From NCBI GenBank assembly GCA_903825575.1, contig CAIKAW010000031.1:131469-195468 (forward strand): a stretch of 64,000 nucleotides of DNA, in the 5' to 3' direction. Each line of letters opens with the position of its first letter. Position 1 is the first letter of the stretch. The DNA comes from an uncultured bacterium (GTDB lineage: Bacteria; Actinomycetota; Actinomycetes; S36-B12; CAIKAW01). The translations under genes were made by a program, and so were the position numbers. Under the pieces are notes generated by a model. That model searched no databases. It was not told the origin of the DNA and saw nothing but the letters and a program-made list of their open reading frames with translations. Shown here one piece after another: positions 1-64,000 of the stretch.

Positions 1-266
1 GGCGACTGATCGTGTTTGGGATCTTCGTATTCGCCGCCATTGCCGCTCCGACACCAGATCCGTGGACCATGCTCCTCCTTGCTCTTCCGCTTTGCGGCCT
101 TTTCGCAATTGCGTGGGCAATCGCCTGGCTCTCGGACCGACGTAAGCGCCGCCGGAGTCCGGAAGGGGATTACGACCAGTGGTCCGACGAACAGGCCTCT
201 ACGTTAAGTGCCCCCGAGTTCGACCCCGCAGATAGCGTGGCCTCAGACCTCAAGGATGCAGACTAA
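1..266 (+). CDS. tatC: TatC (twin-arginine translocase) C-terminal fragment; 5' end lies outside the window
   Basis: The frame is open from the window edge. It encodes the last TM helices with a TatC-like 'AAIAAPTPDPW' motif, then a charged tail. The tatC...helY neighbourhood matches mycobacteria. Confidence 0.6.
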   Translation, partial: RLIVFGIFVFAAIAAPTPDPWTMLLLALPLCGLFAIAWAIAWLSDRRKRRRSPEGDYDQWSDEQASTLSAPEFDPADSVASDLKDAD

Positions 267-270
267 GGCC

Positions 271-1203
271 ATGAAGAAGATTGCTTTGCTGGTTAATCCG
301 GCCGCCGCAGGGGGGCGGGCGATCCGTCGGGTGCCGGCGGTGATGGACCAACTTCGCGGCGCCGGAATCGAAGTGATAGCCCTAACTGGCACCGATGCTC
401 GCGATGCCCTGCGACTGGCTACCGGCGCGGTGCGAGGCGGGATCGATGCATTGGTTGCAGCGGGTGGCGATGGTTCGGTCAATTTGGCAGTGCAAGCGAT
501 CGGTGATTCTGGTACCTCTTTGGGGATCATCCCGCTAGGAACCGGAAACGACAATGCCCGCTCGTTCGGGTTACCCCTCGGCGATGTGGCTGCGGCAACC
601 AAGGTCATTATCGACGGAGCTACGCGCCAAGTTGACGTCGCTGTGGCAGTGACCGATGAAGGCGTGAGACGGCGCTTCACTGGCGTTCTGTCTGCCGGTT
701 TCGATTCGGCCGTGAACGAGCGCGCCAACGACATGACGTTCCCCCCAGGCCGGGCTAAGTACTTGGCGGCGATCATCGCTCAACTAGCGACCTTTCGTCC
801 GGTCGAATACCACGTGACCTTGGATTCCGAGGAGATAGTGGACCACGGAATGCTCGTTGCTGTTGGGAACGGGCCCGCATACGGAGGTGGGATGTTAGTT
901 TGCCCGGCAGCCGACGTCGCCGATGGCAGACTCCACATCACCTTTCTGCACAAGGTCGGCAGGCCAACGTTCCTTGGAGTACTTCCCAAGGTGTTCTCCG
1001 GTAAACACGTGCACCATCCGTCGGTCACCGTCCACACCTCAGGGAGTGTGCGCATCGTCGCCGATGGCCAATTGGCGTACGCAGACGGCGAGCGGATTGG
1101 TCCGCTTCCGGTTCAAATTTCGCTACTTCCGGGTGCATTGCGCGTATTGGTACCAGACTCCCAAGGTCTGCCACCTCTGGATTCCCCACCTGCATCAATA
1201 TGA
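271..1203 (+). CDS. Diacylglycerol kinase family lipid kinase
   Basis: N-terminus 'MKKIALLVNPAAAGG', a 'GGDGS' motif and 'PLGTGND' are typical of the DAGK catalytic domain. I prefer the ATG at 271, just after the tatC stop, over the GTG at 208. The stop overlaps the helY ATG (ATGA). Confidence 0.8.
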   Translation: MKKIALLVNPAAAGGRAIRRVPAVMDQLRGAGIEVIALTGTDARDALRLATGAVRGGIDALVAAGGDGSVNLAVQAIGDSGTSLGIIPLGTGNDNARSFGLPLGDVAAATKVIIDGATRQVDVAVAVTDEGVRRRFTGVLSAGFDSAVNERANDMTFPPGRAKYLAAIIAQLATFRPVEYHVTLDSEEIVDHGMLVAVGNGPAYGGGMLVCPAADVADGRLHITFLHKVGRPTFLGVLPKVFSGKHVHHPSVTVHTSGSVRIVADGQLAYADGERIGPLPVQISLLPGALRVLVPDSQGLPPLDSPPASI

Positions 1204-3917
1204 GTTCGCCTTCCGAAAAGTATGCGAAGGCAATGGCCCGCGCGGCCGAGACCCGCACTGTGTTGCATACGTTCCGGGAGTCATACGAATTTGAGTTTGA
1301 CGACTTTCAGATTCGTGCCTGTCAGGCGCTGGAGGCCGGCAAGGGAGTCCTGGTTGCCGCGCCAACTGGTGCAGGCAAGACGATAGTTGGAGAGTTCGCC
1401 GTCCATCTAGCGGTCGTGTCCGGGACTAAGTGCTTCTACACCACACCGATCAAGGCTTTGTCCAATCAGAAGTTCCACGATCTGATTGGTCGTTACGGCG
1501 AGGACAATGTCGGCCTCCTTACCGGGGACAATTCCATCAATGGCGAAGCTCCCGTAGTAGTTATGACTACCGAAGTACTGCGCAACATGATTTACGCCCA
1601 ATCCGACACCTTGTCGGGCCTTAGTCACGTCGTAATGGACGAAGTCCATTACTTGGCCGACCGTTTTCGGGGACCAGTCTGGGAAGAGGTCATACTACAA
1701 CTGCCGATTTCGGTACGGATTGCGGCGCTTTCGGCGACCGTGAGCAACGCTGAGGAATTTGGTGAATGGCTGACCACTGTTCGGGGCGAAACTGAGGTGG
1801 TGGTTGAGGAACATCGCCCAGTGCCGCTGTGGCAGCATGTGCTCGTCGGAGATCAATTGCATGATCTTTATGTAGAACCCGAGCGATTGCGCGTAAATCC
1901 TGAACTTATGCGCTTGGCGCGGGATGAAGATCGCGCCGCGAAGTTTTCCCACGAGCGTCCGGTTCGTGGACAGCGTCGCGCCCGGGGCCCGCATGCCCCA
2001 TCTCGTGTTGAAATGCTGGGCGCGCTGCGTCGTGAGGGACTCCTTCCTGCAATCGTGTTTGTCTTCAGCCGGGTCGGTTGCGATTCAGCTGTGCGCCAAT
2101 GTCTTTCCGCCGGACTGCAGCTAACAACCGCAAGCGAACGCAAAGAGATTCACGACCTGGTGACTGAAAGGTGCAGCCAACTTCCTGAGCCCGACTTGCA
2201 CGTCTTGGGTTATGGCGAATGGCTGTCCGGACTCGAATCAGGGCTTGCCGCACACCACGCCGGCATGCTGCCGGCCTTCAAGGAGGTAGTTGAAGAACTC
2301 TTCCAACGTGGGCTCTTGAAGGCAGTGTTTGCCACCGAAACCCTGGCTCTAGGTATCAACATGCCTGCAAAATCCGTTGTTCTTGAACGCCTAGTTAAGT
2401 GGAACGGTGAGGGGCATGTGGCGGTAACGGCGGGGGAGTACACCCAGTTGACAGGCCGGGCCGGGCGGCGTGGGCTCGACACTGACGGACACTCAGTCGT
2501 CGTATGGCACCGTGAACTTGAACCTGCCGGCCTGGCCGGTTTGGCCGCAACGCGCACCTACCCGCTCAGATCATCCTTTCGCCCTTCCTACAACATGGCC
2601 GTGAACCTGGTGGGTCGTGTTGGTCGCAAGGTCGCAAAAGACTTGCTTGAAATGTCATTCGCGCAATTCCAAGCAGATCGCTCGGTCGTAGGTCTGACCC
2701 GCACGATTCGCAACAACCAAGAAACGCTTCAGACCATGGCCGCAGAGATGCAATGTCATCTGGGCGATTTCGCCGAGTACGCGGCCCTGCGAGCCAGAGT
2801 TTCAGACCTCGAAAAGGAACAAGCCCGCGCCGGCGCCGCCGCACGCGTTGCCGCCGCCGGCGCAGCTTTGGCGGCGCTGCGACCGGGCGATGTGATTTTC
2901 GTCCCTACGGGCCGGCGCGCGGGGCCCGCCGTAGTTCTTGATCCCGGTTTGGGGGGCGCGGATGCATTACCTCGGCCCGCCGTATTGACTCTTGATCGCC
3001 AGGTCCGCCGACTCTCAGTCGTTGACTTTCCGACTCCGGCACAAGTCGTTGGACGCGTGCGTATTCCCAAGACCTTCAGCGCCAGATCAGCTAACTCGCG
3101 TCGAGATCTAGCTGCACTGCTTAAGGATGCTTCAACAGACCTTCATTTGCGTAGTCAACGGCCCCACCGCGAGGTCGGTAGCGACGGTGAAATCAAGGTA
3201 CTAAGAACGCAACTCCGGGCGCACCCCTGCCACGGTTGCAGTGATCGAGAAGCTCATGCCCGGTTGGCCGAGAAGTACCACCGCGTGTTACGCGAGACAA
3301 ACGGAATCGAGCGCCGGGTAGCAAATCAGACGAATTCCATTGGCAGACAATTTGAACGAGTCTGCGCCCTGCTGACCAAGCTTGGATATCTTGAACAGGC
3401 TGGGTCCAAGTTGATCGTTACCGACTCGGGCAGGCTCTTGGCTGGGCTGTATACCGAACTGGATCTACTTGCAGCCGAATGTATCCGGCACGGCGATTGG
3501 GACGAGTTATCGGCCGCCGAACTGGGTGCCGTCGTTTCTGCACTGGTTTTTGAGTCACGCGGTGCTGACATTGCGGAGCCGCAGATCCCAACTGCCCGAA
3601 TCCGTGAAGCCTTGGCGGCCCTTGTGCGCCGTTGGGCCAAGCTGTCGGAACTCGAAGCCGAGGAACGACTTGATTTTCTGCGCGAACCTGACGTGGGGTT
3701 CTGCGAAGCTACTTACGCGTGGGCGCGACAGGGCCAACTCGAAGCCGTCCTTCGGGACGCCGACTTGGCAGCTGGCGACTTCGTCCGAGCGACAAAGCAG
3801 GTAATTGACTTACTGGACCAGGTGGGCGCTGGCGGCGCCAACTCTTTAGGCGCTAATGCAAATCTGGCCATTACGAACCTACGACGCGGAGTTGTTGCTT
3901 ACGCGGCACTTACCTGA
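1200..3917 (+). CDS. helY: Ski2-like DEAD/DEAH-box RNA helicase HelY
   Basis: Walker A 'APTGAGKT', a 'DEVH' box, a helicase C domain and a long DSHCT-like C-terminus. Length is 905 aa. Synteny with tatC and the 5'-3' exonuclease matches M. tuberculosis. Confidence 0.85.
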   Translation: MSSPSEKYAKAMARAAETRTVLHTFRESYEFEFDDFQIRACQALEAGKGVLVAAPTGAGKTIVGEFAVHLAVVSGTKCFYTTPIKALSNQKFHDLIGRYGEDNVGLLTGDNSINGEAPVVVMTTEVLRNMIYAQSDTLSGLSHVVMDEVHYLADRFRGPVWEEVILQLPISVRIAALSATVSNAEEFGEWLTTVRGETEVVVEEHRPVPLWQHVLVGDQLHDLYVEPERLRVNPELMRLARDEDRAAKFSHERPVRGQRRARGPHAPSRVEMLGALRREGLLPAIVFVFSRVGCDSAVRQCLSAGLQLTTASERKEIHDLVTERCSQLPEPDLHVLGYGEWLSGLESGLAAHHAGMLPAFKEVVEELFQRGLLKAVFATETLALGINMPAKSVVLERLVKWNGEGHVAVTAGEYTQLTGRAGRRGLDTDGHSVVVWHRELEPAGLAGLAATRTYPLRSSFRPSYNMAVNLVGRVGRKVAKDLLEMSFAQFQADRSVVGLTRTIRNNQETLQTMAAEMQCHLGDFAEYAALRARVSDLEKEQARAGAAARVAAAGAALAALRPGDVIFVPTGRRAGPAVVLDPGLGGADALPRPAVLTLDRQVRRLSVVDFPTPAQVVGRVRIPKTFSARSANSRRDLAALLKDASTDLHLRSQRPHREVGSDGEIKVLRTQLRAHPCHGCSDREAHARLAEKYHRVLRETNGIERRVANQTNSIGRQFERVCALLTKLGYLEQAGSKLIVTDSGRLLAGLYTELDLLAAECIRHGDWDELSAAELGAVVSALVFESRGADIAEPQIPTARIREALAALVRRWAKLSELEAEERLDFLREPDVGFCEATYAWARQGQLEAVLRDADLAAGDFVRATKQVIDLLDQVGAGGANSLGANANLAITNLRRGVVAYAALT

Positions 3918-4810
3918 GCGACGGTTTTCGCCCACCGCTCTACGGTGCCGGTCATGCCCGTTCGAGCGATCAAATCGGCAATGGCTGGTGTCCCGGTCGG
4001 AGGGGTCCGGAGTCGATCGTCGTAGTCAGGCAAGGGGACATCGGTCCGGACTCGCACGACGACCTGAGCCGCCGTCAAGTATTCGAGGGCATCCCGCAGT
4101 GAATCTCTCAGCCGCGGGCGCAGATTGCTATCGGTTGCGTTTGCTGCGGCCAAGACACGTTCCAAGCTTTCATGTTCTGACAGCAGCGCCGCAGCGCCTT
4201 TGTCGCCAATACCCCTAACGCCACTCAATCCATCAGATGGGTCCCCGCGAAGGGTAGCAAAATCGGCATATTGCAAGGCCGAGACACCGTACCGATCACG
4301 AACGGTCAGATCGCTGAATACCTGAACTGGCCCCTTGCCCGTATACCAAACGGAAATGTTCCGACGATCATCAATGACCTGGAACAGATCTCGGTCACCA
4401 GTCAAAACGGCTACCGGTCCGGCTTCCTTCTTGGCAATTGTGGCGATGACATCGTCTGCTTCGAAGCCGGCAACCCCAATCCGCGTCAAGCCAAGTCCCG
4501 CAGCGATATCGATGATGGTGTCCACCTGAGGAGCCAAGTCGTCGGGAATCGCTTCGGTTCCATCCGAGGCCAGACGATGGGCCTTATAGGCCGGTATCAG
4601 CGTGGTGCGAAATGCCGGCCGCCAATCTTCATCCCAGCAAAGCACTAGCCGAGTTGCTTGGAATTGTTCAACAGCCCTCGTAAGCGAAGTGAAGAACCCT
4701 CGCACTGCGTTAACTGGCCGTCCCGACGAGTCCCGCATCGAGTCCGGAACACCATAGAACGCGCGGTAATACTGCGAAGCAGAATCGACCAGAAGTAGGC
4801 GCTGCGTCAT
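3899..4810 (-). CDS. 5'-3' exonuclease (Pol I-type FEN / flap nuclease)
   Basis: 'LLLVDSASQYYRAFYG', 'LTGDRDLFQ' and an H3TH region 'DPSDGLSGVRGIGDKGAA'. Convergent with helY, with a 19-nt overlap. Confidence 0.85.
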   Translation of the reverse strand: MTQRLLLVDSASQYYRAFYGVPDSMRDSSGRPVNAVRGFFTSLTRAVEQFQATRLVLCWDEDWRPAFRTTLIPAYKAHRLASDGTEAIPDDLAPQVDTIIDIAAGLGLTRIGVAGFEADDVIATIAKKEAGPVAVLTGDRDLFQVIDDRRNISVWYTGKGPVQVFSDLTVRDRYGVSALQYADFATLRGDPSDGLSGVRGIGDKGAAALLSEHESLERVLAAANATDSNLRPRLRDSLRDALEYLTAAQVVVRVRTDVPLPDYDDRLRTPPTGTPAIADLIARTGMTGTVERWAKTVAQVSAA

Positions 4811-4841
4811 TGTTCAAGGGTACGGGGCTAGCGTTGGGTAT

Positions 4842-5960
4842 ATGACTCAGACTTTCGACCAACCCACTGCCGAGTTCGTGAGCAGAATGCGGCGGGCCAC
4901 CTTGGGGTTGGCCTCCCACGAACTCGCTGCCCTTGTCGTGTCACCGGGCCCAGATCTTCGCTACCTATGCGGATACGACGCAATTGCATTGGAGCGCCTC
5001 ACCGCACTCATCCTCCAAGCGGACTCGGCCTACCTTGTTGTGCCCGAGCTGGAAGTTCGGGCAGCACTTGCCAGCCCGGTAGCCGAGCTGGGAATCGAAG
5101 TGCTTACGTGGGGCGAAACAGACGACCCCTACCGTCTGGTTGCCGATTTGATCCCGGGCGGTGGAAAAGCCGGGGTTGAAGCGCGAATGTGGGCTGCAAA
5201 AACCTTTGCATTAGGCGGCGCAGGCCTGAATGTAACCACCGGCGAACGTGCACTTGCGGAGTTGCGATTGCGCAAGAGCGCATACGAAATCAACTGCCTT
5301 CGAAAGGCCGGAGCGGCGATCGACCGGGTGCACGAGCAGGTGTCGGGCTTCCTGCGAATCGGTCGAACCGAACGTGCAATTGCTGCCGATATCAGTGCCG
5401 CAATCATCGCCACCGGTCATGAACGAGTTGATTTCGCCATCGTCGCCTCGGGCCCTAACGGCGCCAGCCCCCACCACTTAGCCTCAGATCGCGAACTAGT
5501 TGCCGGCGACCTAATCGTCGTCGACATTGGCGGCACAATGCCGGATGGATACTGCAGTGACTCGACCCGCACCTACTGTTTGGGAGATCCTGAACCGGCT
5601 GCCCGCGATGCCTACGAGGTGCTCCAAGTAGCGCAGGAACTAGCTGTTCGCCATGTAGTCCCAGGTATCAGCGCCGAAGCGATCGATGCGGCCGCCCGTT
5701 CAGTGATCACCGCAGCCGGTTATGGCGAGTTGTTCATGCATCGCACTGGACACGGCATCGGCCTCGAGACGCATGAAGAGCCGTATCTGGTTGCCGGAAA
5801 CGCCACGACCCTAGAACCAGGAATGGTCTTTAGCGTTGAGCCTGGCATCTACCTAGCCGATCAATTCGGGGCCCGGATCGAGGACATCGTCGCGGTGACC
5901 GAGACTGGTTGGGAGTCGTTCAACCTAAGGCCGCGCAACCTGATTGTCGTGCCTACCTAG
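4842..5960 (+). CDS. M24 family Xaa-Pro dipeptidase / aminopeptidase P-like
   Basis: Creatinase-like N-domain plus pita-bread metal ligands ('VVDIGG..DGYCSDSTRT', 'HRTGHGIGLETHE', 'EPGIY'). Confidence 0.85.
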   Translation: MTQTFDQPTAEFVSRMRRATLGLASHELAALVVSPGPDLRYLCGYDAIALERLTALILQADSAYLVVPELEVRAALASPVAELGIEVLTWGETDDPYRLVADLIPGGGKAGVEARMWAAKTFALGGAGLNVTTGERALAELRLRKSAYEINCLRKAGAAIDRVHEQVSGFLRIGRTERAIAADISAAIIATGHERVDFAIVASGPNGASPHHLASDRELVAGDLIVVDIGGTMPDGYCSDSTRTYCLGDPEPAARDAYEVLQVAQELAVRHVVPGISAEAIDAAARSVITAAGYGELFMHRTGHGIGLETHEEPYLVAGNATTLEPGMVFSVEPGIYLADQFGARIEDIVAVTETGWESFNLRPRNLIVVPT

Positions 5961-5992
5961 CTGACATCGGGCAGCGCTAGGCTAGGCGGACC

Positions 5993-6433
5993 ATGGAAGA
6001 ACTCGATCAGTCGATCCTTCGCCTCCTAGCCGCCGATGGCCGGATGTCCTACACCGACCTTGGAAAGGCAACCGGGCTTTCCACTTCTGCCGTACACCAG
6101 CGGGTCCGGCGGCTAGAACAGCGAAACGTGATCCGCGGATACTCCGCAGTAATCGACGCTGAGGCAGTTGGGCTGTCACTTACGGCCTTCGTCTCGATCA
6201 AACCAATCGACCCGGCCGCCCCCGACGATGCGCCCGCACGCCTTGCCGGCTTGGCGGCGATCGAGGCTTGCCACAGCGTCGCTGGCGACGAGGCCTACAT
6301 CCTCAAAGTTCGAGTGCCCACCCCGGCGGCACTCGAATCACTCTTGGCTGAAATACGAACAACGGCAGCGGTCTCCACCAAAACCGTCGTCGTACTTTCC
6401 ACGCCGTACGAGGGTCGCTCACCGGGTATCTAG
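5993..6433 (+). CDS. Lrp/AsnC family transcriptional regulator
   Basis: N-terminal HTH 'LDQSILRLLAADGRMSYTDLGKATGLSTSAVHQRVRRLEQ' followed by a RAM/AsnC_trans_reg domain. Length is 146 aa. Confidence 0.85.
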   Translation: MEELDQSILRLLAADGRMSYTDLGKATGLSTSAVHQRVRRLEQRNVIRGYSAVIDAEAVGLSLTAFVSIKPIDPAAPDDAPARLAGLAAIEACHSVAGDEAYILKVRVPTPAALESLLAEIRTTAAVSTKTVVVLSTPYEGRSPGI

Positions 6434-6468
6434 TGGTTGCCGGGATAGAATCCTTCGGCTGATCCTTA

Positions 6469-7761
6469 TTGCTCTTTCATGCACCTTTGGGCAAAGCCGA
6501 GGTCAGCTGTGATGTTGTTTGCTCGATACCGCGCCGGAACCTTGGCGGCGGGCCGCCGAAGGGGACGCACTTGCTCGACACGAAGCCAAGGTCGCGGGGC
6601 CGCTCTGCGCGGTATGAGCGCCCCTCGGGAGCCAAAACGCCAGGGACAGGACGCTTGGTTCTGCGTTGGGTTGGATTAGTTATCAGCCTCGTACTCGTTT
6701 TCGGCTCTTTGGCAACTGGCTGGTCTATGGGCAACGCTGTGTTTACTCAGGGCGGCGATCCCACCTCGGCAAAACTGGCCGAATGGGGACGTGACCACGG
6801 CCTAGGCGCTGCCGTGACAGCTCTTGAGGCATTGCAGTACAAACTCAACCCACCCAAATCTGGGGGGGCCCCGGACTCCGGCCTGCTCGCTCAGCAGACT
6901 GCCAACCCTTCCCCTGTAGCCACTACTTCGCCAGTGCCCATCCACACTGCGCTGGCTCCCATCGTTAAGCCAGGCATTGGCGGCGAAGGCTTCTTCAAGC
7001 CTCTGGTAGTGCGCGATGGCCTACCGATCATCCAGGTTGCCTACCTTCGCCCAGATACCGTTCACACTTCGTATCTTTCGGCAGTGGTCTGGATGTCCGG
7101 GCTACATACCCAACTCGTCCTGCACCCCGGTTACTCCGACCCAGGTAATCTCTCGCTGTTCACACAAGGAGCTGCGGTACGCAACACCGCGCTAAGCGGT
7201 CTGATCGCAACCTTCAACGCCGGCTTCAAGGTCAAGGATTCCCGTGGTGGTTTCTATCGAGATGGTCACACCATTGGAAAACTTCAGGTCGGCGCCGCTT
7301 CGGTGGTCACCTATGCCGATGGACATACAGATGTCGGATCGTGGGGCAGTCAGGTCTCGATGACTGCAGATGTAGTTTCAGTGCGCCAGAACCTCAAATT
7401 GCTAATAGATAAAGGGGTTCTGTCCAGCAATCTCAATGGCGACGTTCAGTCAACCTGGGGAGCAACCATTGGCGGAGCCTATGCCGTTTGGCGAACCGGG
7501 ATTGGGATCACCGCCGAGGGAGACCTTGTCTACGTAATCGGCGATGCGCTTTCGGTACGAAGTTTGGCTGTCTTGCTCCAACGTGCTGGTGCAGTCCGGG
7601 CTATGCAACTGGACATTAACCAGCTATGGGCGTCATACATGTGGTACACACCAGCTACTGGCGGATTGCTCTCCCCGCATAAGGTGCTCAGTTTCGAACG
7701 CCCCGCCAACCGCTATTTGACACCGACAAGTCGCGATTTCTTCGCGGTCTTGGCCAGATAG
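6469..7761 (+). CDS. Membrane-anchored phosphodiester glycosidase family protein (DUF2233-like)
   Basis: Basic N-terminus and a single TM ('LVLRWVGLVISLVLVFGSLA'). C-terminal signatures 'TFNAGFK..GGFYRDG' and 'RTGIGITAEGDLVYV...AMQLDIN'. The start codon is uncertain: TTG at 6469, or internal TTG/GTG. Confidence 0.7.
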   Translation: MLFHAPLGKAEVSCDVVCSIPRRNLGGGPPKGTHLLDTKPRSRGRSARYERPSGAKTPGTGRLVLRWVGLVISLVLVFGSLATGWSMGNAVFTQGGDPTSAKLAEWGRDHGLGAAVTALEALQYKLNPPKSGGAPDSGLLAQQTANPSPVATTSPVPIHTALAPIVKPGIGGEGFFKPLVVRDGLPIIQVAYLRPDTVHTSYLSAVVWMSGLHTQLVLHPGYSDPGNLSLFTQGAAVRNTALSGLIATFNAGFKVKDSRGGFYRDGHTIGKLQVGAASVVTYADGHTDVGSWGSQVSMTADVVSVRQNLKLLIDKGVLSSNLNGDVQSTWGATIGGAYAVWRTGIGITAEGDLVYVIGDALSVRSLAVLLQRAGAVRAMQLDINQLWASYMWYTPATGGLLSPHKVLSFERPANRYLTPTSRDFFAVLAR

Positions 7762-7782
7762 ACCGGTGCCTAATGGGTCGAA

Positions 7783-9330
7783 CTAGCGACTAGCCTCGCG
7801 GCTTTCTGCGGCCGCTGCGATTGTCTCAGCTGAGGCAGTTAAGTAGTCACCTGAATGTTCGCGCCACCAGTCTTGGCCTTCGACGGGCAAAGTATGAATT
7901 GGGTCGTAGTACTCGTACCTACGTCGTAGGGCTTCAGGGTCATCTAATTCGACACCTGTGCGGTAGTTCTTTGTCCAATAAGAGATTCCACGAGTGTGGT
8001 CATAGTCGGCTAGTTGATGAACCCAACGTTTGCCCACGTATGGCACGTCGCAAACAATGCGCGGCGTCGCAAAACCAGGCAGATACCCCATAATGCCGTG
8101 CTGAAGTTCTTGAGCTTGCCAAACTGCTAGGCGCCAGTGCTCGCTGAACGGAATCATGTCGCACATGTAGAAGTAGTACGGCATGATCGCCGCATCATCG
8201 AGAAGGGCAAAGCTCAAATCGAGCAGTGCATCGACACTGGCGTTAATTCCGTTGAGCAGAACACCTTGATTGCGAACATCACGCACTCCCGCATCAAGCA
8301 TTGCCCGCACGGCCTCCGCGACAAGAGGCGTGACCGAAGCGGCAGTGTTGACGTGGGTGTGGATCGCCAACGAGACACCGCGATCGCGGGCAGTCTTAGC
8401 TAGCCGTTCAACGCCGGAACGTACCTCCGGCTGGAGCCAGTGTTGAGGGAGCGCAGCGAGGGCCTTGGTAGCCAAGCGAATATCGCGAATGTTTTCAATG
8501 CTGAGCAACTCAGCAACAAATGCCTCTAGGCGTGACCACGGAAGGTTCCCGACGTCACCGCCACTAACAACAACATCTCGCACACCTGGCGAATTACGCA
8601 GGTAGGCAATCATGTCGTCGTATCGATCAGTCGGTTTGGCAACGAACTTCAACTTCGTAATAGACGGGGTTGAGTTGCCGACAAGATCCATGCGGGTGCA
8701 GTGGCCGCAATACTGCGGGCACGTTGAGAGCAATTCGGCTAAGACCTTGGTTGGGTAGCGATGTGTCAGCCCTTCGGCTGTCCACATCTCATGCTCGTGG
8801 AGCGAATCCCGGGTGGCGTGCGGGTGGCTCGGCCACTGGGTTAGGCGGTCAGAAAACACCGGAAGCATGTATCTGCGAACCGGGTCGGCATACATTGAGT
8901 CGGTCCAAGAATCGGCTGCGCTAGGAAGTGGATCGACCATCATCGTGTTGATCATCTGCGGCGGCACGAGCATCGACATCGTGGCCCGCTCGACCTGATC
9001 CCGGTTCAGATCGTCGTAGAAACGGTCAGCGACTCGGTCGCCCAAAACGTCTTTGAGTTGACCAGAGGTCTTCACGCAATGTGCCCGTTGCCATTGGACA
9101 TCGCGCCACTCGGCCTCAGACACATCACGCCAACCCGGGAACCGACGCCAGTCAGGCTCTGGGGCATTACGGCGGCGATAGACGTAAGGCTGGCGGGCCG
9201 CGGCGTGCTCGGACGCAGACTGTTCGGGGCTAATTCGCGGTTCGACCCCGAGCACAGGTGTTGTCACAGTCCCTCCAAAGCGCAGATACCAGCGTGGTAT
9301 TAAGGTATCACCACAGGTCTTTTCGTTCAC
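7783..9330 (-). CDS. kamA: KamA-family radical SAM aminomutase (lysine 2,3-aminomutase-like)
   Basis: Radical SAM cluster motif 'CPQYCGHCTRM' in a KamA-like context ('VVVSGGD', 'IRLATK'). The start is uncertain: GTG at 9330, or GTG at 9267 preceded by GGAGGG. Confidence 0.75.
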   Translation of the reverse strand: MNEKTCGDTLIPRWYLRFGGTVTTPVLGVEPRISPEQSASEHAAARQPYVYRRRNAPEPDWRRFPGWRDVSEAEWRDVQWQRAHCVKTSGQLKDVLGDRVADRFYDDLNRDQVERATMSMLVPPQMINTMMVDPLPSAADSWTDSMYADPVRRYMLPVFSDRLTQWPSHPHATRDSLHEHEMWTAEGLTHRYPTKVLAELLSTCPQYCGHCTRMDLVGNSTPSITKLKFVAKPTDRYDDMIAYLRNSPGVRDVVVSGGDVGNLPWSRLEAFVAELLSIENIRDIRLATKALAALPQHWLQPEVRSGVERLAKTARDRGVSLAIHTHVNTAASVTPLVAEAVRAMLDAGVRDVRNQGVLLNGINASVDALLDLSFALLDDAAIMPYYFYMCDMIPFSEHWRLAVWQAQELQHGIMGYLPGFATPRIVCDVPYVGKRWVHQLADYDHTRGISYWTKNYRTGVELDDPEALRRRYEYYDPIHTLPVEGQDWWREHSGDYLTASAETIAAAAESREASR

Positions 9331-9393
9331 GATCCTCTTTGCAGGATATCCTGTTGTCTAGGTTATTGGCCACCGGACTGGAAGGATGGGCGA

Positions 9394-10440
9394 GTGTCCA
9401 TAGGAACTAGCCGCGTGATCGAGCCGCTTGGGGTGTTACCTCAAGCGGCGTGGCGCCTGAATCCCGATCCCACAATTGGGCCGGACGAGGTTCGCATCCG
9501 CGTCAAACGCTTGAACCTTGACGCCGCCTCATTTCGCCAACTTCGCGAGGCCAACGACAACGATGGCAGCCGAATCCGCCAGGCTGTTCTAGAAATCGTG
9601 GACACCCGCGGAAAGATGCACAATCCGGTTACCGGGTCAGGCGGGATGCTCGTCGGTAGCGTCGAGGCTGTCGGAGCGCAATCGCCGCTTGGGCTGGCTG
9701 TAGGGGACCGAGTCGCCACCTTGGTCTCGCTTTCCTTGACGCCGTTGAAGATCAATGACGGACTGGCCAATTGGGATGGCACGAGTGAACAGATCCCATG
9801 TGACGCAACGGCAATCCTGTTCGCCCGCTCGATCGCTGCTCGGCTACCTGAAGACCTACCTGAGGCCGTCGCACTTGCCGTGATGGACGTTTGTGGGGCG
9901 CCTGCGCTAACGGCTCGGGTCGTGAGCGAGATCAAAAGTCAGGGTCGAGCGTGCTTGGTCGCCGTACTCGGCGGTGGTGGCAAGAGCGGATCGCTGGCGT
10001 TAGCTGCGGCCCGACTTGCCGGGGCCAGTAAGACCCTTGGGATCGTGCCCACCCAGGCGGAGGCCCAATTGCTGCAAAGTGCCGGTATCGCCTCGGCAGT
10101 CGAGGTCGCAGATGCGACCAACCCGATTAGCTTGGCAGAGGTAGTAATCAAATCACTTGGTGGCAAAGCCGATCTGACCGTCGTTTGTGTTGATGTGCCT
10201 GGCTGCGAACACGGTGCCATTCTTGCAACGGCCGATGGAGGCACGATCATCTTCTTCTCGATGGCCACCTCATTCACCGCAGCGGCTCTCGGCGCCGAAG
10301 GGGTTGCCGCAGATGTCACGATGCTCATTGGCAATGGCTACCTACCTGGGCACGCCGACTATGCCTTGGACGTATTCCGCCAAACCCCCGGCGTGCAGGA
10401 GCTCTTTGCGCAACGGCTGCACGCCGAGATCGAACGCTGA
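9394..10440 (+). CDS. kdd: L-erythro-3,5-diaminohexanoate dehydrogenase-like (Kdd)
   Basis: 348-aa MDR/Rossmann-type protein ('VLGGGGKSG'). It sits between kamA and kamDE, where kdd is found in lysine-fermentation clusters. A purine-rich RBS precedes the GTG start. Confidence 0.6.
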   Translation: MSIGTSRVIEPLGVLPQAAWRLNPDPTIGPDEVRIRVKRLNLDAASFRQLREANDNDGSRIRQAVLEIVDTRGKMHNPVTGSGGMLVGSVEAVGAQSPLGLAVGDRVATLVSLSLTPLKINDGLANWDGTSEQIPCDATAILFARSIAARLPEDLPEAVALAVMDVCGAPALTARVVSEIKSQGRACLVAVLGGGGKSGSLALAAARLAGASKTLGIVPTQAEAQLLQSAGIASAVEVADATNPISLAEVVIKSLGGKADLTVVCVDVPGCEHGAILATADGGTIIFFSMATSFTAAALGAEGVAADVTMLIGNGYLPGHADYALDVFRQTPGVQELFAQRLHAEIER

Positions 10441-10453
10441 GGATTGGGACCCA

Positions 10454-12010
10454 ATGACCAACTTGCTCCACCTTCCGGCCGACGATGTAACCAGGGCTAG
10501 AGCCCTTGCTGCTGAAGCTGGAGCACCAGTGGTTGCCATAGCTCGGGCCCACTCCACAAGTTCGGTTGAACGTGCGGTCCTACGGCTGGCTGGCATTTGC
10601 GGCGCCGACGTCGATGGCACCCCTTGGGTGAACCGGCTGGTAGATGAAGTCGCGGCACAGGTCGGCCTGGAATCCGGCGTTGCTCTTCCGGTGTGGAATG
10701 CACTTGAGCAAAGCGAAGACCTCGTGACATTGGCACAACGGGCCGCAGCTGGGCGAGTCGATTTCGCTCTGCCAACCGGTCCAGCGCGCGAAGTTGCGAT
10801 GGCAAATGCCACCCGGGCGGTCTCGCTGGGACTGGAGCGGATCGATTCTCAGCGGCGCCACCGCGAACTTTTGGTGGCCTCGCTGGCCACGCCTAAGCGA
10901 CCATGGATCTACTTGATCGTTGCAACCGGGAACATTAACGAAGACATTCCGCAAGCCCAAGCCGCGGCACGAGAAGGCGCCGACGTCATCGCTGTCATTC
11001 GATCCACCGGACAATCATTGCTCGACTACGTACCCGAAGGGGCGACCACCGAGGGATACGCGGGCACCTACGCCACCCAAGAGAACTTCAAGCTGATGCG
11101 GGCGGCGCTGGACGAGACGTCTGCCGAACTCGGGCGCTACATCAGATTGACTAACTATGCATCCGGGCTGTGCATGCCTGAAATGGCGACCCTAGCCGGA
11201 CTTGAACGCCTTGACATGATGCTGAACGACTCGATGTACGGAATCCTGTTCCGCGACATCAACCCAATTCGCACGTTCGTCGACCAGCGTTTCTCGCGGC
11301 AGATCCATGCCCGCGCCGGAATCATTATCAACACCGGCGAAGACAACTACCTCACGACGGCCGACCCGATCGAAGCGGCACATACGGTCACGGTGTCGCA
11401 ATTGCTCAATGAGTTCTTCGCGCATGAAGCCGGCCTCGCGGATTGGCAGATCGGCCTGGGACATGCATTCGAAATCAATCCGGATACGCCAAACTCATTC
11501 CAACTTGAACTTGCCCATGCACTACTGGCCCGCGAGCTGTTCCCGGATGCACCATTGAAATGGATGCCCCCAACCAAACACATGACCGGAGACATCTTCC
11601 GCGGGTATCTGCTCGACGGATTCTTCAACTTGGCCGGAATGCTGACGGGGCAAGACATTCTCTTGGTTGGCATGATGACCGAGGCGGTAGTGACGCCGTG
11701 GTTGTCCGATCGTGACCTAGCTCTGCAAAACGTGCAGTATGTGCGCAACGCGGCGGCCGGACTGCGAGATGACTTCCACCCGAGCCGTACCGGGCTAATC
11801 GCGGTTCGCGGCCGTCACGTTCTGGCAGAAGCGATTGGACTTCTAGACCGAATCGCCGACACGGGGTTGCTAAATGCCATTGCTGACGGAACGTTCGGTC
11901 TTATGCACCGACCTGCCAATAAGGGCAAAGGACTGGCTGGGGTTATCACAAAGGACCCCTACTACTTCAATCCAGCCAGCCTCTTGCTCGAAGGCCCGGT
12001 GTCGGCGTGA
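10454..12010 (+). CDS. kamD: Lysine 5,6-aminomutase alpha subunit (KamD)
   Basis: 518 aa counted from the ATG at 10454; the track ORF from 10187 is an upstream extension overlapping kdd. TIM-barrel aminomutase-like sequence. The stop overlaps the kamE start (GTGA). Confidence 0.8.
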   Translation: MTNLLHLPADDVTRARALAAEAGAPVVAIARAHSTSSVERAVLRLAGICGADVDGTPWVNRLVDEVAAQVGLESGVALPVWNALEQSEDLVTLAQRAAAGRVDFALPTGPAREVAMANATRAVSLGLERIDSQRRHRELLVASLATPKRPWIYLIVATGNINEDIPQAQAAAREGADVIAVIRSTGQSLLDYVPEGATTEGYAGTYATQENFKLMRAALDETSAELGRYIRLTNYASGLCMPEMATLAGLERLDMMLNDSMYGILFRDINPIRTFVDQRFSRQIHARAGIIINTGEDNYLTTADPIEAAHTVTVSQLLNEFFAHEAGLADWQIGLGHAFEINPDTPNSFQLELAHALLARELFPDAPLKWMPPTKHMTGDIFRGYLLDGFFNLAGMLTGQDILLVGMMTEAVVTPWLSDRDLALQNVQYVRNAAAGLRDDFHPSRTGLIAVRGRHVLAEAIGLLDRIADTGLLNAIADGTFGLMHRPANKGKGLAGVITKDPYYFNPASLLLEGPVSA

Positions 12011-12789
12011 ACGATCAAATGAACCCCAGCGTGGATGCACCGGTTGTTATCCGACCGTACGGTGACACCACTGGCGATGGCATGGTGCAAGTCTCGTTTA
12101 CGTTGCCGCTGGCGCATGACAAGCGAGCCGAAGGGGCGGCCCTGCAACTAGCCAACAAAATGGGCATCAGCCCTGCCCTCGTCGTTCACGCCAAGGCGAT
12201 GGGACCGGAGTTCACTTTCTTTATCGTCTACGGAACTGTGCATCACCTTGTAGAAGTAGACAAAGTAGTCGTCTTCGAACGCGACTATGAGCTCCTAACA
12301 CCCAAGGATGCCAATGCCGCTGTCAGAGAACAATTGGGCCGTCCACTTGTAACTGTGGGTGCCTGTATTGGATCCGATGCACACACCGTGGGTATTGATG
12401 CGATCTTGAACATAAAGGGTTTTGCCGGCGAAAAAGGCCTGGAGTACTACGGCGAATTCGAAGTCCACAACCTTGGCGCCCAAGTAAGCGTCCCCGAACT
12501 TGTCAACCAAGCCATCGCGTTTCATGCAGATGCGGTGCTCGTTTCTCAAGTAGTCACCCAAAAAGATGCCCACTTGGCTAACGTGCGCGAATTGACCGCA
12601 GCGTTCCGTGAGGCCTATCCACACGGCCGCCGGCCGCTAATCGTGGTTGGGGGACCTCGTTTTGACCCGACTATGGCAGCCGAACTCGGCGTAGATCGCA
12701 TCTTTGGCAAAGGCACAACTCCTGGGGAAGTCGCCTCTTACTTAGTTCATGCAATGGTTAACCAGCAACGAAAGGCAAGCGATGTCTGA
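12007..12789 (+). CDS. kamE: Lysine 5,6-aminomutase beta subunit (KamE), B12-binding
   Basis: OAM-dimerisation-like N-terminus followed by a cobalamin-binding Rossmann domain. The base-off/His-on motif DxHxxG ('SDAHTVG') lies at 12376-12393. Confidence 0.8.
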   Translation: MNDQMNPSVDAPVVIRPYGDTTGDGMVQVSFTLPLAHDKRAEGAALQLANKMGISPALVVHAKAMGPEFTFFIVYGTVHHLVEVDKVVVFERDYELLTPKDANAAVREQLGRPLVTVGACIGSDAHTVGIDAILNIKGFAGEKGLEYYGEFEVHNLGAQVSVPELVNQAIAFHADAVLVSQVVTQKDAHLANVRELTAAFREAYPHGRRPLIVVGGPRFDPTMAAELGVDRIFGKGTTPGEVASYLVHAMVNQQRKASDV

Positions 12790-13168
12790 CATCCGCGAGG
12801 GTCTATCAGTTATTCACCGACGATACGTTCCGTACTCGCATGCCCACTACGGCGGGAATCTTGTCGATGGAGCATACGTGTTAGCCCTGTTCGGCGACGT
12901 CGTAACAGAGTTAGCTATCCGCCTCGACGGTGACGAAGGACTTTTTGCCTCCTACTCAGACGTTTCCTTTGTCGCTCCCGTATACGGCGGCGACATAATC
13001 GAGGTCAGTGCCGTCTGCACACGCATTGGGAACCGATCCCGCACGGTGACGCTCCGAGCAGAAGTTCATTGTCGCGCGACTCCCGCCAACGGACCGTCCG
13101 CCGCAACTGTGTTCTCCGAACCGCTGCTGGTCACCACGGCCATCGGCACCGTAGTAATCCCCGCCTGA
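12782..13168 (+). CDS. kal: Hotdog-fold 3-aminobutyryl-CoA ammonia-lyase-like (Kal)
   Basis: 'HAHYGGNLVDGAYVLALFGDVVTELAIRLDGDEGLF' resembles Kal hotdog proteins. The ATG at 12782 overlaps the kamE stop (ATGTCTGA), suggesting coupled translation. Confidence 0.6.
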   Translation: MSDIREGLSVIHRRYVPYSHAHYGGNLVDGAYVLALFGDVVTELAIRLDGDEGLFASYSDVSFVAPVYGGDIIEVSAVCTRIGNRSRTVTLRAEVHCRATPANGPSAATVFSEPLLVTTAIGTVVIPA

Positions 13169-13215
13169 ACGAGCCGGTCCCGGAGGTAGGGTGCCGGTCC
13201 CGGTAGCGTCCTTCT

Positions 13216-14787
13216 ATGCTGCGGCGCCACGACACCATCGTCACCTTCGGGCTCAGCGCGGCTCTCGGCGTGCTCCTCGGATTCTCATTCCCAACTCCCG
13301 GGTGGTCTTGGCTGGCGATTCCAGCCGTAGCCGGATTGACCTTCCTCGTGCGAACTGGGGGATTGGCGCGCGCCAACCTAGCTGGGTTGGGTTTCGGGGC
13401 AGCCGTGTTCACCTACACCCTGGCGTGGGGCTCAGCCGTGGGTCCGGACGCGTGGCTTGGCCTAAGTTTGTTGTCGACGGCATTCATGCCCATTGCGACT
13501 ACCGGGATTTGGATAACCCGCAAGTTGCCCGGCTGGCCGATCTGGTCCGCCGGGTGTTGGGTCCTCTGTGAAGCATTGCGGTCGCGAATTCCCTTTGGCG
13601 GTTTCTCTTGGTCACGACTGGCCTTCAGCACACCGGGGACCCCGTTGGCCCATACGGCCGCTATCGGGGGAGCGCCCCTTGCGACATTTGCGGTCGCCCT
13701 GTGCGCTGGGTTGCTGGTCCTTGTCATTAGCAGCGCTGCTCACCGCCGATCGCGGACCGCGGTGGCTGCAGCAGTAACGCTCCTGGCCATCGCGCTTGGC
13801 GCTCGGGCAATTCCGCTGCCAATAGCTGGGCAGACCGGTGGGGGAGTGCCGCGAACGATCGTGGCCCTTGTCCAAGGCGATGTAGCCAAACCCGGTCTAG
13901 ATTTTCTTGGACGGCCCGAGCAGGTACTTCAGAATCATGTTCGCGAGACCGTGCGTCTGGCAGCCATGATGAACGCCGGATCGGTCCCGCGACCCGATTT
14001 GGTCATCTGGCCCGAAAATGCCAGCGACTTGGATCCGGGACAAGACCCCTCGGCCGCGGCGCTAATCACTACGGCCGCCCGGGCCTTGGGCCAGCCGATC
14101 TTGGTCGGCGCCGTAGTGCAGGCACCGGGTGATCCCCAGCACCTGCTCAACGTCGGAATCGTTTGGGACCCGCAACGTGGCGCCATCGCTCAATACGCAA
14201 AACAACATCTGGTGCCCTTCGGAGAGTACGTTCCATTTCGATCGCAATTGACCCGGCTCATCAGCCGATTCGCCCGCATCCCACGGGACTTCGCACCTGG
14301 ACATGTGCCAGGGGTTTTGAAGATGGGACAAACGACGCTGGGGGACGTCCTGTGCTTTGAGATTGCCTACGATCAAATCCCCACTGCCGCCGTCCGGGCC
14401 GGAGCCCGGGTGCTGGTGATCCAAACCAACAACGCCACCTATGGACGCACGTCGCAGCCGGCCCAACAACTGGCCATATCTCGCTTAAGGGCCATAGAGC
14501 ATGGACGTGCCGTCGTCATCGCCGCAACCAGTGGGATCACCGCAGTGATCGCTCCAGACGGGAGGATCGCCGAACAGGCCCCAACGTTCGTGCCCGCGGT
14601 CATTGTGCGCTCAATCCCGCTTCGAGACACCTTGACGGTTGCCGACAGACTTCAAGACTGGCCTGAAAGATTGATTTGCTTGTTGACACTGCTAGCCATC
14701 GTTGCCGGGGTCCGACAAGGCAGAATAGGCATCGTTAGCCGCAATTCCGGCAGTTCCGTCAGCGAAAAGGGAGCACCTCGTGTCTGA
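13216..14787 (+). CDS. lnt: Apolipoprotein N-acyltransferase (Lnt)
   Basis: Polytopic N-terminal half plus a C-terminal CN-hydrolase domain ('LVIWPE', 'GDVLCFEIAY'). It overlaps the downstream ppm1, as in actinobacteria. Confidence 0.85.
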   Translation: MLRRHDTIVTFGLSAALGVLLGFSFPTPGWSWLAIPAVAGLTFLVRTGGLARANLAGLGFGAAVFTYTLAWGSAVGPDAWLGLSLLSTAFMPIATTGIWITRKLPGWPIWSAGCWVLCEALRSRIPFGGFSWSRLAFSTPGTPLAHTAAIGGAPLATFAVALCAGLLVLVISSAAHRRSRTAVAAAVTLLAIALGARAIPLPIAGQTGGGVPRTIVALVQGDVAKPGLDFLGRPEQVLQNHVRETVRLAAMMNAGSVPRPDLVIWPENASDLDPGQDPSAAALITTAARALGQPILVGAVVQAPGDPQHLLNVGIVWDPQRGAIAQYAKQHLVPFGEYVPFRSQLTRLISRFARIPRDFAPGHVPGVLKMGQTTLGDVLCFEIAYDQIPTAAVRAGARVLVIQTNNATYGRTSQPAQQLAISRLRAIEHGRAVVIAATSGITAVIAPDGRIAEQAPTFVPAVIVRSIPLRDTLTVADRLQDWPERLICLLTLLAIVAGVRQGRIGIVSRNSGSSVSEKGAPRV

Positions 14788-15532
14788 GATCGGGTCGCGA
14801 ACTGTGGTAATCATTCCGACCTACAACGAGCGCGAGAACTTGGACATCATCGTGGGACGCCTCCGCATGGCGGTACCCACAGCCGACGTACTTATTGCTG
14901 ATGACAACAGTCCAGATGGCACCGGAGACTTGGCCGATGCCTATGCGGCCAAAGATGACCACGTCCACGTCATGCACAGAGCAGGTAAGCAAGGCCTCGG
15001 AGCGGCCTACCTTGCAGGATTTAGCTGGGCGTTGGATCAAGGCTACGACGTCGTCGTCGAAATGGACGCCGATGGTTCACATCAGCCAGAGCAACTGCCC
15101 GCGATGCTTGCTGCCCTAGCCGACGCTGACCTGGTTCTCGGATCCCGATGGGTCGAAGGTGGCGCGGTCGTGAATTGGCCGAAATCTCGACAGTTCTTGT
15201 CTCGCGGCGGTAACACATACACGCGACTGGCACTCGGAATCCCACTTCGTGATGCCACCGGCGGCTTCCGGGCATTCCGCTCCGATACCTTGCGCACCTT
15301 GAATCTTGCCGAAGTTGAATCGCAGGGATACTGCTTCCAAGTCGACCTAGCTTGGCGAGCAGTGCGCGCAGGGCTTCGGGTTGTTGAAGTGGCGATCACT
15401 TTCGTCGAACGCGAACGCGGTGACTCAAAAATGAGTCGACACATTGTTGTTGAAGCATTGTGGAGGGTGACGGTCTGGGGTTTCGAAGATCGAACTAAGT
15501 GGCTACGCGCAGGCCAAAGAAAGTCAGGCTGA
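14780..15532 (+). CDS. ppm1: Polyprenol-phosphate mannosyltransferase (Ppm1/DPM synthase, GT2)
   Basis: 'VVIIPTYNERENL', 'DDNSPDGT' and 'EMDADGSH' are GT2 DPM-synthase signatures. The lnt-ppm1 pairing is conserved in actinobacteria. Confidence 0.85.
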   Translation: MSEIGSRTVVIIPTYNERENLDIIVGRLRMAVPTADVLIADDNSPDGTGDLADAYAAKDDHVHVMHRAGKQGLGAAYLAGFSWALDQGYDVVVEMDADGSHQPEQLPAMLAALADADLVLGSRWVEGGAVVNWPKSRQFLSRGGNTYTRLALGIPLRDATGGFRAFRSDTLRTLNLAEVESQGYCFQVDLAWRAVRAGLRVVEVAITFVERERGDSKMSRHIVVEALWRVTVWGFEDRTKWLRAGQRKSG

Positions 15533-15880
15533 ATTCCGTTTGCTTGGACGTCCAGTAGTTGCCCGCAGCAGACCTAGCCGCTCACTTAACAATTCCTCGA
15601 GATCCTCAAGGCTGCGACGTTCACGCAGCATGTCCCAGTGACTCCGAGCGGGTTTAGCTGCTGTCACCTCGGGAAAGACACCGTCTCGTAGCTCAGCGGC
15701 TGCCCCGCAACGGCATTCCCAGTGCAAGGGGATATCGGCCTCTTCGGAGAACGGCAGGGAGAACGAGTGACCCTTAGGGCAGTCGTAGAACGTCGCCTGA
15801 CGCGGTGCCAATTCCACATGCGCATCAGACTCGTAGCTCGCGGCTCCGAGGCGGGTACCGCGGAGGGCTCCCTGACTCAT
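15524..15880 (-). CDS. rbpA: RNA polymerase-binding protein RbpA
   Basis: 'RGTRLGAASYESD....FYDCPKGHSFSLPFSEEADIPLHWECRCG...HWDMLRERRS..LEELL' is a clear RbpA signature. The ATG at 15880 gives 118 aa; the track ORF is extended upstream. Confidence 0.9.
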   Translation of the reverse strand: MSQGALRGTRLGAASYESDAHVELAPRQATFYDCPKGHSFSLPFSEEADIPLHWECRCGAAAELRDGVFPEVTAAKPARSHWDMLRERRSLEDLEELLSERLGLLRATTGRPSKRNSA

Positions 15881-16001
15881 GATTGCCCCTCTTCCGGGCG
15901 GATCGCGCCCATTGACTATCTGCTCTAACAAGCCAGACGTCCAGAGTGTTCCCCGAGTTCCCCCGAACAACCTTGGAATCGTCTGAGAAACCGATGAGTG
16001 C

Positions 16002-17450
16002 CTAGGCGCTATGACCTGCGTGCGCCTCACGGATAGCGCGCGGAATGTCCACCCGGGCCAGTAGCAAACCTCCCACGATGAAGAAGAAGACCAGCGCCAA
16101 GATGGCGTCTCGGTACGACCCGGTCACCTGATGCACGAGACCGAAGACCAGGGTTCCTAACCACGAGGTCCCACGTTCGCAGGCCTGATACAACGCGAAA
16201 TACTCGGCCGCCCGGCCAGGGGGAATCAACTGGCTAAATAGGGAACGGGACAGGGCCTGGCTTCCTCCGATGACCGTACCGATCAGCAGCGCCAGAACGA
16301 GGAAGGGAATGACCTGACCAACCGGCAGGAAGTACCCGAGGGCGATAACAACAGTCCAAGCCACAAGGGAACCCAAAATGGTTCGCCAAGCCGAGAACCT
16401 CACCGCTAGTCGACCCAAGAAGATCGCGCCTAGAAAAGCGACGAACTGGACGAGAAGAATCGCCTCGATCAAGACATTCTCGCCTAGCCCGAGCTCTTTG
16501 TTCCCGTAAGCGCTGGCCGCCGAAATCACTGTTTGAATGCCGTCGTTGTAGAACAGGTAGGCGAGCAGAAACAACGCCGTCATCGGGTATCCACGCACGT
16601 GCCGCAAGGTGTCACGCAATTGGCCGAAGCTCGATCGCAGCAGTCCGCCGTCCACGCGAACAACATCGGGAATTTCTCGATCCCGAAGGCCGAACCACGG
16701 AACTATGCTCCAACCAGCCCACCAGAGCCCGCTGAGGAACATGCTGACTCGAACTGCGGCGCTTGTGCTCAAACCAAAGCTCGCGTGTCCTTGGACTACA
16801 ACAAGGGCGACCACTAACAGGAGGCCGCCTCCGAGGTAACCACAGGCCCAGGCCCTTGCCGAGACTCGATCACGCTCTTCAGGCAACGAGACATCGATCA
16901 GAATTCCGTTGTACACAACCAAACTCGAGCCCAAGCCGATGTTGGCTACCAAAATGCACACAGAGCCGATAAGCCAATGTCCGCCGGTTGTCAGGAACAA
17001 GCACATGGTTGCCGCGGCACCAAGCCAGGCAAACCCTAAAAGTAAGTCGCGTTTGCGTTTCGTCCGATCTGCGATAGCCCCGACGACCGGAAGAAGGAAG
17101 GCGCTGACCAGCGTTGAAAGGGTGATGACGTAAAAGATCAAGGACCCGGGGGAGACGGGAATGCCGAGGATATCCAGATTGACGTGGCACGGATTGCTCG
17201 TTGTTCCTGGAGTGCCGCACGCGGCGGTCTCTGCCACAGAAATCAAATACGGCGCCGAGAGCACTCCTGCGGTGACCGTCACAAATCCGTGGTCAGCCCA
17301 CTCGTACATGTACCAGAAGCGCTGCTCGCGTCGTCGCTCCTTCTCATCCACCTGAGGTCCAACTAATGCAATAGCCACGGGCGAATGATGGCGCAATCTG
17401 CGCCCGAAAGCACTGTTAATGAGGCTTCGACCCGCTGATGAAGTCGGCAA
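16002..17450 (-). CDS. MFS transporter (UMF1/Atg22-like family)
   Basis: About 12 predicted TM segments and an N-terminus 'FWYMYEWADHGF' typical of UMF1-type MFS. The true start may be the GTG at 17351, which removes the overlap with the upstream gene. Confidence 0.7.
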   Translation of the reverse strand: MPTSSAGRSLINSAFGRRLRHHSPVAIALVGPQVDEKERRREQRFWYMYEWADHGFVTVTAGVLSAPYLISVAETAACGTPGTTSNPCHVNLDILGIPVSPGSLIFYVITLSTLVSAFLLPVVGAIADRTKRKRDLLLGFAWLGAAATMCLFLTTGGHWLIGSVCILVANIGLGSSLVVYNGILIDVSLPEERDRVSARAWACGYLGGGLLLVVALVVVQGHASFGLSTSAAVRVSMFLSGLWWAGWSIVPWFGLRDREIPDVVRVDGGLLRSSFGQLRDTLRHVRGYPMTALFLLAYLFYNDGIQTVISAASAYGNKELGLGENVLIEAILLVQFVAFLGAIFLGRLAVRFSAWRTILGSLVAWTVVIALGYFLPVGQVIPFLVLALLIGTVIGGSQALSRSLFSQLIPPGRAAEYFALYQACERGTSWLGTLVFGLVHQVTGSYRDAILALVFFFIVGGLLLARVDIPRAIREAHAGHSA

Positions 17451-18174
17451 TGACCGCTAGAGCCACGCTCGGGCGATCGGTCATTAGCCCTGCGACCCCC
17501 AATTCTAGGAGCCGTTTCATCTGAGCCGGGTCGTTCACAGTCCACACGTGCACTTGGAGCCGGGCATCGTTGGCCGCAACCATGAAGCGTGGATCGATGA
17601 GCCGCAAACGCCCAACGCGCTCTGGAACTTGGGCAGCGACCACTGATCCAGCACCGGTTTTGTGACGGCCCAAGAACTTCAGCCTTGCGACTTCCCTCGG
17701 GCCTAGCGAGGTGGCAAGTGCCGACCCAAACTCAGCGCGGACGTGATCAAGGCGAGCCGTGCGCATCGAACCTACGCAGATACGAGCGAGGTGGTCCGAG
17801 TTCCTCAGGGCCCTGACAAATGCGGGGACCAGGGCATCAGTTTTCAAGTCGAGATTGATGTAAACGTCGGCAAATTCCTCGAGGAACTCCTCCAAGCGAA
17901 GAACAGGTTCGACCCCTCCAATGCGAGCTCGTGAAATTTGAGCCCAAGTAAGGTCAGCTATTCGCCCGACTGAATCAGTTGTGCGGTCCAGTGTCGGGTC
18001 GTGCGAGATAACACAGACCCCATCGGCACTTACTTGAAGATCCGTCTCTAGACAACGGATCCCAAGGCTGATGGCCTGCCTGAACGCGGAGGCGGCATTC
18101 TCCAGCCCCTCAGCAGCACCCCCACGATGGGCAATCGCGTACGGGGCCGGTAGCGAATAAACCGGATGCCCCAT
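17416..18174 (-). CDS. Glycerophosphodiester phosphodiesterase (GlpQ/UgpQ family)
   Basis: 'IAHRGGA...ENA..AF..A...G....ETDLQVSADG..V..HD' GDPD motif. Length is 252 aa. Confidence 0.8.
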   Translation of the reverse strand: MGHPVYSLPAPYAIAHRGGAAEGLENAASAFRQAISLGIRCLETDLQVSADGVCVISHDPTLDRTTDSVGRIADLTWAQISRARIGGVEPVLRLEEFLEEFADVYINLDLKTDALVPAFVRALRNSDHLARICVGSMRTARLDHVRAEFGSALATSLGPREVARLKFLGRHKTGAGSVVAAQVPERVGRLRLIDPRFMVAANDARLQVHVWTVNDPAQMKRLLELGVAGLMTDRPSVALAVIADFISGSKPH

Positions 18175-18185
18175 CCCGTAAGGCT

Positions 18186-18587
18186 ATGAGACATGGCACA
18201 GTGGCCGCCATGGAATTGCGGGTACTGACAGACCGACTGGCAGTTTGCCGACTGCCGGCGGATTCGCCTTGGCCCGTGCCGCCGGCCGACCGAAGCTTCT
18301 TCGCCGCAGTTCGTACCACCGAAGAGATATCGGTCGTTGTCAGCGAGTCGGCGGTGCCCGAAGGTGCCAAGGTCGAGACCGACTGGCGGGCCCTAGAGGT
18401 CGCTGGCCCGTTGGATTTCGCAATGGTCGGCGTGATGAGTTCGTTGACCGCGCCACTGGCCGACGTTGACGTTTCGGTCTTTGTCGTGTCCACGTACGAC
18501 ACGGACTACATCCTGATCCATGCCGCGGCCCTAGAGCGGGCGATCGCGGCGCTTCGTGGAGTGGGACACGTCGTCCACGCCGGCTAG
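18186..18587 (+). CDS. ACT domain-containing protein (ACT_7/CASTOR-like)
   Basis: 133 aa; 'LAVCRLP...FFAAVRTTEEISVV' and 'GPLDFAMVGVMSSLTAPLA...VSVFVVSTYDTDYIL' resemble tandem small ACT-like modules. Confidence 0.55.
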   Translation: MRHGTVAAMELRVLTDRLAVCRLPADSPWPVPPADRSFFAAVRTTEEISVVVSESAVPEGAKVETDWRALEVAGPLDFAMVGVMSSLTAPLADVDVSVFVVSTYDTDYILIHAAALERAIAALRGVGHVVHAG

Positions 18588-18674
18588 CCGAACGGTTCGC
18601 CCCCTGTCGAGTTAGCCGATAAGGTACATTATGTCAACTTGGCCTTATGAAGGTCAGTCCGACGCCTTCCCCAA

Positions 18675-21605
18675 CTACTCGGCGAAGTCCTGCACCGGCG
18701 GGCAGGAACAAACTAGATGCCGATCCCCATACGCACCATCGATCCGACGCACCGGTGCCCAGTACTTGGTCTTCCGTAGCGATTCAACCGGGAAAACGGC
18801 CTCGGCGCGGCTGTATGGGTGTGTCCAGTCGTCGACAACACAGGCGGCGGTATGCGGCGAATTGACCAAGGGGTTATCGCCGGCCTGCCACTCCCCTGTG
18901 GCTACTCGATCAATTTCGGCGCGAATGGCAATCATCGCGTCACAGAACCGATCAAGTTCGGAAAGCGTTTCACTCTCGGTTGGCTCGACCATCAGCGTCC
19001 CGGCCACAGGGAACGACATGGTCGGTGCATGGAATCCGTAATCAATTAATCGCTTCGCAACGTCGTCCACGGTGACGCCCGTGTCGTGCGTGATCCCGCG
19101 CAAGTCCAAAATGCACTCGTGGGCTACCCGCCCTGTTTCGCCCGTGTATAGCACTGGGAAATACGGATTAAGTCGAGCTGCGATGTAGTTGGCAGACAGG
19201 ATCGCCACTTGGGTCGCCTGCAACAATCCCTGGGGTCCCATTAATCGGATGTATGCCCACGGAATAGGCAAAATGCCGGCACTACCCCAAGGCGCGCCGC
19301 TGATCGGCCCTTGGCCACCGTCGCCAAAACCGCGTCCACTTGGCCCAGCCTCCGGGCGCAGCGGGTGAGACGGCAGGAACGGTGCTAGATGCGCGCGAAC
19401 GGCAACCGGTCCGACGCCCGGACCCCCGCCGCCGTGAGGAATACAGAAGGTCTTGTGCAGATTCAGATGCGACACATCGCCGCCAAAACGCCCAGGCCTA
19501 GCCAGCCCAACCAACGCGTTCAGATTTGCGCCGTCCACGTAGACCTGTCCGCCAGCATCATGGACCAAGCCACAAATCCGACCGACGGCAGTTTCGAACA
19601 CGCCATGCGTCGACGGATAGGTGATCATCAAGGCCGCAAGTCGATGGCCTTGTTCGGTGATCTTCGCCTCAAGGTCTGTCACATCGACGTTGCCTTCCTC
19701 GTCGCAACCGACTACCACAACCCGAAGTCCAGCCATAACTGCGCTGGCAGCGTTGGTTCCATGGGCGCTCGACGGAATCAGGCAGACATCTCGCGAAGAG
19801 TCACCGCGAGAATCGTGGTAGGCCCGGATCGCAAGCAACCCAGCGAACTCCCCCTGCGACCCAGCATTCGGCTGCACTGATACAGCGTCATAGCCAGTTA
19901 TCTCCGCCAGCCACTCCTCAAGCTGGGTGATCAGATCGCGGAAACCAGCCGACCGATCAAGGGGCCCGAATGGGTGCAAGTCGGCAAACTCTGGCCACGT
20001 GATTGCCTCCATCTCGGTTGTGGCATTGAGTTTCATGGTGCATGAACCAAGCGGAATCATGGCCCGATCTAGCGCAATATCCAGATCCGCCAGACGCCGC
20101 AGATACCGGAGCATTCCGGTTTCACTGTGGTAGGCGTTGAAGACTTCGTGGGTCAAGAACTCAGACTCACGCCGCAGGCCATCCGGTATCGCCAGCCCCA
20201 CCGCGTCGAGCAACGCCGTGACATCGGGTTCGCCAACAGCTGGTACGACATGAGCGAACGCAGCAAATACCACCTGCAAGTGATGAGCAGTCGTCGTTTC
20301 CGAAGTGTTGACGGCAACTGTGTCTGCATCAACTAACCACAGGTCCACACCGAGCGAGCCCGCCGCGTTAACTACCTCTTGGGCCCGTCCGGCAACACTC
20401 ACACGCACTGTGTCGAAGAAGTTGTCGTGCATCAGGCGGATTCCGCCTGCCCGCAATCCTGTCGCTAAGGCCACTGCGGCCAGATGTGCGTTGGTGGCAA
20501 TCCGGCGCAAACCGTCAGGACCGTGATAGGCCGCATATGAGGAAGCCATGACTGCGAGGAGCACCTGTGCAGTACAGATATTGCTGGTGGCCTTCTCGCG
20601 TCTGATGTGCTGTTCGCGAGTCTGCAGCGCCAATCGATAAGCCGGAGCGCCCTGAGCATCAACGCTTACTCCGACCAGGCGACCGGGCATCGAACGTTCC
20701 AGGCCATCGCGCACCGACATGAATCCGGCATGGGGCCCGCCGAATCCGAACGGGACACCGAAGCGCTGAGCACTGCCGACACAGACGTCAGCGCCAAACT
20801 CCCCCGGCGGCTTCAGCAAAGTCAAGGCAAGCAAATCTGTGGCCACAGAGACCACTGCCCCGCGCTCCTTAGCAGCCGCCAAAACTGCACCTAGATCTGG
20901 AACCAGTCCCGAGGATGTCGGGTAAGAAAGCAAAACTCCAAAGAACTCGCCATCGGGCAGCCCGGCTGCCAAGTCAAATGTTGCAAGTTCGATTCCGAGC
21001 GGGTGGGCTCGGGTGGCGAGTACGGCCAACGTTTGTGGATGAGTGTCGGCCTCAATCAGGAATCGATTGCTCTTCACTTTGCTTGCGCGCCGCGCCAACG
21101 TCATCGCCTCTGCCGCCGCCGTTGGCTCATCCAATAGTGATGCGTTCGCAATTGGAAGACCTGTTAGATCTTCAATCATGGTCTGGAAATTCAGTAAGGC
21201 TTCTAATCTCCCCTGGGAGATCTCAGGCTGATACGGCGTATAAGCGGTGTACCAGGCCGGATTTTCCAAGATGTTCCGCAAAATCACCCCTGGCGTACGG
21301 GTGCCGTGATAGCCCAGCCCAATCATTGAAGTTGTCAGAACGTTGCGGTCCGCAAACGCACGCAATTCAGCTAGCACGGTGGCTTCATCCACGGCCGGCG
21401 GAAGGTTAAGCAAGTCACGCCACCGGATCGATCCGGGGACGACCGCTTCGCTGAGTTCATCTAGGGAAGTGAATCCAATGGCTGTCAGCATCGAAGTGAC
21501 ATCGCTAGGGTCTGGCCCGATGTGGCGATCTGCAAAAACTTCGGGACCAAAATCGGATTGGACGCTAACGCCCTGATTGCTGATATCTGACACTCGTGCT
21601 CCCAC
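18675..21605 (-). CDS. gcvP: Glycine dehydrogenase (decarboxylating), P-protein of the glycine cleavage system
   Basis: Full-length single-chain P-protein, about 970 aa ('FADRHIGP', the PLP-lysine region '[16 protein letters not shown]'). The start is probably the GTG at 21593 (RBS GGGAG) rather than 21605. Confidence 0.95.
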
Positions 21606-21659
21606 AGCCGGCCCGTCGGGGACGGGTTAGTCGCAACGGGCACGCGGATGCGTCCCGTT

Positions 21660-21850
21660 CGACTCCCATCTGTCCCTCGCGACACCGTCGCGACCTGAGA
21701 GCTTCGGCCGAAGCCTTGCACCGTCGGTGGGGTCTTGCGACCCGCTTTCCAGATCTGCCTGCCCCACCCGGTCCTTTGGCCTGAGAGGTTTCGGGAGTGA
21801 TTGCTCCTTCGGCGCCTACCACTGGCCGTGGCAGGACTCTCCCGTGTGGG
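21660..21850 (-). promoter_or_regulatory. Tandem glycine riboswitch in the gcvP leader
   Basis: The minus strand reads 'CGGGAGAGTCCTGCC...GGCGCCGAAGGAGCAA...CTCTCAGGC..AAAGGACCG' (aptamer 1). It then reads 'CTGGAAAGCGG...CACCGACGGTGCAA..CTCTCAGGT...GGGACAG' (aptamer 2). It lies directly upstream of gcvP. Confidence 0.85.
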
Positions 21851-21877
21851 GTTATCAGCGGGTTTAGTCTACGCCCG

Positions 21878-22513
21878 CTAGCTGATGCGGCGAGCGCGGC
21901 GCACTGCGAGTTCGTCACCGGAGAGAATCACGTCGGCGGCGGGCTCGGTCGGTAAGGATGCCAGCGAGCCTTCAACTTCGTTCCAGACCCGCCCCAGTGC
22001 GATCCCGAAAACTCCCTGTCCCCCGCGGACCAGGTCGATAATCTCGTCTTCGGACCGACACTCATAAACGCTGGCGCCATCGCTCATAAGGGTAATTCGC
22101 GCAAGATCGTCAACGCCATGATCTCGAAGCGTGCTAACGGCCGCGCGAATGTTCTGCAGCGATACCCCAGTATCAAGCAGCCGCTTAACAACCTTAAGCA
22201 CCAAGATGTCCCGGAAGCCATACAGGCGCAGACTCCCAGACCCAGCTGCCGGCCGAATCGAAGGTTCCAACAGTCCGGTGCGAGCCCAATAGTCCAGTTG
22301 GCGATATGAGATGCCAGCCGCGGCACAGGCGATTGGCCCGCGGTAGCCCACATCTTCACCGGGGCGAACCGGTTCGTCGAACAGCCAACCTTGCTGTCCG
22401 CCGTTGCCGTCCCCACCAGTCATCGCACTCTCCGCTTCAGGTCGGTCGCCACGAGGTTTGACAACCAAATGGCTAGCAATGAGCACGCTAGGCCCGACTC
22501 CGGTCCCGGTCAA
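21878..22513 (-). CDS. MerR family transcriptional regulator (Rv1830-like position)
   Basis: MerR HTH 'ISYRQLDYWARTGLL.PS.....GS.RLY.F.D...L'. Conserved position between gcvP and the DUF151 nuclease. Confidence 0.8.
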   Translation of the reverse strand: MTGTGVGPSVLIASHLVVKPRGDRPEAESAMTGGDGNGGQQGWLFDEPVRPGEDVGYRGPIACAAAGISYRQLDYWARTGLLEPSIRPAAGSGSLRLYGFRDILVLKVVKRLLDTGVSLQNIRAAVSTLRDHGVDDLARITLMSDGASVYECRSEDEIIDLVRGGQGVFGIALGRVWNEVEGSLASLPTEPAADVILSGDELAVRRARRIS

Positions 22514-22555
22514 TTACAACCGTGACCGACACGCCGTACCCTTGATCAGCAATAT

Positions 22556-23053
22556 CTAAACCTCAGGTGGAGGTTGTATTTCAGGCCCCCCTGGGGCGAA
22601 ATCGGCCGGATTGATCTGATCTAGGAAGTCGCGGAAGGCTTCAACTTCATCCTCCTGCTCATCCACGACCTCGATTCCAGCCTGGTCGAGGACCGAATCG
22701 CTGCCGTAGATGTTTGTTCCTGTACGCAGGGCTAGGGCAATCGCATCCGAGGGACGAGCTGAGACTTCGACCTGGTCCGCGAACACCAGCAAGGCGTAGA
22801 AAATCCCATCGCGTAATTCGGTAATGCGAACCTCAGTCAGTTCTTTACCAAAGGCGCCAACAACATCGCGCAGAAGATCGTGCGTCAACGGGCGAGGTGG
22901 AACAACGCCTTGCTGTGCATAAGCGATTGCAGCGGCCTCAGCCGCGCCGATCCAGATCGGCAGCACGCGTGCACCTTCGACCTCGCGCAACAGGACCAAG
23001 GTTTGGTTCGCTGCCACTTCGAGTCGAATTCCGACCACATCCAACTGCCGCAT
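22556..23053 (-). CDS. Bifunctional nuclease family protein (DUF151)
   Basis: 'LLRE..G.R.LPIWIG..EA.AIA......V..RP.THDL' is typical of DUF151. Synteny matches Rv1829. Confidence 0.75.
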   Translation of the reverse strand: MRQLDVVGIRLEVAANQTLVLLREVEGARVLPIWIGAAEAAAIAYAQQGVVPPRPLTHDLLRDVVGAFGKELTEVRITELRDGIFYALLVFADQVEVSARPSDAIALALRTGTNIYGSDSVLDQAGIEVVDEQEDEVEAFRDFLDQINPADFAPGGPEIQPPPEV

Positions 23054-23099
23054 ACCTCAGACCCTACCCGCGTTAGCGCCAAGTCGCTGCGGCCTACGG

Positions 23100-23834
23100 C
23101 TAGTTGCCGCCAAGGACCCGAGCCACCCCTGCCCGCACCAGGGCTACGTGCAGTTGGACCGACCGCAAGGCCAGTTCGCGTGCTGTGTCGGTAGCCCGAG
23201 CCCGGGCGTCAGGGTCGCGTTGACGCAACACTGGAGTAACGACCGCCTCTACCAGCCCCACTTCGCGATCGGCGGCCACCTTAAACGAACGAAGGTGGCG
23301 TGGCTCTAGACCAAAACGCGTAAGTTCGGCGACCGCGTGGGCAATTTCCAGTCCCGTCGAGTCGTAATGCCAGGTCCCGGGGCGCGGGCCCAGCAGACCG
23401 TACGACTCCAGCGAGGCCAATTGCATTTCACTTAGTCCCGTTGCAGAAAGGAGTTCATCCTTTGACAGGCGTAAGTCGGCTGACCGATCAGGATCTACCA
23501 GCCCTTCGATCGAAGGCATTTGGCCATTTCGCGGCGCTTGCGGAGCACCATCGGATATTGGTGGCGGTTCTAGCCCGCGATCTAAAGCATCGAGATGGTC
23601 GCGAATTACGCGCAACGGAAGATAGTTATCACGCTGCATACGAAGCACGTACCGAAGCCGGTCGACGTGTGTCGGAGTGAACTTTCGGTAACCACTGGAA
23701 GTGCGGCTCGGTGTAACCAGGCCTTCAGTTTCCAAGAACCTGATCTTGGAGATCGTGACGTCAGAAAAGTCTGGGCGCAACTGCGACAAGACTTCTCCGA
23801 TGCCCAGCAGGCCATCAGTTGGCTCAGCGCTCAC
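23100..23834 (-). CDS. MerR family transcriptional regulator (Rv1828-like)
   Basis: N-terminal MerR HTH ('IGEVLSQLRPDFSDVTISKIRFLETEGLVTPSRTSSGYRKF') plus a C-terminal helical domain. The stop and start overlap with garA. Confidence 0.8.
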   Translation of the reverse strand: MSAEPTDGLLGIGEVLSQLRPDFSDVTISKIRFLETEGLVTPSRTSSGYRKFTPTHVDRLRYVLRMQRDNYLPLRVIRDHLDALDRGLEPPPISDGAPQAPRNGQMPSIEGLVDPDRSADLRLSKDELLSATGLSEMQLASLESYGLLGPRPGTWHYDSTGLEIAHAVAELTRFGLEPRHLRSFKVAADREVGLVEAVVTPVLRQRDPDARARATDTARELALRSVQLHVALVRAGVARVLGGN

Positions 23835-24319
23835 TCGGCATCAGCCGGTGTCCCCCACCGGTAGCCGAATCGGTACTTGCCGATCTGTACCTCGTCGTGG
23901 TCATGCAGTTCCTGGGAGTCAATCCGAGTGCGGTTTACGTATGTGCCGTTCAGGCTGCCCGTATCGACCAGTTCCCAGCCTGCTTCGACGGTTCGGAACT
24001 GCGCATGGTGTCGACTAACGGTTACGTCATCCAAGAAGATCCCACAATCTGGGGCCCGTCCTACAGTGACCGGTGAGCCAGTAAGTAAGAAGTACTCCCC
24101 CGCCCCAGGGCCTCGGGTGACCACTAACGCAGCCTCACCGGGTCCCAGCACCACTCCGCCAGTGGCGTCAAACTGCGGCAACTCGCCACTGTCATGTACC
24201 GGTACGGTGCCGGTAGCCGTAATCGGATCCATCGTTGCAACCAGGCCAGCGCCACAGTTGCGGCAGAAGCGGTCGGCGTCAGCAGTCGACGCGCCGCACG
24301 TCCCGCAGTGAGTTGGCAT
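23831..24319 (-). CDS. garA: FHA-domain regulator of the GarA/OdhI family with an N-terminal zinc-ribbon
   Basis: The FHA core is almost collinear with OdhI/GarA ('LVVTRGPGAG..FLL....VTVGR.PD..IFLDDVTVSRHHA.F......W.LVD.GSLNGTYVN'). The N-terminus carries CGTCG...CRNCG. Confidence 0.85.
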   Translation of the reverse strand: MPTHCGTCGASTADADRFCRNCGAGLVATMDPITATGTVPVHDSGELPQFDATGGVVLGPGEAALVVTRGPGAGEYFLLTGSPVTVGRAPDCGIFLDDVTVSRHHAQFRTVEAGWELVDTGSLNGTYVNRTRIDSQELHDHDEVQIGKYRFGYRWGTPADAE

Positions 24320-24410
24320 GGCTAATCCCTCCAGAGTGTCGACCTCTACTCAAGGCTTCTACCAGCCACGCTAGGCAGGTCAGCCGCACTGGTCAACCCT
24401 GAAATTAATA

Positions 24411-24803
24411 CTAGAGACGCCCAATGAAGTCGGCATACTCAGTGGCATCCAAGAGTTCATCGAGTTCATCGCTCGATTCAACCTCGACCATCCAACCTTG
24501 ACCGTATGGGTCGGAGTTAACCGTCTCGGGCGAACCGTCAAGCAATTCATTCACCGAGATCACCGTGCCAGTCACCGGTGAATATAGGTCGCTGACGCTC
24601 TTTGTCGACTCGACCTCGCCACATGCGGAACCGGCCACAACCAAACTGCCTACTCCTGGCAGCGAGACGTAGACGATGTCACCGAGGGCCTGCTGGGCGT
24701 AGTCCGTAATCCCAAAGCGCACTAAGCGGGACTCACCAACGCGCACCCATTCGTGTTCATTGGTGTACTTCAGGTCTTCCGGATCCATTTCTCCTCCATC
24801 CAA
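24411..24803 (-). CDS. gcvH: Glycine cleavage system H protein
   Basis: Lipoyl-lysine motif 'EVESTKSVSDLYSPV' and 'YT.EHEWVR'. The start may be the ATG at 24788. Confidence 0.95.
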   Translation of the reverse strand: MDGGEMDPEDLKYTNEHEWVRVGESRLVRFGITDYAQQALGDIVYVSLPGVGSLVVAGSACGEVESTKSVSDLYSPVTGTVISVNELLDGSPETVNSDPYGQGWMVEVESSDELDELLDATEYADFIGRL

Positions 24804-24855
24804 AACGCACTCGGATCACCATACCGAGCGACCCCAACCCTTGGTCAGGGCCGGG

Positions 24856-25461
24856 TTACCTGATCTGAAGAAAGTCGCCGTGGGAACCGATCAGAAATTT
24901 GCGAGCTTGGCGCAAGTAAAGCCAGCCCGCATAGCCATAAAGCCCGGTTCCCCAACCTGCTAAAGCCCAGCCCAGGACCAGAGCGGTTCGGGCGAATCCG
25001 GTGGAGCCGGCGCCGAGCAGTAACAGCGGAAAAGCCAACATGAGATTGAACGTTGCCGCCTTCCCTAGAAAATGGACTGGCAAACCAATGACACCTCGGC
25101 GTTTTAACGCGGCTAAAACACCGGCCAACACAAGGTCGCGACCTACCAGCAGTGCCGGCAACCACCACGGAATGATCCCCCGCACGAGCAACCCAAATAG
25201 CGTGGCAAGGACGTACAACCGATCAGCTAGCGGGTCTAGAAGTTGCCCCAAGCGACTAATTGACCCGGTCGCACGTGCCACAAATCCGTCAAGCCAATCA
25301 GTGGCCGCCGACCCAATGAGTACCGCTGCGGCCCACCCGTCGGCCCGGGGTCCTAGGACCAGCCAAAGGAAGACCGGAACGCCAACAAGACGCAATGCCG
25401 TAAGCCCGTTGGGAATGGTCAGTATCCGGTCGGTCTGGATCGCCGTCTCCTGAATCCGCAT
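24856..25461 (-). CDS. pgsA: CDP-alcohol phosphatidyltransferase (PgsA-like)
   Basis: CDP-alcohol motif 'DWLDGFVAR....SRLGQLLDPLADR' plus several TM segments. Confidence 0.85.
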   Translation of the reverse strand: MRIQETAIQTDRILTIPNGLTALRLVGVPVFLWLVLGPRADGWAAAVLIGSAATDWLDGFVARATGSISRLGQLLDPLADRLYVLATLFGLLVRGIIPWWLPALLVGRDLVLAGVLAALKRRGVIGLPVHFLGKAATFNLMLAFPLLLLGAGSTGFARTALVLGWALAGWGTGLYGYAGWLYLRQARKFLIGSHGDFLQIR

Positions 25462-25471
25462 GCCATGACCC

Positions 25472-26215
25472 TTAACTAATTTGTAACGGTGGGACGATGC
25501 GAATCTTGCTCAAGCCGCCGGTCCTGAGCAACTCGGCGTACTTGGCTAGGTCCTCGGGAGCAGCTTCGGCCCAACCGTCAGCTGGATGTCTGACCCCGTG
25601 CCGGCGAAATGGGTTCAGCACCACCTGCAACTCGGGGTCCACCCGACTCAACCACGCTCCAGTCCTGCGCAAGAGGTCCGGATCGTCATTGACCCCTCCC
25701 ACAATCAAGAGTCTGACCTCATAGAGAAGCCCAACGCTGGCCAGCAGCTCAATCGAATCCAAAACTTGAGTTACCGGCTTGCCAGTCAGTTCCAGATGCA
25801 ACTGCGGATCAAAAGTCTTTAGGTCAAGCATCGCCCCATCAAGAACCGGAACGAGAGTGCTCCAGACCTCCGGAGTAGTAGCGCCATTGCTATCCACAAA
25901 CCGAGTGAGATCTCGAAGTTCGGGATCTGCCTGCAGGTGCGTGAAAAACTCCGCCAAGAATTCCGGCTGAAATGTTGCTTCCCCGCCCGACACCGTGATA
26001 CCTGAAATAAAGGGCGCACTAGCCCTTACTTCGTCGACCAAATCAATGATCGTCATCGACCGCGCATGGACCGACTGAGCTGCAATCGTCTGCGGGTTAT
26101 GACAGGCCTTGCAATCGAAATTGCACCCTTGAAGAAAGATCGTGGTTCGGTTTCCCGGACCATCAACCCACGAAAACGGAATAACGTCAGCGACTAGCCC
26201 GCGGAGAACTTTCAA
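25472..26215 (-). CDS. Glycyl-radical enzyme activating protein (YjjW-like radical SAM activase)
   Basis: 'SWVDGPGNRTTIFLQGCNFDCKACHNP' (CxxxCxxC) is typical of PFL-AE-type activases. It overlaps the 3' end of the upstream GRE gene. Confidence 0.8.
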   Translation of the reverse strand: MKVLRGLVADVIPFSWVDGPGNRTTIFLQGCNFDCKACHNPQTIAAQSVHARSMTIIDLVDEVRASAPFISGITVSGGEATFQPEFLAEFFTHLQADPELRDLTRFVDSNGATTPEVWSTLVPVLDGAMLDLKTFDPQLHLELTGKPVTQVLDSIELLASVGLLYEVRLLIVGGVNDDPDLLRRTGAWLSRVDPELQVVLNPFRRHGVRHPADGWAEAAPEDLAKYAELLRTGGLSKIRIVPPLQIS

Positions 26216-27737
26216 GACTTACCACCCGCTTCACCGCACGATCGTCCACGTGCGAGAACTCCACCGCCCCGGCGCCTAAGCCAGTGCTGGAATGACGCAC
26301 TCCCTCCGCATGGACTTTCGCGAGATCCGACTTTCGGACCAGGTATCCAGTGATTCGGATGAAGTCGTTGCTGTCCAGATTGAAAGTGAAATCGCGCATC
26401 CCCTGAGCGAAGGCGCCGCGGATGATGTCAACAACAGCATCAGGATTGCGAACAACCGTTTCATCAAAACTAAGGACGTCGCTGATTCCGGCTGCGAAGT
26501 ACTTGTGATGCGGCGCGACGGTCTTCAAGTGGCGAGCAAGACCAGGTTCGGTGCCAACTGGGATCCGCGTACCGGCGGTAACGTCGCGATCAGAATCAAT
26601 ACCAGATTGGGAATGCAGGAAAGCTCGGCCGTCATTGCCTCGGCAATATGGCATCTCGGTCGCCGCAACGAGTTCGGCTACTCGTTCAGTAATGCGAAGG
26701 GCAACGTCGTCTGTTGCCTCGCTATGCCCGTACTTGCCCAACCTCCCGCCGCGTTCTTCCAACAGTTCGGCAGCTTCTGCTAAACCGAAGATCCCAAACA
26801 TGGCCGAGAACCGTTCAAGGCTCAAAAGCCCCTCGGCTACTAGCCAACTGTGGTTGTAGAACCCTGAGTCCTCTACCAAGTATCGAATCCGGCTGGCCAT
26901 CAATTCAGCAGTCAAATCCACAAAATGCGGCAGCGTCGTTGCTAGGAAGGATTCAAAGTCGCCATCATGCGCCAAGACCGCTTCGCGCAGGTTAAGTCGG
27001 ACCAAGGTATGGGACCCGCCACCGACAGGAAGGGAGTTATAGCAGCTAACTGCCGCATACGCTGGCCCCAAATCAGCCACCATCATTGGCTCATTGACGA
27101 AGTGTGGCTGGCCACATTCGAAAACGGTCTCAACTGCATCTCTTAGCAAGTCGTCCGGAGTGCGATCGGGATCAACGTGCAGCGATACGTTCGGGACAAC
27201 CTGCCTGAGCTCGCGTTCCAAGCGCAGCACCAGCCGTGCTAACCGGCTATCGTCTGGACCTAGATTTGTATGGGTAAATGCATCGGGAAACATGCGGTCG
27301 AGCGAAATCCAGAACAACCTCAATTTGCGGTGTAGCTCGTCATCATCGATGTCGGATACGTACGGGGCGAGCAATTTGTCGAAGTCCCCTAGGTAGACCG
27401 GATACCCCGTGATCGAAGGCGTATAGGTATAGGCGATAAGCAAATTTGCGAGCGCGGAATCTAGATCGCCTGCTGGGGCAAGTTCGAGAAACGCCGACCC
27501 GTTGGCCAATACTTTTGAGTACTCCGGAAGCAGATATCGCGGACGATAGGGGGCGTTTCCTTCGTACATATCGCAGATGATGCGCTTATCGAGTGCGGCG
27601 GCGGCGGCCACGGACAGGCTCGGCGCCTCAAGGGCGTTCTCAGCCAACCCCGCCAAGGCTTGTACGCGCTGCCGGTAGGTCAGTGTCGGGTCATTAATGG
27701 TGGCTCGGATTAGGCCCGAGAGCTCTTCATGCTCCAT
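26187..27737 (-). CDS. YjjI-family glycine radical enzyme (DUF3029-like)
   Basis: 516 aa counted from the ATG at 27737; the track ORF is extended to 28046. A C-terminal glycyl-radical-like motif 'FIRITGYLV' has its Gly codon at 26346-26348. It is coupled to an activase gene. Confidence 0.7.
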   Translation of the reverse strand: MEHEELSGLIRATINDPTLTYRQRVQALAGLAENALEAPSLSVAAAAALDKRIICDMYEGNAPYRPRYLLPEYSKVLANGSAFLELAPAGDLDSALANLLIAYTYTPSITGYPVYLGDFDKLLAPYVSDIDDDELHRKLRLFWISLDRMFPDAFTHTNLGPDDSRLARLVLRLERELRQVVPNVSLHVDPDRTPDDLLRDAVETVFECGQPHFVNEPMMVADLGPAYAAVSCYNSLPVGGGSHTLVRLNLREAVLAHDGDFESFLATTLPHFVDLTAELMASRIRYLVEDSGFYNHSWLVAEGLLSLERFSAMFGIFGLAEAAELLEERGGRLGKYGHSEATDDVALRITERVAELVAATEMPYCRGNDGRAFLHSQSGIDSDRDVTAGTRIPVGTEPGLARHLKTVAPHHKYFAAGISDVLSFDETVVRNPDAVVDIIRGAFAQGMRDFTFNLDSNDFIRITGYLVRKSDLAKVHAEGVRHSSTGLGAGAVEFSHVDDRAVKRVVSLESSPRASR

Positions 27738-27881
27738 CCCGCAAGCCTGCCCGCTTCCGACCTTTGCTGCAAGGACCGAGCAGCCCGGATAGAGGGGCCC
27801 TTTACCGCTCGCAGCCAGCCGACGCGCCGTAAACCTACGCCCCCGTAGGTTACGGATCCGTAGGTAGGGCACAATGGCCCT

Positions 27882-29372
27882 ATGCCAGTCGCTGCAGCGC
27901 CCGCCGATCAGCTCCCTGTCGTCATTCAGGGGGGCATGGGAATGGGCGTGTCGGGTTACCGCATCGCACGCTGCGTCGCCCAAGCCGGGGGCCTTGGCGT
28001 TGTATCTGGAGTGGCCACCGACACCCTGCTCGCGCGCCGACTCCAAGACGGTGATGTATCCGGAGATTTGCGCCGGGCCCTAGCCGCTTTCCCCGACCAG
28101 GACCTCGTAGCAGAGGTGCTCGCCAAGTTCTTCCGACCGGAAGGGCGTTCGGGTGCGCCGTATCGGCCAATTCTTCGACTCGACCTAGGGCAGCGTCGGG
28201 CGGCTGTGCAACTCGTGGCTCTCGGTGCCTTTACCGAAGTTTGGCTCGCCAAGGAAGGCCACAACGGACCGATCGGCATCAACCTTCTGGAGAAGATCCA
28301 AACGCATCTGCCGGCGACTTTGGCCGGTGCCATGCTGGCCGGAATCGACGTAGTTTTGGTCGGAGCTGGAATACCCGCCAATTTGCCCAACCTGATCAAT
28401 GGGTTGGCTCGGTGGGAACCAGTGAGTTACCCAGTCGATGTTGCCGAAGCGCCTGCAGACTCAAAGTTCGAGGTCACACTCGACCCAGCGAGTGTTCTTG
28501 GTGCCCCTACCGCCCAGTTGCATCGACCGGTATTCCTGGCCATCGTCGCCTCTCACGTGTTGGCGCAGTACTTGGCTCGCGACCCGCTGACCCGGCCCGA
28601 CGGCTTCGTGGTTGAAGGGCCGGTTGCCGGTGGGCACAATGCGCCGCCGCGCGGCAAACTGACGTTGGACGACGAGGGTGATCCGATCTACGGACCAGCC
28701 GACGATGCCAACACCGAGAAGATGCTGGCAATCGGGCTGCCCTTCTGGCTGGCCGGCGGATACGGCACACCCGAACGTGTTGCGGAGGCGCTGTCCCTCG
28801 GTGCGGCTGGGGTTCAAGTTGGAACGGCGTTCGCACTCTCAAAGGAATCGGGCTTCCGCGGCGATATCCGCACCGCCTTACATAGTCGCCTTGCCGCTGG
28901 CGAACTTCGAGTGAGAACTGATCCGGCGGCAAGCCCAACGGGCTTCCCCTTCAAGGTCGCGAATATCCCTGGCACCGCTGGTCAATTAGATGTTTATGAA
29001 GCACGGATCCGGGAGTGTGATTTGGGCTATCTGCGGCAGCCTTATGTGCGCGAGAACGGAAACGTCAGTTACCGCTGCCCGGCCGAACCGGTCGATGCCT
29101 ATATCCGCAAGGGCGGCGACGAGGCGGCGACCGTGGGCTGCAAATGCTTATGCAATGGCCTAGCCTCCGACATCGGATTGGCTCAAGTGCAAGGCAACGG
29201 CGTACTCGAGCCAGACCTAGTAACACTCGGGGCCGATCTTGTAGGTGCGACAAGATTGCTCGCAACGAATCCTGCCGGCTGGTCGGCTGCCGAAGTAGTT
29301 CGCTGGCTCGACCCAAGTGCTAGGGCGTGCTCAGTTACTAACCGAATCATGGAGTCTGTGGCTGTCGTTTGA
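27882..29372 (+). CDS. Nitronate monooxygenase / 2-nitropropane dioxygenase-like FMN oxidoreductase
   Basis: 'VIQGGMGMGVS...LA.AVA.AGGLGVVSG' and 'GGHNAP' NMO/FabK-like TIM-barrel motifs. At 496 aa it is longer than typical NMOs. Confidence 0.7.
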   Translation: MPVAAAPADQLPVVIQGGMGMGVSGYRIARCVAQAGGLGVVSGVATDTLLARRLQDGDVSGDLRRALAAFPDQDLVAEVLAKFFRPEGRSGAPYRPILRLDLGQRRAAVQLVALGAFTEVWLAKEGHNGPIGINLLEKIQTHLPATLAGAMLAGIDVVLVGAGIPANLPNLINGLARWEPVSYPVDVAEAPADSKFEVTLDPASVLGAPTAQLHRPVFLAIVASHVLAQYLARDPLTRPDGFVVEGPVAGGHNAPPRGKLTLDDEGDPIYGPADDANTEKMLAIGLPFWLAGGYGTPERVAEALSLGAAGVQVGTAFALSKESGFRGDIRTALHSRLAAGELRVRTDPAASPTGFPFKVANIPGTAGQLDVYEARIRECDLGYLRQPYVRENGNVSYRCPAEPVDAYIRKGGDEAATVGCKCLCNGLASDIGLAQVQGNGVLEPDLVTLGADLVGATRLLATNPAGWSAAEVVRWLDPSARACSVTNRIMESVAVV

Positions 29373-29399
29373 CTCGTCAGCGCCGCAGTGATTGACTCC

Positions 29400-29645
29400 A
29401 AACACAATTGAACACTGGGTACGAATCTAGGGGAAGCCGGTCAAAATCCGGCGCTGTCCCGCAACCGTGGTTTGGCTAACTGCCAAAGAGTCGGAGCACC
29501 TGGCGTATCTGTTTGGCTCTTACCGTCGCGGTTTACGGGGCAGAGCCCGGATCCTTCGGATCTGCGATCACCTTCGCAAAATTGCAGGGGGCGATTGCGC
29601 TTCGAACCGGCACCTGTTCGGTGGACCCCAAACTTTGGGGATCTA
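29400..29645 (+). promoter_or_regulatory. Cobalamin (B12) riboswitch with a putative SD-sequestering expression platform
   Basis: Core 'AGGGGAAGCCGGTCAAAATCCGGCGCTGTCCCGCAACCGTGG' and a B12-box-like 'AGAGTCGGAGCACCTGGC'. A hairpin CCCCAAA/TTTGGGG at 29626-29640 overlaps the GGGGA Shine-Dalgarno of the ATG at 29646. Confidence 0.85.
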
Positions 29646-30797
29646 ATGCTCGTTTCTCTCGGTCGTTCCAGCGCAATTCGCGGCGTCGCGATAGCTGCGT
29701 CCTTGGCGGTACTCGGCGGGCTTGGTATCGCCCCCGCCGAAGCGCAGGCAAGCCTTACCAACGCAAATAGTGGTCGTCATGGACTTTTCGGTGCCCAAGA
29801 TCCCTCCTACGACGGAGTCTTCAGGCAGGGGTTGAGCATTCTTGGTTTACGGGCAAATCACATTCCTGTGCCCACGGCGGCTGTTAAGTGGCTACTTACG
29901 CAACAGTGTGCAGACGCGGGCTTTCAGGCCTTCCGTCCTTCCATATCAAGTGCCTGCCTCAAATCTGATCCGATCAACTACCGCGGCGAGGACACAAATT
30001 CAACGGCCCTAGCAGTTGCGGCGCTGTCCTACGTGTGGCAGGCAAGCACGACTTCACAGACCGATGCCAGACTTCTCGCGCGCAAGCGTGCGATTGCCTG
30101 GCTTGCGGCGCATCAAAACCCGGACGGCGGCTGGGCTTACTACCCGGGGGGAACTTCCGATGCCAATTCAACGGGTCTGGTCCTTGCCGGATTGTCGGCG
30201 GCGGGCGTCCCATCCGGAACCAGGCACCGACTGAATGGCTCGAACGCCCTGCACTTTCTCGCCTTCGCTCAGTTGCGGTGTTCGGCGACAAGCGCCACGC
30301 GAGGAGGCATTGATTGGCAAGCCGAACGCCCGCTAGTTGCTAATGGCTCGGCAACCGCCCAATCGCTTTGGGGTCTTGCAACCCAAGGGATCGTCGCGCC
30401 CAAAACGCTTGCGTCTGGCACCTGGTCAACAGCATGCGTTTCTGGGCACTGGGGGCCTGCGGTCGGTGTTGCGCAGGCGGCCGACAGTTTTCTAACTCGC
30501 ACAATTCTCGCGCACCACGGCTTCATTCCTTCACCATCCGCCGCGACCATCGACACCACGACCACCGCATTTGCGGTACTGGGACTCATTGCGATGGGTC
30601 ACAGTTCAAGTGCCGTAGTTCAGGCAGTGGCGGCACTAAAACGTGCGACGGCGAAGTTCGTTGTTGATCCGGCTCACCGTGGAGTACCCGGATCGCTGGC
30701 TGTGCTTCTTCTGGTCGCACACGCAAGTGGCTCTAATCCAAGCAGTTTCGGCGGAGTTAATCTGGGCAGCAGACTGCTGGCGACTCTCACACCGTGA
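29646..30797 (+). CDS. Secreted prenyltransferase/squalene-oxidase-repeat (alpha/alpha-toroid) protein
   Basis: Signal peptide 'MLVSLGRSSAIRGVAIAASLAVLGGLGIAPAEAQA'. Repeats such as 'HQNPDGGWAYYPGG' and 'DTNSTALAV/DANSTGLVL' are typical of terpenoid-cyclase-like toroid repeats. It sits directly behind the B12 riboswitch. Confidence 0.7.
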   Translation: MLVSLGRSSAIRGVAIAASLAVLGGLGIAPAEAQASLTNANSGRHGLFGAQDPSYDGVFRQGLSILGLRANHIPVPTAAVKWLLTQQCADAGFQAFRPSISSACLKSDPINYRGEDTNSTALAVAALSYVWQASTTSQTDARLLARKRAIAWLAAHQNPDGGWAYYPGGTSDANSTGLVLAGLSAAGVPSGTRHRLNGSNALHFLAFAQLRCSATSATRGGIDWQAERPLVANGSATAQSLWGLATQGIVAPKTLASGTWSTACVSGHWGPAVGVAQAADSFLTRTILAHHGFIPSPSAATIDTTTTAFAVLGLIAMGHSSSAVVQAVAALKRATAKFVVDPAHRGVPGSLAVLLLVAHASGSNPSSFGGVNLGSRLLATLTP

Positions 30798-31615
30798 GAC
30801 GGACGATCTGCGCGACTGTGCTGGCGGCGCTCATGGGCGTGGTCAGCACAGTCGTAGGTCTGCCTGCTGAAGCCAGCGGCTATCGCTATTGGAACTACTG
30901 GCAAACCTTCGCCAGTGGTGGAACTATGACGTGGCGATTCGCTGCTGCCGGCCCATATTTCACTACCCCTAAGGCCGACCAGTGGGTCGAAGGGTGGCGG
31001 TTCGAAACCTCGGACCCGTTCGGTCCGCTGCCTCCCCCGCCACGGGCCTCGGCTAAATACTCCGACCTCTGTCACGATGCTGTCGTCCCGGGCAAGTACC
31101 GCATTGCCATCGTTGTTGACTTCGGAATCTTGACCGATGTGCCAGCTGGCGATGTTCTGCCCCTCCCAAACCGAATGGTCATCTGTCGCTTGATCTCACC
31201 CGGTACGAATAGTTTCGCTGCACTACAGGACAGCGGTATCGAGCTACGAGCGAATCCGAGCAGCTACATCTGCGGGATTCACGGCTACCCACGAACCGAA
31301 TGCGCCGGCGTCGGGTCGGGCACTCCCTCACCTCCGCCTCCGATCCCAAGCGTCCCAGGCAACTCCGCTGGAGCGCCCACGCCCAACGGGTCCCTTTCTT
31401 CCAGCCCCCTGTCTTCGGTCTCCCCCGCAGCAAGTTTGTCGCCGCTGGCCCCAACACCGACGCCTACCGAATCTGCCAGCGTGGCCCCGACTCCTTTTCG
31501 GCCTACCCCCAATGCCTCACGAATCCAGCCTTTCTCAGCGATTCTGGCCATCCTGGCCCTTGCCGCGCTGGGGTATGCCGCCCGCCGCAGGTACCGTGCC
31601 GGACGCGACGTGTGA
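30794..31615 (+). CDS. Secreted, C-terminally membrane-anchored protein (SCO2322-like), Pro/Ser-rich stalk
   Basis: Signal peptide, 'GYRYWNYW' N-domain, Pro/Ser-rich linker, and a terminal TM followed by 'ARRRYRAGR'. Its start overlaps the stop of the upstream gene. Confidence 0.5.
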   Translation: MRRTICATVLAALMGVVSTVVGLPAEASGYRYWNYWQTFASGGTMTWRFAAAGPYFTTPKADQWVEGWRFETSDPFGPLPPPPRASAKYSDLCHDAVVPGKYRIAIVVDFGILTDVPAGDVLPLPNRMVICRLISPGTNSFAALQDSGIELRANPSSYICGIHGYPRTECAGVGSGTPSPPPPIPSVPGNSAGAPTPNGSLSSSPLSSVSPAASLSPLAPTPTPTESASVAPTPFRPTPNASRIQPFSAILAILALAALGYAARRRYRAGRDV

Positions 31616-31661
31616 TTGGCCATGTCTCTATGTCCTGTCTAATCCTTGACGCCTGCCCACG

Positions 31662-33557
31662 GTGCCGACACACTCACATCTCATGACACCCGCCCCGTTC
31701 GAGGTGCTTTCGATCGGGCGAGTGGGCGTTGACCTATATCCGACGACCGTTGAAACGGCCTTGGCGGAGGTCCCCGAGTTTGAGAAGTTCCTAGGTGGTT
31801 CGGCAACAAATGTGGCAGTAGCCGCGGCGAGACTTGGTCGCACGAGCGCCATCGTCACGCGAACCGGCGCCGATCCGTTCGGGGAATTTGTTCGCACTCA
31901 ACTTCGAGCCTTCAACGTTTCGGATCGGTTTGTAGGAACCTCCCCCGGCAACCCAACCCCGATCACCTTCTGCGAACTGTTCCCGCCGGACGATTTTCCG
32001 CTTTGGTTCTACCGAAGTGCGGATTCACCAGATCTGCAGATTGCAATTGAAGATCTTGACGTTGCAGCAGTGGCCAGCGCTGGCGTGCTGTGGTGCACCG
32101 CAACTGGGCTCTCAGTGGATCCAAGCCGGTCTGCCCATCACGCTGCCTTTGCCCTGCGCCGGCCAGAGCAATTCACCGTTCTTGATCTGGACTATCGAGC
32201 CGTGTTCTGGGAGTCAGAACAAGCCGCCCGAAATGCAGTCCTAGAGGCCCTACCAAAAGTTTCAGTGGCCATCGGGAATCTTGCTGAGTGCCTCATGGCC
32301 ACCGGCTACGGCGATCCGATCGAAGCCGCGAAGGCACTATTGAACGCCGGGGCGCAGTTGGCTGTCGTAAAACTCGGACCCGATGGTGCCTTGGCGATGT
32401 CAGCGACTGAAACCATTCAAATCCCTGGCCTAAGAGTTCGAGTACTTAATGGCCTCGGCGCAGGTGACGGCTTCGGGGGCGCCCTATGCCACGGCCTGCT
32501 CGCAGGCTGGAAGCTCGCCGAAACTCTGGCCTATGCAAATGCTGCTGGGGCCATCGTTGCCTCGCGGCTCGGGTGTTCGTCGGCCATGCCGACGGCTGCC
32601 GAAGTTGCCACTTTGTTGGACGACCCGCAGGATCCGCGCGGAATGCAGCTGACTTCGGTCGGAAGCCCCACTCGCGCATCGTCGAGCATCGACCTTTCGG
32701 CCCTGCGCGAAATCCGAGCTACCAACCCGCTGCGCATCAAGGAGTTGCACCTGCAGCGAACCAGACGCCCGCTCCTTGCCGGAGACGGTCGACTAATGCT
32801 GGTGGCAGCCGATCATCCGGCACGAGGGTCATTGGGAGTGCGTGACAATCCCCAAGCAATGGCCAACCGCGGCGACCTATTGCGACGGCTAGTCGAAGCT
32901 CTGTCCCGGCCCGGTGTGGATGGAGTAGTAGCTACGGCGGATGTCGTTGACGACCTACTTCTATTGGGGGCGCTCGATAACAAGGTAGTCATCGGCTCAA
33001 TGAATCGTGGTGGCCTGCAGGGGGCAGTCTTCGAGCTTGACGACCGTTTCACTGGATACCAAGCCGCTGGAATCTCGGCCGCGAACTTGGAGGGCGGCAA
33101 GATGCTTTGTCGCGTTGCTTTGGATGACGCAGGAACAGCGAGCACGCTCGTTGCCTGCGGCCAGGCGGTGACTCAGCTCAGCGAATTGGGTTTGCTTGCA
33201 ATGGTTGAGCCGTTCCTATCTCGTCGGGTTGGCAATCGCGTCGAACATGACCTGAGCGCCGCCGGGGTCGCCAAAGCCGTAGCAATCGCTAGCGGATTAG
33301 GCAGCTCGTCGGCCCAAACATGGTTGAAACTCCCAGCTATCGACGACTTGGCCGAAGTGATGGCGGCAACAACGTTGCCTACGCTCCTACTTGGCGGTGA
33401 TCCCACCGGCTCACCCAAGGCGACCTACAATTCGTGGCGCAGATCACTGGCGATCCAAGGTGTGCGGGGCTTGGTTATTGGGCGAGCAGTCCTGTACCCC
33501 CAAGATGGCGATGTTTCTCGAGCTGTCGATATCGCTACTGAACTAGTTCACTCGTGA
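31662..33557 (+). CDS. iolC: Bifunctional 5-dehydro-2-deoxygluconokinase (IolC) / DUF2090 aldolase (IolJ-type)
   Basis: N-terminal PfkB kinase ('GGSATNVAVAAARLG', 'GAGDGFGGAL') fused to a roughly 300-aa class-I-aldolase-like DUF2090 half. It lies upstream of iolB and iolD. Confidence 0.8.
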   Translation: MPTHSHLMTPAPFEVLSIGRVGVDLYPTTVETALAEVPEFEKFLGGSATNVAVAAARLGRTSAIVTRTGADPFGEFVRTQLRAFNVSDRFVGTSPGNPTPITFCELFPPDDFPLWFYRSADSPDLQIAIEDLDVAAVASAGVLWCTATGLSVDPSRSAHHAAFALRRPEQFTVLDLDYRAVFWESEQAARNAVLEALPKVSVAIGNLAECLMATGYGDPIEAAKALLNAGAQLAVVKLGPDGALAMSATETIQIPGLRVRVLNGLGAGDGFGGALCHGLLAGWKLAETLAYANAAGAIVASRLGCSSAMPTAAEVATLLDDPQDPRGMQLTSVGSPTRASSSIDLSALREIRATNPLRIKELHLQRTRRPLLAGDGRLMLVAADHPARGSLGVRDNPQAMANRGDLLRRLVEALSRPGVDGVVATADVVDDLLLLGALDNKVVIGSMNRGGLQGAVFELDDRFTGYQAAGISAANLEGGKMLCRVALDDAGTASTLVACGQAVTQLSELGLLAMVEPFLSRRVGNRVEHDLSAAGVAKAVAIASGLGSSSAQTWLKLPAIDDLAEVMAATTLPTLLLGGDPTGSPKATYNSWRRSLAIQGVRGLVIGRAVLYPQDGDVSRAVDIATELVHS

Positions 33558-33606
33558 TCGAACACCGCTTTAGTGACCGACTTACCCCACAGGATTCGAG
33601 GCATTC

Positions 33607-34500
33607 GTGACACAGTCGAACGAACTCGTGTTGCGCGCTGGCAACCCCGTATTTCGGTCGGGTGTGAGCACTTTGCTCGACATCACTCCGGAAAGCGCCG
33701 GCTGGGGCTGGACAGGCATGAAGGTGTTTGAACTCGAACCGGACGCCACGGTAACAATTGAACTTGTCGATGCCGAGTATCTGGTCCTTCCATTGTCAGG
33801 TTCGGGCGTAGTCCGCAGTGGGGGTACCGAATTCGAACTCGTCGGACGCACCGGGGTATTTGATGCGGTTTCTGATTTCGCCTACGTAGGAAGGGGAACC
33901 AGTGCCACCTTGACTTCGCCCACCGGAGGCAAGTTCGCGGTACCCTCCGCCCACACTCAGCGCCAACTCCCGTTCAGGTACGGGGCAGCATCGGCGGTGT
34001 CGGTCGAACTGCGGGGCGCCGGGACGGCTTCGCGCCAAGTAAATAACTTTTGTACGCCCGAAACTTTTGACGCGGATCGCCTGATTGCTTGCGAAGTAAT
34101 CACACCCGCTGGAAATTGGTCGTCGTTCCCACCGCATAAGCACGATGAGGATCGTCCGGGCGAGTCTGTGCTTGAAGAGATCTACTACTACGAAGTTGCT
34201 GCTGGACCTGCTGGCGAAGGAATTGGGTATCAACGTGTTTATGGGACCGCCGAACGCCCGATAGACGTTCTGGCCGAGGTACGAAGTGGCGACGCCGTCT
34301 TGATTCCTCACGGCTGGCACGGACCATCGATGGCGGTCCCCGGGTACAACCTCTATTACCTAAATGCCATGGCAGGCCCTGGTCTCGAGCGCGCTTGGCG
34401 GATCTGCGACGACCCGGCTCATGCCTGGGTCCGCGAAACCTGGCCTGGGCTCACCATCGATCCAAGACTGCCCATGTACGGCTCCCCCGGGGCGAAATGA
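33607..34500 (+). CDS. iolB: 5-deoxy-glucuronate isomerase (IolB)
   Basis: Cupin protein with 'NWSSFPPHKHDE' and 'EEIYYY' IolB signatures. Confidence 0.85.
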   Translation: MTQSNELVLRAGNPVFRSGVSTLLDITPESAGWGWTGMKVFELEPDATVTIELVDAEYLVLPLSGSGVVRSGGTEFELVGRTGVFDAVSDFAYVGRGTSATLTSPTGGKFAVPSAHTQRQLPFRYGAASAVSVELRGAGTASRQVNNFCTPETFDADRLIACEVITPAGNWSSFPPHKHDEDRPGESVLEEIYYYEVAAGPAGEGIGYQRVYGTAERPIDVLAEVRSGDAVLIPHGWHGPSMAVPGYNLYYLNAMAGPGLERAWRICDDPAHAWVRETWPGLTIDPRLPMYGSPGAK

Positions 34501-34623
34501 TCTAGCCGGTTTGGCCGCAACTGCATAAGTAATGACATATTGACTACCTGACCCATTCTCCGTAATCTGAAGGTGGCCCGATGGGTTAGTGGGCAGCGTC
34601 CAGCGACCTCAAGGGGTGCAGGT

Positions 34624-36480
34624 ATGTCGGGACTGCGGATGACCGTGGCCGAGGCACTTGTGCGCTTCCTTGCTGCCCAAAGGATCGAGACCGAAACTGG
34701 CTCGGAGCCCTATTTCCCGGGCGTCTACGCCATCTTCGGTCACGGCAATGCGTTGAGCCTTGGGGCGGCACTAGCTGACGTCGGCGATGCCTTGCCCACC
34801 CACCGAGGCCAGAACGAGCAGGGAATGGCGCTGGCAGCAGTCGCCTACGCCAAAGCTGCTCATCGTCGTCAATGCATGATTGTCACCACATCAATCGGAC
34901 CTGGTGCCCTGAATGTCGTGACGGCGGCGGGTGTGGCCATGGCCAATAGGTTGCCGCTCCTCGTCCTTTCGGGCGAGACCTTCAATAGCCGCCTGCCTGA
35001 TCCAGTCCTGCAGCAGCTCGAGCATTTTGGCGCTCCAGGAACGACCGCGAACGACGCGTTCAAGGCCGTAGTTCGCTACTGGGATCGCGTCACATCGCCA
35101 ACCCAACTGCTCAGCACGTTGCCACAGGTGATGGCCGCCCTGCTCGACCCCGCAGACTGCGGTCCGGTATTCCTCGCACTCCCCCAGGATGTTCAGGCCA
35201 CAGCTTTCGATTTCCCGGCCGCGTTCTTTGCCCCAACTGTTCACCGGATCCCTAGACCACGGGCCGATACCCAATCGATTGCCGATGCAGTGCAGGCGAT
35301 CCGAGGAGCAAAGCGGCCGTTGTTGATCGCCGGCGGCGGGGTGCACTACTCCCAAGCGCAAGCGGCACTGAGCGCTTTCGCCAATACCTACGGCATTCCG
35401 GTGGTCGAAACTGTTGCAGGCAAGTCGAGTTTGGTGGCCGATGATCCGGCCTGGGCTGGCCCGATCGGCGTCACTGGAGCCGACCCTGCAAATGATTTGG
35501 CCGCCGAAGCCGATGTCGTAATTGCGGTCGGAACCCGGCTGATGGATTTCACGACTGGTTCTTGGACCGTATTCCAAAACCCGCAGCTAACGGTCGTGGC
35601 GGTCAACGCCGCGCGCTTTGACGCGACAAAGCGCCGTTCCCTGCCAGTTGTCGGCGATGCGAGAGAAACTCTCGCCGAATTGACTGCGGGCCTTGCGGAC
35701 TGGACCGGGCCGGTCGACTGGCGCGATCGTGGAACCGCTGCAGCGGCACAAATCCGAGCGGACATTGCCGGCCGGACTGCGCCGACCCCAGGGCAGGTCG
35801 CGTCCTACGCGCAGGTCGTCGGGGTCGTGCACGACGTTGCGCTACCGCAGGACTACGTCCTAACAGCCGCAGGTGGCCTGCCAGGTGAATTGAATGTCAA
35901 CTGGCTAAGCAAGTCGGTGGGTAGCTTCGACTGCGAGTACGGGTTCTCCTGTATGGGTTATGAGGTATCCGGCGCTTGGGGTGCCGCCAAACAGGTTGCC
36001 ACCCGCGGAACCGACGCAACGGTATTCGCAATGACCGGCGACGGGTCGTACTTGATGCTGAATTCAGACATCTACTCGGCCGTCCTCCACCACGACCACA
36101 TGGTCCTTGTGGTTTGCGACAACGGTGGATACGCGGTGATCGAGCGGCTCCAACTCGGACATGGCGGACTCTCATTTCGCACCATGCTCGCTGAATTGCC
36201 AGGTTCAAGTCCTCCACGGGTAGATTTCGCCGCCCACGCCGCCGCGCTCGGCGCACAGGCCGTTCAAGTCAAAGATCTGACCGCCTTAAGAGACGCACTC
36301 GCTACCGCTCGCGCCACTTCGGGCGTCCACGTCATTGTGATTCCAGTGGCCGCGCAAACGTGGACCGAGGGTGGCGCGTTCTGGGAGGTTGGGGTCCCCG
36401 AAATCTCAAATCGATCTGAAGTGGACGAAGCCCGCGAACAATTGTTGAAAGGCAAACTTAGCCAACGGACGGTCTGGTAG
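34624..36480 (+). CDS. iolD: 3D-(3,5/4)-trihydroxycyclohexane-1,2-dione acylhydrolase (IolD, ThDP-dependent)
   Basis: Three-domain ThDP enzyme architecture ('GDGSYLMLNSD' ThDP motif). I prefer the ATG at 34624 with RBS AAGGGG over the GTG at 34573. Confidence 0.85.
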   Translation: MSGLRMTVAEALVRFLAAQRIETETGSEPYFPGVYAIFGHGNALSLGAALADVGDALPTHRGQNEQGMALAAVAYAKAAHRRQCMIVTTSIGPGALNVVTAAGVAMANRLPLLVLSGETFNSRLPDPVLQQLEHFGAPGTTANDAFKAVVRYWDRVTSPTQLLSTLPQVMAALLDPADCGPVFLALPQDVQATAFDFPAAFFAPTVHRIPRPRADTQSIADAVQAIRGAKRPLLIAGGGVHYSQAQAALSAFANTYGIPVVETVAGKSSLVADDPAWAGPIGVTGADPANDLAAEADVVIAVGTRLMDFTTGSWTVFQNPQLTVVAVNAARFDATKRRSLPVVGDARETLAELTAGLADWTGPVDWRDRGTAAAAQIRADIAGRTAPTPGQVASYAQVVGVVHDVALPQDYVLTAAGGLPGELNVNWLSKSVGSFDCEYGFSCMGYEVSGAWGAAKQVATRGTDATVFAMTGDGSYLMLNSDIYSAVLHHDHMVLVVCDNGGYAVIERLQLGHGGLSFRTMLAELPGSSPPRVDFAAHAAALGAQAVQVKDLTALRDALATARATSGVHVIVIPVAAQTWTEGGAFWEVGVPEISNRSEVDEAREQLLKGKLSQRTVW

Positions 36481-36482
36481 CC

Positions 36483-37568
36483 ATGAACCAAGCAACTGAT
36501 TCGCCCCTGCTACGCATGACACAGACCACACCAACGGCGCTCTGGAACGATTCGGCAAATCCAGTGGAACTTGCCAACGCAATCGGCTGGGGGGCCGTCG
36601 GCGCCACCTGCAACCCGGTAATCGCCCTTACTGCCTTGCGTGCGGATTTCCCAATCTGGTCGAAACGCATTCGCACCATCAGTCTTGAACGCCCACTGGC
36701 AACAGACTCGGAAATCGGGTGGCAACTAGTACGTGAGTTGTCCATTCAGGCAGCCGAACTGCTGCACCCACGATTCGTAGAACATGGCGGACGCAACGGC
36801 CGGTTGTCCATTCAGACTGACCCCCGGCTACACCGAGATATATCTGCCATGGCCGATCAAGCCGAGGAATTCAGTGGCCTCGCTGCCAACATCATCGTCA
36901 AGATCCCGGTAACTGAAACTGGGGTGGCCGCCATCGAAGAGGCCACCTTCCGGGGCGTCAGCATAAATGCGACGGTCTCGTTTACTCTGCCGCAAGCACT
37001 CGCAGTCGGAGCGGCAGTCGAGCGCGGACTGAAGCGTCGAGAGGCCGCCGGATTGCCAATCGGTTCAATGGGCCCGGTTTGCACGATCATGGTTGGCCGC
37101 CTCGATGACTGGGTGCGTCTAACCGCACAGCGCGATGGCGCTGCGATTGATCCTGCAGCATTCGATTGGGCCGGGGTGGCCGTCTTCAAGAAGGCCTACC
37201 AGATCTTCCAAGAACGCGGCTACCGAGTCCGACTACTCTCCGCCGCGTTTCGCAATCACATGCATTGGAGCGAACTTGTCGGTGGCGACGTAGTGATTTC
37301 GCCACCCTACGAATGGCAAGTACGGCTAAATGAAAGTGGTCTGGAGCCTGTCTCGCGGATCTTCGAACCGGTCGCGCCGGCAATCCTCGACGCGCTCTAC
37401 GCAGGGTCCAACGAATTCCGCAAGGCGTACGACGAGGATGGGTTGTCGCCAGCAGAGTTTGTCGACTACGGAGCAAGCAGGCGAACTTTGCGACAATTCC
37501 TGGCAGCCACCAACGAACTCGAAGCTTTCGTCCGGGATGTCACAATTCCTGACCCTGACGCGGACTAA
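36483..37568 (+). CDS. Transaldolase family protein
   Basis: 'LWNDSANP.EL..AI..GAVGATCNP' and 'VKIP.T..G' transaldolase motifs. Length is 361 aa. Confidence 0.8.
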   Translation: MNQATDSPLLRMTQTTPTALWNDSANPVELANAIGWGAVGATCNPVIALTALRADFPIWSKRIRTISLERPLATDSEIGWQLVRELSIQAAELLHPRFVEHGGRNGRLSIQTDPRLHRDISAMADQAEEFSGLAANIIVKIPVTETGVAAIEEATFRGVSINATVSFTLPQALAVGAAVERGLKRREAAGLPIGSMGPVCTIMVGRLDDWVRLTAQRDGAAIDPAAFDWAGVAVFKKAYQIFQERGYRVRLLSAAFRNHMHWSELVGGDVVISPPYEWQVRLNESGLEPVSRIFEPVAPAILDALYAGSNEFRKAYDEDGLSPAEFVDYGASRRTLRQFLAATNELEAFVRDVTIPDPDAD

Positions 37569-37587
37569 CTTCAAAGTCGAAGCGCCC

Positions 37588-38418
37588 TCAGCAACTGCGC
37601 CGCCACGCACCCAGTGATACCTGTTTTAGGATCGAAGCAAACCCCAAACTTCGAGCTGCCGGACAGAACTGCGTGAGTTTCAGGTTGTACTCGGCATTGA
37701 ATACCGGCTTTCTGGCGCGAATGAAGATCGAAAGCACGCCGCACTCGGCATACTCAAAACACTGCTCATTAACTGCGAAATCGAAACTGGGCTCTAGTGC
37801 GACCGCCTGGTCCAGATCGTTCTTCAAGCCGATAGCCAATCCACGCGCATGGGCCATTGCTGCCAACATGCGGTCGTACTTAAGCTGTTGCGCTGCAGTG
37901 AGCGGGAATCCGGTGCGACTCTGATAGCCATCGACGAGGTCCGCCTCCACGCCGTTGAATCCCTTGGCCTTGCATAGGTCCATCCGCTTACCCATGATTT
38001 GAGCCAATGTTGGCGTGGCCCGGATATCAAGCCAACGCTCCTGCGGCCACCCATCAACCGGCAAACCAATGATATTGCGCGGAAACGAGAAATAGTCCGG
38101 CCGGCCGGTTTCCAGCGAACCGGCACTGAAATAGCACACCACCTTGCGCCTAAGTGCGTGCAACCTAGCGACAGTTGCCTTCGAAGTTTCGAACAGGTCA
38201 ACGTCATACACCGAAGCACGGATTGTGGTGTCGATCGGGCCGTCCAACTGCCATTGCCAACTCACGCCGGGAAGGGGATGCCATCGCACGGGTGCAAGCA
38301 CAGGAGCCCCGGTGGCAGCGCCTACGCCAAGCATCATTGTCGACGCGACAATGATGACCGGGCCCAACCCCAAGGCACGCCTGAGGCTCGCCCCAACTGT
38401 GCGTCTGGACCCGGTCAC
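37588..38418 (-). CDS. Secreted endo-alpha-1,4-polygalactosaminidase-like hydrolase (GH114, Ega3-type)
   Basis: 'WQWQLDGPID', 'VVCYFSAGSLETGRPD', 'ERWLDIR', 'KGFNGVEADLVDGY' and 'GLAIGLKND' are GH114 hallmarks. I prefer the GTG at 38418 (RBS GGTGGA); the track start at 38502 overlaps the upstream gene by 70 nt. Confidence 0.8.
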   Translation of the reverse strand: MTGSRRTVGASLRRALGLGPVIIVASTMMLGVGAATGAPVLAPVRWHPLPGVSWQWQLDGPIDTTIRASVYDVDLFETSKATVARLHALRRKVVCYFSAGSLETGRPDYFSFPRNIIGLPVDGWPQERWLDIRATPTLAQIMGKRMDLCKAKGFNGVEADLVDGYQSRTGFPLTAAQQLKYDRMLAAMAHARGLAIGLKNDLDQAVALEPSFDFAVNEQCFEYAECGVLSIFIRARKPVFNAEYNLKLTQFCPAARSLGFASILKQVSLGAWRRSC

Positions 38419-38432
38419 CAAATATCCACCGG

Positions 38433-41400
38433 CTACTGCACCCGCAATTGCAGGTATTGATAGGCACTGCCTGCACTGTTCCTCGCTCTGATCGCAATCC
38501 ACCGAGACCCGGTGGTTGCGAACTTCCCAGTGATGGTCGCTGATCCGTTGCCATTATCGACAAAGGTTAGACCGCTGGGTAACGAAGAACCCAATGAAAG
38601 CGATGGAGTTGGAATTCCTACTGCCACGACGTTGACAGCAAACGGTTGTGCCACGGCGATAGTGACAGACGATGGACTCGTAAAGGTGGGTGCGATTCGG
38701 ATGTTGACGGTCAGACTCTGGGCCGCCGTGCCGTAGAGGTTTGTTGCCGTGAGGCTAACGACTAAGACACCAGCCGTACCAGCTGGCGGAGTTCCCGTCA
38801 GCAGTCCACGACCACTCCCACGATCGGTGAACGTCAACCAAGTTGGTAGTCCCCCGACTACTGCCAGAGCTGGACTTGGAATGCCGTTCGCTTGCACATA
38901 GAACGACCCTGATCTACCTGCCGTGAAGTTGGCCGTCGTCGAGCTGGTGAACACTGGGACACGTCCGAGTGCGATGGTCAGCGTCTGAGTTGCCGATCCA
39001 GCGATATTGCGTGCCGTGATGGTAACTCGATACGTGCTGTCGAAGGTACCTATTGGCGTACCCGAAATGAGCGCGGTTCCGTTGCCATTGTCGACGAACC
39101 GTAGCCCTCTGGGAAGGGTTCCAGCGATGGTCATTGCAGGTGCCGGATAGCCATTTGTCGTCACCGTGAAACTGCCAGCTGTCCCAAGCAGCAACCCCGC
39201 AATTGACGGACTCGTAATAGCCGGCGCCTCATCCACTGTGATCACATACGCACGGCTAATGGACGCCGGACCCGCTGTCGCCGTGACAGTAATCGGGTAT
39301 TGGCCGCCCGAACCTGACGTTGGAGTGCCGGAAAACGTGGCAGTTCCATTGCCGTTGTCGGTGAAGGCAATCCCCGCAGGCAAGGTCTGGCCTGTGATCT
39401 CGATAGTCGCAGCATTTGTAGCAGCGATAGACAAGGTGCCGGCAGTCCCTACAGTGAATGTTGCAGTAGTCGGGCCCGTGAATGCCAGTGCTGCCGGCGT
39501 GGTGATCACCGCACTACCAGCAAGCCACGTGGAGGTCTCGCCGCCGTAGTTCTCTCCAAAAACCAAACCGTTGACATTCGACCCGGCAGGAACGGTGATC
39601 GGTGCAGGCGTGGCAGTCGGATTCGTGATAGTTACCAGGCCGTCCTGTACATAGCCAGACACACTAGAACCGTTGGGCATCCCGACCGTGTTCCAATTTG
39701 CCTGGTTCTGCAGCATGGCAGCGCTTTGGGTAAGCGTCAGATTCACTACGGGCGTAGTTGGCGCAAAAGCTGACTTGTAGGTCTTGAGAATCGACGACAT
39801 TAACGTCAGACCGAGATAGTCCGGCGCGGTTAGGTTCGAAACGTGCGCATAGAACGGCCGCGGATCGTTGCTGAGAATAAAGTTCAGATCATTGGCCGTG
39901 TCGATAGGCACGATATAGCTGGCGAACCCAGTTGACTGATCCAGCGGGGTCGCAAGGCAGGTGGCCGTGGTCGGGTTCGCGGTGCAGTACCCGCTGCCAT
40001 TAGGTGCCGGCGAGTAGATCCAGTTGTATTCGCTTACCTCCTCGGCGGTTGTCGATACGTTGTAGTAGATAGCCATTGGATGGCGCGGCACGGTCAGTGC
40101 CGTGCCCACTTGGCGTTGAGCTGTGCCACGGGATGCGTCAGCCCCGATAACTGAGATGTTGTTCGCACCCAGGGCTGCAATGAAGTTCGGGTTGTCAACC
40201 GGCTGCTGTGGCAGCAGGAAGAGCCCTGAGTGCTCGCCCGACAGGTACTCGGCCTGATCGAACGGCAGACCGAGGGCCTGACCGGCGGATATGTTGTTGG
40301 TGATTTCGCTAGAGATCGCCGCCTGAGGAACCCAAACCGCATTACTGCCCGTGGGCGTGATCGGAAGGTTGTCGGTGGTTACGCAACTCCAAGGAATAAC
40401 AAGGAACGATTGCTGACAGCCTTGGAAGATGTGTTCGTAACCGTGGTTAAGCCATCGAAACGATTGGGCGTTCGCCTGGAAGGCGTTAGTGAGAGCATCG
40501 GTTCCGTTCCAAGGGTTGCCGCTGGCGTCGTACTGCGAGTAATACCCATTGAACGCGAGAGTCGGCGCGTACCCATTTGCCGCCTGCCAGGCCTGAAGAG
40601 CACTAACGTCGGTCGCTGACATCCGGATATCGGAGCCGGGGACCACAGAAGCCGGGCAGTCTTCCGTGGGCGTGCAGTGATTGACCGTGTCCCAACGAGC
40701 ATCGTATGCAAAGGCGTCATCGAACTGCTGGCTGTAGAAATTGCGGTTGTACCCGAAGTGGACACCGTGGGTGGCCCAGGAGATGATCCCGTGGGCCAAC
40801 AGGCGGAACTGATATTGCGAGTAGCTAAGTGCAACTGTGACTACCAACTGTTCTACCCCGGCATTGGCGTAGACGCCAACAATGCTGCCAACAGACGCTG
40901 TGGTTGGGATCGGCAATGTTACGAGCGGCGTGAATGACGCGCCGGCGGGCAATGCCGGCACGGTTGTGGCCGTAAGAGGCGTGGTTACATACCCGTACGA
41001 GCTAGACGTGAATGGCACTCCTCCGCTCAAATACCCCCAGCCCGAATTGGTGCCCGCGGGGGTCACCGTTGCGCTCATTCCATTAAGGTCACCGGCGTAA
41101 TAATCAAATCCACTGGTTTGGTAGAGACCGAGTCCTACCGTCGGACCAGCAAAGTCGTAGGCGTCGACTTGCCGGACGCTAAACGTCGACTCATACGATT
41201 GAAGGGCCGAGATCTCCGCAGCTGAAAGACCGGCGGGAGCGCTATTCGGCAAGATCACGGCCTGATAAAAGCCTTCGGTCCCGATCGAGAGGTACCCGGC
41301 ACCAATCGTCGCTCGAGTTGGGTCGTTCGTGTTCACGACAGTAAACGGCACTCCCTCGGTGGCCAGTTCCTGCTCAAGAGCGAACGTCGAAACGTCAGTC

Positions 41401-41594
41401 GCCGTGGCGGCCGTCGCACCCAGCGGATTGTCATCCACCACGAGCACGCGAAGGTCCAGGCGCACGCCGGCCGCCAACGCCGGATTGCCGTAGGCAACCA
41501 GACTCGCAACCAAGCCAAGTCCGGCCACACTAGCAATCGCGCGTGACCTGTTGATGGTGCCGATACCGGCCGATGCAATCCTTATCCGCTTCAC
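38433..41594 (-). CDS. Large secreted protein: candidate Agd3/CE4-like polysaccharide deacetylase domain plus four C-terminal Ig-like (He_PIG-type) repeats
   Basis: Signal peptide. A 'QQFDDAF' motif (residues 289-295) and 'NHGYEH' (HxxxH, residues 383-388, HGYEH core at 40431-40445) resemble deacetylase motifs 1 and 2. Residues about 700-1053 are four repeats of about 90 aa. Confidence 0.5.
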   Translation of the reverse strand: MKRIRIASAGIGTINRSRAIASVAGLGLVASLVAYGNPALAAGVRLDLRVLVVDDNPLGATAATATDVSTFALEQELATEGVPFTVVNTNDPTRATIGAGYLSIGTEGFYQAVILPNSAPAGLSAAEISALQSYESTFSVRQVDAYDFAGPTVGLGLYQTSGFDYYAGDLNGMSATVTPAGTNSGWGYLSGGVPFTSSSYGYVTTPLTATTVPALPAGASFTPLVTLPIPTTASVGSIVGVYANAGVEQLVVTVALSYSQYQFRLLAHGIISWATHGVHFGYNRNFYSQQFDDAFAYDARWDTVNHCTPTEDCPASVVPGSDIRMSATDVSALQAWQAANGYAPTLAFNGYYSQYDASGNPWNGTDALTNAFQANAQSFRWLNHGYEHIFQGCQQSFLVIPWSCVTTDNLPITPTGSNAVWVPQAAISSEITNNISAGQALGLPFDQAEYLSGEHSGLFLLPQQPVDNPNFIAALGANNISVIGADASRGTAQRQVGTALTVPRHPMAIYYNVSTTAEEVSEYNWIYSPAPNGSGYCTANPTTATCLATPLDQSTGFASYIVPIDTANDLNFILSNDPRPFYAHVSNLTAPDYLGLTLMSSILKTYKSAFAPTTPVVNLTLTQSAAMLQNQANWNTVGMPNGSSVSGYVQDGLVTITNPTATPAPITVPAGSNVNGLVFGENYGGETSTWLAGSAVITTPAALAFTGPTTATFTVGTAGTLSIAATNAATIEITGQTLPAGIAFTDNGNGTATFSGTPTSGSGGQYPITVTATAGPASISRAYVITVDEAPAITSPSIAGLLLGTAGSFTVTTNGYPAPAMTIAGTLPRGLRFVDNGNGTALISGTPIGTFDSTYRVTITARNIAGSATQTLTIALGRVPVFTSSTTANFTAGRSGSFYVQANGIPSPALAVVGGLPTWLTFTDRGSGRGLLTGTPPAGTAGVLVVSLTATNLYGTAAQSLTVNIRIAPTFTSPSSVTIAVAQPFAVNVVAVGIPTPSLSLGSSLPSGLTFVDNGNGSATITGKFATTGSRWIAIRARNSAGSAYQYLQLRVQ
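38436..39497 (-). repeat. Four tandem repeats of about 90 aa (about 270 bp), Ig-like, inside the CDS
   Basis: The pattern 'F(T/V)DNGNG(T/S)A.(I/F)(S/T)G(T/K)' recurs, flanked by 'AP.(I/F)TS' boundaries. Confidence 0.8.
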
Positions 41595-41676
41595 CGCGAT
41601 CTACCCCCACGAATCCGAACCGTCTCACCGATCGCAGGCGCGTCGATAAGTAGAGCAAACAGTTTGATGTAGCGCA

Positions 41677-42339
41677 TCAGGCACTGACCCGAAGTTGACT
41701 GGTGATCGCCGGCGAAAGGTGGTCCCAAGGGTTTGCGCCGTCGCCGTCGGTCGCATAGCAAGTGGCGCCATGAGCCTGCGCTCGCAGCCGAGTCAACTCC
41801 TGACGTTCCGGGGATACGCCGTACACCAAATGAAGGCGAGACACGCCTACCTGAGCTGGTGGAGCAGTGCTCAATTGCTGCCTCGAGTACACGTCGTCCG
41901 GACCCTCGAAAGTGACACACACATCCACGGCCAACAGCAGGTCAAGGTCAGGCTCAACGCCAGGATTCACCGCAATCGGAATCGCGGGTTCTTTGCGAAG
42001 TTGACGCAGCACCTCAGTGAATGACGCCGTCAATTCGGAGGGCGATTGATCGAAGAAGAATGCGTCAACTCCGTACCACGCACGCCAAGACTCGACATCG
42101 CCCAATATCTGTGAGGTGGCTCGAGTACCGTATGCCAGATCCACATAGCCATACACCGGCATTGCAGGGTGCAATTGTGCTGCTAGTCCGACGTACGCGT
42201 CATCAATCATTTGGCCAGGCCCGTCTGCCACATTAATGACAATCCCACCTACAAAAGATGCGGCCGCCTGCACCTTTGCCCACTCGGAGAGTGCTACCAC
42301 CGGATGAAAATAGGCAGGCACAATTGGCTGCATGGTCAT
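41677..42339 (-). CDS. Spherulation-specific family 4 protein (Sph3-like, GH135)
   Basis: 'VPAYFHP....W........VGGIVINVADGPG' is the typical spherulin-4/Sph3 N-terminus, in a (beta/alpha)8-like protein of 220 aa. An ATGA overlap with the upstream gene is present. Confidence 0.7.
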   Translation of the reverse strand: MTMQPIVPAYFHPVVALSEWAKVQAAASFVGGIVINVADGPGQMIDDAYVGLAAQLHPAMPVYGYVDLAYGTRATSQILGDVESWRAWYGVDAFFFDQSPSELTASFTEVLRQLRKEPAIPIAVNPGVEPDLDLLLAVDVCVTFEGPDDVYSRQQLSTAPPAQVGVSRLHLVYGVSPERQELTRLRAQAHGATCYATDGDGANPWDHLSPAITSQLRVSA

Positions 42340-44081
42340 GCCGTCACCCGCTGCGTAACCAGGTCAGCGACGGTGTCGCGCAAATCGAATACGGTATGCC
42401 ACCCGAGCACTTCGGATGCGCGCGCGACGTCGGCGCATTGCCATTCGACGCCCGCCGACCGCGGCGAAACCGAGGCGGTCTCTTCGATTGGACCTTGGTA
42501 GCCGACAATTGAAGCCATCTTTTGGACCAACTCACGCACCGCTACTGCCTCACCGCGGCCAATGTTGAATGTTCCTTTTAGATCACCTTGATGCAGCGCA
42601 GCCGCGGCAGCAGCCTTTGCCACATCGCGCACATCAACGAAGTCGCGAAACGCACCCAAAGGCCCTAGTCGCACGGGGCCACCCTCGGCGACTACACGCG
42701 CGAATTCGGCCTCGGCTCTGCCGAGCAGGCTTCCTGCGGGCGCCCCAGGACCAACTGCATTGAATACGCGGAGCACCACACCCGAGATCCGTCCGGTCGC
42801 GGCCGCGCGAAGAACCGCCTCGGTGCCTGCCAATTTCGTGAGCCCATAGACGCTTTCAGGACGCGGTATCGCGGATTCGCGAAGCGGTACCCCGGCGAGG
42901 CCGCCGCCGTATTCCGCCGCCGAGCCAATGTGCACCAACCTGATTGGTACCTCGGAGCTCGCGATGGCGTCAATGAGTCGGGCAGTAAATCCCACGTTTG
43001 CATCCGTCAAGGCTGCTAGGTCACCTGATGTGGCTCCGGCACAGTTGATTACGGCGGTCGGGCGAAACTCTTTTAGGTACTGGACCAAGCGCACTTGGCC
43101 TGCCTCGGAGTCAACGAACTCGACGATCGGGATTGCCGCCGGTACCGAACCCATCCTTGAGGAAGCGAAAGTGTGGCCTGCTCCCCGCGTTAGACAAGCA
43201 ACTTCGACAGCATCGAGTTGCGTTAGTTCCTGCACGACATGTCCCCCGATGAAACCCGTTCCGCCTACAACCAACACCCGAGGGTGGTCTGATCGGGCGG
43301 CTAGGTCGGCTTGGGTTATGGACACACGCAAATCGATCTCAGCGGTTGCAGTCCCCTCTTTCACGACGGTCTTTGTCGGTAGCAAGCTGCTCGACATGAG
43401 TTCAAAATCGGCATTGGCCCGGTCGTAATCCTCGGGCCGTCCGATATCTAGCCAGTACCCGTCGAAGAGATGAGCCCTCGGGTTATCTCCTCTAGCAATG
43501 AGATCTAGTACTAGTTCATCAAACCCGAATGGTTTGCCAGCTTCATATGGACGCAACGTCTCACGCGAAAGTCCGTAAACGCCCATGCTCACTCGGTAAG
43601 GCAGTTTCGGCTTTTCGCGGAAGGCTGTGATACGACCTTCACACTCTTCAAGAACGCCGAAGTCAACGTTTACGGATCGGTCAAACGTCGATACGGTCAA
43701 GGGTGCACCTGACGCCATGTGGCCCTGGAGGACACGGCCGAAGTCAAGGTCCGTCAGCACATCGCCATTCATCACCAGGAAGTCCTGCGGCAACCTATCC
43801 AAATGCGGCAGCAGCGGCCCGATTGTTCCGAGCGGGGTTCTCTCCTCTACGTACCTCACAGAGAGCCCCCAGCGAGATCCGTCACCTACGAAACTGCGAA
43901 TCAGATGTCCGAAATGGCCAATCGCAAGTGTGATGCTTGTGAACCCTTGACTAGCCAACTGCAGCATGACTATCTCGAGGATTGAGTACTCCTCGCCAAT
44001 CGGTACTAGCGGCTTTGGAATGGTGGTCGTGTAGGGGCGCAGCCTTACGCCTCGCCCCCCAGCAAGGATTACTGCATGCAT
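42336..44081 (-). CDS. Fusion protein: sugar-1-phosphate nucleotidyltransferase (N) + NAD-dependent epimerase/dehydratase (C)
   Basis: N-terminus 'AVILAGGRGVRLRPYTTTIPKPLVPI' (NTP_transferase). C-terminal half 'VLVVGGTGFIGGHVV' is an extended-SDR Rossmann with 'YGLTK'. Confidence 0.75.
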   Translation of the reverse strand: MHAVILAGGRGVRLRPYTTTIPKPLVPIGEEYSILEIVMLQLASQGFTSITLAIGHFGHLIRSFVGDGSRWGLSVRYVEERTPLGTIGPLLPHLDRLPQDFLVMNGDVLTDLDFGRVLQGHMASGAPLTVSTFDRSVNVDFGVLEECEGRITAFREKPKLPYRVSMGVYGLSRETLRPYEAGKPFGFDELVLDLIARGDNPRAHLFDGYWLDIGRPEDYDRANADFELMSSSLLPTKTVVKEGTATAEIDLRVSITQADLAARSDHPRVLVVGGTGFIGGHVVQELTQLDAVEVACLTRGAGHTFASSRMGSVPAAIPIVEFVDSEAGQVRLVQYLKEFRPTAVINCAGATSGDLAALTDANVGFTARLIDAIASSEVPIRLVHIGSAAEYGGGLAGVPLRESAIPRPESVYGLTKLAGTEAVLRAAATGRISGVVLRVFNAVGPGAPAGSLLGRAEAEFARVVAEGGPVRLGPLGAFRDFVDVRDVAKAAAAAALHQGDLKGTFNIGRGEAVAVRELVQKMASIVGYQGPIEETASVSPRSAGVEWQCADVARASEVLGWHTVFDLRDTVADLVTQRVTA

Positions 44082-44091
44082 TCCAACCCCC

Positions 44092-45087
44092 CTAGATCGT
44101 GTATGAATCGGGTCGATAGCGGGCTAGGTTCACCGGGTCGCAGAACCAGTCAGCTGTTGCCTTTAGTCCGGTCCGCAGATCGTGCAGCGGTTCCCACCCG
44201 GTGACGCGCTGAAGTTTCCGGCTGTCGCACACCAGACGCTGCACCTCTGACGCGGACGGTCGCAGCCGCGCAGGATCCTGCTTGATTTCCGCCTGCACTC
44301 CCATCACGTCTGCAATCGTCATCGCAAGATCCCCAATGCTGATCTCATAGCCGGTACCCGCGTTGAACACCTCGCCGATAACAGCATCTGGGGGGGCTGT
44401 TCCAACTGCGATGAATGCCGCGACCGTGTCCGCCACAAACGTGAGATCGCGGGTGGGATCAAGTGCCCCAAGTTCGATCACGCGGCGACCGCTGGCCAGC
44501 GCGCTCACTACCGTGGGGATAACTGCGCGAGCCGATTGCCGCGGTCCAAAGGTGTTAAACGGTCGTAGAGTGACTACTGGACTTTCAAAACTCAAGTAGT
44601 AGCTCTCAACGAGTTTGTCCGCAGCAACCTTCGTTGCCGCGTAAGGCGACTGTGCTTGGCTTGGGTGATCCTCGCTAATCGGCACGGTGCGAGCTGTCCC
44701 ATAGGTCTCACTTGTCGACGTTTGAACAATTCGAGGCGTACCTAAATCACGAGCCGCTTCCAGCAGATTAAGCGTGCCGGTGATGTTGGTATCGACGTAT
44801 GACTGCGGCGCGACATACGAGTACGGGATGGCGATCAAGGCTGCTAGATGGTAGGCAACTTCGGCCCCGTCGAGCACAGTTCGCACGCTACGCGGGTCTC
44901 GAACATCCCCGAGGATTGGTTCAACGCTGGAAAGGACATCAGGGGAAAGCGAATCAAGCCACCCGTAGGAACCGAACGAGTTGTACTGGACCATCGCCTT
45001 AACGCGGCATCCGCGCTGGACCAACGCCTCAACCAGGTGCGAGCCAATGAAGCCTTCTGCCCCGGTAACGGCAACCGTGTTTGACAC
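44092..45087 (-). CDS. NAD-dependent epimerase/dehydratase (extended SDR; nucleotide-sugar epimerase or 4,6-dehydratase)
   Basis: 'VAVTGAEGFIGSHLVE', 'TSTSETYG' and 'SPYAATKVAADKL' (YxxxK). Confidence 0.85.
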   Translation of the reverse strand: MSNTVAVTGAEGFIGSHLVEALVQRGCRVKAMVQYNSFGSYGWLDSLSPDVLSSVEPILGDVRDPRSVRTVLDGAEVAYHLAALIAIPYSYVAPQSYVDTNITGTLNLLEAARDLGTPRIVQTSTSETYGTARTVPISEDHPSQAQSPYAATKVAADKLVESYYLSFESPVVTLRPFNTFGPRQSARAVIPTVVSALASGRRVIELGALDPTRDLTFVADTVAAFIAVGTAPPDAVIGEVFNAGTGYEISIGDLAMTIADVMGVQAEIKQDPARLRPSASEVQRLVCDSRKLQRVTGWEPLHDLRTGLKATADWFCDPVNLARYRPDSYTI

Positions 45088-45099
45088 TTCGACTCCCGG

Positions 45100-46605
45100 C
45101 TAGATGTGGACGAGTGGACTGCGGAGGCGGGTCAAAGCGAACCCACATAAGACGGCTAGACAAACCAGAAGCGACACCAAGTAGTTCCTTGCCACTGACG
45201 CCGAATCCAGCGCCGTCCAGCCGAGGTAGATCGATAAACCGACAGCTAGGCATGCCACGGGGAATAGAACTTCCCCTACCGACAGCAGCACCAAACAGAC
45301 AAAGAAGCAAAGAGCCAGAACTCCGTAGCCGCTCACCACGGTTACAGTTCTGCCGCCCGAAGCCGGAGAAGTCAGCCCTGATATCACCGCCACAAGCAGG
45401 AGAACCATTCCTGCGTAGCTCATCAACGCGGTAAACATCGCCCGCCGAACGCGCCGTGCGAACTCATCAGCTTGAGTCTCGGTGCGCAACAACAGATCGG
45501 TTTCCTTTCTCAGCCGCTGCAGTTGCCATTCCGCCGCGCCCATGCTCATGACCAAAGGCAAGGCCAAGTACCACGCGGAAGACAGCCGCTGCCCGAGCAC
45601 CGCGGTCCAGGTCAACGGGGCCACTCCGACCGCCGCGGCACAAGCAATCCCATAGGCGAAGTGCGGGGCGCCGGCTCGAACGTCTTCGGCCCGAAGCCAA
45701 TTACCACGCGCCCTCTTCCTTGGTGAAGCCAGGCCTGGCTTCCGGCCCACTACTGCGTGTCGGGCGGTCTCACGGCGGCCCGTCGCGCGCACTGCCAACA
45801 CCAGCACAACCAAAACCGTCAATGCCGTGACGAACGACGCCGTCGCTGTGCCGTACGGCGCAAGGTCCAGAGCAAGTAGCACCACCGCAAGGCCCGCTGG
45901 GAGCAGTACCGCAAGTAGGACAATGTCGTCACCGAGGACCAACAATGCGCCGGCCGCCAATTGGTAAATGCCTACACCCGCACCGACTACGGCCGTCTCG
46001 CCGCTGATGCCGGTCGATAGTGTGATCCAAATAATTAGCGTCCCAAGCACCGCTAAACCGACTAGCAGCCAGGAGCGCAACACGGCGTTGGCTGCCGACG
46101 GACCAAACCAACCTAAATTCCGATGTCCTAGGAATGACATTGCCTGACTCCAGCCCCATCCAAATCCGAGGCAAACCAAGATCACCCAGACCGAATCAGC
46201 GCCAACCGTTCGTAGCGCAGTGATCCCGGCAAGCCCCGGCAACGCGTAGATGACCCCGCGGCGCACACTGCGGGCCGTCGTATCGAAAGATCGCTGAGAT
46301 TTGCTGGGTACAGACGCACCCCGGCGAGGCACTCGCATGAAGAGGGCTTCGGCCAAAGAGAAGACGTCCGCATAGCCGTATTGGTGGCAAGTTCGATCGT
46401 TCATCCCCTCAGCCTCTAGACCAGCAGCTATCTGCCAGGGATCAACAGCGGTAACGCAAAGGTCATTGTGGGCACGCGCAAGCCCAGCCAAAGGTGTAGA
46501 ACCCCGGCGATCATCAGACCGATGCGCTCTAACCTGCGCCCGATGAACAACTGCCGGAGCAGACTTGCGGACGGTTGTTGCCCGGCGATTCATTGCGATA
46601 TTCAT
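45100..46605 (-). CDS. Polytopic membrane protein of unknown function in the PelG position (candidate polysaccharide exporter/polymerase)
   Basis: A roughly 110-aa soluble N-terminus is followed by at least 10 hydrophobic segments, with a charged loop 'EWQLQRLRKETDLLLRTETQADEFARRVRR'. It has a 4-nt overlap with the pelF-like gene. I could not establish homology by eye. Confidence 0.45.
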   Translation of the reverse strand: MNIAMNRRATTVRKSAPAVVHRAQVRAHRSDDRRGSTPLAGLARAHNDLCVTAVDPWQIAAGLEAEGMNDRTCHQYGYADVFSLAEALFMRVPRRGASVPSKSQRSFDTTARSVRRGVIYALPGLAGITALRTVGADSVWVILVCLGFGWGWSQAMSFLGHRNLGWFGPSAANAVLRSWLLVGLAVLGTLIIWITLSTGISGETAVVGAGVGIYQLAAGALLVLGDDIVLLAVLLPAGLAVVLLALDLAPYGTATASFVTALTVLVVLVLAVRATGRRETARHAVVGRKPGLASPRKRARGNWLRAEDVRAGAPHFAYGIACAAAVGVAPLTWTAVLGQRLSSAWYLALPLVMSMGAAEWQLQRLRKETDLLLRTETQADEFARRVRRAMFTALMSYAGMVLLLVAVISGLTSPASGGRTVTVVSGYGVLALCFFVCLVLLSVGEVLFPVACLAVGLSIYLGWTALDSASVARNYLVSLLVCLAVLCGFALTRLRSPLVHI

Positions 46606-48170
46606 GCGGGTCGCACCAACCTTGGAAGTGCAATGGGGTCGGCCGTTTCGGATTCTAGGACGGACTTGTAAACGGCCTCCAACGACCGGATCGAATGTGC
46701 AAGTGTGAATCGGTCAAGCACACGACTCCTCGCTGCCGCGCCTAACCGGTGCCGTTCTTTTGCGTCACGTAGCAGCGAGATACAGGCAGCGGCCAGGGCT
46801 TCGGCATTTCGCGCAGGGACCACAATCCCCGCATCCCCAACTGCTTCGGCCACCCCGCCGACATCCGTGCTGACTGTGGCCCGTCCGCTACACATGGCTT
46901 CGATAACCGTGTAAGGGAAGCCTTCACTGATGCTGCTAAGTACCACCACTTGCCCAGCGGCGTACGCTTCATGAGCGGACTCAGACCGCCCTTCAAAGCT
47001 AATTCGCTTGTCTAGCTTCAGCTCGCCGATCAGCGCAATGCAACGCTCCAAGTAGTCCTCGCGTCGAGGTGGCGCAGTACCGAATATTCGTAAGCGGGAA
47101 CCTGGTACTTGGGCAACCACGAGAGCGAAGCTCCGGATTAGGCCCTCGATGTCTTTGAGCGGGTCAATCCGGCCCATGTAGACCAAAGTGGGTTCAGCTG
47201 GTTCGACATCGCAAACCGGGAACTGCTCAGGATCGACACCGTTATACACCGTGACGATTGCCTCCGGGTCGGCCCCGCCGTTGAGTTCCCAGCGCCGGTT
47301 GTACATGTTGCCCGGAGCAATGAGTGCGGCTTCGGCGTACACAAGTACGGTCAGCGCCCTAGTGAATCGGAGCAGGGCCGACTTCACAGCCCAGCTGTAT
47401 GTCGTCTCGCGGTGCGCTAGATATCGCTCGCGCAAGTAGACCCCGTGCTCACTCACCACAAACGGTGTGCCGTAGGTCCATTTGGCACCCAGCGCCACCA
47501 AGCCTGCTAACCCATTTGAAGCGCAATGAACTAGATCGACCGTAGGTGCTTGCAGACTCAGCGGACGCAACATGTGCTCCAGCCAGATGGCCACAATCAC
47601 CGCGTCACCAACGGGGGGAATCCAACGATTCAATGACCCCGGATCCTCGCTCGATGGGGGCCAGACCCGCCAACTCTCGGAGATGATCCGCACCGCCTGC
47701 TCTGATCGCATCGCCGCCCGAAGCTCTTCGGTCTGCGCATACTCATAGAGCCCGCGTAGCGCTGAGGCAAAGTCCCCCGGAGCAGGCCCCGGGCCGAATG
47801 CCGCTCCAATCAGCCTTGAGAAGACTTCTACAAACCTGGCCAGCGCCCGGCCCCGTGGGGCTCGACCCGCTGATTCTTGGGACCAGAGAGCAACGGATGT
47901 CAGGCGCTGAACATTGCCGGGCAGTTCGAAGGCTGGAGGTTGCCCTTGGGCGCCAACCAATGACACAACCTCGAATAACCGCTGAGGCATGCCACTGATT
48001 ACTTGATCACACCAGACACTGACTCCGCCTGCCGAATACGGGTAGCCCCCTTCTGTGACTAGGGCTACTTGCTGTGCGGGGCTAGGAAGAACAAACACGG
48101 CATGCCAGCTCAGGATGGCTGGGTCTGACAAACGCTCGGAATTCCACGGCGAACTCTTCCCCCCGAACAA
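46602..48170 (-). CDS. pelF: PelF-like GT4 glycosyltransferase with DUF3492 N-terminal domain
   Basis: 'VALVTEGGYPYSAGGVSVWCDQVISGMP' closely parallels the PelF N-terminus ('LLLEGTWPYVRGGVSSWVNQLI'). A C-terminal GT4 'EGFPYTVIEAM' motif is present. Confidence 0.8.
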   Translation of the reverse strand: MFGGKSSPWNSERLSDPAILSWHAVFVLPSPAQQVALVTEGGYPYSAGGVSVWCDQVISGMPQRLFEVVSLVGAQGQPPAFELPGNVQRLTSVALWSQESAGRAPRGRALARFVEVFSRLIGAAFGPGPAPGDFASALRGLYEYAQTEELRAAMRSEQAVRIISESWRVWPPSSEDPGSLNRWIPPVGDAVIVAIWLEHMLRPLSLQAPTVDLVHCASNGLAGLVALGAKWTYGTPFVVSEHGVYLRERYLAHRETTYSWAVKSALLRFTRALTVLVYAEAALIAPGNMYNRRWELNGGADPEAIVTVYNGVDPEQFPVCDVEPAEPTLVYMGRIDPLKDIEGLIRSFALVVAQVPGSRLRIFGTAPPRREDYLERCIALIGELKLDKRISFEGRSESAHEAYAAGQVVVLSSISEGFPYTVIEAMCSGRATVSTDVGGVAEAVGDAGIVVPARNAEALAAACISLLRDAKERHRLGAAARSRVLDRFTLAHSIRSLEAVYKSVLESETADPIALPRLVRPA

Positions 48171-48350
48171 CCGCCAAGCCCCCCGGCTGTGACAGCGAAA
48201 ACATATGCGATTTTGGATTCGGTTGGGAGATCTTTAGGAAAACTGATCTTCAAACATTCCCCGAAAGGGTGAATCTTTTGGGTCCCTATTACTTCACGTG
48301 TTATCGCTTGCGCGGAGCGTTACGTCAGCGACGCATTCATTTGCGAGGTA

Positions 48351-49700
48351 CTAGGAGCAAGCCTGCCTCGGAGCATCGAGGGCGAGATTCTTCTTCATAC
48401 TTGAGAAGCCCAACGCGATCATCGTGGGACAGAAACTTGCGGTCGTCCCTTGATACTCCACTTCTAGGACTGCCTTCCCGGCAGCTACGAACGGCGAGTA
48501 CGAACTGCATTCGCCATATTGGTAGCACTCCTCAACAATGGCGAAGTCAAATTTCGGCGCCAACGCCGCAGCTTGCTCTGGATCGTTCTTGAGGGCAACA
48601 CCTAGTCCGTACTTGTGGGCCAAGTCGGCTAGGGCCGAGTTGTACGCTATCTGGTTGGCCGCTGTGAGCGGGAACCCCGTGTTGTTGGTATACCCGTCCA
48701 CCACATCTGCCTCTAGGGCATCGAACCCTTTCGCCTTGCAGTCAGCAATCCGCTTCTCCATGATCGGCAGGAGGATGGTAAGCGCCCTGATATCGAGCCA
48801 GCGCTCGTCCGGCCAACCGTTCATCGTGTTACCGAGCACCACTGCCGGGAAACTTGCAGCGTCTGGTCGGTAGTTCTCCCAACCGCCCGCGTCGATGTAG
48901 CAGATCACATGAGCACCCTTGGAGTGCAGTCCGGCGACGGTCGCTGCCGAGTTGTCCTGCCCGTCGATGTCGAAGACCGGCACCGCTACCGAGGCGTCAA
49001 TCGTCCCAGCTAGCTGCCACTGCCAGGTGGTGCCAAGCGTTGGGCGCCACCAGCCACTTGCCGGCGGTGCGCCCGTGTAGGTCACTGTCGGTGTCGCAGT
49101 AGGCGTCACCGTGGCCAGCGGGGTGAGCGTCGGCGTCGGCGAAAAGGTGGCAGCGGGAGGCGAGCTCGCACTCAAGCTAAGCGTTGGCGAGCCGCTTGCA
49201 ACTGGCGCGGAACTCCCCGGCACAGACCCACTTGGTGACCCCGAGGGGCTTGGAGGAATCGTGGCGACAGGTACTGGAAGACCGGCCAGCGGCACCGCTA
49301 CGTTCGACGGGCTAGACCAAGAGCCGCTGGTCGAACTGTTCTCGGCTCGGACCCGGAAGACGTAGTTGCGCCCATTAGTCAAGCCGGTATAGAGAATGGT
49401 CGTCACACGTGTGCCGGTGTACTTCCCGTGTCCCCAAGTGGTTCCGCCATCGGCCGAGTACGTGAGGTAGTACTCGCCTATAACGAACCCAGGTGAAGCC
49501 GGTGCCAACCAACTCACGCGGACTTGCCCACTTCCGGCTACGGCGGTGACTGAGGTTGGCGATGCTGCCGTCAACTTCGCCGGAGTAGACGCGGCTGTCG
49601 AACTAGCAGCAACAAGTATCGGAGCGATCACAACCGCTAGGGTTGCTGCTCCCGCAATCCACTTTCCCCTATGACTCGACCCAACCCCGTTGATCCCCAT
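48351..49700 (-). CDS. Secreted FN3 - Pro/Ser/Thr linker - GH114 (Ega3-type) hydrolase
   Basis: The ATG at 49700 gives a signal/TM segment 'WIAGAATLAVVIAPILVAASS'. An FN3 module follows ('VRVSWLAP....Y.LTYS.DGGTTW...Y.FRVRAEN'), then a PST-rich linker. The GH114 core reads 'WQWQLAGTID', 'VICYIDAGGWENYRPD', 'ERWLDIR', 'KGFDALEADVVDGY'. Confidence 0.75.
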   Translation of the reverse strand: MGINGVGSSHRGKWIAGAATLAVVIAPILVAASSTAASTPAKLTAASPTSVTAVAGSGQVRVSWLAPASPGFVIGEYYLTYSADGGTTWGHGKYTGTRVTTILYTGLTNGRNYVFRVRAENSSTSGSWSSPSNVAVPLAGLPVPVATIPPSPSGSPSGSVPGSSAPVASGSPTLSLSASSPPAATFSPTPTLTPLATVTPTATPTVTYTGAPPASGWWRPTLGTTWQWQLAGTIDASVAVPVFDIDGQDNSAATVAGLHSKGAHVICYIDAGGWENYRPDAASFPAVVLGNTMNGWPDERWLDIRALTILLPIMEKRIADCKAKGFDALEADVVDGYTNNTGFPLTAANQIAYNSALADLAHKYGLGVALKNDPEQAAALAPKFDFAIVEECYQYGECSSYSPFVAAGKAVLEVEYQGTTASFCPTMIALGFSSMKKNLALDAPRQACS

Positions 49701-49872
49701 AGGCAGTGCATCGGCATTCTGATCCGCCTGCTCGATAGCAAACCGGATGCAATTTGGCGAGAAGTCGATCAATCTACGAGGGATTTTGTCTTTTCGTGCC
49801 CTAAGTCCCGATGGACTTGGGGTAGCCTCCAGAAACGCGCGGGGGGGCCGCGCCGCAACGGTGGGGGTACTC

Positions 49873-50286
49873 GTGGCGACCAAGCAGGGGGCAGGGACTG
49901 CCCAGAACCCGTGGGAGCTAATGACTCCACCGGGCAAGGCAGGATTTCAGATGTGGCGTGACCCATCGGCCGATCCGCCTGCCCTTATTTGCCAGGTAGG
50001 CACCACGCAGTTGCGTTACCACCTGCGCGCAATCGACGACTTGCACGCGATGTTGGTCCAGCATGGCGATTGGCTGCCCCTTGGCGGCGCAGATGAGCAG
50101 AAACCGGCACCGGAAGGCACCGTCGAAGCTTGGGGCCGGTCACCGGAAAATCCCGTCGGTGGCTGGTACGGGCTGAAGAAAGGGCTTCGCGGTCGGTTCG
50201 GGGTTTACCTCCCACCGCTGCTTGAGGCGCTCGGGCTCGCCGAACTAACTCATGATGCAAAGAACAATCGAATGCGGGCGCTGTAG
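49873..50286 (+). CDS. Conserved hypothetical protein (small, soluble)
   Basis: Coding-like composition. 'NPWELMTPPG...ALICQVG...LRYHLRAIDDLHAMLVQHGDWLPLGGADEQKPAPEGTVEAWGRS..NPVGGWYGLKKG.RGRFG.YLPPLLEALGLAE' looks like a conserved family I cannot name. The start is uncertain: GTG at 49873 or ATG at 49921. Confidence 0.5.
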   Translation: MATKQGAGTAQNPWELMTPPGKAGFQMWRDPSADPPALICQVGTTQLRYHLRAIDDLHAMLVQHGDWLPLGGADEQKPAPEGTVEAWGRSPENPVGGWYGLKKGLRGRFGVYLPPLLEALGLAELTHDAKNNRMRAL

Positions 50287-50300
50287 TTCCGTGTGCATCC

Positions 50301-50352
50301 GCTACGTGTAGCTATTTGGCGATAGTGCTACGTGTAGCTACTTGGCAATGGT
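50301..50352. repeat. Direct tandem duplication, 2 x 26 bp (23/26 identical), spanning the stop codon of the 50338-51003 gene
   Basis: The copies are gctacgtgtagctatttggcgatagt and gctacgtgtagctacttggcaatggt. The region can also fold as GTAGCTAT-TTGGCG-ATAG(TG)CTAC between the convergent genes. Confidence 0.85.
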
Positions 50353-51003
50353 GAATGTGAAGCCAACGTCCGTCGGCGTTACAGTGCCAGGAGTCGCGCT
50401 GACATCCATTGTGAAAGTGTGGATTTCGAACTGGCTGACGCTGCAGCCATCTGCGACGCCCAAGTAAGAGTCCACTTCCGCCGTGGTGAAGGTGTGATTG
50501 GTCGCGTTGGTGAAGTCCGTGTCGTAATCCGGTGACACAACAGCCGAAACCGCTGCAGGACTGACGCCTACGACTGACACGCAGTACAAGCCGGGCGAAG
50601 GATGAGTTGCCGAAATGCCCGCAGAACTGCGGCTGACCGTCCCAGTTGGCGAGAACAGGGCATAGTGACCTTGCCCGGCCGCCACGATCGAAGTCGCCGT
50701 CAGCGTTCCGAGTTTGTCGGCCGAGGCCGCTCGCGCCGCGTACAGGTTCGCCACAAGACCCTTTGCATTTGTCGTGAATGGCGGGTAAGTGGCGCTGTGC
50801 GTGACCAGTCTGAGTGCAGCACCAGTCGCAACCTTTGCATTTGAGTTGGTCAGGGTCGCCGTGGTGCTCTCGGCATTGGACTTGCCGAGGAGAAAACTGC
50901 CTCCGTTCGCGGCATACGCGACACCGCCAAGCAAGGTAGCGCCGACTACGGCACCAACCAGGCCAGATGCGAACGAAGATGCATGCTTGCGAAGTGCGCT
51001 CAT
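50338..51003 (-). CDS. Hypothetical secreted protein
   Basis: N-terminal signal/TM 'LVGAVVGATLLGGVAYA', then 'FLLGKSNAESTTATLTNSN...ALRL' and a Thr/Ser/Ala-rich beta-type sequence. I preferred it over the overlapping Arg/Cys/Trp-rich 275-aa frame. Confidence 0.5.
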   Translation of the reverse strand: MSALRKHASSFASGLVGAVVGATLLGGVAYAANGGSFLLGKSNAESTTATLTNSNAKVATGAALRLVTHSATYPPFTTNAKGLVANLYAARAASADKLGTLTATSIVAAGQGHYALFSPTGTVSRSSAGISATHPSPGLYCVSVVGVSPAAVSAVVSPDYDTDFTNATNHTFTTAEVDSYLGVADGCSVSQFEIHTFTMDVSATPGTVTPTDVGFTFTIAK

Positions 51004-51151
51004 AAAGATTGCCCCCTAATCCCGCCAAGGGGCACAGCCCCCATGGCGCCGCCCCCCACGAGCGACTCGCTATTGGACCATGCCGCCTAGCCGTGCGGAA
51101 GAGGAATCGGTCGCAATACGATCTTCCCGAACCATCCACTCAGGAGGAGTC

Positions 51152-51955
51152 ATGGAAATCCAACTGGTCACGGGCCCCACCATTCACTTTGAGAAGCTGG
51201 GCGAGGGCCAACCCTTGGTGTTTCTCCACGGGGTGATGATGAGTGGACGTTTCTTCGCCGAACAGCTTGCTGGAGCGCTGCCCGCCTCATTCGAGGTAGT
51301 TGTGCCGGACTACCGCGGACATGGCAAATCAGAGAAGGTCCCCAATGGTCACACGGTCGCCGGTTATGCAAGGGACACCCATGAATTGATCGAGTCACTT
51401 GGTCTCGAACGGCCAATCCTCGTGGGGTGGTCGATGGGCGCGATGGTGGCTTGGGAGTTCGTGAAGGCCTTTGGCACCGACAGTCTGGCCGGAATGGTTG
51501 TCGTGGACCAACCTCCTTCTGACTACGCATGGGACGACTACCCGTTCGGGCTGATGACTCTCGCAGGGTTGGCGGAAAACGTCGAAGGATTGCAGGACGA
51601 CCAGCGCTCCGTAGCGGAGGAATTCGCACAACTTATGCAGCACAACCCCGATCCGGAGCGGACTAACTGGATCGTTGAGGAAATCATGCGAGTGCCCGCT
51701 TCGGTGGCCAGCACGATCCTGACCGATCAAACCTTGCGCGATTTCCGAGACCTGCTATCGGAAATATCCTGTCCGACACTCGTGGCCTTTGGTGGCGATC
51801 CGAAGATGAATGACCCGGCGGCCGGCCAATTCATTGTTGATCGGATTCCGAATTCCGAACTGGTCATCTTTGACGAGTCCAGTCACATGCCATTTCTCGA
51901 AGAGCCGGCCAAGTTCGATCGTGTGCTCGCCGATTGGATCGCACGCCTGCCTTAA
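51152..51955 (+). CDS. Alpha/beta hydrolase
   Basis: RBS AGGAGG 5 nt upstream of the ATG at 51152. 'PLVFLHG', a nucleophile elbow 'GWSMGA' and a C-terminal 'SSHMPFLE'. Confidence 0.85.
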   Translation: MEIQLVTGPTIHFEKLGEGQPLVFLHGVMMSGRFFAEQLAGALPASFEVVVPDYRGHGKSEKVPNGHTVAGYARDTHELIESLGLERPILVGWSMGAMVAWEFVKAFGTDSLAGMVVVDQPPSDYAWDDYPFGLMTLAGLAENVEGLQDDQRSVAEEFAQLMQHNPDPERTNWIVEEIMRVPASVASTILTDQTLRDFRDLLSEISCPTLVAFGGDPKMNDPAAGQFIVDRIPNSELVIFDESSHMPFLEEPAKFDRVLADWIARLP

Positions 51956-53652
51956 CCCCGACGAACGGGTTGCCCCTCGTGCCATACCGGTTCGGGCACT
52001 TCACGCACGGTGCCGTCTTCAGAGAAGACCACGTAGCGGTCGAAACTTCGAGCGAACCACCGATCATGTGTGACTGCCAGTACCGTGCCTTCGAAAGATC
52101 GCAACCCCTGCTCGAGTGCTTCGGCACTTGCTAGGTCCAGGTTGTCTGTGGGCTCGTCCAGTAGCAGCAACGTCGCCCCCGATAGTTCGAGCAGCAGAAT
52201 CTGGAAGCGCGCCTGCTGGCCGCCTGACAATGTGTCAAACGTCTGCTCCGCGGCGTACGCAAGTTCGTAGCGATCGAGCTTGCGGCTTGCTTGCTCACGG
52301 CCCATGCCGTCGCGGTGACTGTCTCCGCGATGCAAGATCTCGACCAGCGTTCGGCCAAGGAGCTCGGGGTGATCGTGTGTCTGCGCGAACCACCCAGGTC
52401 GCACCCGGGCCCCAAGCTTCGCTACGCCTAGGTGCTTAACCGGAGCAATAGGCAGGTCATCGACGGGCAGATGTTCCAACTCAGGATTACTTCCGCCAGC
52501 CGCCAACAGTCGGAGGAAATGTGATTTCCCTGATCCGTTAGCGCCGAGGATTGCCACAGTTTCGCCGAACCAGACTTCGAGATCGAACGGCGCCATCAAC
52601 CCCGTCAGTTCCAATTCCTGACACACGACGGCACGTTTAGCAGTACGTCCTCCGGTCAGGCGCATCCTTACGCTTTGCTCGAGAGCAATTTCCTGAGGCG
52701 GGCCGATCTCCTCGAACTTCGCCAAGCGGGTCCGCGCCGCCTGCAAGCGGCTGGCCAATCCATCATTGAACGCGGCCTTGGTCTTGTACATCAGAACCAG
52801 CGCCTTGAGCTTGGCGTGGTCTTCATCCCAACGGCGACGAAGTTCTTCCAAACGAGCGAATCGTTCAGTGCGCGCATCGTGATACGTGCCGAACCCTGCC
52901 CCATGCGTCCAGGTCGTGTTGCCTGCGGCCCCCAACTCCACAGTGACAATCTGCGTTGCCGAACGGGCTAGCAACTCGCGGTCGTGAGACACGAATAGCA
53001 CTGTCTTGGGCGACTCTGCGAGTTTCTCTTCCAACCACTCCTTGCGTGGCACGTCGAGATAGTTGTCCGGTTCGTCGAGCAGAAGTAGTTCATCTGGGCC
53101 GCGAAAGAGCATCTCGAGAACTATGCGTTTCTGCTCTCCGCCGGAAAGGGTTCGGGTCTCGCGATACTTCACTTGCTCGAAGGCAAGACCGAGGGTCGCA
53201 ACAGTGCACACGTCCCAGAGCACTTCGGCGTCATAACCTCCAGCGTCCGACCAGTCAGCGATCGCGTGCGCATACCGCATCTGCGTGGCTTCATCGTCGG
53301 TTTCCATCAGCGCCAGCTCGGCGGCATCAAGCTCAGCAGCAGCGCTTTGAATTGCGGGCGGCGACACTACGAGCAACAGGTCCCGCAGGGTTGATTCATC
53401 GCGGACTTGGCCGATGAACTGGCGCATTACGCCCATGGTGCCCGACCGGCTGATGCCGCCTTCTTGCGGTTTCAGATCCCCCGCAACAAGCCGAAGCAGG
53501 GTCGTCTTACCAGCGCCATTGGCCCCTACCAATGCCACCTTGGCACCGTCGGCGATGCGAAAGCTGACCTCGTCAAGTAGCACCCTGCCGTCAGACAGAG
53601 TGTGGCTGACTTTGACGACCTCGATGTGACCCACACCAAGATTCTCGTGCAC
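51952..53652 (-). CDS. ABC-F family ATPase (two ABC cassettes, no TM domain)
   Basis: Two Walker A motifs ('GANGAGKTT', 'GANGSGKSH'), two signature motifs ('LSGGEQKR', 'LSGGQQAR') and an inter-domain linker. Confidence 0.9.
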   Translation of the reverse strand: MHENLGVGHIEVVKVSHTLSDGRVLLDEVSFRIADGAKVALVGANGAGKTTLLRLVAGDLKPQEGGISRSGTMGVMRQFIGQVRDESTLRDLLLVVSPPAIQSAAAELDAAELALMETDDEATQMRYAHAIADWSDAGGYDAEVLWDVCTVATLGLAFEQVKYRETRTLSGGEQKRIVLEMLFRGPDELLLLDEPDNYLDVPRKEWLEEKLAESPKTVLFVSHDRELLARSATQIVTVELGAAGNTTWTHGAGFGTYHDARTERFARLEELRRRWDEDHAKLKALVLMYKTKAAFNDGLASRLQAARTRLAKFEEIGPPQEIALEQSVRMRLTGGRTAKRAVVCQELELTGLMAPFDLEVWFGETVAILGANGSGKSHFLRLLAAGGSNPELEHLPVDDLPIAPVKHLGVAKLGARVRPGWFAQTHDHPELLGRTLVEILHRGDSHRDGMGREQASRKLDRYELAYAAEQTFDTLSGGQQARFQILLLELSGATLLLLDEPTDNLDLASAEALEQGLRSFEGTVLAVTHDRWFARSFDRYVVFSEDGTVREVPEPVWHEGQPVRRG

Positions 53653-53724
53653 CCCAGAGTTAGAGCCAAACCAGCCCTGGGCTTCCTACTCCACACGGTG
53701 CTGGTTCGTCTGGGGTGGTTGTTA

Positions 53725-56700
53725 TTAGAGGGTTTGGGTGAATGTTTTGGATGCGTCGATTCCGGCGCCGGAGGTGTTGATGGCTCGAACTTGGATTTCG
53801 TAGGCGTGGGCCTTGGCGAGGGCGGTGTGCGTTGTGCTTAGCACCAGTTTGGTTGAGACCCAAGCAGACCAAGTGACACCACCGTTGCTGGACCAACGCA
53901 CCTGATAGGCGCTGACTGCTGAGCTACCAAGTGTTGACGGTGCCACCCAGGTCACTTTGGCGGTGCCGGCGGCCGGGAATGTGACAGCCAGCGTTCTGGG
54001 GGCGCTGGGGGTGCCAACAATGATCGAAGCTGACGCCGCTGACGCTATGCCGGTGCCAACAATATTGGTGGCTCTCACCGCGAAGATGTAGGCAACACCG
54101 TTGGTTAGCCCGGTAACGGTGCAAGTCAGGGCACTGGTGGTGCAAGTGTGCCCACCTGGGGTAGCTGTCACCGTGTACCCGGTGATTGTGCTGCCACCGG
54201 TTGTGGCAGGTGCTGCCCACGACACTACGGCCGAGAGACTACGAGAGCTGGCAATCACCGAACGCGGCGCTGAAGGCACGTCAATCACCAGCGTGGTGGC
54301 GTTACTTGTGGCTGACGCCGAACCAGTTCCGTTACGAACACTGATGATTACCTTCAAGTAGTGTCCGGCATCTGTTGCTGTCTGGACGTAGGTGGCTTTT
54401 GTCGCATACGCGACTGGAGCCCAAACGATTCCGTTAACCGAAGATTCCCACAGGTAAGAAACGGTAGGACGACCCGATAGACCGCTTGCCGTGGCAGTCA
54501 GCGTTGAACCTACTTTGGCCGAGCCGGTGATCGTTGCAGTCGTGATCGTCGCAGCAGCAGCCGCAGAATCCCCAGAGATCACCCAAGTGTTCGGTGCGTC
54601 AGTAAGGACCGTCCTGTCAGCAGTCCCCGTGGTGCTGTAAGCCAATCCAAGCGCACCTAACGTCACATTCGGTGTGAGCCACTGGGCAGCCCATCCATTC
54701 AGCGTTGAATCGTAATTATCGGCTGACAAACCAGAGTTATCCAACATGGTGGTCATGTCCGTTACCCGGCCAACCGACCAAGACCCCAAATCCTGATTAA
54801 ATGCCGCAGCCCCAGCAAACATGCCAGTCATCAGATTCGTACTGATCGTATTCCAACCCGAAAGCGGCTGATTGAAAGCGGTAGCGCCCGAAAACATGTG
54901 AGACATATCCGTCACATGTCGAGTAGTCCAAGAACCAATCGGCTGATTGAACGCCGAGGCAGCAGAAAACATCCCAGCCATATCATCCACTTTTGCCGTA
55001 TTCCACGACCCGATCAGTTGGTTGAAAGGCAGGTCGAGGTTGAACATATGGGACATATCTGTCACATTGCTCGTATTCCATGACCCGATCGGCTGATTGA
55101 ACGCCGATGCTCTGGCGAACATGGATCCCGTATTCGTGACCCTGCCGGTGTCCCACGATCCGACCGGCTGATTGAACACCGAAGCATCGGCGAACATGGC
55201 CCCCATGTCGGTGACATGGCTGGTATTCCAGGCCGCAAGCGCCTGGTTGAACGCAGTGGCTCCTTGGAACATGCCTGACATGGAGGCGACGTTGCTGGTG
55301 TTCCACAACCCGATCGGCTGATTGAAAGTCGAAGCACCCTGGAACATGCATGACATGTCAGCGACGTTGCTGGTATTCCACGATCCAATAGGCCTGTTGA
55401 ATACTGCGGCATCGCCGAACAGACTGCCCATGCCGGTGACGTTGGCAGTATTCCAAGAGCCCACCGGCTGATTGAATGCTGCGGCGCCTTGGAACATGAA
55501 GCCCAGATCGGTCACCTTGCTGATGTTCCATAAACCTACTGGTTGATTGAAGACATTCGTCCAGGCGAACATGCCGTTCATGCTCGTTACGCTGCTGGTG
55601 TCCCAGGCGCCGATGGGCTGATTGAAGTTAGTCGCCCCCCAAAACATGCTCGTCATATTGCTGACGTTTCCGGTCTTCCATGCACCAATTGGGTGGTTGA
55701 ACACGTCTTCTCCGGCGAACATGCCTGACATGTCCGTGACGTTGCTGGTATTCCATGATCCAATCGCTTGATCGAAAGGACGATCGGACCAGAACATGTC
55801 GCCCATCGTCGTAACGCTGCTGGTATCCCAACTGGATATGTCTTGATTGAACATCGAAGCCCTGAACATGCCGGACATGTTGATCACCTTGCTGGTATTC
55901 CATTTAGATATGTCCTGATTGAACGCCTGCTCATCTGCAAACATCAAGGACATATCAGTAACACTCGTGGTGTTCCAGTTGGAGATGTCCTGGTTGAACA
56001 CGGAAGCGCCATAGAACATGTAGCCCATGTTGCTGACGTTGCTCGTATCCCATGTCCCGATCGGCTGATTGAACATCGTGTCGTTGCCAAACATTAAGCT
56101 CATATTGGTCACGTTGGTGGTGATCCACGAGTTGATTGGATGATTGAACGTCCCCGCGTTATCACTTGCGAACATGGCCCCCATGTCAGTGACGTTGCTG
56201 GTGCTCCAGGCCGCAATTGGCTGGTCGAATAGATCGGCGTTGTAGAACATGGAGTTCATGTTGGTCACGTTCGACGTGTCCCAACCAGAGATGTCCTGAT
56301 TGAACACTGCAGCCCCGGAAAACATGCTGCCCATGTCTGAGACGCTGGCTGTACTCCACAACTCAATTGGCTGATTAAATGCGACAGCCCCGGTGAACAT
56401 CCCGTTCATGCTGTTGACGTGGCTCGTGTCCCATGTGCCAATCGGCTGATCAAAGATCGGGTCATAGGCGAACATGTTGCCCATGTCGGTGACGAGGCCC
56501 GTGTTCCAGCTCGTAATGTCCTGATTGAATGCCGCGGCACCCTGGAACATACCGTTCATCGTGGTCACTGCGCTTGTGTTCCAGACCCCAATAGGCTGAT
56601 CGAAGATTGGGTCATTGGTGAACATGTTGCTCATGTCGGTGACGAGGCCAGTGTTCCAACTTGTGATGTCCTGATTGAACACTGCAGCCCCTGAGAACAT

Positions 56701-58080
56701 GCCGCTCATCAAGGCTACCAGGGAAGTGTTCCAAGATCCGATCGGTTGATCGAACACAAGCGTGTTAGCGAACATCCCATTCATATCTGTGACGTTGCTG
56801 GTATTCCAAGATCCGATCGGTTGATCGAATGCGGAGGCAGTATCGAACATGCCACTCATGCTGGTCACGTTGCTGGTATTCCAAGATCCGATCGGTTGAT
56901 TGAACGCCGTAGCGGACTGAAACATCCAGTTCATGCTCGTTACCTGACTGGTATCCCAACTTGAGATGTCTTGATTGAAGAGCGGATCAGCGCACAGCAA
57001 ACAACTCATGTCGGTCACCTTGTTGGTGTTCCAGGTGCCGATCGGCTGATTGAATGCGGCCGCATTCCCCAATGCACCACTCATGTCGGTGACGTTGCTG
57101 GTATTCCACGCGCCGATCGGCTGATCAAAGGCGGCAGCCCCCCAGAATATGCTGTTGAGCGTAGTGACCTTACTGATGTCCCATGATCCAATTGGCTGGT
57201 TGAACACCGAGTCTTGTTCGAACATGCCGCTCATGTTCGTGACGTTCGCGGTATTCCACTGGCCGATCGGCTGATTGAAGGCCGTATCAGAAAAGAACAT
57301 GTTGCTCATATCCGTGACGTTGCTGGTGCTCCACCCGCCGATCGCTTGGTTGAAAGCAGTTGCACCTTGGAACATTGCGTTCATGGTGGTGACCTTGCTG
57401 GTGTCCCAAGCTCCGATCGGCTGATTGAACAAGGACCCAGTGGTCATGAATCCGTAGTCACTGTTGAACATGTTGCTCATGTCGGTGACTTTGCTCGTGT
57501 TCCAACTTCCAACAGGTTGGTTGAAAGTGTTGGCGTTCCAGAAGGTGCCGCTCATGTTGGTGACTTTGCTGGTGTTCCAACCACTGATGTTCTGGTTGAA
57601 CAGCAATGCGTGAGCGAAAGTGCAGGCCAGGTCGGTAACACCGATGGGCAGGCTAGACGGAACAGCGGTCAAGGTATTGGCCCCATAGAACGCTGAGTCC
57701 AAACTGGTCAAAGTGGCCGCAAAACTAGTCACTGCGGTGATCGTGTTCGCCCCAACATAGTCAACCAGTCCACAGGGCGTGTCAGAACCAAACCCGGTGA
57801 GATTAGTGCCATAAATATGCACCGTATGACTTCCCGTGACCGTATATACGTGCGCCTGCAAGCCGGCTGAGTTAAGTGGACCGGTGATGGTGCCATCACC
57901 CCAGTTGATGTTCATATTCGTCACGATGCCGGCTAACGGCATATCAACCTCAGTGCCTGTGGTCGTGATGTTCACCGACAACGACATGTCGGCCACGGAA
58001 GTAGCCGAAGCCGGAGCCGCCACACCAAGACCAACAAGAACCATGCCAGCAACGGCTACGGCAGAAGTTAAGCGACGCAT
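53725..58080 (-). CDS. Giant secreted DUF285/BspA-type repeat surface protein with C-terminal Ig-like and 2x FN3 domains
   Basis: I chose the start '[10 protein letters not shown]..' at 58080 by alignment with the paralog and RBS GGAG; the track start is 58107. About 38 units of '(F)(N/D)Q(P/D)I(G/S).W(N/D)TS.VT.M..MF' are present. The C-terminus has 'VSW.AP...GGS.I.GYTV' FN3 modules. Confidence 0.85.
54727..57735 (-). repeat. About 3 kb of in-frame tandem DUF285-type repeats (units about 75-81 bp, about 38 copies)
   Basis: DNA words such as 'ccgatcggctgattgaa' and 'gtgacgttgctggtattcca' recur many times at a period of about 78 bp. Confidence 0.9.
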
Positions 58081-58136
58081 CAAATACTCCAGAACTTGAA
58101 GGACCATCAGGAGACGAACCGTGCAGAACCTGCGTG

Positions 58137-60095
58137 CTACTTGGTTTGGGTGAAGGACTTCGTGGTTACAACCCCAGCACCCGAGTGATTGATGGCCCGA
58201 ACCTGAACCTGATAGCCGTGACGCTTAGTGAGGGCGCTGCGAGTAGCGCTTCGGATGAGGCGAGTTGATACCCAGGCTGACCAAGCCACCCCGCTGTTGC
58301 TGGACCAGCGCACCTGATATGAGGTAACGGCGCCACTGCCGAGGGATGCCGGAGCGCTCCACGTGACTTTGGCCTGATGGGTCGCCGGGAAGGTTATTGC
58401 CAGCGACCTGGGACTAGACGCCGTACCAGCGATGATCGCTGCGGACTTGGCTGACACCGAACTGGTACCGGCAGCGTTCGTTGCTTTCACCGTGAACGTG
58501 TATAGATGGGCGTTAACCAACCCGGTCACAGTGCACAAGCGAACACCGGTGGTATGGCAAGTGCGCCCGCCAGGAGCGGCCGTGACGGTGTAGCCGGAGA
58601 TTGCGCTGCCACCATCTGCAGCCGACGCCAGCCACGACACAACGGCAGCACCACTGCGCGCACTTGCGGTTACCGCCCTCGGCGCTGATGGCGCTTCAAT
58701 GACTCGCGTCGCAGTTACCGCCGACGCAGAGACCGAACCTGCGGCATTGCCATTCCCGGCTGTGATAGTGACTTGCAAGAGATTCCCGAAATCTGCCTGC
58801 AGGACCGAATAGGTGGAACTGGTCGCATAGGCAATTGGATTCCATGTGCTGCCATCAGCAGAAGAAGCCCACTGGTAAGTAACGGTAGGACGTCCGGCCA
58901 AGCCGATTGGGGCCGAAGTTAGGGTGGCGCCGACCTTGACCATTCCTGCGAGCGACGCACTCGTAATCCCGGCATCAGCTGCCAGGGCATCACCGGTGAT
59001 GCTCCAAGTATTCGGTGCGCCGGTCAGCAGATTTCGATCGGTAAGCCCTGTCGAGCTGTAGGTCAAACCAGCGGCACCTAGAGGAACGCTCGGCAGGAGC
59101 CGCTGAGCAGCCCAACCGTTCAACGCTAGGTCGTAATGATCAGAGGACAAGCCTGAGTTATTCAACATGCCGGCCATCGTCGTGACGCGCCCGACCGCAA
59201 AGCCACTCAAATCTTGATCAAATGCTGCGGCCCCATCGAACAATCCCGCCATATTTGTTACCCGAATAGTGTTCCAGCCAAGTAGCGGCTGATTGAACGA
59301 CGTGGCCCTAGTGAACATCAGCCACATCGAGGTGACGTGGCTGGTGTTCCACGATCCGATTGGCTGATTGAACGTGGAAGCGATGGCAAACATGCCGAGC
59401 ATGCTGGTGACGTTGCCGGTATTCCAAGACCCAATCGGTTGATTGAACGCCGGGTCCGACAACATCCATGCCATATCAGTGACGTTGCCGGTGTCCCAGT
59501 TTCCGATTGGCTGATTGAAGATCGTCAGATGATTGTCGGATTCGAACATCCCTGCCATGTTGGTAACGTTGTTGGTGATCCAACCGCTGATGTTCTGATT
59601 GAACTTCGAAGCATCAGCGAACGTACATGCCAAGTCGCTGACTCCGACCGGCAAACTGGTGGGAACCGAAACCAAATTCATGGCGCCGTAGAAGGCTGAG
59701 TCCAAGCTGGTCAAAGTGCTCGCGAAACTTGCTACCGCTGTGATCGTGTCAGCCCCAATGTAGTCACCGAGGCCGCAAACTGTGGTGTCGGAACCGAATC
59801 CGGTGAGCAGGTCCCCGTAGATATGAACCGTGTGGTCGCCAAGGGCCGTATAGGTATGGGATTTCAACCCAGCAGTGCTAAACGGGCCATTATCGACACT
59901 GGTGGTGCCATCACCCCAGTTAATGCTCATGTTCGTAACCGTGCCAGCCAGCGGCATATTCACCGTCGTTGGATTGGTTGTGATGTGCACGGTCAACGAC
60001 ATGTCGGCCACCGAAGTAGCCGAGGCCGGGGCGGCGATACCTAGACCGGCAAGGGCCAAGGCGATAACGGCCAGGGCAGAAGTTGAACGACGCAT
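58137..60095 (-). CDS. Shorter paralog of the DUF285/BspA-type surface protein (about 6 repeats) with the same N- and C-terminal architecture
   Basis: The N-terminus '[10 protein letters not shown]...[20 protein letters not shown]' is nearly identical to the larger paralog. It has the same Ig-like plus 2x FN3 tail. The repeats span about 59151-59708. Confidence 0.85.
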
Positions 60096-60555
60096 GAATT
60101 ACTCCAAAACTTGTAGGACAGGTCAGGAACCGTGCCGTGTTGAAAGGGACGAGTCGATATCGACTGCATCGCAGATGGAAACAGGTTAGGGAACAGCGGA
60201 AGAAACAGATAGGAACGCCATCAGCAGACAAGAGCAAAACGGCCCAAATCAACGATTGAAACCACCTTGCAACTCAACAGACACTGCATGGCCACGATCC
60301 AGGGAACCTAGTAACTATCGGGTACAGGTCGGCGCCATTAGTTGCCATCCCAAGGTCGGCGTCTGACTGGTCGCCGAGCATATGGACGAAGGAATCAGCG
60401 GCGCCGGGCGAGACCGCCCCGCCTTTTGGCGTGGCTCTCAGACGCCCGCTACAGGCGGGTAGACCACTTGCAGTCGCGGCACGGAGACAGGATGTTCACC
60501 GAGAGGGCGTCAACGCTGCCGCGCTCGTCCGTGAGCCCGTTCGTTTCCTTGACTG

Positions 60556-60801
60556 TCACACGCACACCACACACGCTGAAATGACGAGCGAATCGGTTCC
60601 CCCCGCTACCCGTTCCAGATCGGCGTCCGACAGGTCGCCGTCCGACGTTGCAGCCGCAAGCTCGCTGGCGGTGACGTTGAAGCCGTGCTCGGCCGCGATC
60701 CACTGGGCGTCCTCCGCCGACGCGGCTGCGGTGAGCGCTGCGGCGAAGGCGGGGTCGCTGGCGAGTCGCGCGATGATTACGTCGAGGTGGTCCTGGGACA
60801 T
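60556..60801 (-). CDS. Nif11-type leader RiPP precursor peptide (81 aa) with a double-glycine site and a Cys/Ser/Thr-rich 13-aa core
   Basis: 'MSQDHLDVIIARLASDPAFAAALTAAASAEDAQWIAAEHGFNVTASELAAA....LSDADLERVAGG' matches the Nif11-like leader pattern ending in GG. The core is 'TDSLVISACVVCV'. RBS GGAGG lies 5 nt upstream of the ATG. Confidence 0.75.
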   Translation of the reverse strand: MSQDHLDVIIARLASDPAFAAALTAAASAEDAQWIAAEHGFNVTASELAAATSDGDLSDADLERVAGGTDSLVISACVVCV

Positions 60802-61086
60802 GGTGCCTCCGGTGTTCTAGCTGGACAGGGCTGGTCGGTCTCAACGGCCATCACTGTTTCCTCGACGAGGTGCTCTCAGCCGTGACCTCCCGGCACCCTG
60901 AGACGCACGTTCGGGCCGGCGTCGCGACCCCCGGCCGGTGAGCCGAAGGTCGCCGCTGTCGAACGGGATCTAGCCGAGTTGCCCCTGATCTGCCAGCCAG
61001 ATACAACTGGCACGAAAGCTGGCACACTTTTCGATTCGTATTTTTGTTCGATCGGTGAAACTGCCATTCACCTGCGACGATATGGG

Positions 61087-61160
<74 letters not shown>

Positions 61161-61207
61161 CGACCGGAGTTAACCCGGACGACTGCGAAACCCTATCCCA
61201 CGAGGCG

Positions 61208-62713
61208 TCAGCGGCCGCGGCCCGCGCCCTTGCCACGCTTTTCGCGCACCCGAAGTTGAATACGAATCGGGGAACCCTCGAAACTGAACTCCTCGCGCAG
61301 TCGCCGTTCGATGAAACGGCGATAGCCGGCCTCAATGAACCCGGTGGTGAAGAGCACAAAAGTTGGTGGGCGGACGGTGGCCTGAGTTGCGAACAAGATC
61401 CGGGGCTGACGGCCACCACGAATCGGGTGCGGGTGCGCGGCAACCAGGTCACGAATAAAGGTATTCAGTCGCCCGGTGGAGATGCGAGTTTCCCAACCAG
61501 CCAGGGCCGCCACCAAGGCAGGTGCGAGTCTGTCGGCATGCCGACCGGTCAACGCCGAGATATTCACGCGCGGAGCCCAAGAAACCTGGCCAAGGTCAAG
61601 TTCAATTTCGCGCTCTAGATATTTGCGGCGCTCGTCATCGACCAAGTCCCACTTATTGAATGCAAGGACCAGCGCGCGCCCAGACTCAACGACCATCGTC
61701 AAGATTCGAGTGTCTTGTTCGGACAACACTTCGTTGGATTCGAGCAGTACGACGGCTACCTCTGCCTTGTCGAGAGCTGATCGGGTACGCAGGGACGCGT
61801 AGAACTCATGCCCGCTCGCCTCGTGCACGCGACGCCGGATGCCGGCGGTGTCAACGAACCACCACGTCTGTCCGCCTACGCTAATGAGTTCATCGACTGG
61901 GTCGACTGTCGTACCTGCGACGGAGTCAACCACGACGCGGGAATCCCCCGCCAATCTGTTTAACAAACTGGATTTGCCGACGTTGGGACGACCAAGCAGG
62001 GCCACGCGGCGAGGACCAGGCGGGCGATGCGCGCCCTTGCCTTCAAGCGGCAGCACCGCAAGCACTGCATCAAGCAGGTCGCCACTTCCCCGGCCATGCA
62101 ACGCCGAAACGGCATACGGTTCGCCAAGGCCTAGGGACCACAGGGCGGCAGCATCAGCTTCGGTGCGGGCGTCATCAACCTTGTTCGCCACGAGCAGCAC
62201 CGGAATACCGGCACCGCGCAATACGCGAATGAACTGCTCTTCGGTGTTCGTCGCCCCAACGCTTGCATCGACGATCAGCAACGCAACATCAGCGTCACGG
62301 ACTGCACGTTCGGCCTGTTCCTTGATCTGGGCGGCCATTCCGCGCGCGTCGCGCTCCCAGCCTCCGGTGTCGAGCAAAAGGAAGTCCCGGCCGTTCCAAG
62401 ATGCCTGATAGGTCACGCGGTCGCGGGTTACACCAGGCACGTCTTCGACGACAGCTTCGCGTCGACCCAAGATGCGGTTTACCAACGTCGACTTGCCCAC
62501 GTTGGGCCGGCCGATAACTGCGACGACTGGCAACACCACTTCGGGCTCGCCCAACTCGGCGATCTCAGCCGCGAACTCGCCAAACTCGGTTAGCGCCGCC
62601 AACTGGGCAGCAGCCTCGTCCTCGAGTTCGTCGTCATCGGCTGCCCAATCGGCAACGTCAATATCGGAGACGTCAACTTCGACCCATCCCTCATCGTTCG
62701 GGCCGTCGGTCAT
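61208..62713 (-). CDS. der: Ribosome biogenesis GTPase Der (EngA), with an acidic N-terminal extension
   Basis: Two GTPase domains ('[12 protein letters not shown]', '[12 protein letters not shown]', 'DTGG/DTAG', 'NKVD/NKWD') and a KH-like C-terminus. Confidence 0.95.
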
Positions 62714-62722
62714 CAGATCTCC

Positions 62723-63397
62723 CTAGTCAAGCCCGAGATCATCCTCGGGCAACGTCCGTCCAATACGAGCCATTGCTTGTTGCACCTCATCGGCCAGTCG
62801 GGATTGGATCTCCCCCGCGCTCAAGGCCATCTCAGAGCGGCGATGCCAATCTCGTGGTTCAGGAACGAAAGGCACGCCGAACACCACGTCGAGTCTACTG
62901 CCCGGAAGAGGCAGCGAATTCTTCCCTTGTCCCGTCCTCCTGGTGCCAAAGAGCGTCAAGGGGACGACTGTGGCTCCCGAACGCAGTGCAAGGTAGGAAA
63001 TACCTGAGCGCATGGTTGCGATCCGTCCGCCACCTCGGTGCCCCTCAGGAAACAGGCCGAGGACTCCACCACGGTCAAGCACGGCTAACGAGGCCAGAAT
63101 CGCCTTTCGGTCTGCTTGGTCATACTCAATCGGGATCAGGCCACCCCACCGCAAGATGTTGTCGATGACCGGCACGAAGATTCCGCTCTTGGCAACGGTG
63201 AAGATCGGTCGTGGGCTGGCGGCGATTATCAGTGCCCCGTCGAGAGCTCCGATGTGGTTGGCCGCCAAGATCACAGGACCGGTGGCTGGCACCAGGTTTG
63301 CGTTCAACACATTCAGTCGGTACGCCAACCGAAGAGCCCCGGCACAGATAAACCGGCCGGTGGCGGCTCCGGTGTCAGTGCCGTAAATCTCGGGCAT
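62723..63397 (-). CDS. 1-acyl-sn-glycerol-3-phosphate acyltransferase family (PlsC-like)
   Basis: HX4D motif 'NHIGALDG' and 'FPEGHRG'. Length is 224 aa. Confidence 0.8.
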   Translation of the reverse strand: MPEIYGTDTGAATGRFICAGALRLAYRLNVLNANLVPATGPVILAANHIGALDGALIIAASPRPIFTVAKSGIFVPVIDNILRWGGLIPIEYDQADRKAILASLAVLDRGGVLGLFPEGHRGGGRIATMRSGISYLALRSGATVVPLTLFGTRRTGQGKNSLPLPGSRLDVVFGVPFVPEPRDWHRRSEMALSAGEIQSRLADEVQQAMARIGRTLPEDDLGLD

Positions 63398-64000
63398 CGG
63401 CCAATTCCAGAATCAGACCTACAACGTCCTCGATGCCAAGTTCGGTCGCATCGATCACGACGGCGTCTTCGGCCTTCAATAACGGGGACGCTGCCCGAGT
63501 TGTATCAATGGCGTCTCGATCGGTGATCGAAGACATTGCGCCGGCAGCATCAACTGCGCTGCCCCGCTCGACTTCTTCACGGTGGCGCCGCTCAGCGCGA
63601 ACATCGACATCGGCGGTTAGGAAGATCTTCACATCAGCATCTGGCAGGACGACTCGACCAATGTCGCGGCCTTCGACCACGATCCCAAAACCAGTTCCGA
63701 TCGCATCCGCGACGGCAGTGCGCTGCAACTCGACCAGCCGGGCGCGCAATTCCGGTACGGCGCTGACGTAGGAAACAGCGGCGGTCACATCGGCTTCTCG
63801 GATGCGCGAACCTACGTCGACCCCATCGAGGCGAATGCTCGGCTGCTGCGGATCAGTATCCATTTCCAGCAGTGGGATGCCGACGCTTAGTCGCACTTGG
63901 TCTGGGTCATGCACATCGACATCGTGCTGAAGAAACCACAGCGTTGCAGCGCGGTACATCGCACCGGTGTCGAGATACCTCGCGCCGAGTCGTCGCGCGA
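63375..64000 (-). CDS. cmk: Cytidylate kinase (Cmk), N-terminus outside the window
   Basis: 'YRAATL', 'GRDIGRVVLPDADVKIFLTA..ERRHRE' and 'RD..D..R..SPL..A.DA..ID' are Cmk signatures. The frame stays open to the window edge. cmk...der linkage is typical of actinobacteria. Confidence 0.85.
   Translation of the reverse strand, partial: ARRLGARYLDTGAMYRAATLWFLQHDVDVHDPDQVRLSVGIPLLEMDTDPQQPSIRLDGVDVGSRIREADVTAAVSYVSAVPELRARLVELQRTAVADAIGTGFGIVVEGRDIGRVVLPDADVKIFLTADVDVRAERRHREEVERGSAVDAAGAMSSITDRDAIDTTRAASPLLKAEDAVVIDATELGIEDVVGLILELADARDLRH

Follow-up and report, generated by a model that had tools for sequence, protein, structure and literature searches.

The locus described here is best explained as a B12-repressed unit for two extracytoplasmic proteins that would act in the acquisition of a corrinoid (cobalamin or cobinamide), a reading given a probability of about 0.6. 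It consists of a cobalamin riboswitch followed by overlapping genes for a secreted alpha/alpha-toroid protein and for a stalked, membrane-anchored protein of the SCO2322 family (Table 1; the window is the whole 64-kb stretch of DNA that was analysed). The two products are probably cell-surface helpers for B12 capture, previously uncharacterised, since among related actinobacteria about 90% have the same proteins at the head of an operon for a B12-type (ECF) importer. The first-pass annotation had likewise considered the gene pair uncharacterised, and a literature search found no publication on it, although the ECF operon may be listed in earlier literature.

Table 1. Features of the riboswitch-controlled gene pair, with positions in the window.
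Feature	Position	Strand	Basis
Cobalamin (AdoCbl-type) riboswitch aptamer, including 3' P13-like hairpin	29406..29550	+	RF01482, homologous elements
Expression platform: UUCG-type hairpin right after the aptamer, and SD-sequestering hairpin	29551..29645	+	RNA folding
Gene 1, secreted alpha/alpha-toroid protein, 383 aa	29646..30797	+	PF13243, AF2, Foldseek
Gene 2, SCO2322-family protein, 273 aa	30794..31615	+	NF040672, AF2
Gene 2 beta-rich ectodomain, ~residues 28-173	30875-31312	+	AF2
Gene 2 TM anchor, ~residues 246-263, then basic tail RRRYRAGRDV	31529-31582	+	

The aptamer matches the AdoCbl riboswitch family RF01482 over the full model (positions 1-149) with 52.7 bits, against a gathering score of 50. 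The curated gathering score was the threshold for membership of the cobalamin riboswitches, represented in Rfam by clan CL00101 (RF00174, RF01482 and RF01689). The E value is 8.2e-7 for the whole window searched against all 4227 Rfam families, and 5.8e-9 locally. The gathering score is exceeded only narrowly, yet the assignment is supported by homologous elements in 67 related loci. A custom covariance model (R1) scores the window aptamer at 135.8 bits, and in an alignment of 33 sequences (A2; the window aptamer and the homologous elements of 32 other loci) 43 columns do not vary, among them GGTNNNANNCC...CTG.CCCGCA.CCGT and AG.CGG...CC, and 13 of the 25 consensus base pairs of the aptamer show compensatory double changes. 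The homologous aptamers occur once per locus in 68 sources, always on the + strand and immediately ahead of the operon's first gene, with none elsewhere in the 1.48 Mb searched; matches at the Rfam gathering level were obtained independently in 12 of 27 loci. The first-pass annotation had called a B12 riboswitch at this position and proposed a scan with RF00174. The riboswitch call is borne out by the Rfam score and by the covariation, and the scan does place a cobalamin riboswitch above the gathering score, with RF01482 rather than RF00174 as the best family. Judged by this comparative evidence, the element is a genuine cobalamin riboswitch with a predicted response to its ligand.

The 3' end of the aptamer lies 96 nt upstream of the gene 1 ATG. 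As had been proposed, the SD of this start codon can be sequestered: the SD GGGGA (29637-29641), 4 nt 5' of the ATG, lies within a hairpin at 29624-29643, and the mean P(unpaired) of the SD is 0.2 in MFE and partition-function folds. The hairpin and the start position are kept in two related loci (L001 and L002), where the called GTG start aligns with the window ATG, and a third (L057) has an analogous SD hairpin. The hairpin is stable and local, and in simple folding it would form with or without ligand. Sequestration of the SD extends only partly to the family, with a median P(unpaired) of 0.39 over 23 loci and values below 0.3 in 9 of them. Many loci instead share a CGCUCACC-N-AAGGA motif 5' of the start codon. 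Transcription termination as the switch was ruled out, with no terminator-like site found from the aptamer to the ATG.

Gene 1 encodes a protein with a Sec-type signal peptide (approximately residues 1-34) and Pfam matches to PF13243 (33.5 bits), PF00432 and PF13249, modelled by AF2 as a single toroid of 349 residues with 12 helices (pLDDT 94.4, pTM 0.93). It is the syntenic counterpart of SCO2321, immediately 5' of the SCO2322 gene, and its product matches the NCBIfam family SCO2321_fam (NF053823) with 212.2 bits, under the cut-off of 300, across profile positions 1-354 of 405. In contrast to this profile, named ‘SCO2321 family membrane protein’, the window toroid lacks the C-terminal part, presumably the membrane anchor. 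A C-terminal hydrophobic segment with a basic tail is absent from the gene 1 product and likewise from about 100 of its 119 closest homologs; N-terminal hydrophobic signals are present in 115 of the 119. The NCBIfam names SCO2321 and SCO2322 carry no function.

By fold and by sequence, the toroid is best matched by class II terpene cyclases (squalene-hopene cyclase, SHC, and drimenyl-PP synthase) and prenyltransferase beta subunits, at TM values of about 0.5. The top Foldseek match is SHC (1sqc, E 2e-7, TM 0.52), the toroid family profile retrieves SHC from the PDB sequences at E 2.6e-27, and the 50 Foldseek PDB matches listed comprise these three groups together with complement TED and similar toroids. 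The class II cyclases have two fused toroid domains, are cytoplasmic or membrane-associated and carry a DxDD motif, whereas the window protein is one secreted toroid with D[T/S]NST. With the protein prenyltransferase beta subunits the similarity is of fold only (TM ~0.45-0.5), and no prenyltransferase alpha-subunit gene adjoins gene 1. The SHC segment DVDDTA aligns to EDTNSTA in the toroid, so that the catalytic DxDD becomes DTNS; in the 120-member family all common variants of the motif are D[T/S]NST, with Asp at motif position 1 and Asn at position 3. Because the general-acid Asp of the class II cyclases is Asn in the toroid family, the toroid is read as a putative binding module, and not as an enzyme.

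Gene 2 starts with a GTG that overlaps the stop codon of gene 1 by 4 nt (GTGA), and the two genes are translationally coupled. This overlap, the signal peptides, the toroid model and the SCO2322 match agree with the earlier view of a two-gene unit for secreted proteins. The gene 2 product matches SCO2322_fam (NF040672) with 96.3 bits against a cut-off of 85 (residues 25-171), and its homologs carry the Pfam domain PF28005. It conforms to the architecture of the family, with a signal peptide (residues 1-27), here also of Sec type, a domain of ~140 aa, a low-complexity stalk, and a C-terminal TM helix followed by basic residues. The Pro/Ser/Thr-rich stalk between the ectodomain and the TM helix, and the RRRYR tail, match its initial description as a Pro-rich, C-terminally anchored protein. 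The C-terminal TM helix and basic tail occur in 124 of 128 family members and in the window protein, and N-terminal hydrophobic signals in 126 of 128 homologs. The domain has conserved W/R/D/G/P residues and 3-4 Cys, and the window protein holds every invariant column of the family alignment (A3). The AF2 model of the domain is of high confidence (pLDDT 92.8, pTM 0.88), and no PDB relative was found for it by sequence or by fold (best Foldseek match E ~4, TM <0.2). The SCO2322 family comprises 1,664 clusters at the 50% identity level and is encoded by no fewer than 285 species-level genomes, and its hosts include Streptomyces and abundant freshwater lineages of the Nanopelagicales type.

The first-pass annotation had drawn an analogy between the toroid and transcobalamin or intrinsic factor. 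The eukaryotic carriers (transcobalamin, intrinsic factor, haptocorrin; PF01122) do resemble the pair in combining an extracellular alpha/alpha toroid with a separate beta-rich module, but specific similarity was not found, and the analogy is not upheld. No cobalamin carrier is among the 50 Foldseek matches listed for the toroid, no transcobalamin-family chain was matched by the toroid profile among the PDB sequences even at E <= 10, and PF01122 (Cobalamin_bind) matched 1 of the 120 family members, at E = 0.18; the toroid was thus rejected as a homolog of the transcobalamin alpha domain. The SCO2322 domain is also unlike the beta domain of the carriers, even when circularly permuted. In one protein (P0132) the order of the SCO2322 motifs is permuted and resembles the DUF4430/transcobalamin beta-domain pattern. 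A profile of 11 SCO2322 sequences rebuilt in this order (A5), searched against PDB sequences and Pfam, gave only chance matches to nanobodies (E > 0.1) and no DUF4430, and Foldseek in the native order found nothing. A ‘split transcobalamin’ was rejected at the sensitivity of the sequence and fold searches used.

The genomic context of the pair was compared in a sample of 80 actinobacterial genomes, in which genes were labelled by domain coordinates and the denominators are the assessable loci. It had been suggested that homologous pairs elsewhere might sit behind B12 riboswitches or beside ECF transporters, and both arrangements are common: in 59 of 75 loci a cobalamin riboswitch precedes the first gene of the operon, and in 63 of 70 the genes of a dedicated (group I) ECF importer (EcfT, a fused double ATPase EcfA-A', and an S-component) come directly after SCO2322, with all three components present in 58 of 66. 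The toroid gene lies 5' of SCO2322 in 57 of 73 loci, and corrinoid-salvage genes (cobU/cobT/cobS) are nearby in 28 of 56. Pfam-labelled examples of the ECF context are L005, L087 and L088, of which L087 and L088 have the riboswitch, and the Streptomyces locus L088 runs riboswitch, toroid, SCO2322, CbiQ, double ABC, ECF S-component. Loci of Nanopelagicales MAGs (L013, L031, L084) run riboswitch, toroid, SCO2322, ECF, cobUTS. Relative to the SCO2321-SCO2325-type operon of S. coelicolor, the window has a gene 2 that passes the SCO2322 cut-off (NF040672/PF28005) and a gene 1 that is the syntenic toroid partner, but holds the first two genes only. A role in corrinoid acquisition, put forward at first for the toroid alone, is now much better grounded by this context, in which the pair, or SCO2322 alone, normally opens a riboswitch-controlled ECF operon, often with cobU/cobT/cobS.

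About 16 of 75 operons have no detectable riboswitch, mainly in Actinacidiphila and some Streptomyces, and an Rfam search for divergent riboswitches in the Actinacidiphila-type loci found none. The toroid is absent from about 16 of 73 loci and is thus dispensable for the system. Two apparent toroid-SCO2322 fusions were set aside as Rosetta-stone evidence. P0378 (730 aa) is probably a frameshift or gene-call artefact, since it has an internal SCO2322 signal peptide after Arg/Gly-rich sequence typical of out-of-frame high-GC translation, and P0304 is truncated and doubtful.

The riboswitch and the toroid/SCO2322 pair occur without a transporter in L001-L003, L022, L071 and L057, and the nearest relatives of the window share this condition with it. 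In L057, cobS and cobT are divergent neighbours of the pair, as is cobU by first-pass labelling. No transporter genes were found in the 64-kb window, and neither EcfT, EcfA/A' nor an S-component adjoins the pair; the sole double ABC ATPase of the window (51952-53652, - strand), considered as a hidden ECF ATPase, is an ABC-F protein of the ribosomal-protection type. The initial description of the pair as lacking a transporter is thus accurate for the locus and the window, but not as a defining trait, given the ECF importer at most related loci. The lysine 5,6-aminomutase reported earlier was found at 10187-12789 (alpha and B12-binding subunits), and by its AdoCbl dependence the window encodes a demand for B12.

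Several characterised or proposed systems bear on how the pair may work. A riboswitch-controlled ECF module of actinobacteria was proposed in 2017 as the cobalamin transporter of B12 auxotrophs (PMC5301498); the window locus is of the same riboswitch-controlled actinobacterial kind, but the available text of that study describes the ECF module only, and the window has the exported proteins only. ECF-CbrT of Lactobacillus delbrueckii is a characterised ECF-type importer of cobalamin and cobinamide (PMC5997447). The linked actinobacterial transporter most likely belongs to the same mechanistic class, but its S-component has no sequence match to any solved S-component, CbrT included. To our knowledge, ECF-CbrT has no extracytoplasmic accessory proteins. 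The closest functional analogy is with BtuG and BtuH of Bacteroides, which, in the available portions of the reports, are surface lipoproteins whose genes lie in B12 transport loci and which capture extracellular cobamides for delivery to the transporter (PMC8941943, PMC13616437). Like the pair, they are surface-exposed accessory proteins of previously unknown function. By these same portions, they differ from it in phylum and envelope, in being outer-membrane lipoproteins that feed the TonB-dependent BtuB, and in their unrelated folds, and their binding has been shown experimentally whereas that of the pair is inferred.

In the proposed mechanism, plentiful AdoCbl would fold the aptamer and leave the SD sequestered, such that the pair is not made, and Rho-dependent polarity may add to the repression. 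When B12 is scarce, the toroid and the SCO2322 protein would be exported, the toroid unanchored and the SCO2322 ectodomain held at the membrane by its C-terminal TM helix behind the long Pro/Ser/Thr stalk. The free toroid and the tethered ectodomain would capture a corrinoid on the surface of the cell or inside its wall, and pass it to an importer, which in the genome of the window must be encoded elsewhere. A more specific proposal is tentative, at somewhat less than even odds: that the two proteins constitute a new extracellular corrinoid-capture system of Gram-positive Actinomycetota, with the toroid as a free or loosely held ‘corrinophore’ and the SCO2322 protein as a stalked surface receptor, feeding an ECF importer or, in the genome of the window, an unlinked one. 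Corrinoid binding by the toroid or the SCO2322 protein is suggested by this context. Counting against the acquisition reading, neither protein resembles known B12-binding proteins in fold or sequence searches, and we know of no ECF transporters that need extracytoplasmic partners. The operons without a riboswitch, the loci without a toroid and an SD hairpin that would form regardless of ligand also weigh against it. The absence of an importer from the window and its nearest relatives means that the hand-over of the corrinoid is not visible at these loci.

A quite unlikely alternative is that the system acquires cobalt ions, with the ECF transporter importing Co2+ for B12 synthesis and the exported pair capturing or chaperoning the metal extracellularly. 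Cobalt transporters are a common target of B12 riboswitches (PMC2667541, PMC3766115). The linked ATPase matches cbiO-type as well as ECF_ATPase models, and SCO2322 has four conserved Cys, including invariant ones, although disulfides are a simpler explanation of conserved Cys in exported proteins. The operon also occurs in Streptomyces and Kitasatospora, genera reported to make B12, and since Streptomyces species are reported to do so de novo, a role in cobalt supply is possible there. Against cobalt, the linked S-component matches ECF_trnsprt and, weakly, the FolT family, with no CbiM/NikM match reported and no CbiN-like partner seen, and by these profile matches it is of the vitamin type, and not a CbiM. 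Half of the operons moreover run on into cobU-cobT-cobS, users of imported cobinamide, and the acI-type hosts are without de novo B12 synthesis according to the available text of PMC5301498.

It is unlikely, too, that the pair belongs to the B12 regulon without binding the vitamin, either as a structural or assembly factor for the importer, in which role it might for example hold the S-component or make a passage through the wall, or as an enzyme outside the cell that would process conjugates of corrinoids ahead of uptake. Such roles would fit the operon linkage and the control by the riboswitch equally well, about a fifth of the loci dispense with the toroid, and the alpha/alpha toroid fold is also found in hydrolases such as MmpH. 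The persistence of riboswitch-controlled pairs with no adjacent transporter, in the clade of the window and in L022, L071 and L057, nevertheless makes a pure assembly-factor role hard to explain; an enzymatic role is opposed by the loss from the toroid of the catalytic motif of its nearest enzyme relatives, and no glycoside-hydrolase family signature was reported. Far less probable is that the genes provide a B12-independent substitute for a B12-dependent function, or are unrelated to B12 and linked to the riboswitch as a by-product of neighbouring genes. Riboswitch-controlled isozymes such as metE and nrdEF are a known class (PMC3766115), and no other B12 uptake genes adjoin the pair in the window, but the two exported proteins bear no catalytic signatures, the genes co-occur with importer and salvage genes, and the riboswitch-to-gene arrangement is conserved, directly 5' and on the same strand, across orders of Actinomycetota.

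The acquisition of B12 by Gram-positive bacteria is poorly understood, and according to one comparative survey (PMC6593275) it ‘remains an open problem’ in many genomes to identify which transporters carry B12 and its precursors. The present analysis ties a large family, SCO2322, to B12 riboswitches and an ECF importer. Both ectodomains are small and have high-confidence predicted structures, and the question of corrinoid binding is therefore directly testable. Should corrinoid binding by the pair be borne out, it would mean that ECF importers can work with extracytoplasmic capture proteins, a stage that they supposedly do not need, and the pair would represent a new B12-binding fold, with one or two new structural classes. 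Such binding would also help to explain how B12-auxotrophic freshwater actinobacteria compete for the scarce vitamin.

The gene pair at the centre of this analysis comprises a toroid gene (gene 1, the SCO2321 counterpart) and an SCO2322-family gene (gene 2). The features that the first-pass annotation had observed (a B12 riboswitch, a hairpin over the SD, a secreted gene pair, no transporter in the window, and an aminomutase) proved correct in every particular. The decisive context lay beyond its view: the pair normally heads an operon for an ECF importer and CobU, CobT and CobS.

Location of features in the window and in related loci (L004, L005, L087, L088)
Feature	Source	Position	Strand
D-lysine 5,6-aminomutase alpha subunit and B12-binding beta subunit	window	10187-12789	+
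976-aa ORF, presumably glycine dehydrogenase gcvP	window	18675-21605	-
Tandem glycine riboswitch (RF00504; 66.1 and 37.7 bits)	window	21668-21854	-
YjjI-like glycyl-radical enzyme gene	window	26187-28046	-
Nitronate-monooxygenase (NMO)-family gene	window	27882-29372	+
Leader motif ACACAATTGAACAC	window	29402-29416	
Cobalamin-clan riboswitch	window	29406-29550	+
SD hairpin	window	29624-29643	
SD GGGGA (3' arm of hairpin)	window	29637-29641	
Gene 1, toroid protein, 383 aa	window	29646-30797	+
Gene 2, SCO2322-family protein, 273 aa	window	30794-31615	+
myo-Inositol catabolism cluster (iolC fusion, then ORFs 33607-34500 and 34573-36480)	window	31662-36480	+
ABC-F (ribosomal-protection-like) protein	window	51952-53652	-
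1460-aa DUF285-repeat protein	window	53725-58107	-
ECF and cob genes in broken frames	L004 (ENA contig_2339)	10395-16837	
Lactamase_B_2 + CobU fusion	L005	14022-15557	
Lactamase_B_2 + CobU fusion	L087	14543-15940	
ramC/ramS cluster	L088	1499-4268	-

Relatives of the SCO2322 domain occur in at least 285 species-level genomes by profile search, and an exhaustive profile search gave 1,664 clusters at 50% identity. All named organisms among 80 retrieved loci are Actinomycetota (Nanopelagicales, Streptomyces, Kitasatospora, Actinacidiphila, Nocardioides, Marmoricola, Terrabacter, Intrasporangiaceae, Motilibacteraceae and Micrococcales). Neighbouring genes were labelled, via domain coordinates, by profiles seeded from L005, a related locus with recorded Pfam content. 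The toroid gene lies immediately upstream of SCO2322 in 57/73 loci. ECF genes directly follow SCO2322 in 63 of the 70 loci that extend at least 2.5 kb downstream, all three components (CbiQ-type EcfT, fused double ATPase and S-component) are found in 58 of the 66 that extend at least 4.5 kb, and cobU/cobT/cobS are present in 28 of the 56 ECF-bearing loci that reach at least 8 kb. Gene calls made independently, together with precomputed Pfam matches, gave the order toroid - SCO2322 - CbiQ - ABC-ABC - S - CobU - CobT - CobS in L087, and toroid - SCO2322 - CbiQ - ABC-ABC - ECF_trnsprt in the Streptomyces locus L088.

Several peculiarities were seen in these loci. CobU in L005 and L087 carries an N-terminal metallo-beta-lactamase-fold fusion (465-511 aa), which is unusual for adenosylcobinamide kinase/guanylyltransferase. 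In L004 the ECF and cob genes are broken across several frames, with opposite-strand deposited gene calls that have no Pfam matches, and the breaks are probably indel errors of long-read assembly, not true pseudogenes. In L088 (Streptomyces sp. NPDC020096), the operon is preceded at a distance of a few kb by a ramC/ramS cluster for a SapB-type lanthipeptide morphogen, probably by coincidence.

The riboswitch of the window belongs to the cobalamin clan and is unremarkable within it. Its significant Rfam match upheld the first-pass identification: the best model, RF01482 (AdoCbl), is matched over its full length and scores 52.7 bits, where the gathering score is 50 (E = 8.2e-7 with the whole window run against all families, 5.8e-9 locally). 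The aptamer starts 34 nt past the stop of the NMO-family gene and ends 96 nt before the ATG of gene 1, and no terminator-like site was found in the leader before gene 1. The SD has a mean unpaired probability of 0.2, and its hairpin is local, forming in simple folds whatever the state of the aptamer. Aptamer, hairpin and start position are kept in the nearest relatives, L001 and L002 (toroid proteins ~61-62% identical), whose called GTG aligns with ATG 29646, which is therefore favoured over upstream TTG codons. Most loci also share a leader motif, CACAACTNCATCCAC (columns 1-20 of the 33-element aptamer alignment), immediately 5' of the first paired region; the motif may serve as a promoter or start-site element, or else belong to the RNA.

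With the window aptamer as query, nhmmer matched similar sequence in 63 loci, always on the plus strand and just 5' of the first gene. Of 27 loci tested with the curated Rfam models, 12 reached the gathering score (RF01482, RF01689 or RF00174), among them Kitasatospora loci with a weak nhmmer signal. A covariance model trained on the 33 aligned elements gave 68 matches in 1.48 Mb, one per source and all on the plus strand, every one immediately preceding the toroid gene (or SCO2322 in loci without a toroid), with no match elsewhere in the sequence scanned; L087 and L088 are two further riboswitch-bearing loci. Compensatory changes occur at 13 of 25 consensus pairs. The riboswitch is present in 59/75 genome loci with enough upstream sequence. 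Those without it come mainly from Actinacidiphila and some Streptomyces; Rfam likewise detects nothing there. Homologous pairs do recur behind B12 riboswitches and beside ECF genes, a point that the first-pass annotation had proposed to check. In L015, L019, L021, L029, L030, L034 and L041, neither the covariance model nor Rfam at gathering level detected a cobalamin riboswitch; the first six retain the full toroid-SCO2322-ECF operon and L041 the pair only, and control in these loci has either changed or disappeared. Many loci (L025, L033, L043, L014, L007, L036, L048, L022, L067 and others) carry the motif CGCUCACC-N(1-4)-(A)AAGGA 10-25 nt ahead of the start codon of the toroid gene. The window's clade lacks this motif and has the CCCC/GGGG SD hairpin in its place, and one aptamer family thus serves two expression-platform designs.

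The gene 1 product has a Sec-type signal peptide (ending APAEA, before QA) and matches SHC (squalene-hopene cyclase) and prenyltransferase toroid families barely over Pfam thresholds. Against the NCBIfam 'SCO2321 family membrane protein' it scores 212 bits, under the cut-off of 300, with the last 50 profile positions unmatched. AlphaFold2 with a 120-sequence alignment predicted a 12-helix toroid (pLDDT 94.4, pTM 0.93), whose best Foldseek match in the PDB is SHC (E 2e-7, TM 0.52), followed by drimenyl diphosphate synthase, the beta subunits of Rab-GGTase and FTase, and complement C3d/TED; the family profile recovers these proteins by sequence too (SHC at 2.6e-27). The cyclase general-acid motif is lost, DVDDTA of SHC corresponding to EDTNSTA in the window (PDTNST in 75 of 120 relatives, EDTNST in 13, otherwise close variants), and a second copy, SDANST, lies one repeat further on. 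Because of these fold matches and the lost motif, the modelled toroid is most plausibly a binding scaffold of terpenoid-cyclase/TED type with no catalytic role. The first-pass proposal of a corrinoid-acquisition factor holds in its direction; its reason, an analogy with transcobalamin and intrinsic factor, does not, there being no cobalamin carrier among the 50 Foldseek matches listed. The family profile search at E <= 10 likewise turned up no eukaryotic cobalamin carrier, and Pfam Cobalamin_bind touched 1/120 members (E 0.18).

Gene 2 starts at a GTG that overlaps the stop codon of gene 1 (GTGA), which makes the two genes translationally coupled. Its product passes the NCBIfam SCO2322 cut-off (96.3 against 85) and consists of a signal peptide, a ~145-residue domain, a Pro/Ser/Thr-rich stalk and a C-terminal TM helix followed by RRRYRAGRDV. 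The domain is predicted to be mostly beta (pLDDT 92.8, pTM 0.88), with no PDB match by fold (best E about 4, TM < 0.2) or by sequence, and as modelled appears to be without structural precedent. A metagenomic homolog, P0132 (338 aa), is a natural circular permutation of this domain, with the VVDFG...CAIGGYP...C half before the YRYWSYW...VEGWRF half. An N-terminal hydrophobic signal is present in 115/119 of the closest toroid homologs, only about 19/119 having their own C-terminal anchor (TM or LPxTG); among SCO2322 proteins 126/128 have a signal and 124/128 a C-terminal TM helix with basic tail, preceded by a stalk of median ~40 residues. These counts point to a common design of an untethered secreted toroid with a stalked, membrane-tethered partner.

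Riboswitch-headed pairs with no adjacent transporter form a recurrent minority (the window's clade L001-L003, L022, L071 and L057). Their downstream genes are unrelated (acyltransferase_3, HAD hydrolase, phosphoesterase, VTT), and in L057 cobS and cobT, and in an initial labelling of neighbours also cobU, diverge from the pair's intergenic region. The window proteins keep every invariant residue of both families and so do not look like decaying remnants. This recurrence and intactness suggest a B12-related role for which the pair need not be co-transcribed with ECF genes; in such genomes the importer would be unlinked or belong to a different type.

Genes for EcfT, an S-component, BtuF/C/D or CobU/T/S were not found in the 64-kb window, where the sole double ABC ATPase is an ABC-F protein; the product of the adjoining gene combines two fibronectin type III domains with 12 DUF285 repeats. 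The aminomutase genes (alpha subunit PF09043, 780 bits) confirm an AdoCbl-dependent enzyme within the window. The next gene 3' of the pair, an iolC-type kinase/aldolase fusion (Cgl0159-like aldolase) opening a myo-inositol catabolism cluster, is not a conserved neighbour, since in L001 a convergent peptidase gene follows the pair; the interval from gene 2 to iolC showed no terminator-like site, and read-through may therefore occur. On the 5' side, the order YjjI, radical-SAM activase, NMO, riboswitch and pair is common to the window and L001. The longest-ORF calls of the divergent YjjI-like and NMO-family genes overlap by ~165 nt, which means that one or both starts have been placed too far upstream. 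The tandem glycine riboswitch lies upstream of the presumed gcvP.

Overall, we read the pair as B12-repressed and exported, acting in corrinoid acquisition (probability roughly 0.6). AdoCbl binding would hold translation initiation off, possibly with reinforcement by Rho; at low B12 the pair would be made, and corrinoid would be captured outside the membrane for an importer. Direct binding of corrinoid by the pair is a tentative proposal, with slightly less than even odds. A non-binding role in assembly or processing is unlikely. Capture of cobalt is a little less likely still. The ATPase of the linked operons matches ECF_ATPase models, and the S-component, matching only ECF_trnsprt and, weakly, the FolT family, with no sequence relative among solved structures, therefore appears to be of vitamin type with undescribed specificity, not CbiM/NikM or CbrT. 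That the pair has no real B12 function, or is a B12-independent substitute, is very improbable; its linkage to the ECF importer and cobinamide-salvage genes is conserved.

The NCBIfam and Pfam families for both proteins carry no function. One unrelated mention aside, no publication on SCO2321/2322/2323 was found, nor anything on this system in the literature on B12 riboswitches and ECF with prenyltransferase or surface accessory proteins; the available passages of a paper on a riboswitch-controlled actinobacterial ECF locus (PMC5301498) do not mention the two exported proteins. The nearest functional precedent for the pair is the Bacteroides BtuG/BtuH surface relay (PMC8941943, PMC13616437). 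Riboswitch-controlled B12 acquisition is a known kind of system, here with an uncharacterised extracytoplasmic component that is widespread and testable.

Follow-up and report, generated by a model that had tools for sequence, protein, structure and literature searches.

An eight-gene locus in the 64,000-nucleotide window (the whole stretch of DNA that was analysed) is probably a synthase-type operon whose product would be a secreted hexosamine polymer, alpha-linked and partly de-N-acetylated (cationic), of the kind known from the bacterial Pel system and the fungal galactosaminogalactan (GAG) cluster; we put the probability of this reading at roughly 0.6. The locus itself is real and tightly packed, and judging from its predicted products its most likely role is the synthesis and trimming of a sticky polymer of partly deacetylated amino sugars, which we infer to be GalNAc/GalN. 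All eight open reading frames are present on the minus strand at 37588-49937, and the sequence-only reading, which had described eight same-strand genes with seven of them tightly packed, was confirmed: the last seven follow each other with a 4-nt overlap, 12 nt, 10 nt, a 4-nt overlap, 82 nt and 14 nt. The first gene (GH114a, 48351..49700, minus strand), for which an ATG start at 49700 is likely and which can be extended to a TTG at 49937, is divided from the PelF-like ORF by an AT-richer spacer of ~180 nt (48171..48350, minus strand, measured to the first possible start of that ORF). This spacer is likely the promoter region of a seven-gene operon. No consensus sigma-70 site was found in it, an Rfam gathering scan of the cluster revealed no regulatory RNA, for example no c-di-GMP riboswitch, and scans for promoters and terminators both yielded fewer sites than shuffled controls and were thus uninformative. 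Seven of the eight products were placed by profile or structure, the exception being the membrane protein. As neither this protein nor the first 700 aa of the 1053-aa protein matched Pfam or NCBIfam, profiles and structure prediction were needed for both.

The putative polymerising enzyme is encoded by the gene at 46602..48170 (minus strand; first possible start TTG at 48170). The cytoplasmic product carries an N-terminal DUF3492 domain (Pfam, 8.5e-47) followed by Glycos_transf_1 (2.9e-29) and scored 165.4 bits against the NCBIfam PelF equivalog with its cutoff of 100, the match being full length (positions 2-485 of 489). An E-x7-E motif (EGFPYTVIE) was read directly from the sequence. Glycosyltransferases of family GT4 are retaining enzymes.

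Three further products are predicted to act outside the cell. The gene at 38433..41594 (minus strand) encodes a putative polysaccharide de-N-acetylase of 1053 aa with a signal peptide, CBM87-like, CE18-like and beta-rich domains (aa ~40-700) and Ig-like He_PIG repeats (aa ~700-1053; Pfam He_PIG 1.7e-13). Its proposed relation to fungal Agd3 was upheld by profile and predicted structure. The Pfam models Agd3_CE and CBM87_Agd3 gave no match or remained below threshold on the window protein, the N-terminal 700 aa were empty at E<=10, and phmmer against the PDB matched the Ig repeats only, so that the link to Agd3 depended on the family profile and the predicted structure. The family profile matched Agd3 (6NWZ) with E 6.3e-10 across CBM87 and CM1, with the HxxxH and PRxP..YYN motifs colinear. 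With the AF2 model (pLDDT 90.7), the best Foldseek match was 6nwz_A over the whole chain (E 2.4e-29, TM 0.67/0.70), followed by the NDST1 deacetylase; the similarity is remote, with 15% identity in the structural alignment. Catalytic residues are conserved, D292-D293, H384, H388, R504 and H584 being invariant among 34 homologues, in some of which Pfam does detect CBM87_Agd3 or Agd3_CE. The protein is thus an Agd3 homologue at the level of profile and predicted structure only.

The other two are GH114 proteins that are 50% identical to each other. GH114a possesses an N-terminal hydrophobic anchor or signal, an FN3 domain (1.6e-10), a Pro/Ser/Thr-rich linker and a GH114 domain of the endo-alpha-1,4-polygalactosaminidase type (Pfam, 5.3e-81); a counterpart upstream of PelF was not found in the closest relative, locus L001. 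GH114b (37588..38418, minus strand; 276 aa as called in the public assembly, extendable to 38502) is predicted to be a small secreted endo-alpha-1,4-polygalactosaminidase of the Ega3 type (Pfam GH114 2e-79; Ega3 structure 6oj1, E 1.3e-50 over 233 residues). In the printed alignment the acidic residues of its EADLVDGY and VNEQC motifs are identical to those of Ega3 and may correspond to its catalytic Asp-189 and Glu-247. That GH114 and GH135 enzymes act on alpha-1,4-linked GalN/GalNAc is established (PMC10485009; PMC12054363), and bacterial GH114 enzymes have so far been hard to obtain (PMC12054363).

The Spherulin4/GH135-like protein (41677..42339, minus strand, 220 aa) was recognized by Pfam (Spherulin4, E 2.6e-24, 86.5 bits with a cutoff of 30.2) and matched the Sph3 structure 5c5g with E 5e-5. 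The gene and its upstream neighbour overlap by 4 nt. Even the maximal ORF, which begins MTMQPIVPAYFHP, encodes neither a signal peptide nor a membrane anchor, and a signal peptide is likewise absent from the Spherulin4 proteins of loci L024, L027, L034 and L049 and of the plasmid copies. Fungal Sph3, unlike this leaderless protein, is reportedly membrane-anchored, as said in a paper of 2015. A protein lacking an export signal, here and in relatives, fits poorly to extracellular trimming; in this respect the parallel drawn to Sph3 from the sequence was overstated. In at least 90% of 63 cluster-associated Spherulin4 sequences the FFD Asp and the TFEG Glu are conserved. The equivalent of Glu-167 (Sph3 numbering according to PMC10485009) is Gln in the window protein and variable among the 63.

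Taken together, the Pfam, NCBIfam, profile and structure matches bear out the combination of a PelF-type GT4 with homologues of the GAG enzymes Agd3, Ega3 (GH114) and Sph3 (GH135) that had been suggested from the letters, with the models for both GH114 proteins, PelF and Spherulin4 matched. Pel systems are encoded by pelABCDEFG in Pseudomonas aeruginosa and by pelDEADAFG in Bacillus cereus. Common to them and the window locus are the PelF-type DUF3492-GT4 directly followed by a 12-TM membrane protein as well as extracellular deacetylation and hydrolysis of the alpha-1,4-galactosaminidase type, which are predicted here; in a Burkholderia pel locus a GH114 gene adjoins pelG. Unlike Pel, the window locus contains no PelD, PelE, PelA or detectable PelG homologue, it has dedicated nucleotidyltransferase and dehydratase genes instead of a simple GalE/PelX-type epimerase, and its PelF-like protein is just 29% identical to a proteobacterial PelF (the annotated protein of Burkholderia thailandensis, E 2e-37). 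The absence of PelA, PelD/PelE and a Gtb3-type synthase had been noted before and was upheld by domain scans. Neither PelD/PelE (GGDEF, GAF, TPR) nor PelA (GH166 plus CE21) or the Gram-positive PelADA (CE26) was found in the cluster, its flanks or the larger window ORFs scanned, PelD/PelE domains were not conserved beside the reference loci checked, and no large membrane synthase of the Gtb3 type occurs among the eight products. By comparison, PelD is present in the genuine pel loci that were examined. In the absence of a PelD/PelE module, control would not proceed via the known c-di-GMP receptor. The deacetylases differ as well, being of the Agd3/CE18 type in the window and of families CE21 (PelA) and CE26 (PelADA) in Pel systems (PMC13254593).

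With the fungal cluster the window locus shares homologues of Agd3 (three-domain fold), Ega3 and Sph3 beside a synthase and nucleotide-sugar enzymes. The Aspergillus fumigatus cluster consists of uge3-sph3-ega3-agd3-gtb3, and its synthase is Gtb3, whereas the window combines PelF with a MOP-fold protein. The further parallel to Uge3, a UDP-Glc/GlcNAc 4-epimerase, proved weak. According to its active-site motif and profile scores SDR1 is of the dehydratase type rather than a 4-epimerase of the Uge3 type, and for SDR2 either epimerase or reductase activity is conceivable.

That the architecture is a newly seen merger was not supported. Bamford et al. 2020 (Nat Commun, PMC7229062) had already described Agd3 operons in bacteria, in which genes for a cytoplasmic glycosyltransferase and an alpha-helical, multi-spanning membrane protein are accompanied by at least one GH114 gene and, in Actinobacteria, by Spherulin-4 genes; such operons also occur in Deinococcus-Thermus, the bacterial Agd3 homologues keep the catalytic motifs, and a polymer-making role was already proposed. 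Every one of these components is present and syntenic in the window locus. The words PelF and PelG are absent from the paper, which does not name the glycosyltransferase as PelF-type, and its available part does not discuss the trio of nucleotide-sugar functions, the leaderless Spherulin-4 or the MOP fold. Moreover, the architecture is very widespread. Among species-representative genomes 593 related stretches were found; 80 loci were kept, most of which carry the same gene set in synteny, arguing for more than a chance assembly. Synteny was judged from the tblastn table and a phmmer presence matrix, and an architecture count based on ORF overlap was discarded, since long shadow ORFs, frequent in high-GC DNA, had made it unreliable. 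The ORF search scored 78 loci, some of which are cut by contig ends: 72 contain PelF, 67 the membrane protein, 60 Spherulin4 and 52 GH114, and in half of the loci (39) all eight functions occur together. The same set resides on plasmids of Streptomyces, Deinococcus, Kocuria and Thermus. Specific to the lineage of the present copy are the position of the Agd3-like gene after Spherulin4, the fusion of nucleotidyltransferase and SDR2, the Ig-repeat and FN3 extensions and the second GH114. Being widespread in actinobacteria and noted in 2020, the gene set makes the locus a member of an already predicted kind; a literature search on the cluster in Streptomyces, Deinococcus and other actinobacteria found no experimental study.

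The nucleotide-sugar enzymes bear on the nature of the monomer. SDR1 (44092..45087, minus strand), an extended short-chain dehydrogenase/reductase of LegB-like dehydratase type, is the best-conserved gene of the cluster with 61-77% identity across syntenic loci. The adjacent gene (42336..44081, minus strand) encodes a sugar-1-phosphate nucleotidyltransferase domain (NT, aa 1-~250; Pfam NTP_transferase 1.1e-34) fused to a second SDR (SDR2, aa ~265-581; Pfam Epimerase 9e-39). On the S. californicus and Deinococcus plasmids NT and SDR2 are encoded by two genes, and in the ORF-based count they share one ORF in only one of 58 related loci. These three functions might constitute a pathway in which NT, SDR1 as 4,6-dehydratase and SDR2 as 4-ketoreductase yield an NDP-6-deoxy sugar, for example GDP-/UDP-QuiNAc/FucNAc or a 6-deoxyhexose, so that the product would be a 6-deoxy-hexosamine homopolymer or heteropolymer and not a GalNAc/GalN chain of the Pel type. 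We consider this the less probable, if still serious, alternative. It is favoured by the score of SDR1 on TIGR04180 LegB (GDP-GlcNAc 4,6-dehydratase; 458.3 bits) compared with 144.5 on dTDP-glucose 4,6-dehydratase and 126.7 on GalE, and by its STSETYG motif, in which T-S-E aligns with TDE or TCE of dehydratases, an epimerase having SSA. The best PDB matches of the NT part are mannose-1-P guanylyltransferases, those of SDR2, which lacks the dehydratase Glu, are MoeE5, GalE and GDP-6-deoxy-mannose reductase, and PGAP annotated the Deinococcus SDR1 orthologue as GDP-mannose 4,6-dehydratase. Also in its favour, the trio is present in ~58 of the 78 scored loci, with SDR1 as the best-conserved gene. 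Since SDR1 is dehydratase-like, the monomer may not be GalNAc. However, its LegB score lies slightly under the cutoff of 475, its relatives in the PDB include epimerases as well as dehydratases, and the GH114 enzymes very closely resemble Ega3, which is specific for GalN. In addition, the trio is absent from several otherwise complete clusters (the Kocuria plasmid and loci L017, L021, L029, L053, L079 and L080), and the existence of such minimal clusters suggests that the backbone can presumably be built from housekeeping precursors.

The membrane protein (45100..46605, minus strand, 501 aa), whose start overlaps the stop of the PelF-like gene by 4 nt, had been assigned to the PelG position, but no relation to PelG was detectable. 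Pfam and NCBIfam gave no hit for the protein (no family at E<=0.01) or its 28 homologues, none of these 29 sequences showed a PelG match at E<=1, hhalign against one PelG and a PelG profile of four sequences returned a probability of 0.1 (a shallow profile, with which very remote homology is still possible), and PGAP named the Streptomyces orthologue 'hypothetical protein'. A conserved cytoplasmic helical domain of ~100 aa at the N-terminus precedes 12 TM helices predicted in the AF2 model (pLDDT 84.9). With this predicted structure Foldseek matched MATE, WzxE and MurJ with probability 1.0 and TM 0.45-0.54. The features of the MOP superfamily (12-14 TM helices, two bundles, MATE/Wzx/MurJ fold) are thus found in the predicted fold only, in a protein of an unnamed family without a sequence-level family match. 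We regard it as a putative exporter partner of the glycosyltransferase, although a Wzx-type flippase would fit the modelled fold just as well. The MOP-fold protein might accordingly flip undecaprenyl-linked products of the GT4 as part of a lipid-carrier-dependent pathway for an envelope glycopolymer, with the secreted enzymes remodelling a wall-attached glycan instead of a free exopolysaccharide, an alternative that we judge unlikely. In its favour, the best structural matches include WzxE (lipid III flippase) and MurJ (lipid II flippase), and PelG homology is lacking by sequence or profile. However, PelG, too, counts as a MOP-type protein, so that the fold does not discriminate; the eight products contain no domain of a Wzy polymerase, a chain-length regulator or an initiating phosphoglycosyltransferase; apart from one unassigned upstream ORF in ~26 loci, the reference loci checked share no additional gene family next to the cluster; and the glycosyltransferase is a full-length PelF-type enzyme above the equivalog cutoff.

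A degradative or competitive locus, whose secreted GH114 enzymes and deacetylase attack fungal GAG or the Pel of neighbouring bacteria, is very improbable and was rejected as a catabolic reading, since, even though three secreted enzymes are homologous to GAG-active ones and secretion of an endo-galactosaminidase has been reported for Streptomyces griseus (PMC7229062), the conserved core always includes the glycosyltransferase and membrane exporter and usually the nucleotide-sugar genes, and neither the cluster and its flanks nor the reference loci checked contain linked genes for sugar uptake or catabolism.

In the favoured Pel/GAG-type operon, the NT domain, dehydratase-type SDR1 and epimerase/reductase-type SDR2 would supply a dedicated NDP-sugar in the cytoplasm, which the soluble, retaining PelF-like GT4 would link at the membrane. 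The translationally coupled 12-TM MOP-fold partner would then export the chain, either as such or in lipid-linked form. Once it is outside, some of the N-acetyl groups would be taken off by the Agd3-like CE18/CBM87 enzyme, possibly tethered by its Ig-like repeats, and the two Ega3-like GH114 enzymes would cut or release deacetylated stretches; the leaderless GH135-like protein would act on the cytoplasmic side. A more far-reaching version, which we find rather doubtful, is that the cluster constitutes a third, mechanistically distinct Pel/GAG-type branch widespread in Terrabacteria, in which a PelF-type glycosyltransferase would cooperate with an unrelated exporter of MOP fold that has a cytoplasmic regulatory domain of its own, with no c-di-GMP receptor and with a cytoplasmic GH135-like enzyme, a 6-deoxy amino sugar polymer would be made via a GDP-/UDP-HexNAc dehydratase pathway, and the bacterial source of the fungal Agd3/Ega3/Sph3 module would be found.

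The locus departs from both model systems in specific respects: its precursor genes are of the dehydratase type, its putative exporter is not a detectable PelG homologue and its GH135-like protein is leaderless. The cluster offers tractable bacterial versions of Agd3, Ega3 and Sph3, and with it the proposal that the fungal GAG genes came from bacteria can be put to a concrete test. If the prediction is true, many actinobacteria, including many Streptomyces, as well as some Deinococcus and Thermus strains make an unstudied cationic adhesive polysaccharide akin to Pel and fungal GAG, and such a polymer, if real, would bear on hyphal aggregation, soil adhesion and biofilm biology.

The cluster consists of eight ORFs called on the minus strand (window ~37588-49700), the last seven of which are tightly packed, and the measured spacings agree with the close packing of seven genes described in the sequence-only reading. 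The PelF-like gene overlaps the gene of the membrane protein by 4 nt, which is followed after 12 nt by the first extended SDR gene (SDR1) and, after a further 10 nt, by the nucleotidyltransferase-SDR fusion (NT-SDR2). This fusion overlaps the Spherulin4 gene by 4 nt, a gap of 82 nt leads to the gene for the 1053-aa protein, and 14 nt separate the latter from the small GH114 gene (GH114b) when its start at 38418 is taken from the public gene call. The first gene, GH114a, is set apart from the PelF-like ORF by an AT-richer spacer of ~180 nt (counted to the first possible start of this ORF, 48170), which is probably the site of the operon promoter. Since no GH114a counterpart was found 5′ of PelF in L001, the closest related locus, GH114a is less firmly tied to the operon.

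The genes on either side have no relation to the cluster. Downstream, inositol-catabolism genes (KduI/IolB, a TPP enzyme) and transaldolase(-like) genes converge on it, and this set includes a PfkB sugar kinase fused to a Cgl0159-like domain (31662-33557, plus strand). On the upstream side, a divergent DUF6855 gene is accompanied by genes for a hydrolase, an ABC ATPase and two very large, secreted-looking DUF285-repeat proteins of 1460 and 652 aa (53725-60095, minus strand), which also carry fn3 domains; the larger one contains 12 repeats. As their DNA has a lower GC content (0.53-0.545 versus ~0.59), they may be acquired surface proteins. Elsewhere in the window, tandem aptamers of the glycine riboswitch (66 and 38 bits; 21668-21854, minus strand) precede the glycine dehydrogenase gene gcvP (18675-21605). 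An AdoCbl riboswitch (29406-29550, plus strand; 52.7 bits against a cutoff of 50) extends into the beginning of an ORF (29472-30797) with prenyltransferase/squalene-hopene-cyclase-like alpha-alpha toroid repeats, an unusual gene downstream of a B12 riboswitch. A YjjI-like glycyl radical enzyme (E 1.5e-193; 25472-28046, minus strand) is adjoined by a small ORF that could encode its activase.

Direct searches with the 1053-aa protein matched only its C-terminal Ig-like He_PIG repeats, and a search with its first 700 residues gave 476 relatives, a few of which carried Pfam CBM87_Agd3 or Agd3_CE. A profile built from 34 sequences of the family matched the fungal deacetylase Agd3 (6NWZ) with E 6.3e-10; the alignment spans the CBM87 domain and the DD motif, and the HxxxH and PRxP..YYN motifs are colinear. 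In a structure search with the AlphaFold model (mean pLDDT 90.7), Agd3 ranked first over the whole chain (E 2.4e-29, TM 0.67/0.70), followed by the deacetylase NDST1. D292-D293, H384, H388, R504 and H584 do not vary across the family. Both profile and predicted structure thus match the deacetylase-like character that had been read from the sequence, and the protein is accepted as a predicted Agd3-type (CE18-like) deacetylase that has a signal peptide and ends in an Ig-repeat tail specific to its lineage. PelA and PelADA belong to CE21 and CE26, respectively (PMC13254593); both types were rejected on the basis of the order of the fold matches.

Domain searches also returned the families that the sequence-only reading had named for the two GH114 hydrolases (the first with FN3), the DUF3492-GT4 protein and the nucleotide-sugar genes. 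GH114a (fn3 and GH114, 5.3e-81) and GH114b (GH114, 2e-79) are paralogues with 50% identity. GH114b matches the sequence of the Ega3 crystal structure with E 1.3e-50, and the acidic residues of two motifs coincide with those of Ega3 in the alignment and may correspond to Asp-189 and Glu-247. Bacterial GH114 enzymes are mostly uncharacterised (PMC12054363). The GH114b leader (37588-38418, minus strand; VTGSRRTVGASLRRALGLGPVIIVAS...) shows, as judged by eye, two Arg-Arg pairs ahead of a hydrophobic stretch, so that export of the folded enzyme via Tat is possible. The PelF-like protein (Pfam DUF3492 and GT4) scored 165 bits on the NCBIfam PelF equivalog (cutoff 100) and could be aligned over its full length with a Burkholderia protein annotated as PelF (29% identity, E 2e-37).

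For the membrane protein, the position next to PelF and the polytopic nature stood, but no relationship to the PelG family was detected. Neither the protein nor 28 homologues matched any Pfam family, PelG included, and hhalign comparisons with a single annotated PelG and with a set of four yielded a probability of 0.1. PGAP labels the Streptomyces orthologue 'hypothetical protein' and names true PelG in proteobacterial pel loci. The AlphaFold model (pLDDT 84.9) contains 12 TM helices and a conserved cytoplasmic helical domain of ~100 residues, and Foldseek placed it in the MOP superfamily (MATE, WzxE, MurJ; probability 1.0, TM 0.45-0.54). From the null PelG tests together with the predicted MOP fold, we conclude that the protein probably has a PelG-like or Wzx-like job, yet membership in PelG is not demonstrable. 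Its N-terminal domain (45100-46605, residues ~38-95; invariant L42, V54, L63, E64, G67, Y76, G77, F82) matched no family and may serve docking or regulation in a system that lacks PelD/PelE.

The Spherulin4 protein scored 86.5 bits on the Pfam model of that family (cutoff 30.2) and matched Sph3 weakly (E 5e-5). With residue numbering from PMC10485009, two acidic residues (Asp in FFD, Glu in TFEG) are conserved across 63 cluster-associated sequences (that of the window and 62 relatives), and the Glu-167 equivalent is not. Even the longest possible ORF opens with the first barrel strand (MTMQPIVPAYFHP) and overlaps the stop of the preceding gene, which leaves no room for a signal peptide; this applies equally to several relatives and to RefSeq annotations. 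The protein is thus predicted from sequence to be a cytoplasmic GH135-like enzyme.

The nucleotide-sugar genes encode an extended SDR and an NTP_transferase-Epimerase fusion (Pfam, NCBIfam). SDR1 scored 458 bits on the NCBIfam model of LegB (GDP-GlcNAc 4,6-dehydratase), slightly below the cutoff of 475, with 144 bits for dTDP-glucose dehydratase and 127 bits for GalE. Its STSETYG motif aligned with TDE of dTDP-glucose 4,6-dehydratases and with TCE of 3vps, which we take to be TunA, the dehydratase of the tunicamycin pathway; the epimerase 6dnt has SSA at the position of T-S-E. The second SDR domain (GSAAEYG) lacks the dehydratase Glu and resembles epimerases and 4-ketoreductases, and the NT domain is nearest to mannose-1-phosphate guanylyltransferases. 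In the simplest chemistry, an NDP-hexose(amine) would be converted to a 4-keto-6-deoxy intermediate and then to a reduced 6-deoxy sugar. As the trio of NT, SDR1 and SDR2 is missing from otherwise complete clusters on a Kocuria plasmid and in six related loci, it represents an accessory supply line outside the minimal machine.

A scan with one genome per species detected at least 593 stretches encoding Agd3-like relatives, the best 80 of which were compared. These derive mostly from Streptomyces, Kitasatospora and Streptacidiphilus, further from Kutzneria, Actinomadura, Planosporangium, Ilumatobacteraceae and other Acidimicrobiia, and a Nanopelagicales MAG, the closest (58%) among the matches listed. 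The neighbourhood survey in relatives, suggested in the sequence-only reading, demonstrated that the gene set recurs: by ORF search in 78 loci, some interrupted by contig ends, the counts were 72 for PelF, 67 for the membrane protein, 60 each for SDR1 and Spherulin4, 58 each for NT and SDR2 and 52 for GH114, and all eight functions occurred together in 39. The common order in Streptomyces is Agd3 - PelF - membrane - SDR1 - NT - SDR2 - Spherulin4 - GH114; in the window and L001, Agd3 follows Spherulin4. In the reference loci checked, no conserved regulator was found beside the cluster.

The module also resides on plasmids of Streptomyces californicus, Deinococcus, Kocuria and Thermus. On the mobilizable Kocuria rosea plasmid NZ_CP126484.1 (L084, 5541-14609), a minimal five-gene cluster (Agd3-like, pelF, membrane protein, Spherulin-4, GH114) is flanked by two inverted copies of one transposase (WP_284563886.1), an arrangement that resembles a composite transposon with the module as its cargo. 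In three Ilumatobacteraceae MAGs (L002, L003, L004; about 10000-15000), the Agd3-like gene is present as a tandem duplication oriented divergently to the PelF operon, with one or two GH114 genes per locus. A complete copy (L005) was found on a contig of 1.7 Mb that carries the label Candidatus Aminicenantes; as this label falls outside Actinomycetota and Deinococcota, the copy points either to horizontal transfer or to a problem of binning or labelling.

Bamford et al. 2020 (PMC7229062) described Agd3 homologues from 45 species of bacteria, among them Actinobacteria and Deinococcus-Thermus. A cytoplasmic GT was always encoded in the operons together with a multi-spanning membrane protein; GH114 was usually present, in some cases in several copies, and Spherulin-4 occurred in Actinobacteria. 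The authors suggested a Pel/GAG-like polymer. Bundalovic-Torma et al. 2020 catalogued Gram-positive loci in which pelF and pelG alone were detected, and the characterised Gram-positive Pel system (B. cereus pelDEADAFG) has PelD, PelE and PelADA. The sequence-only observation stands, and its interpretation holds in outline. The cluster is not of a new kind but belongs to this previously predicted class. 'Uncharacterised' remains apt, as our literature search on this cluster type found no experimental study. To the earlier prediction, the present analysis adds model-based structural support for the Agd3 assignment, a null PelG test alongside a predicted MOP fold, a putative dehydratase-type precursor pathway, a GH135 protein without leader, and a picture of how widespread and mobile the module is.
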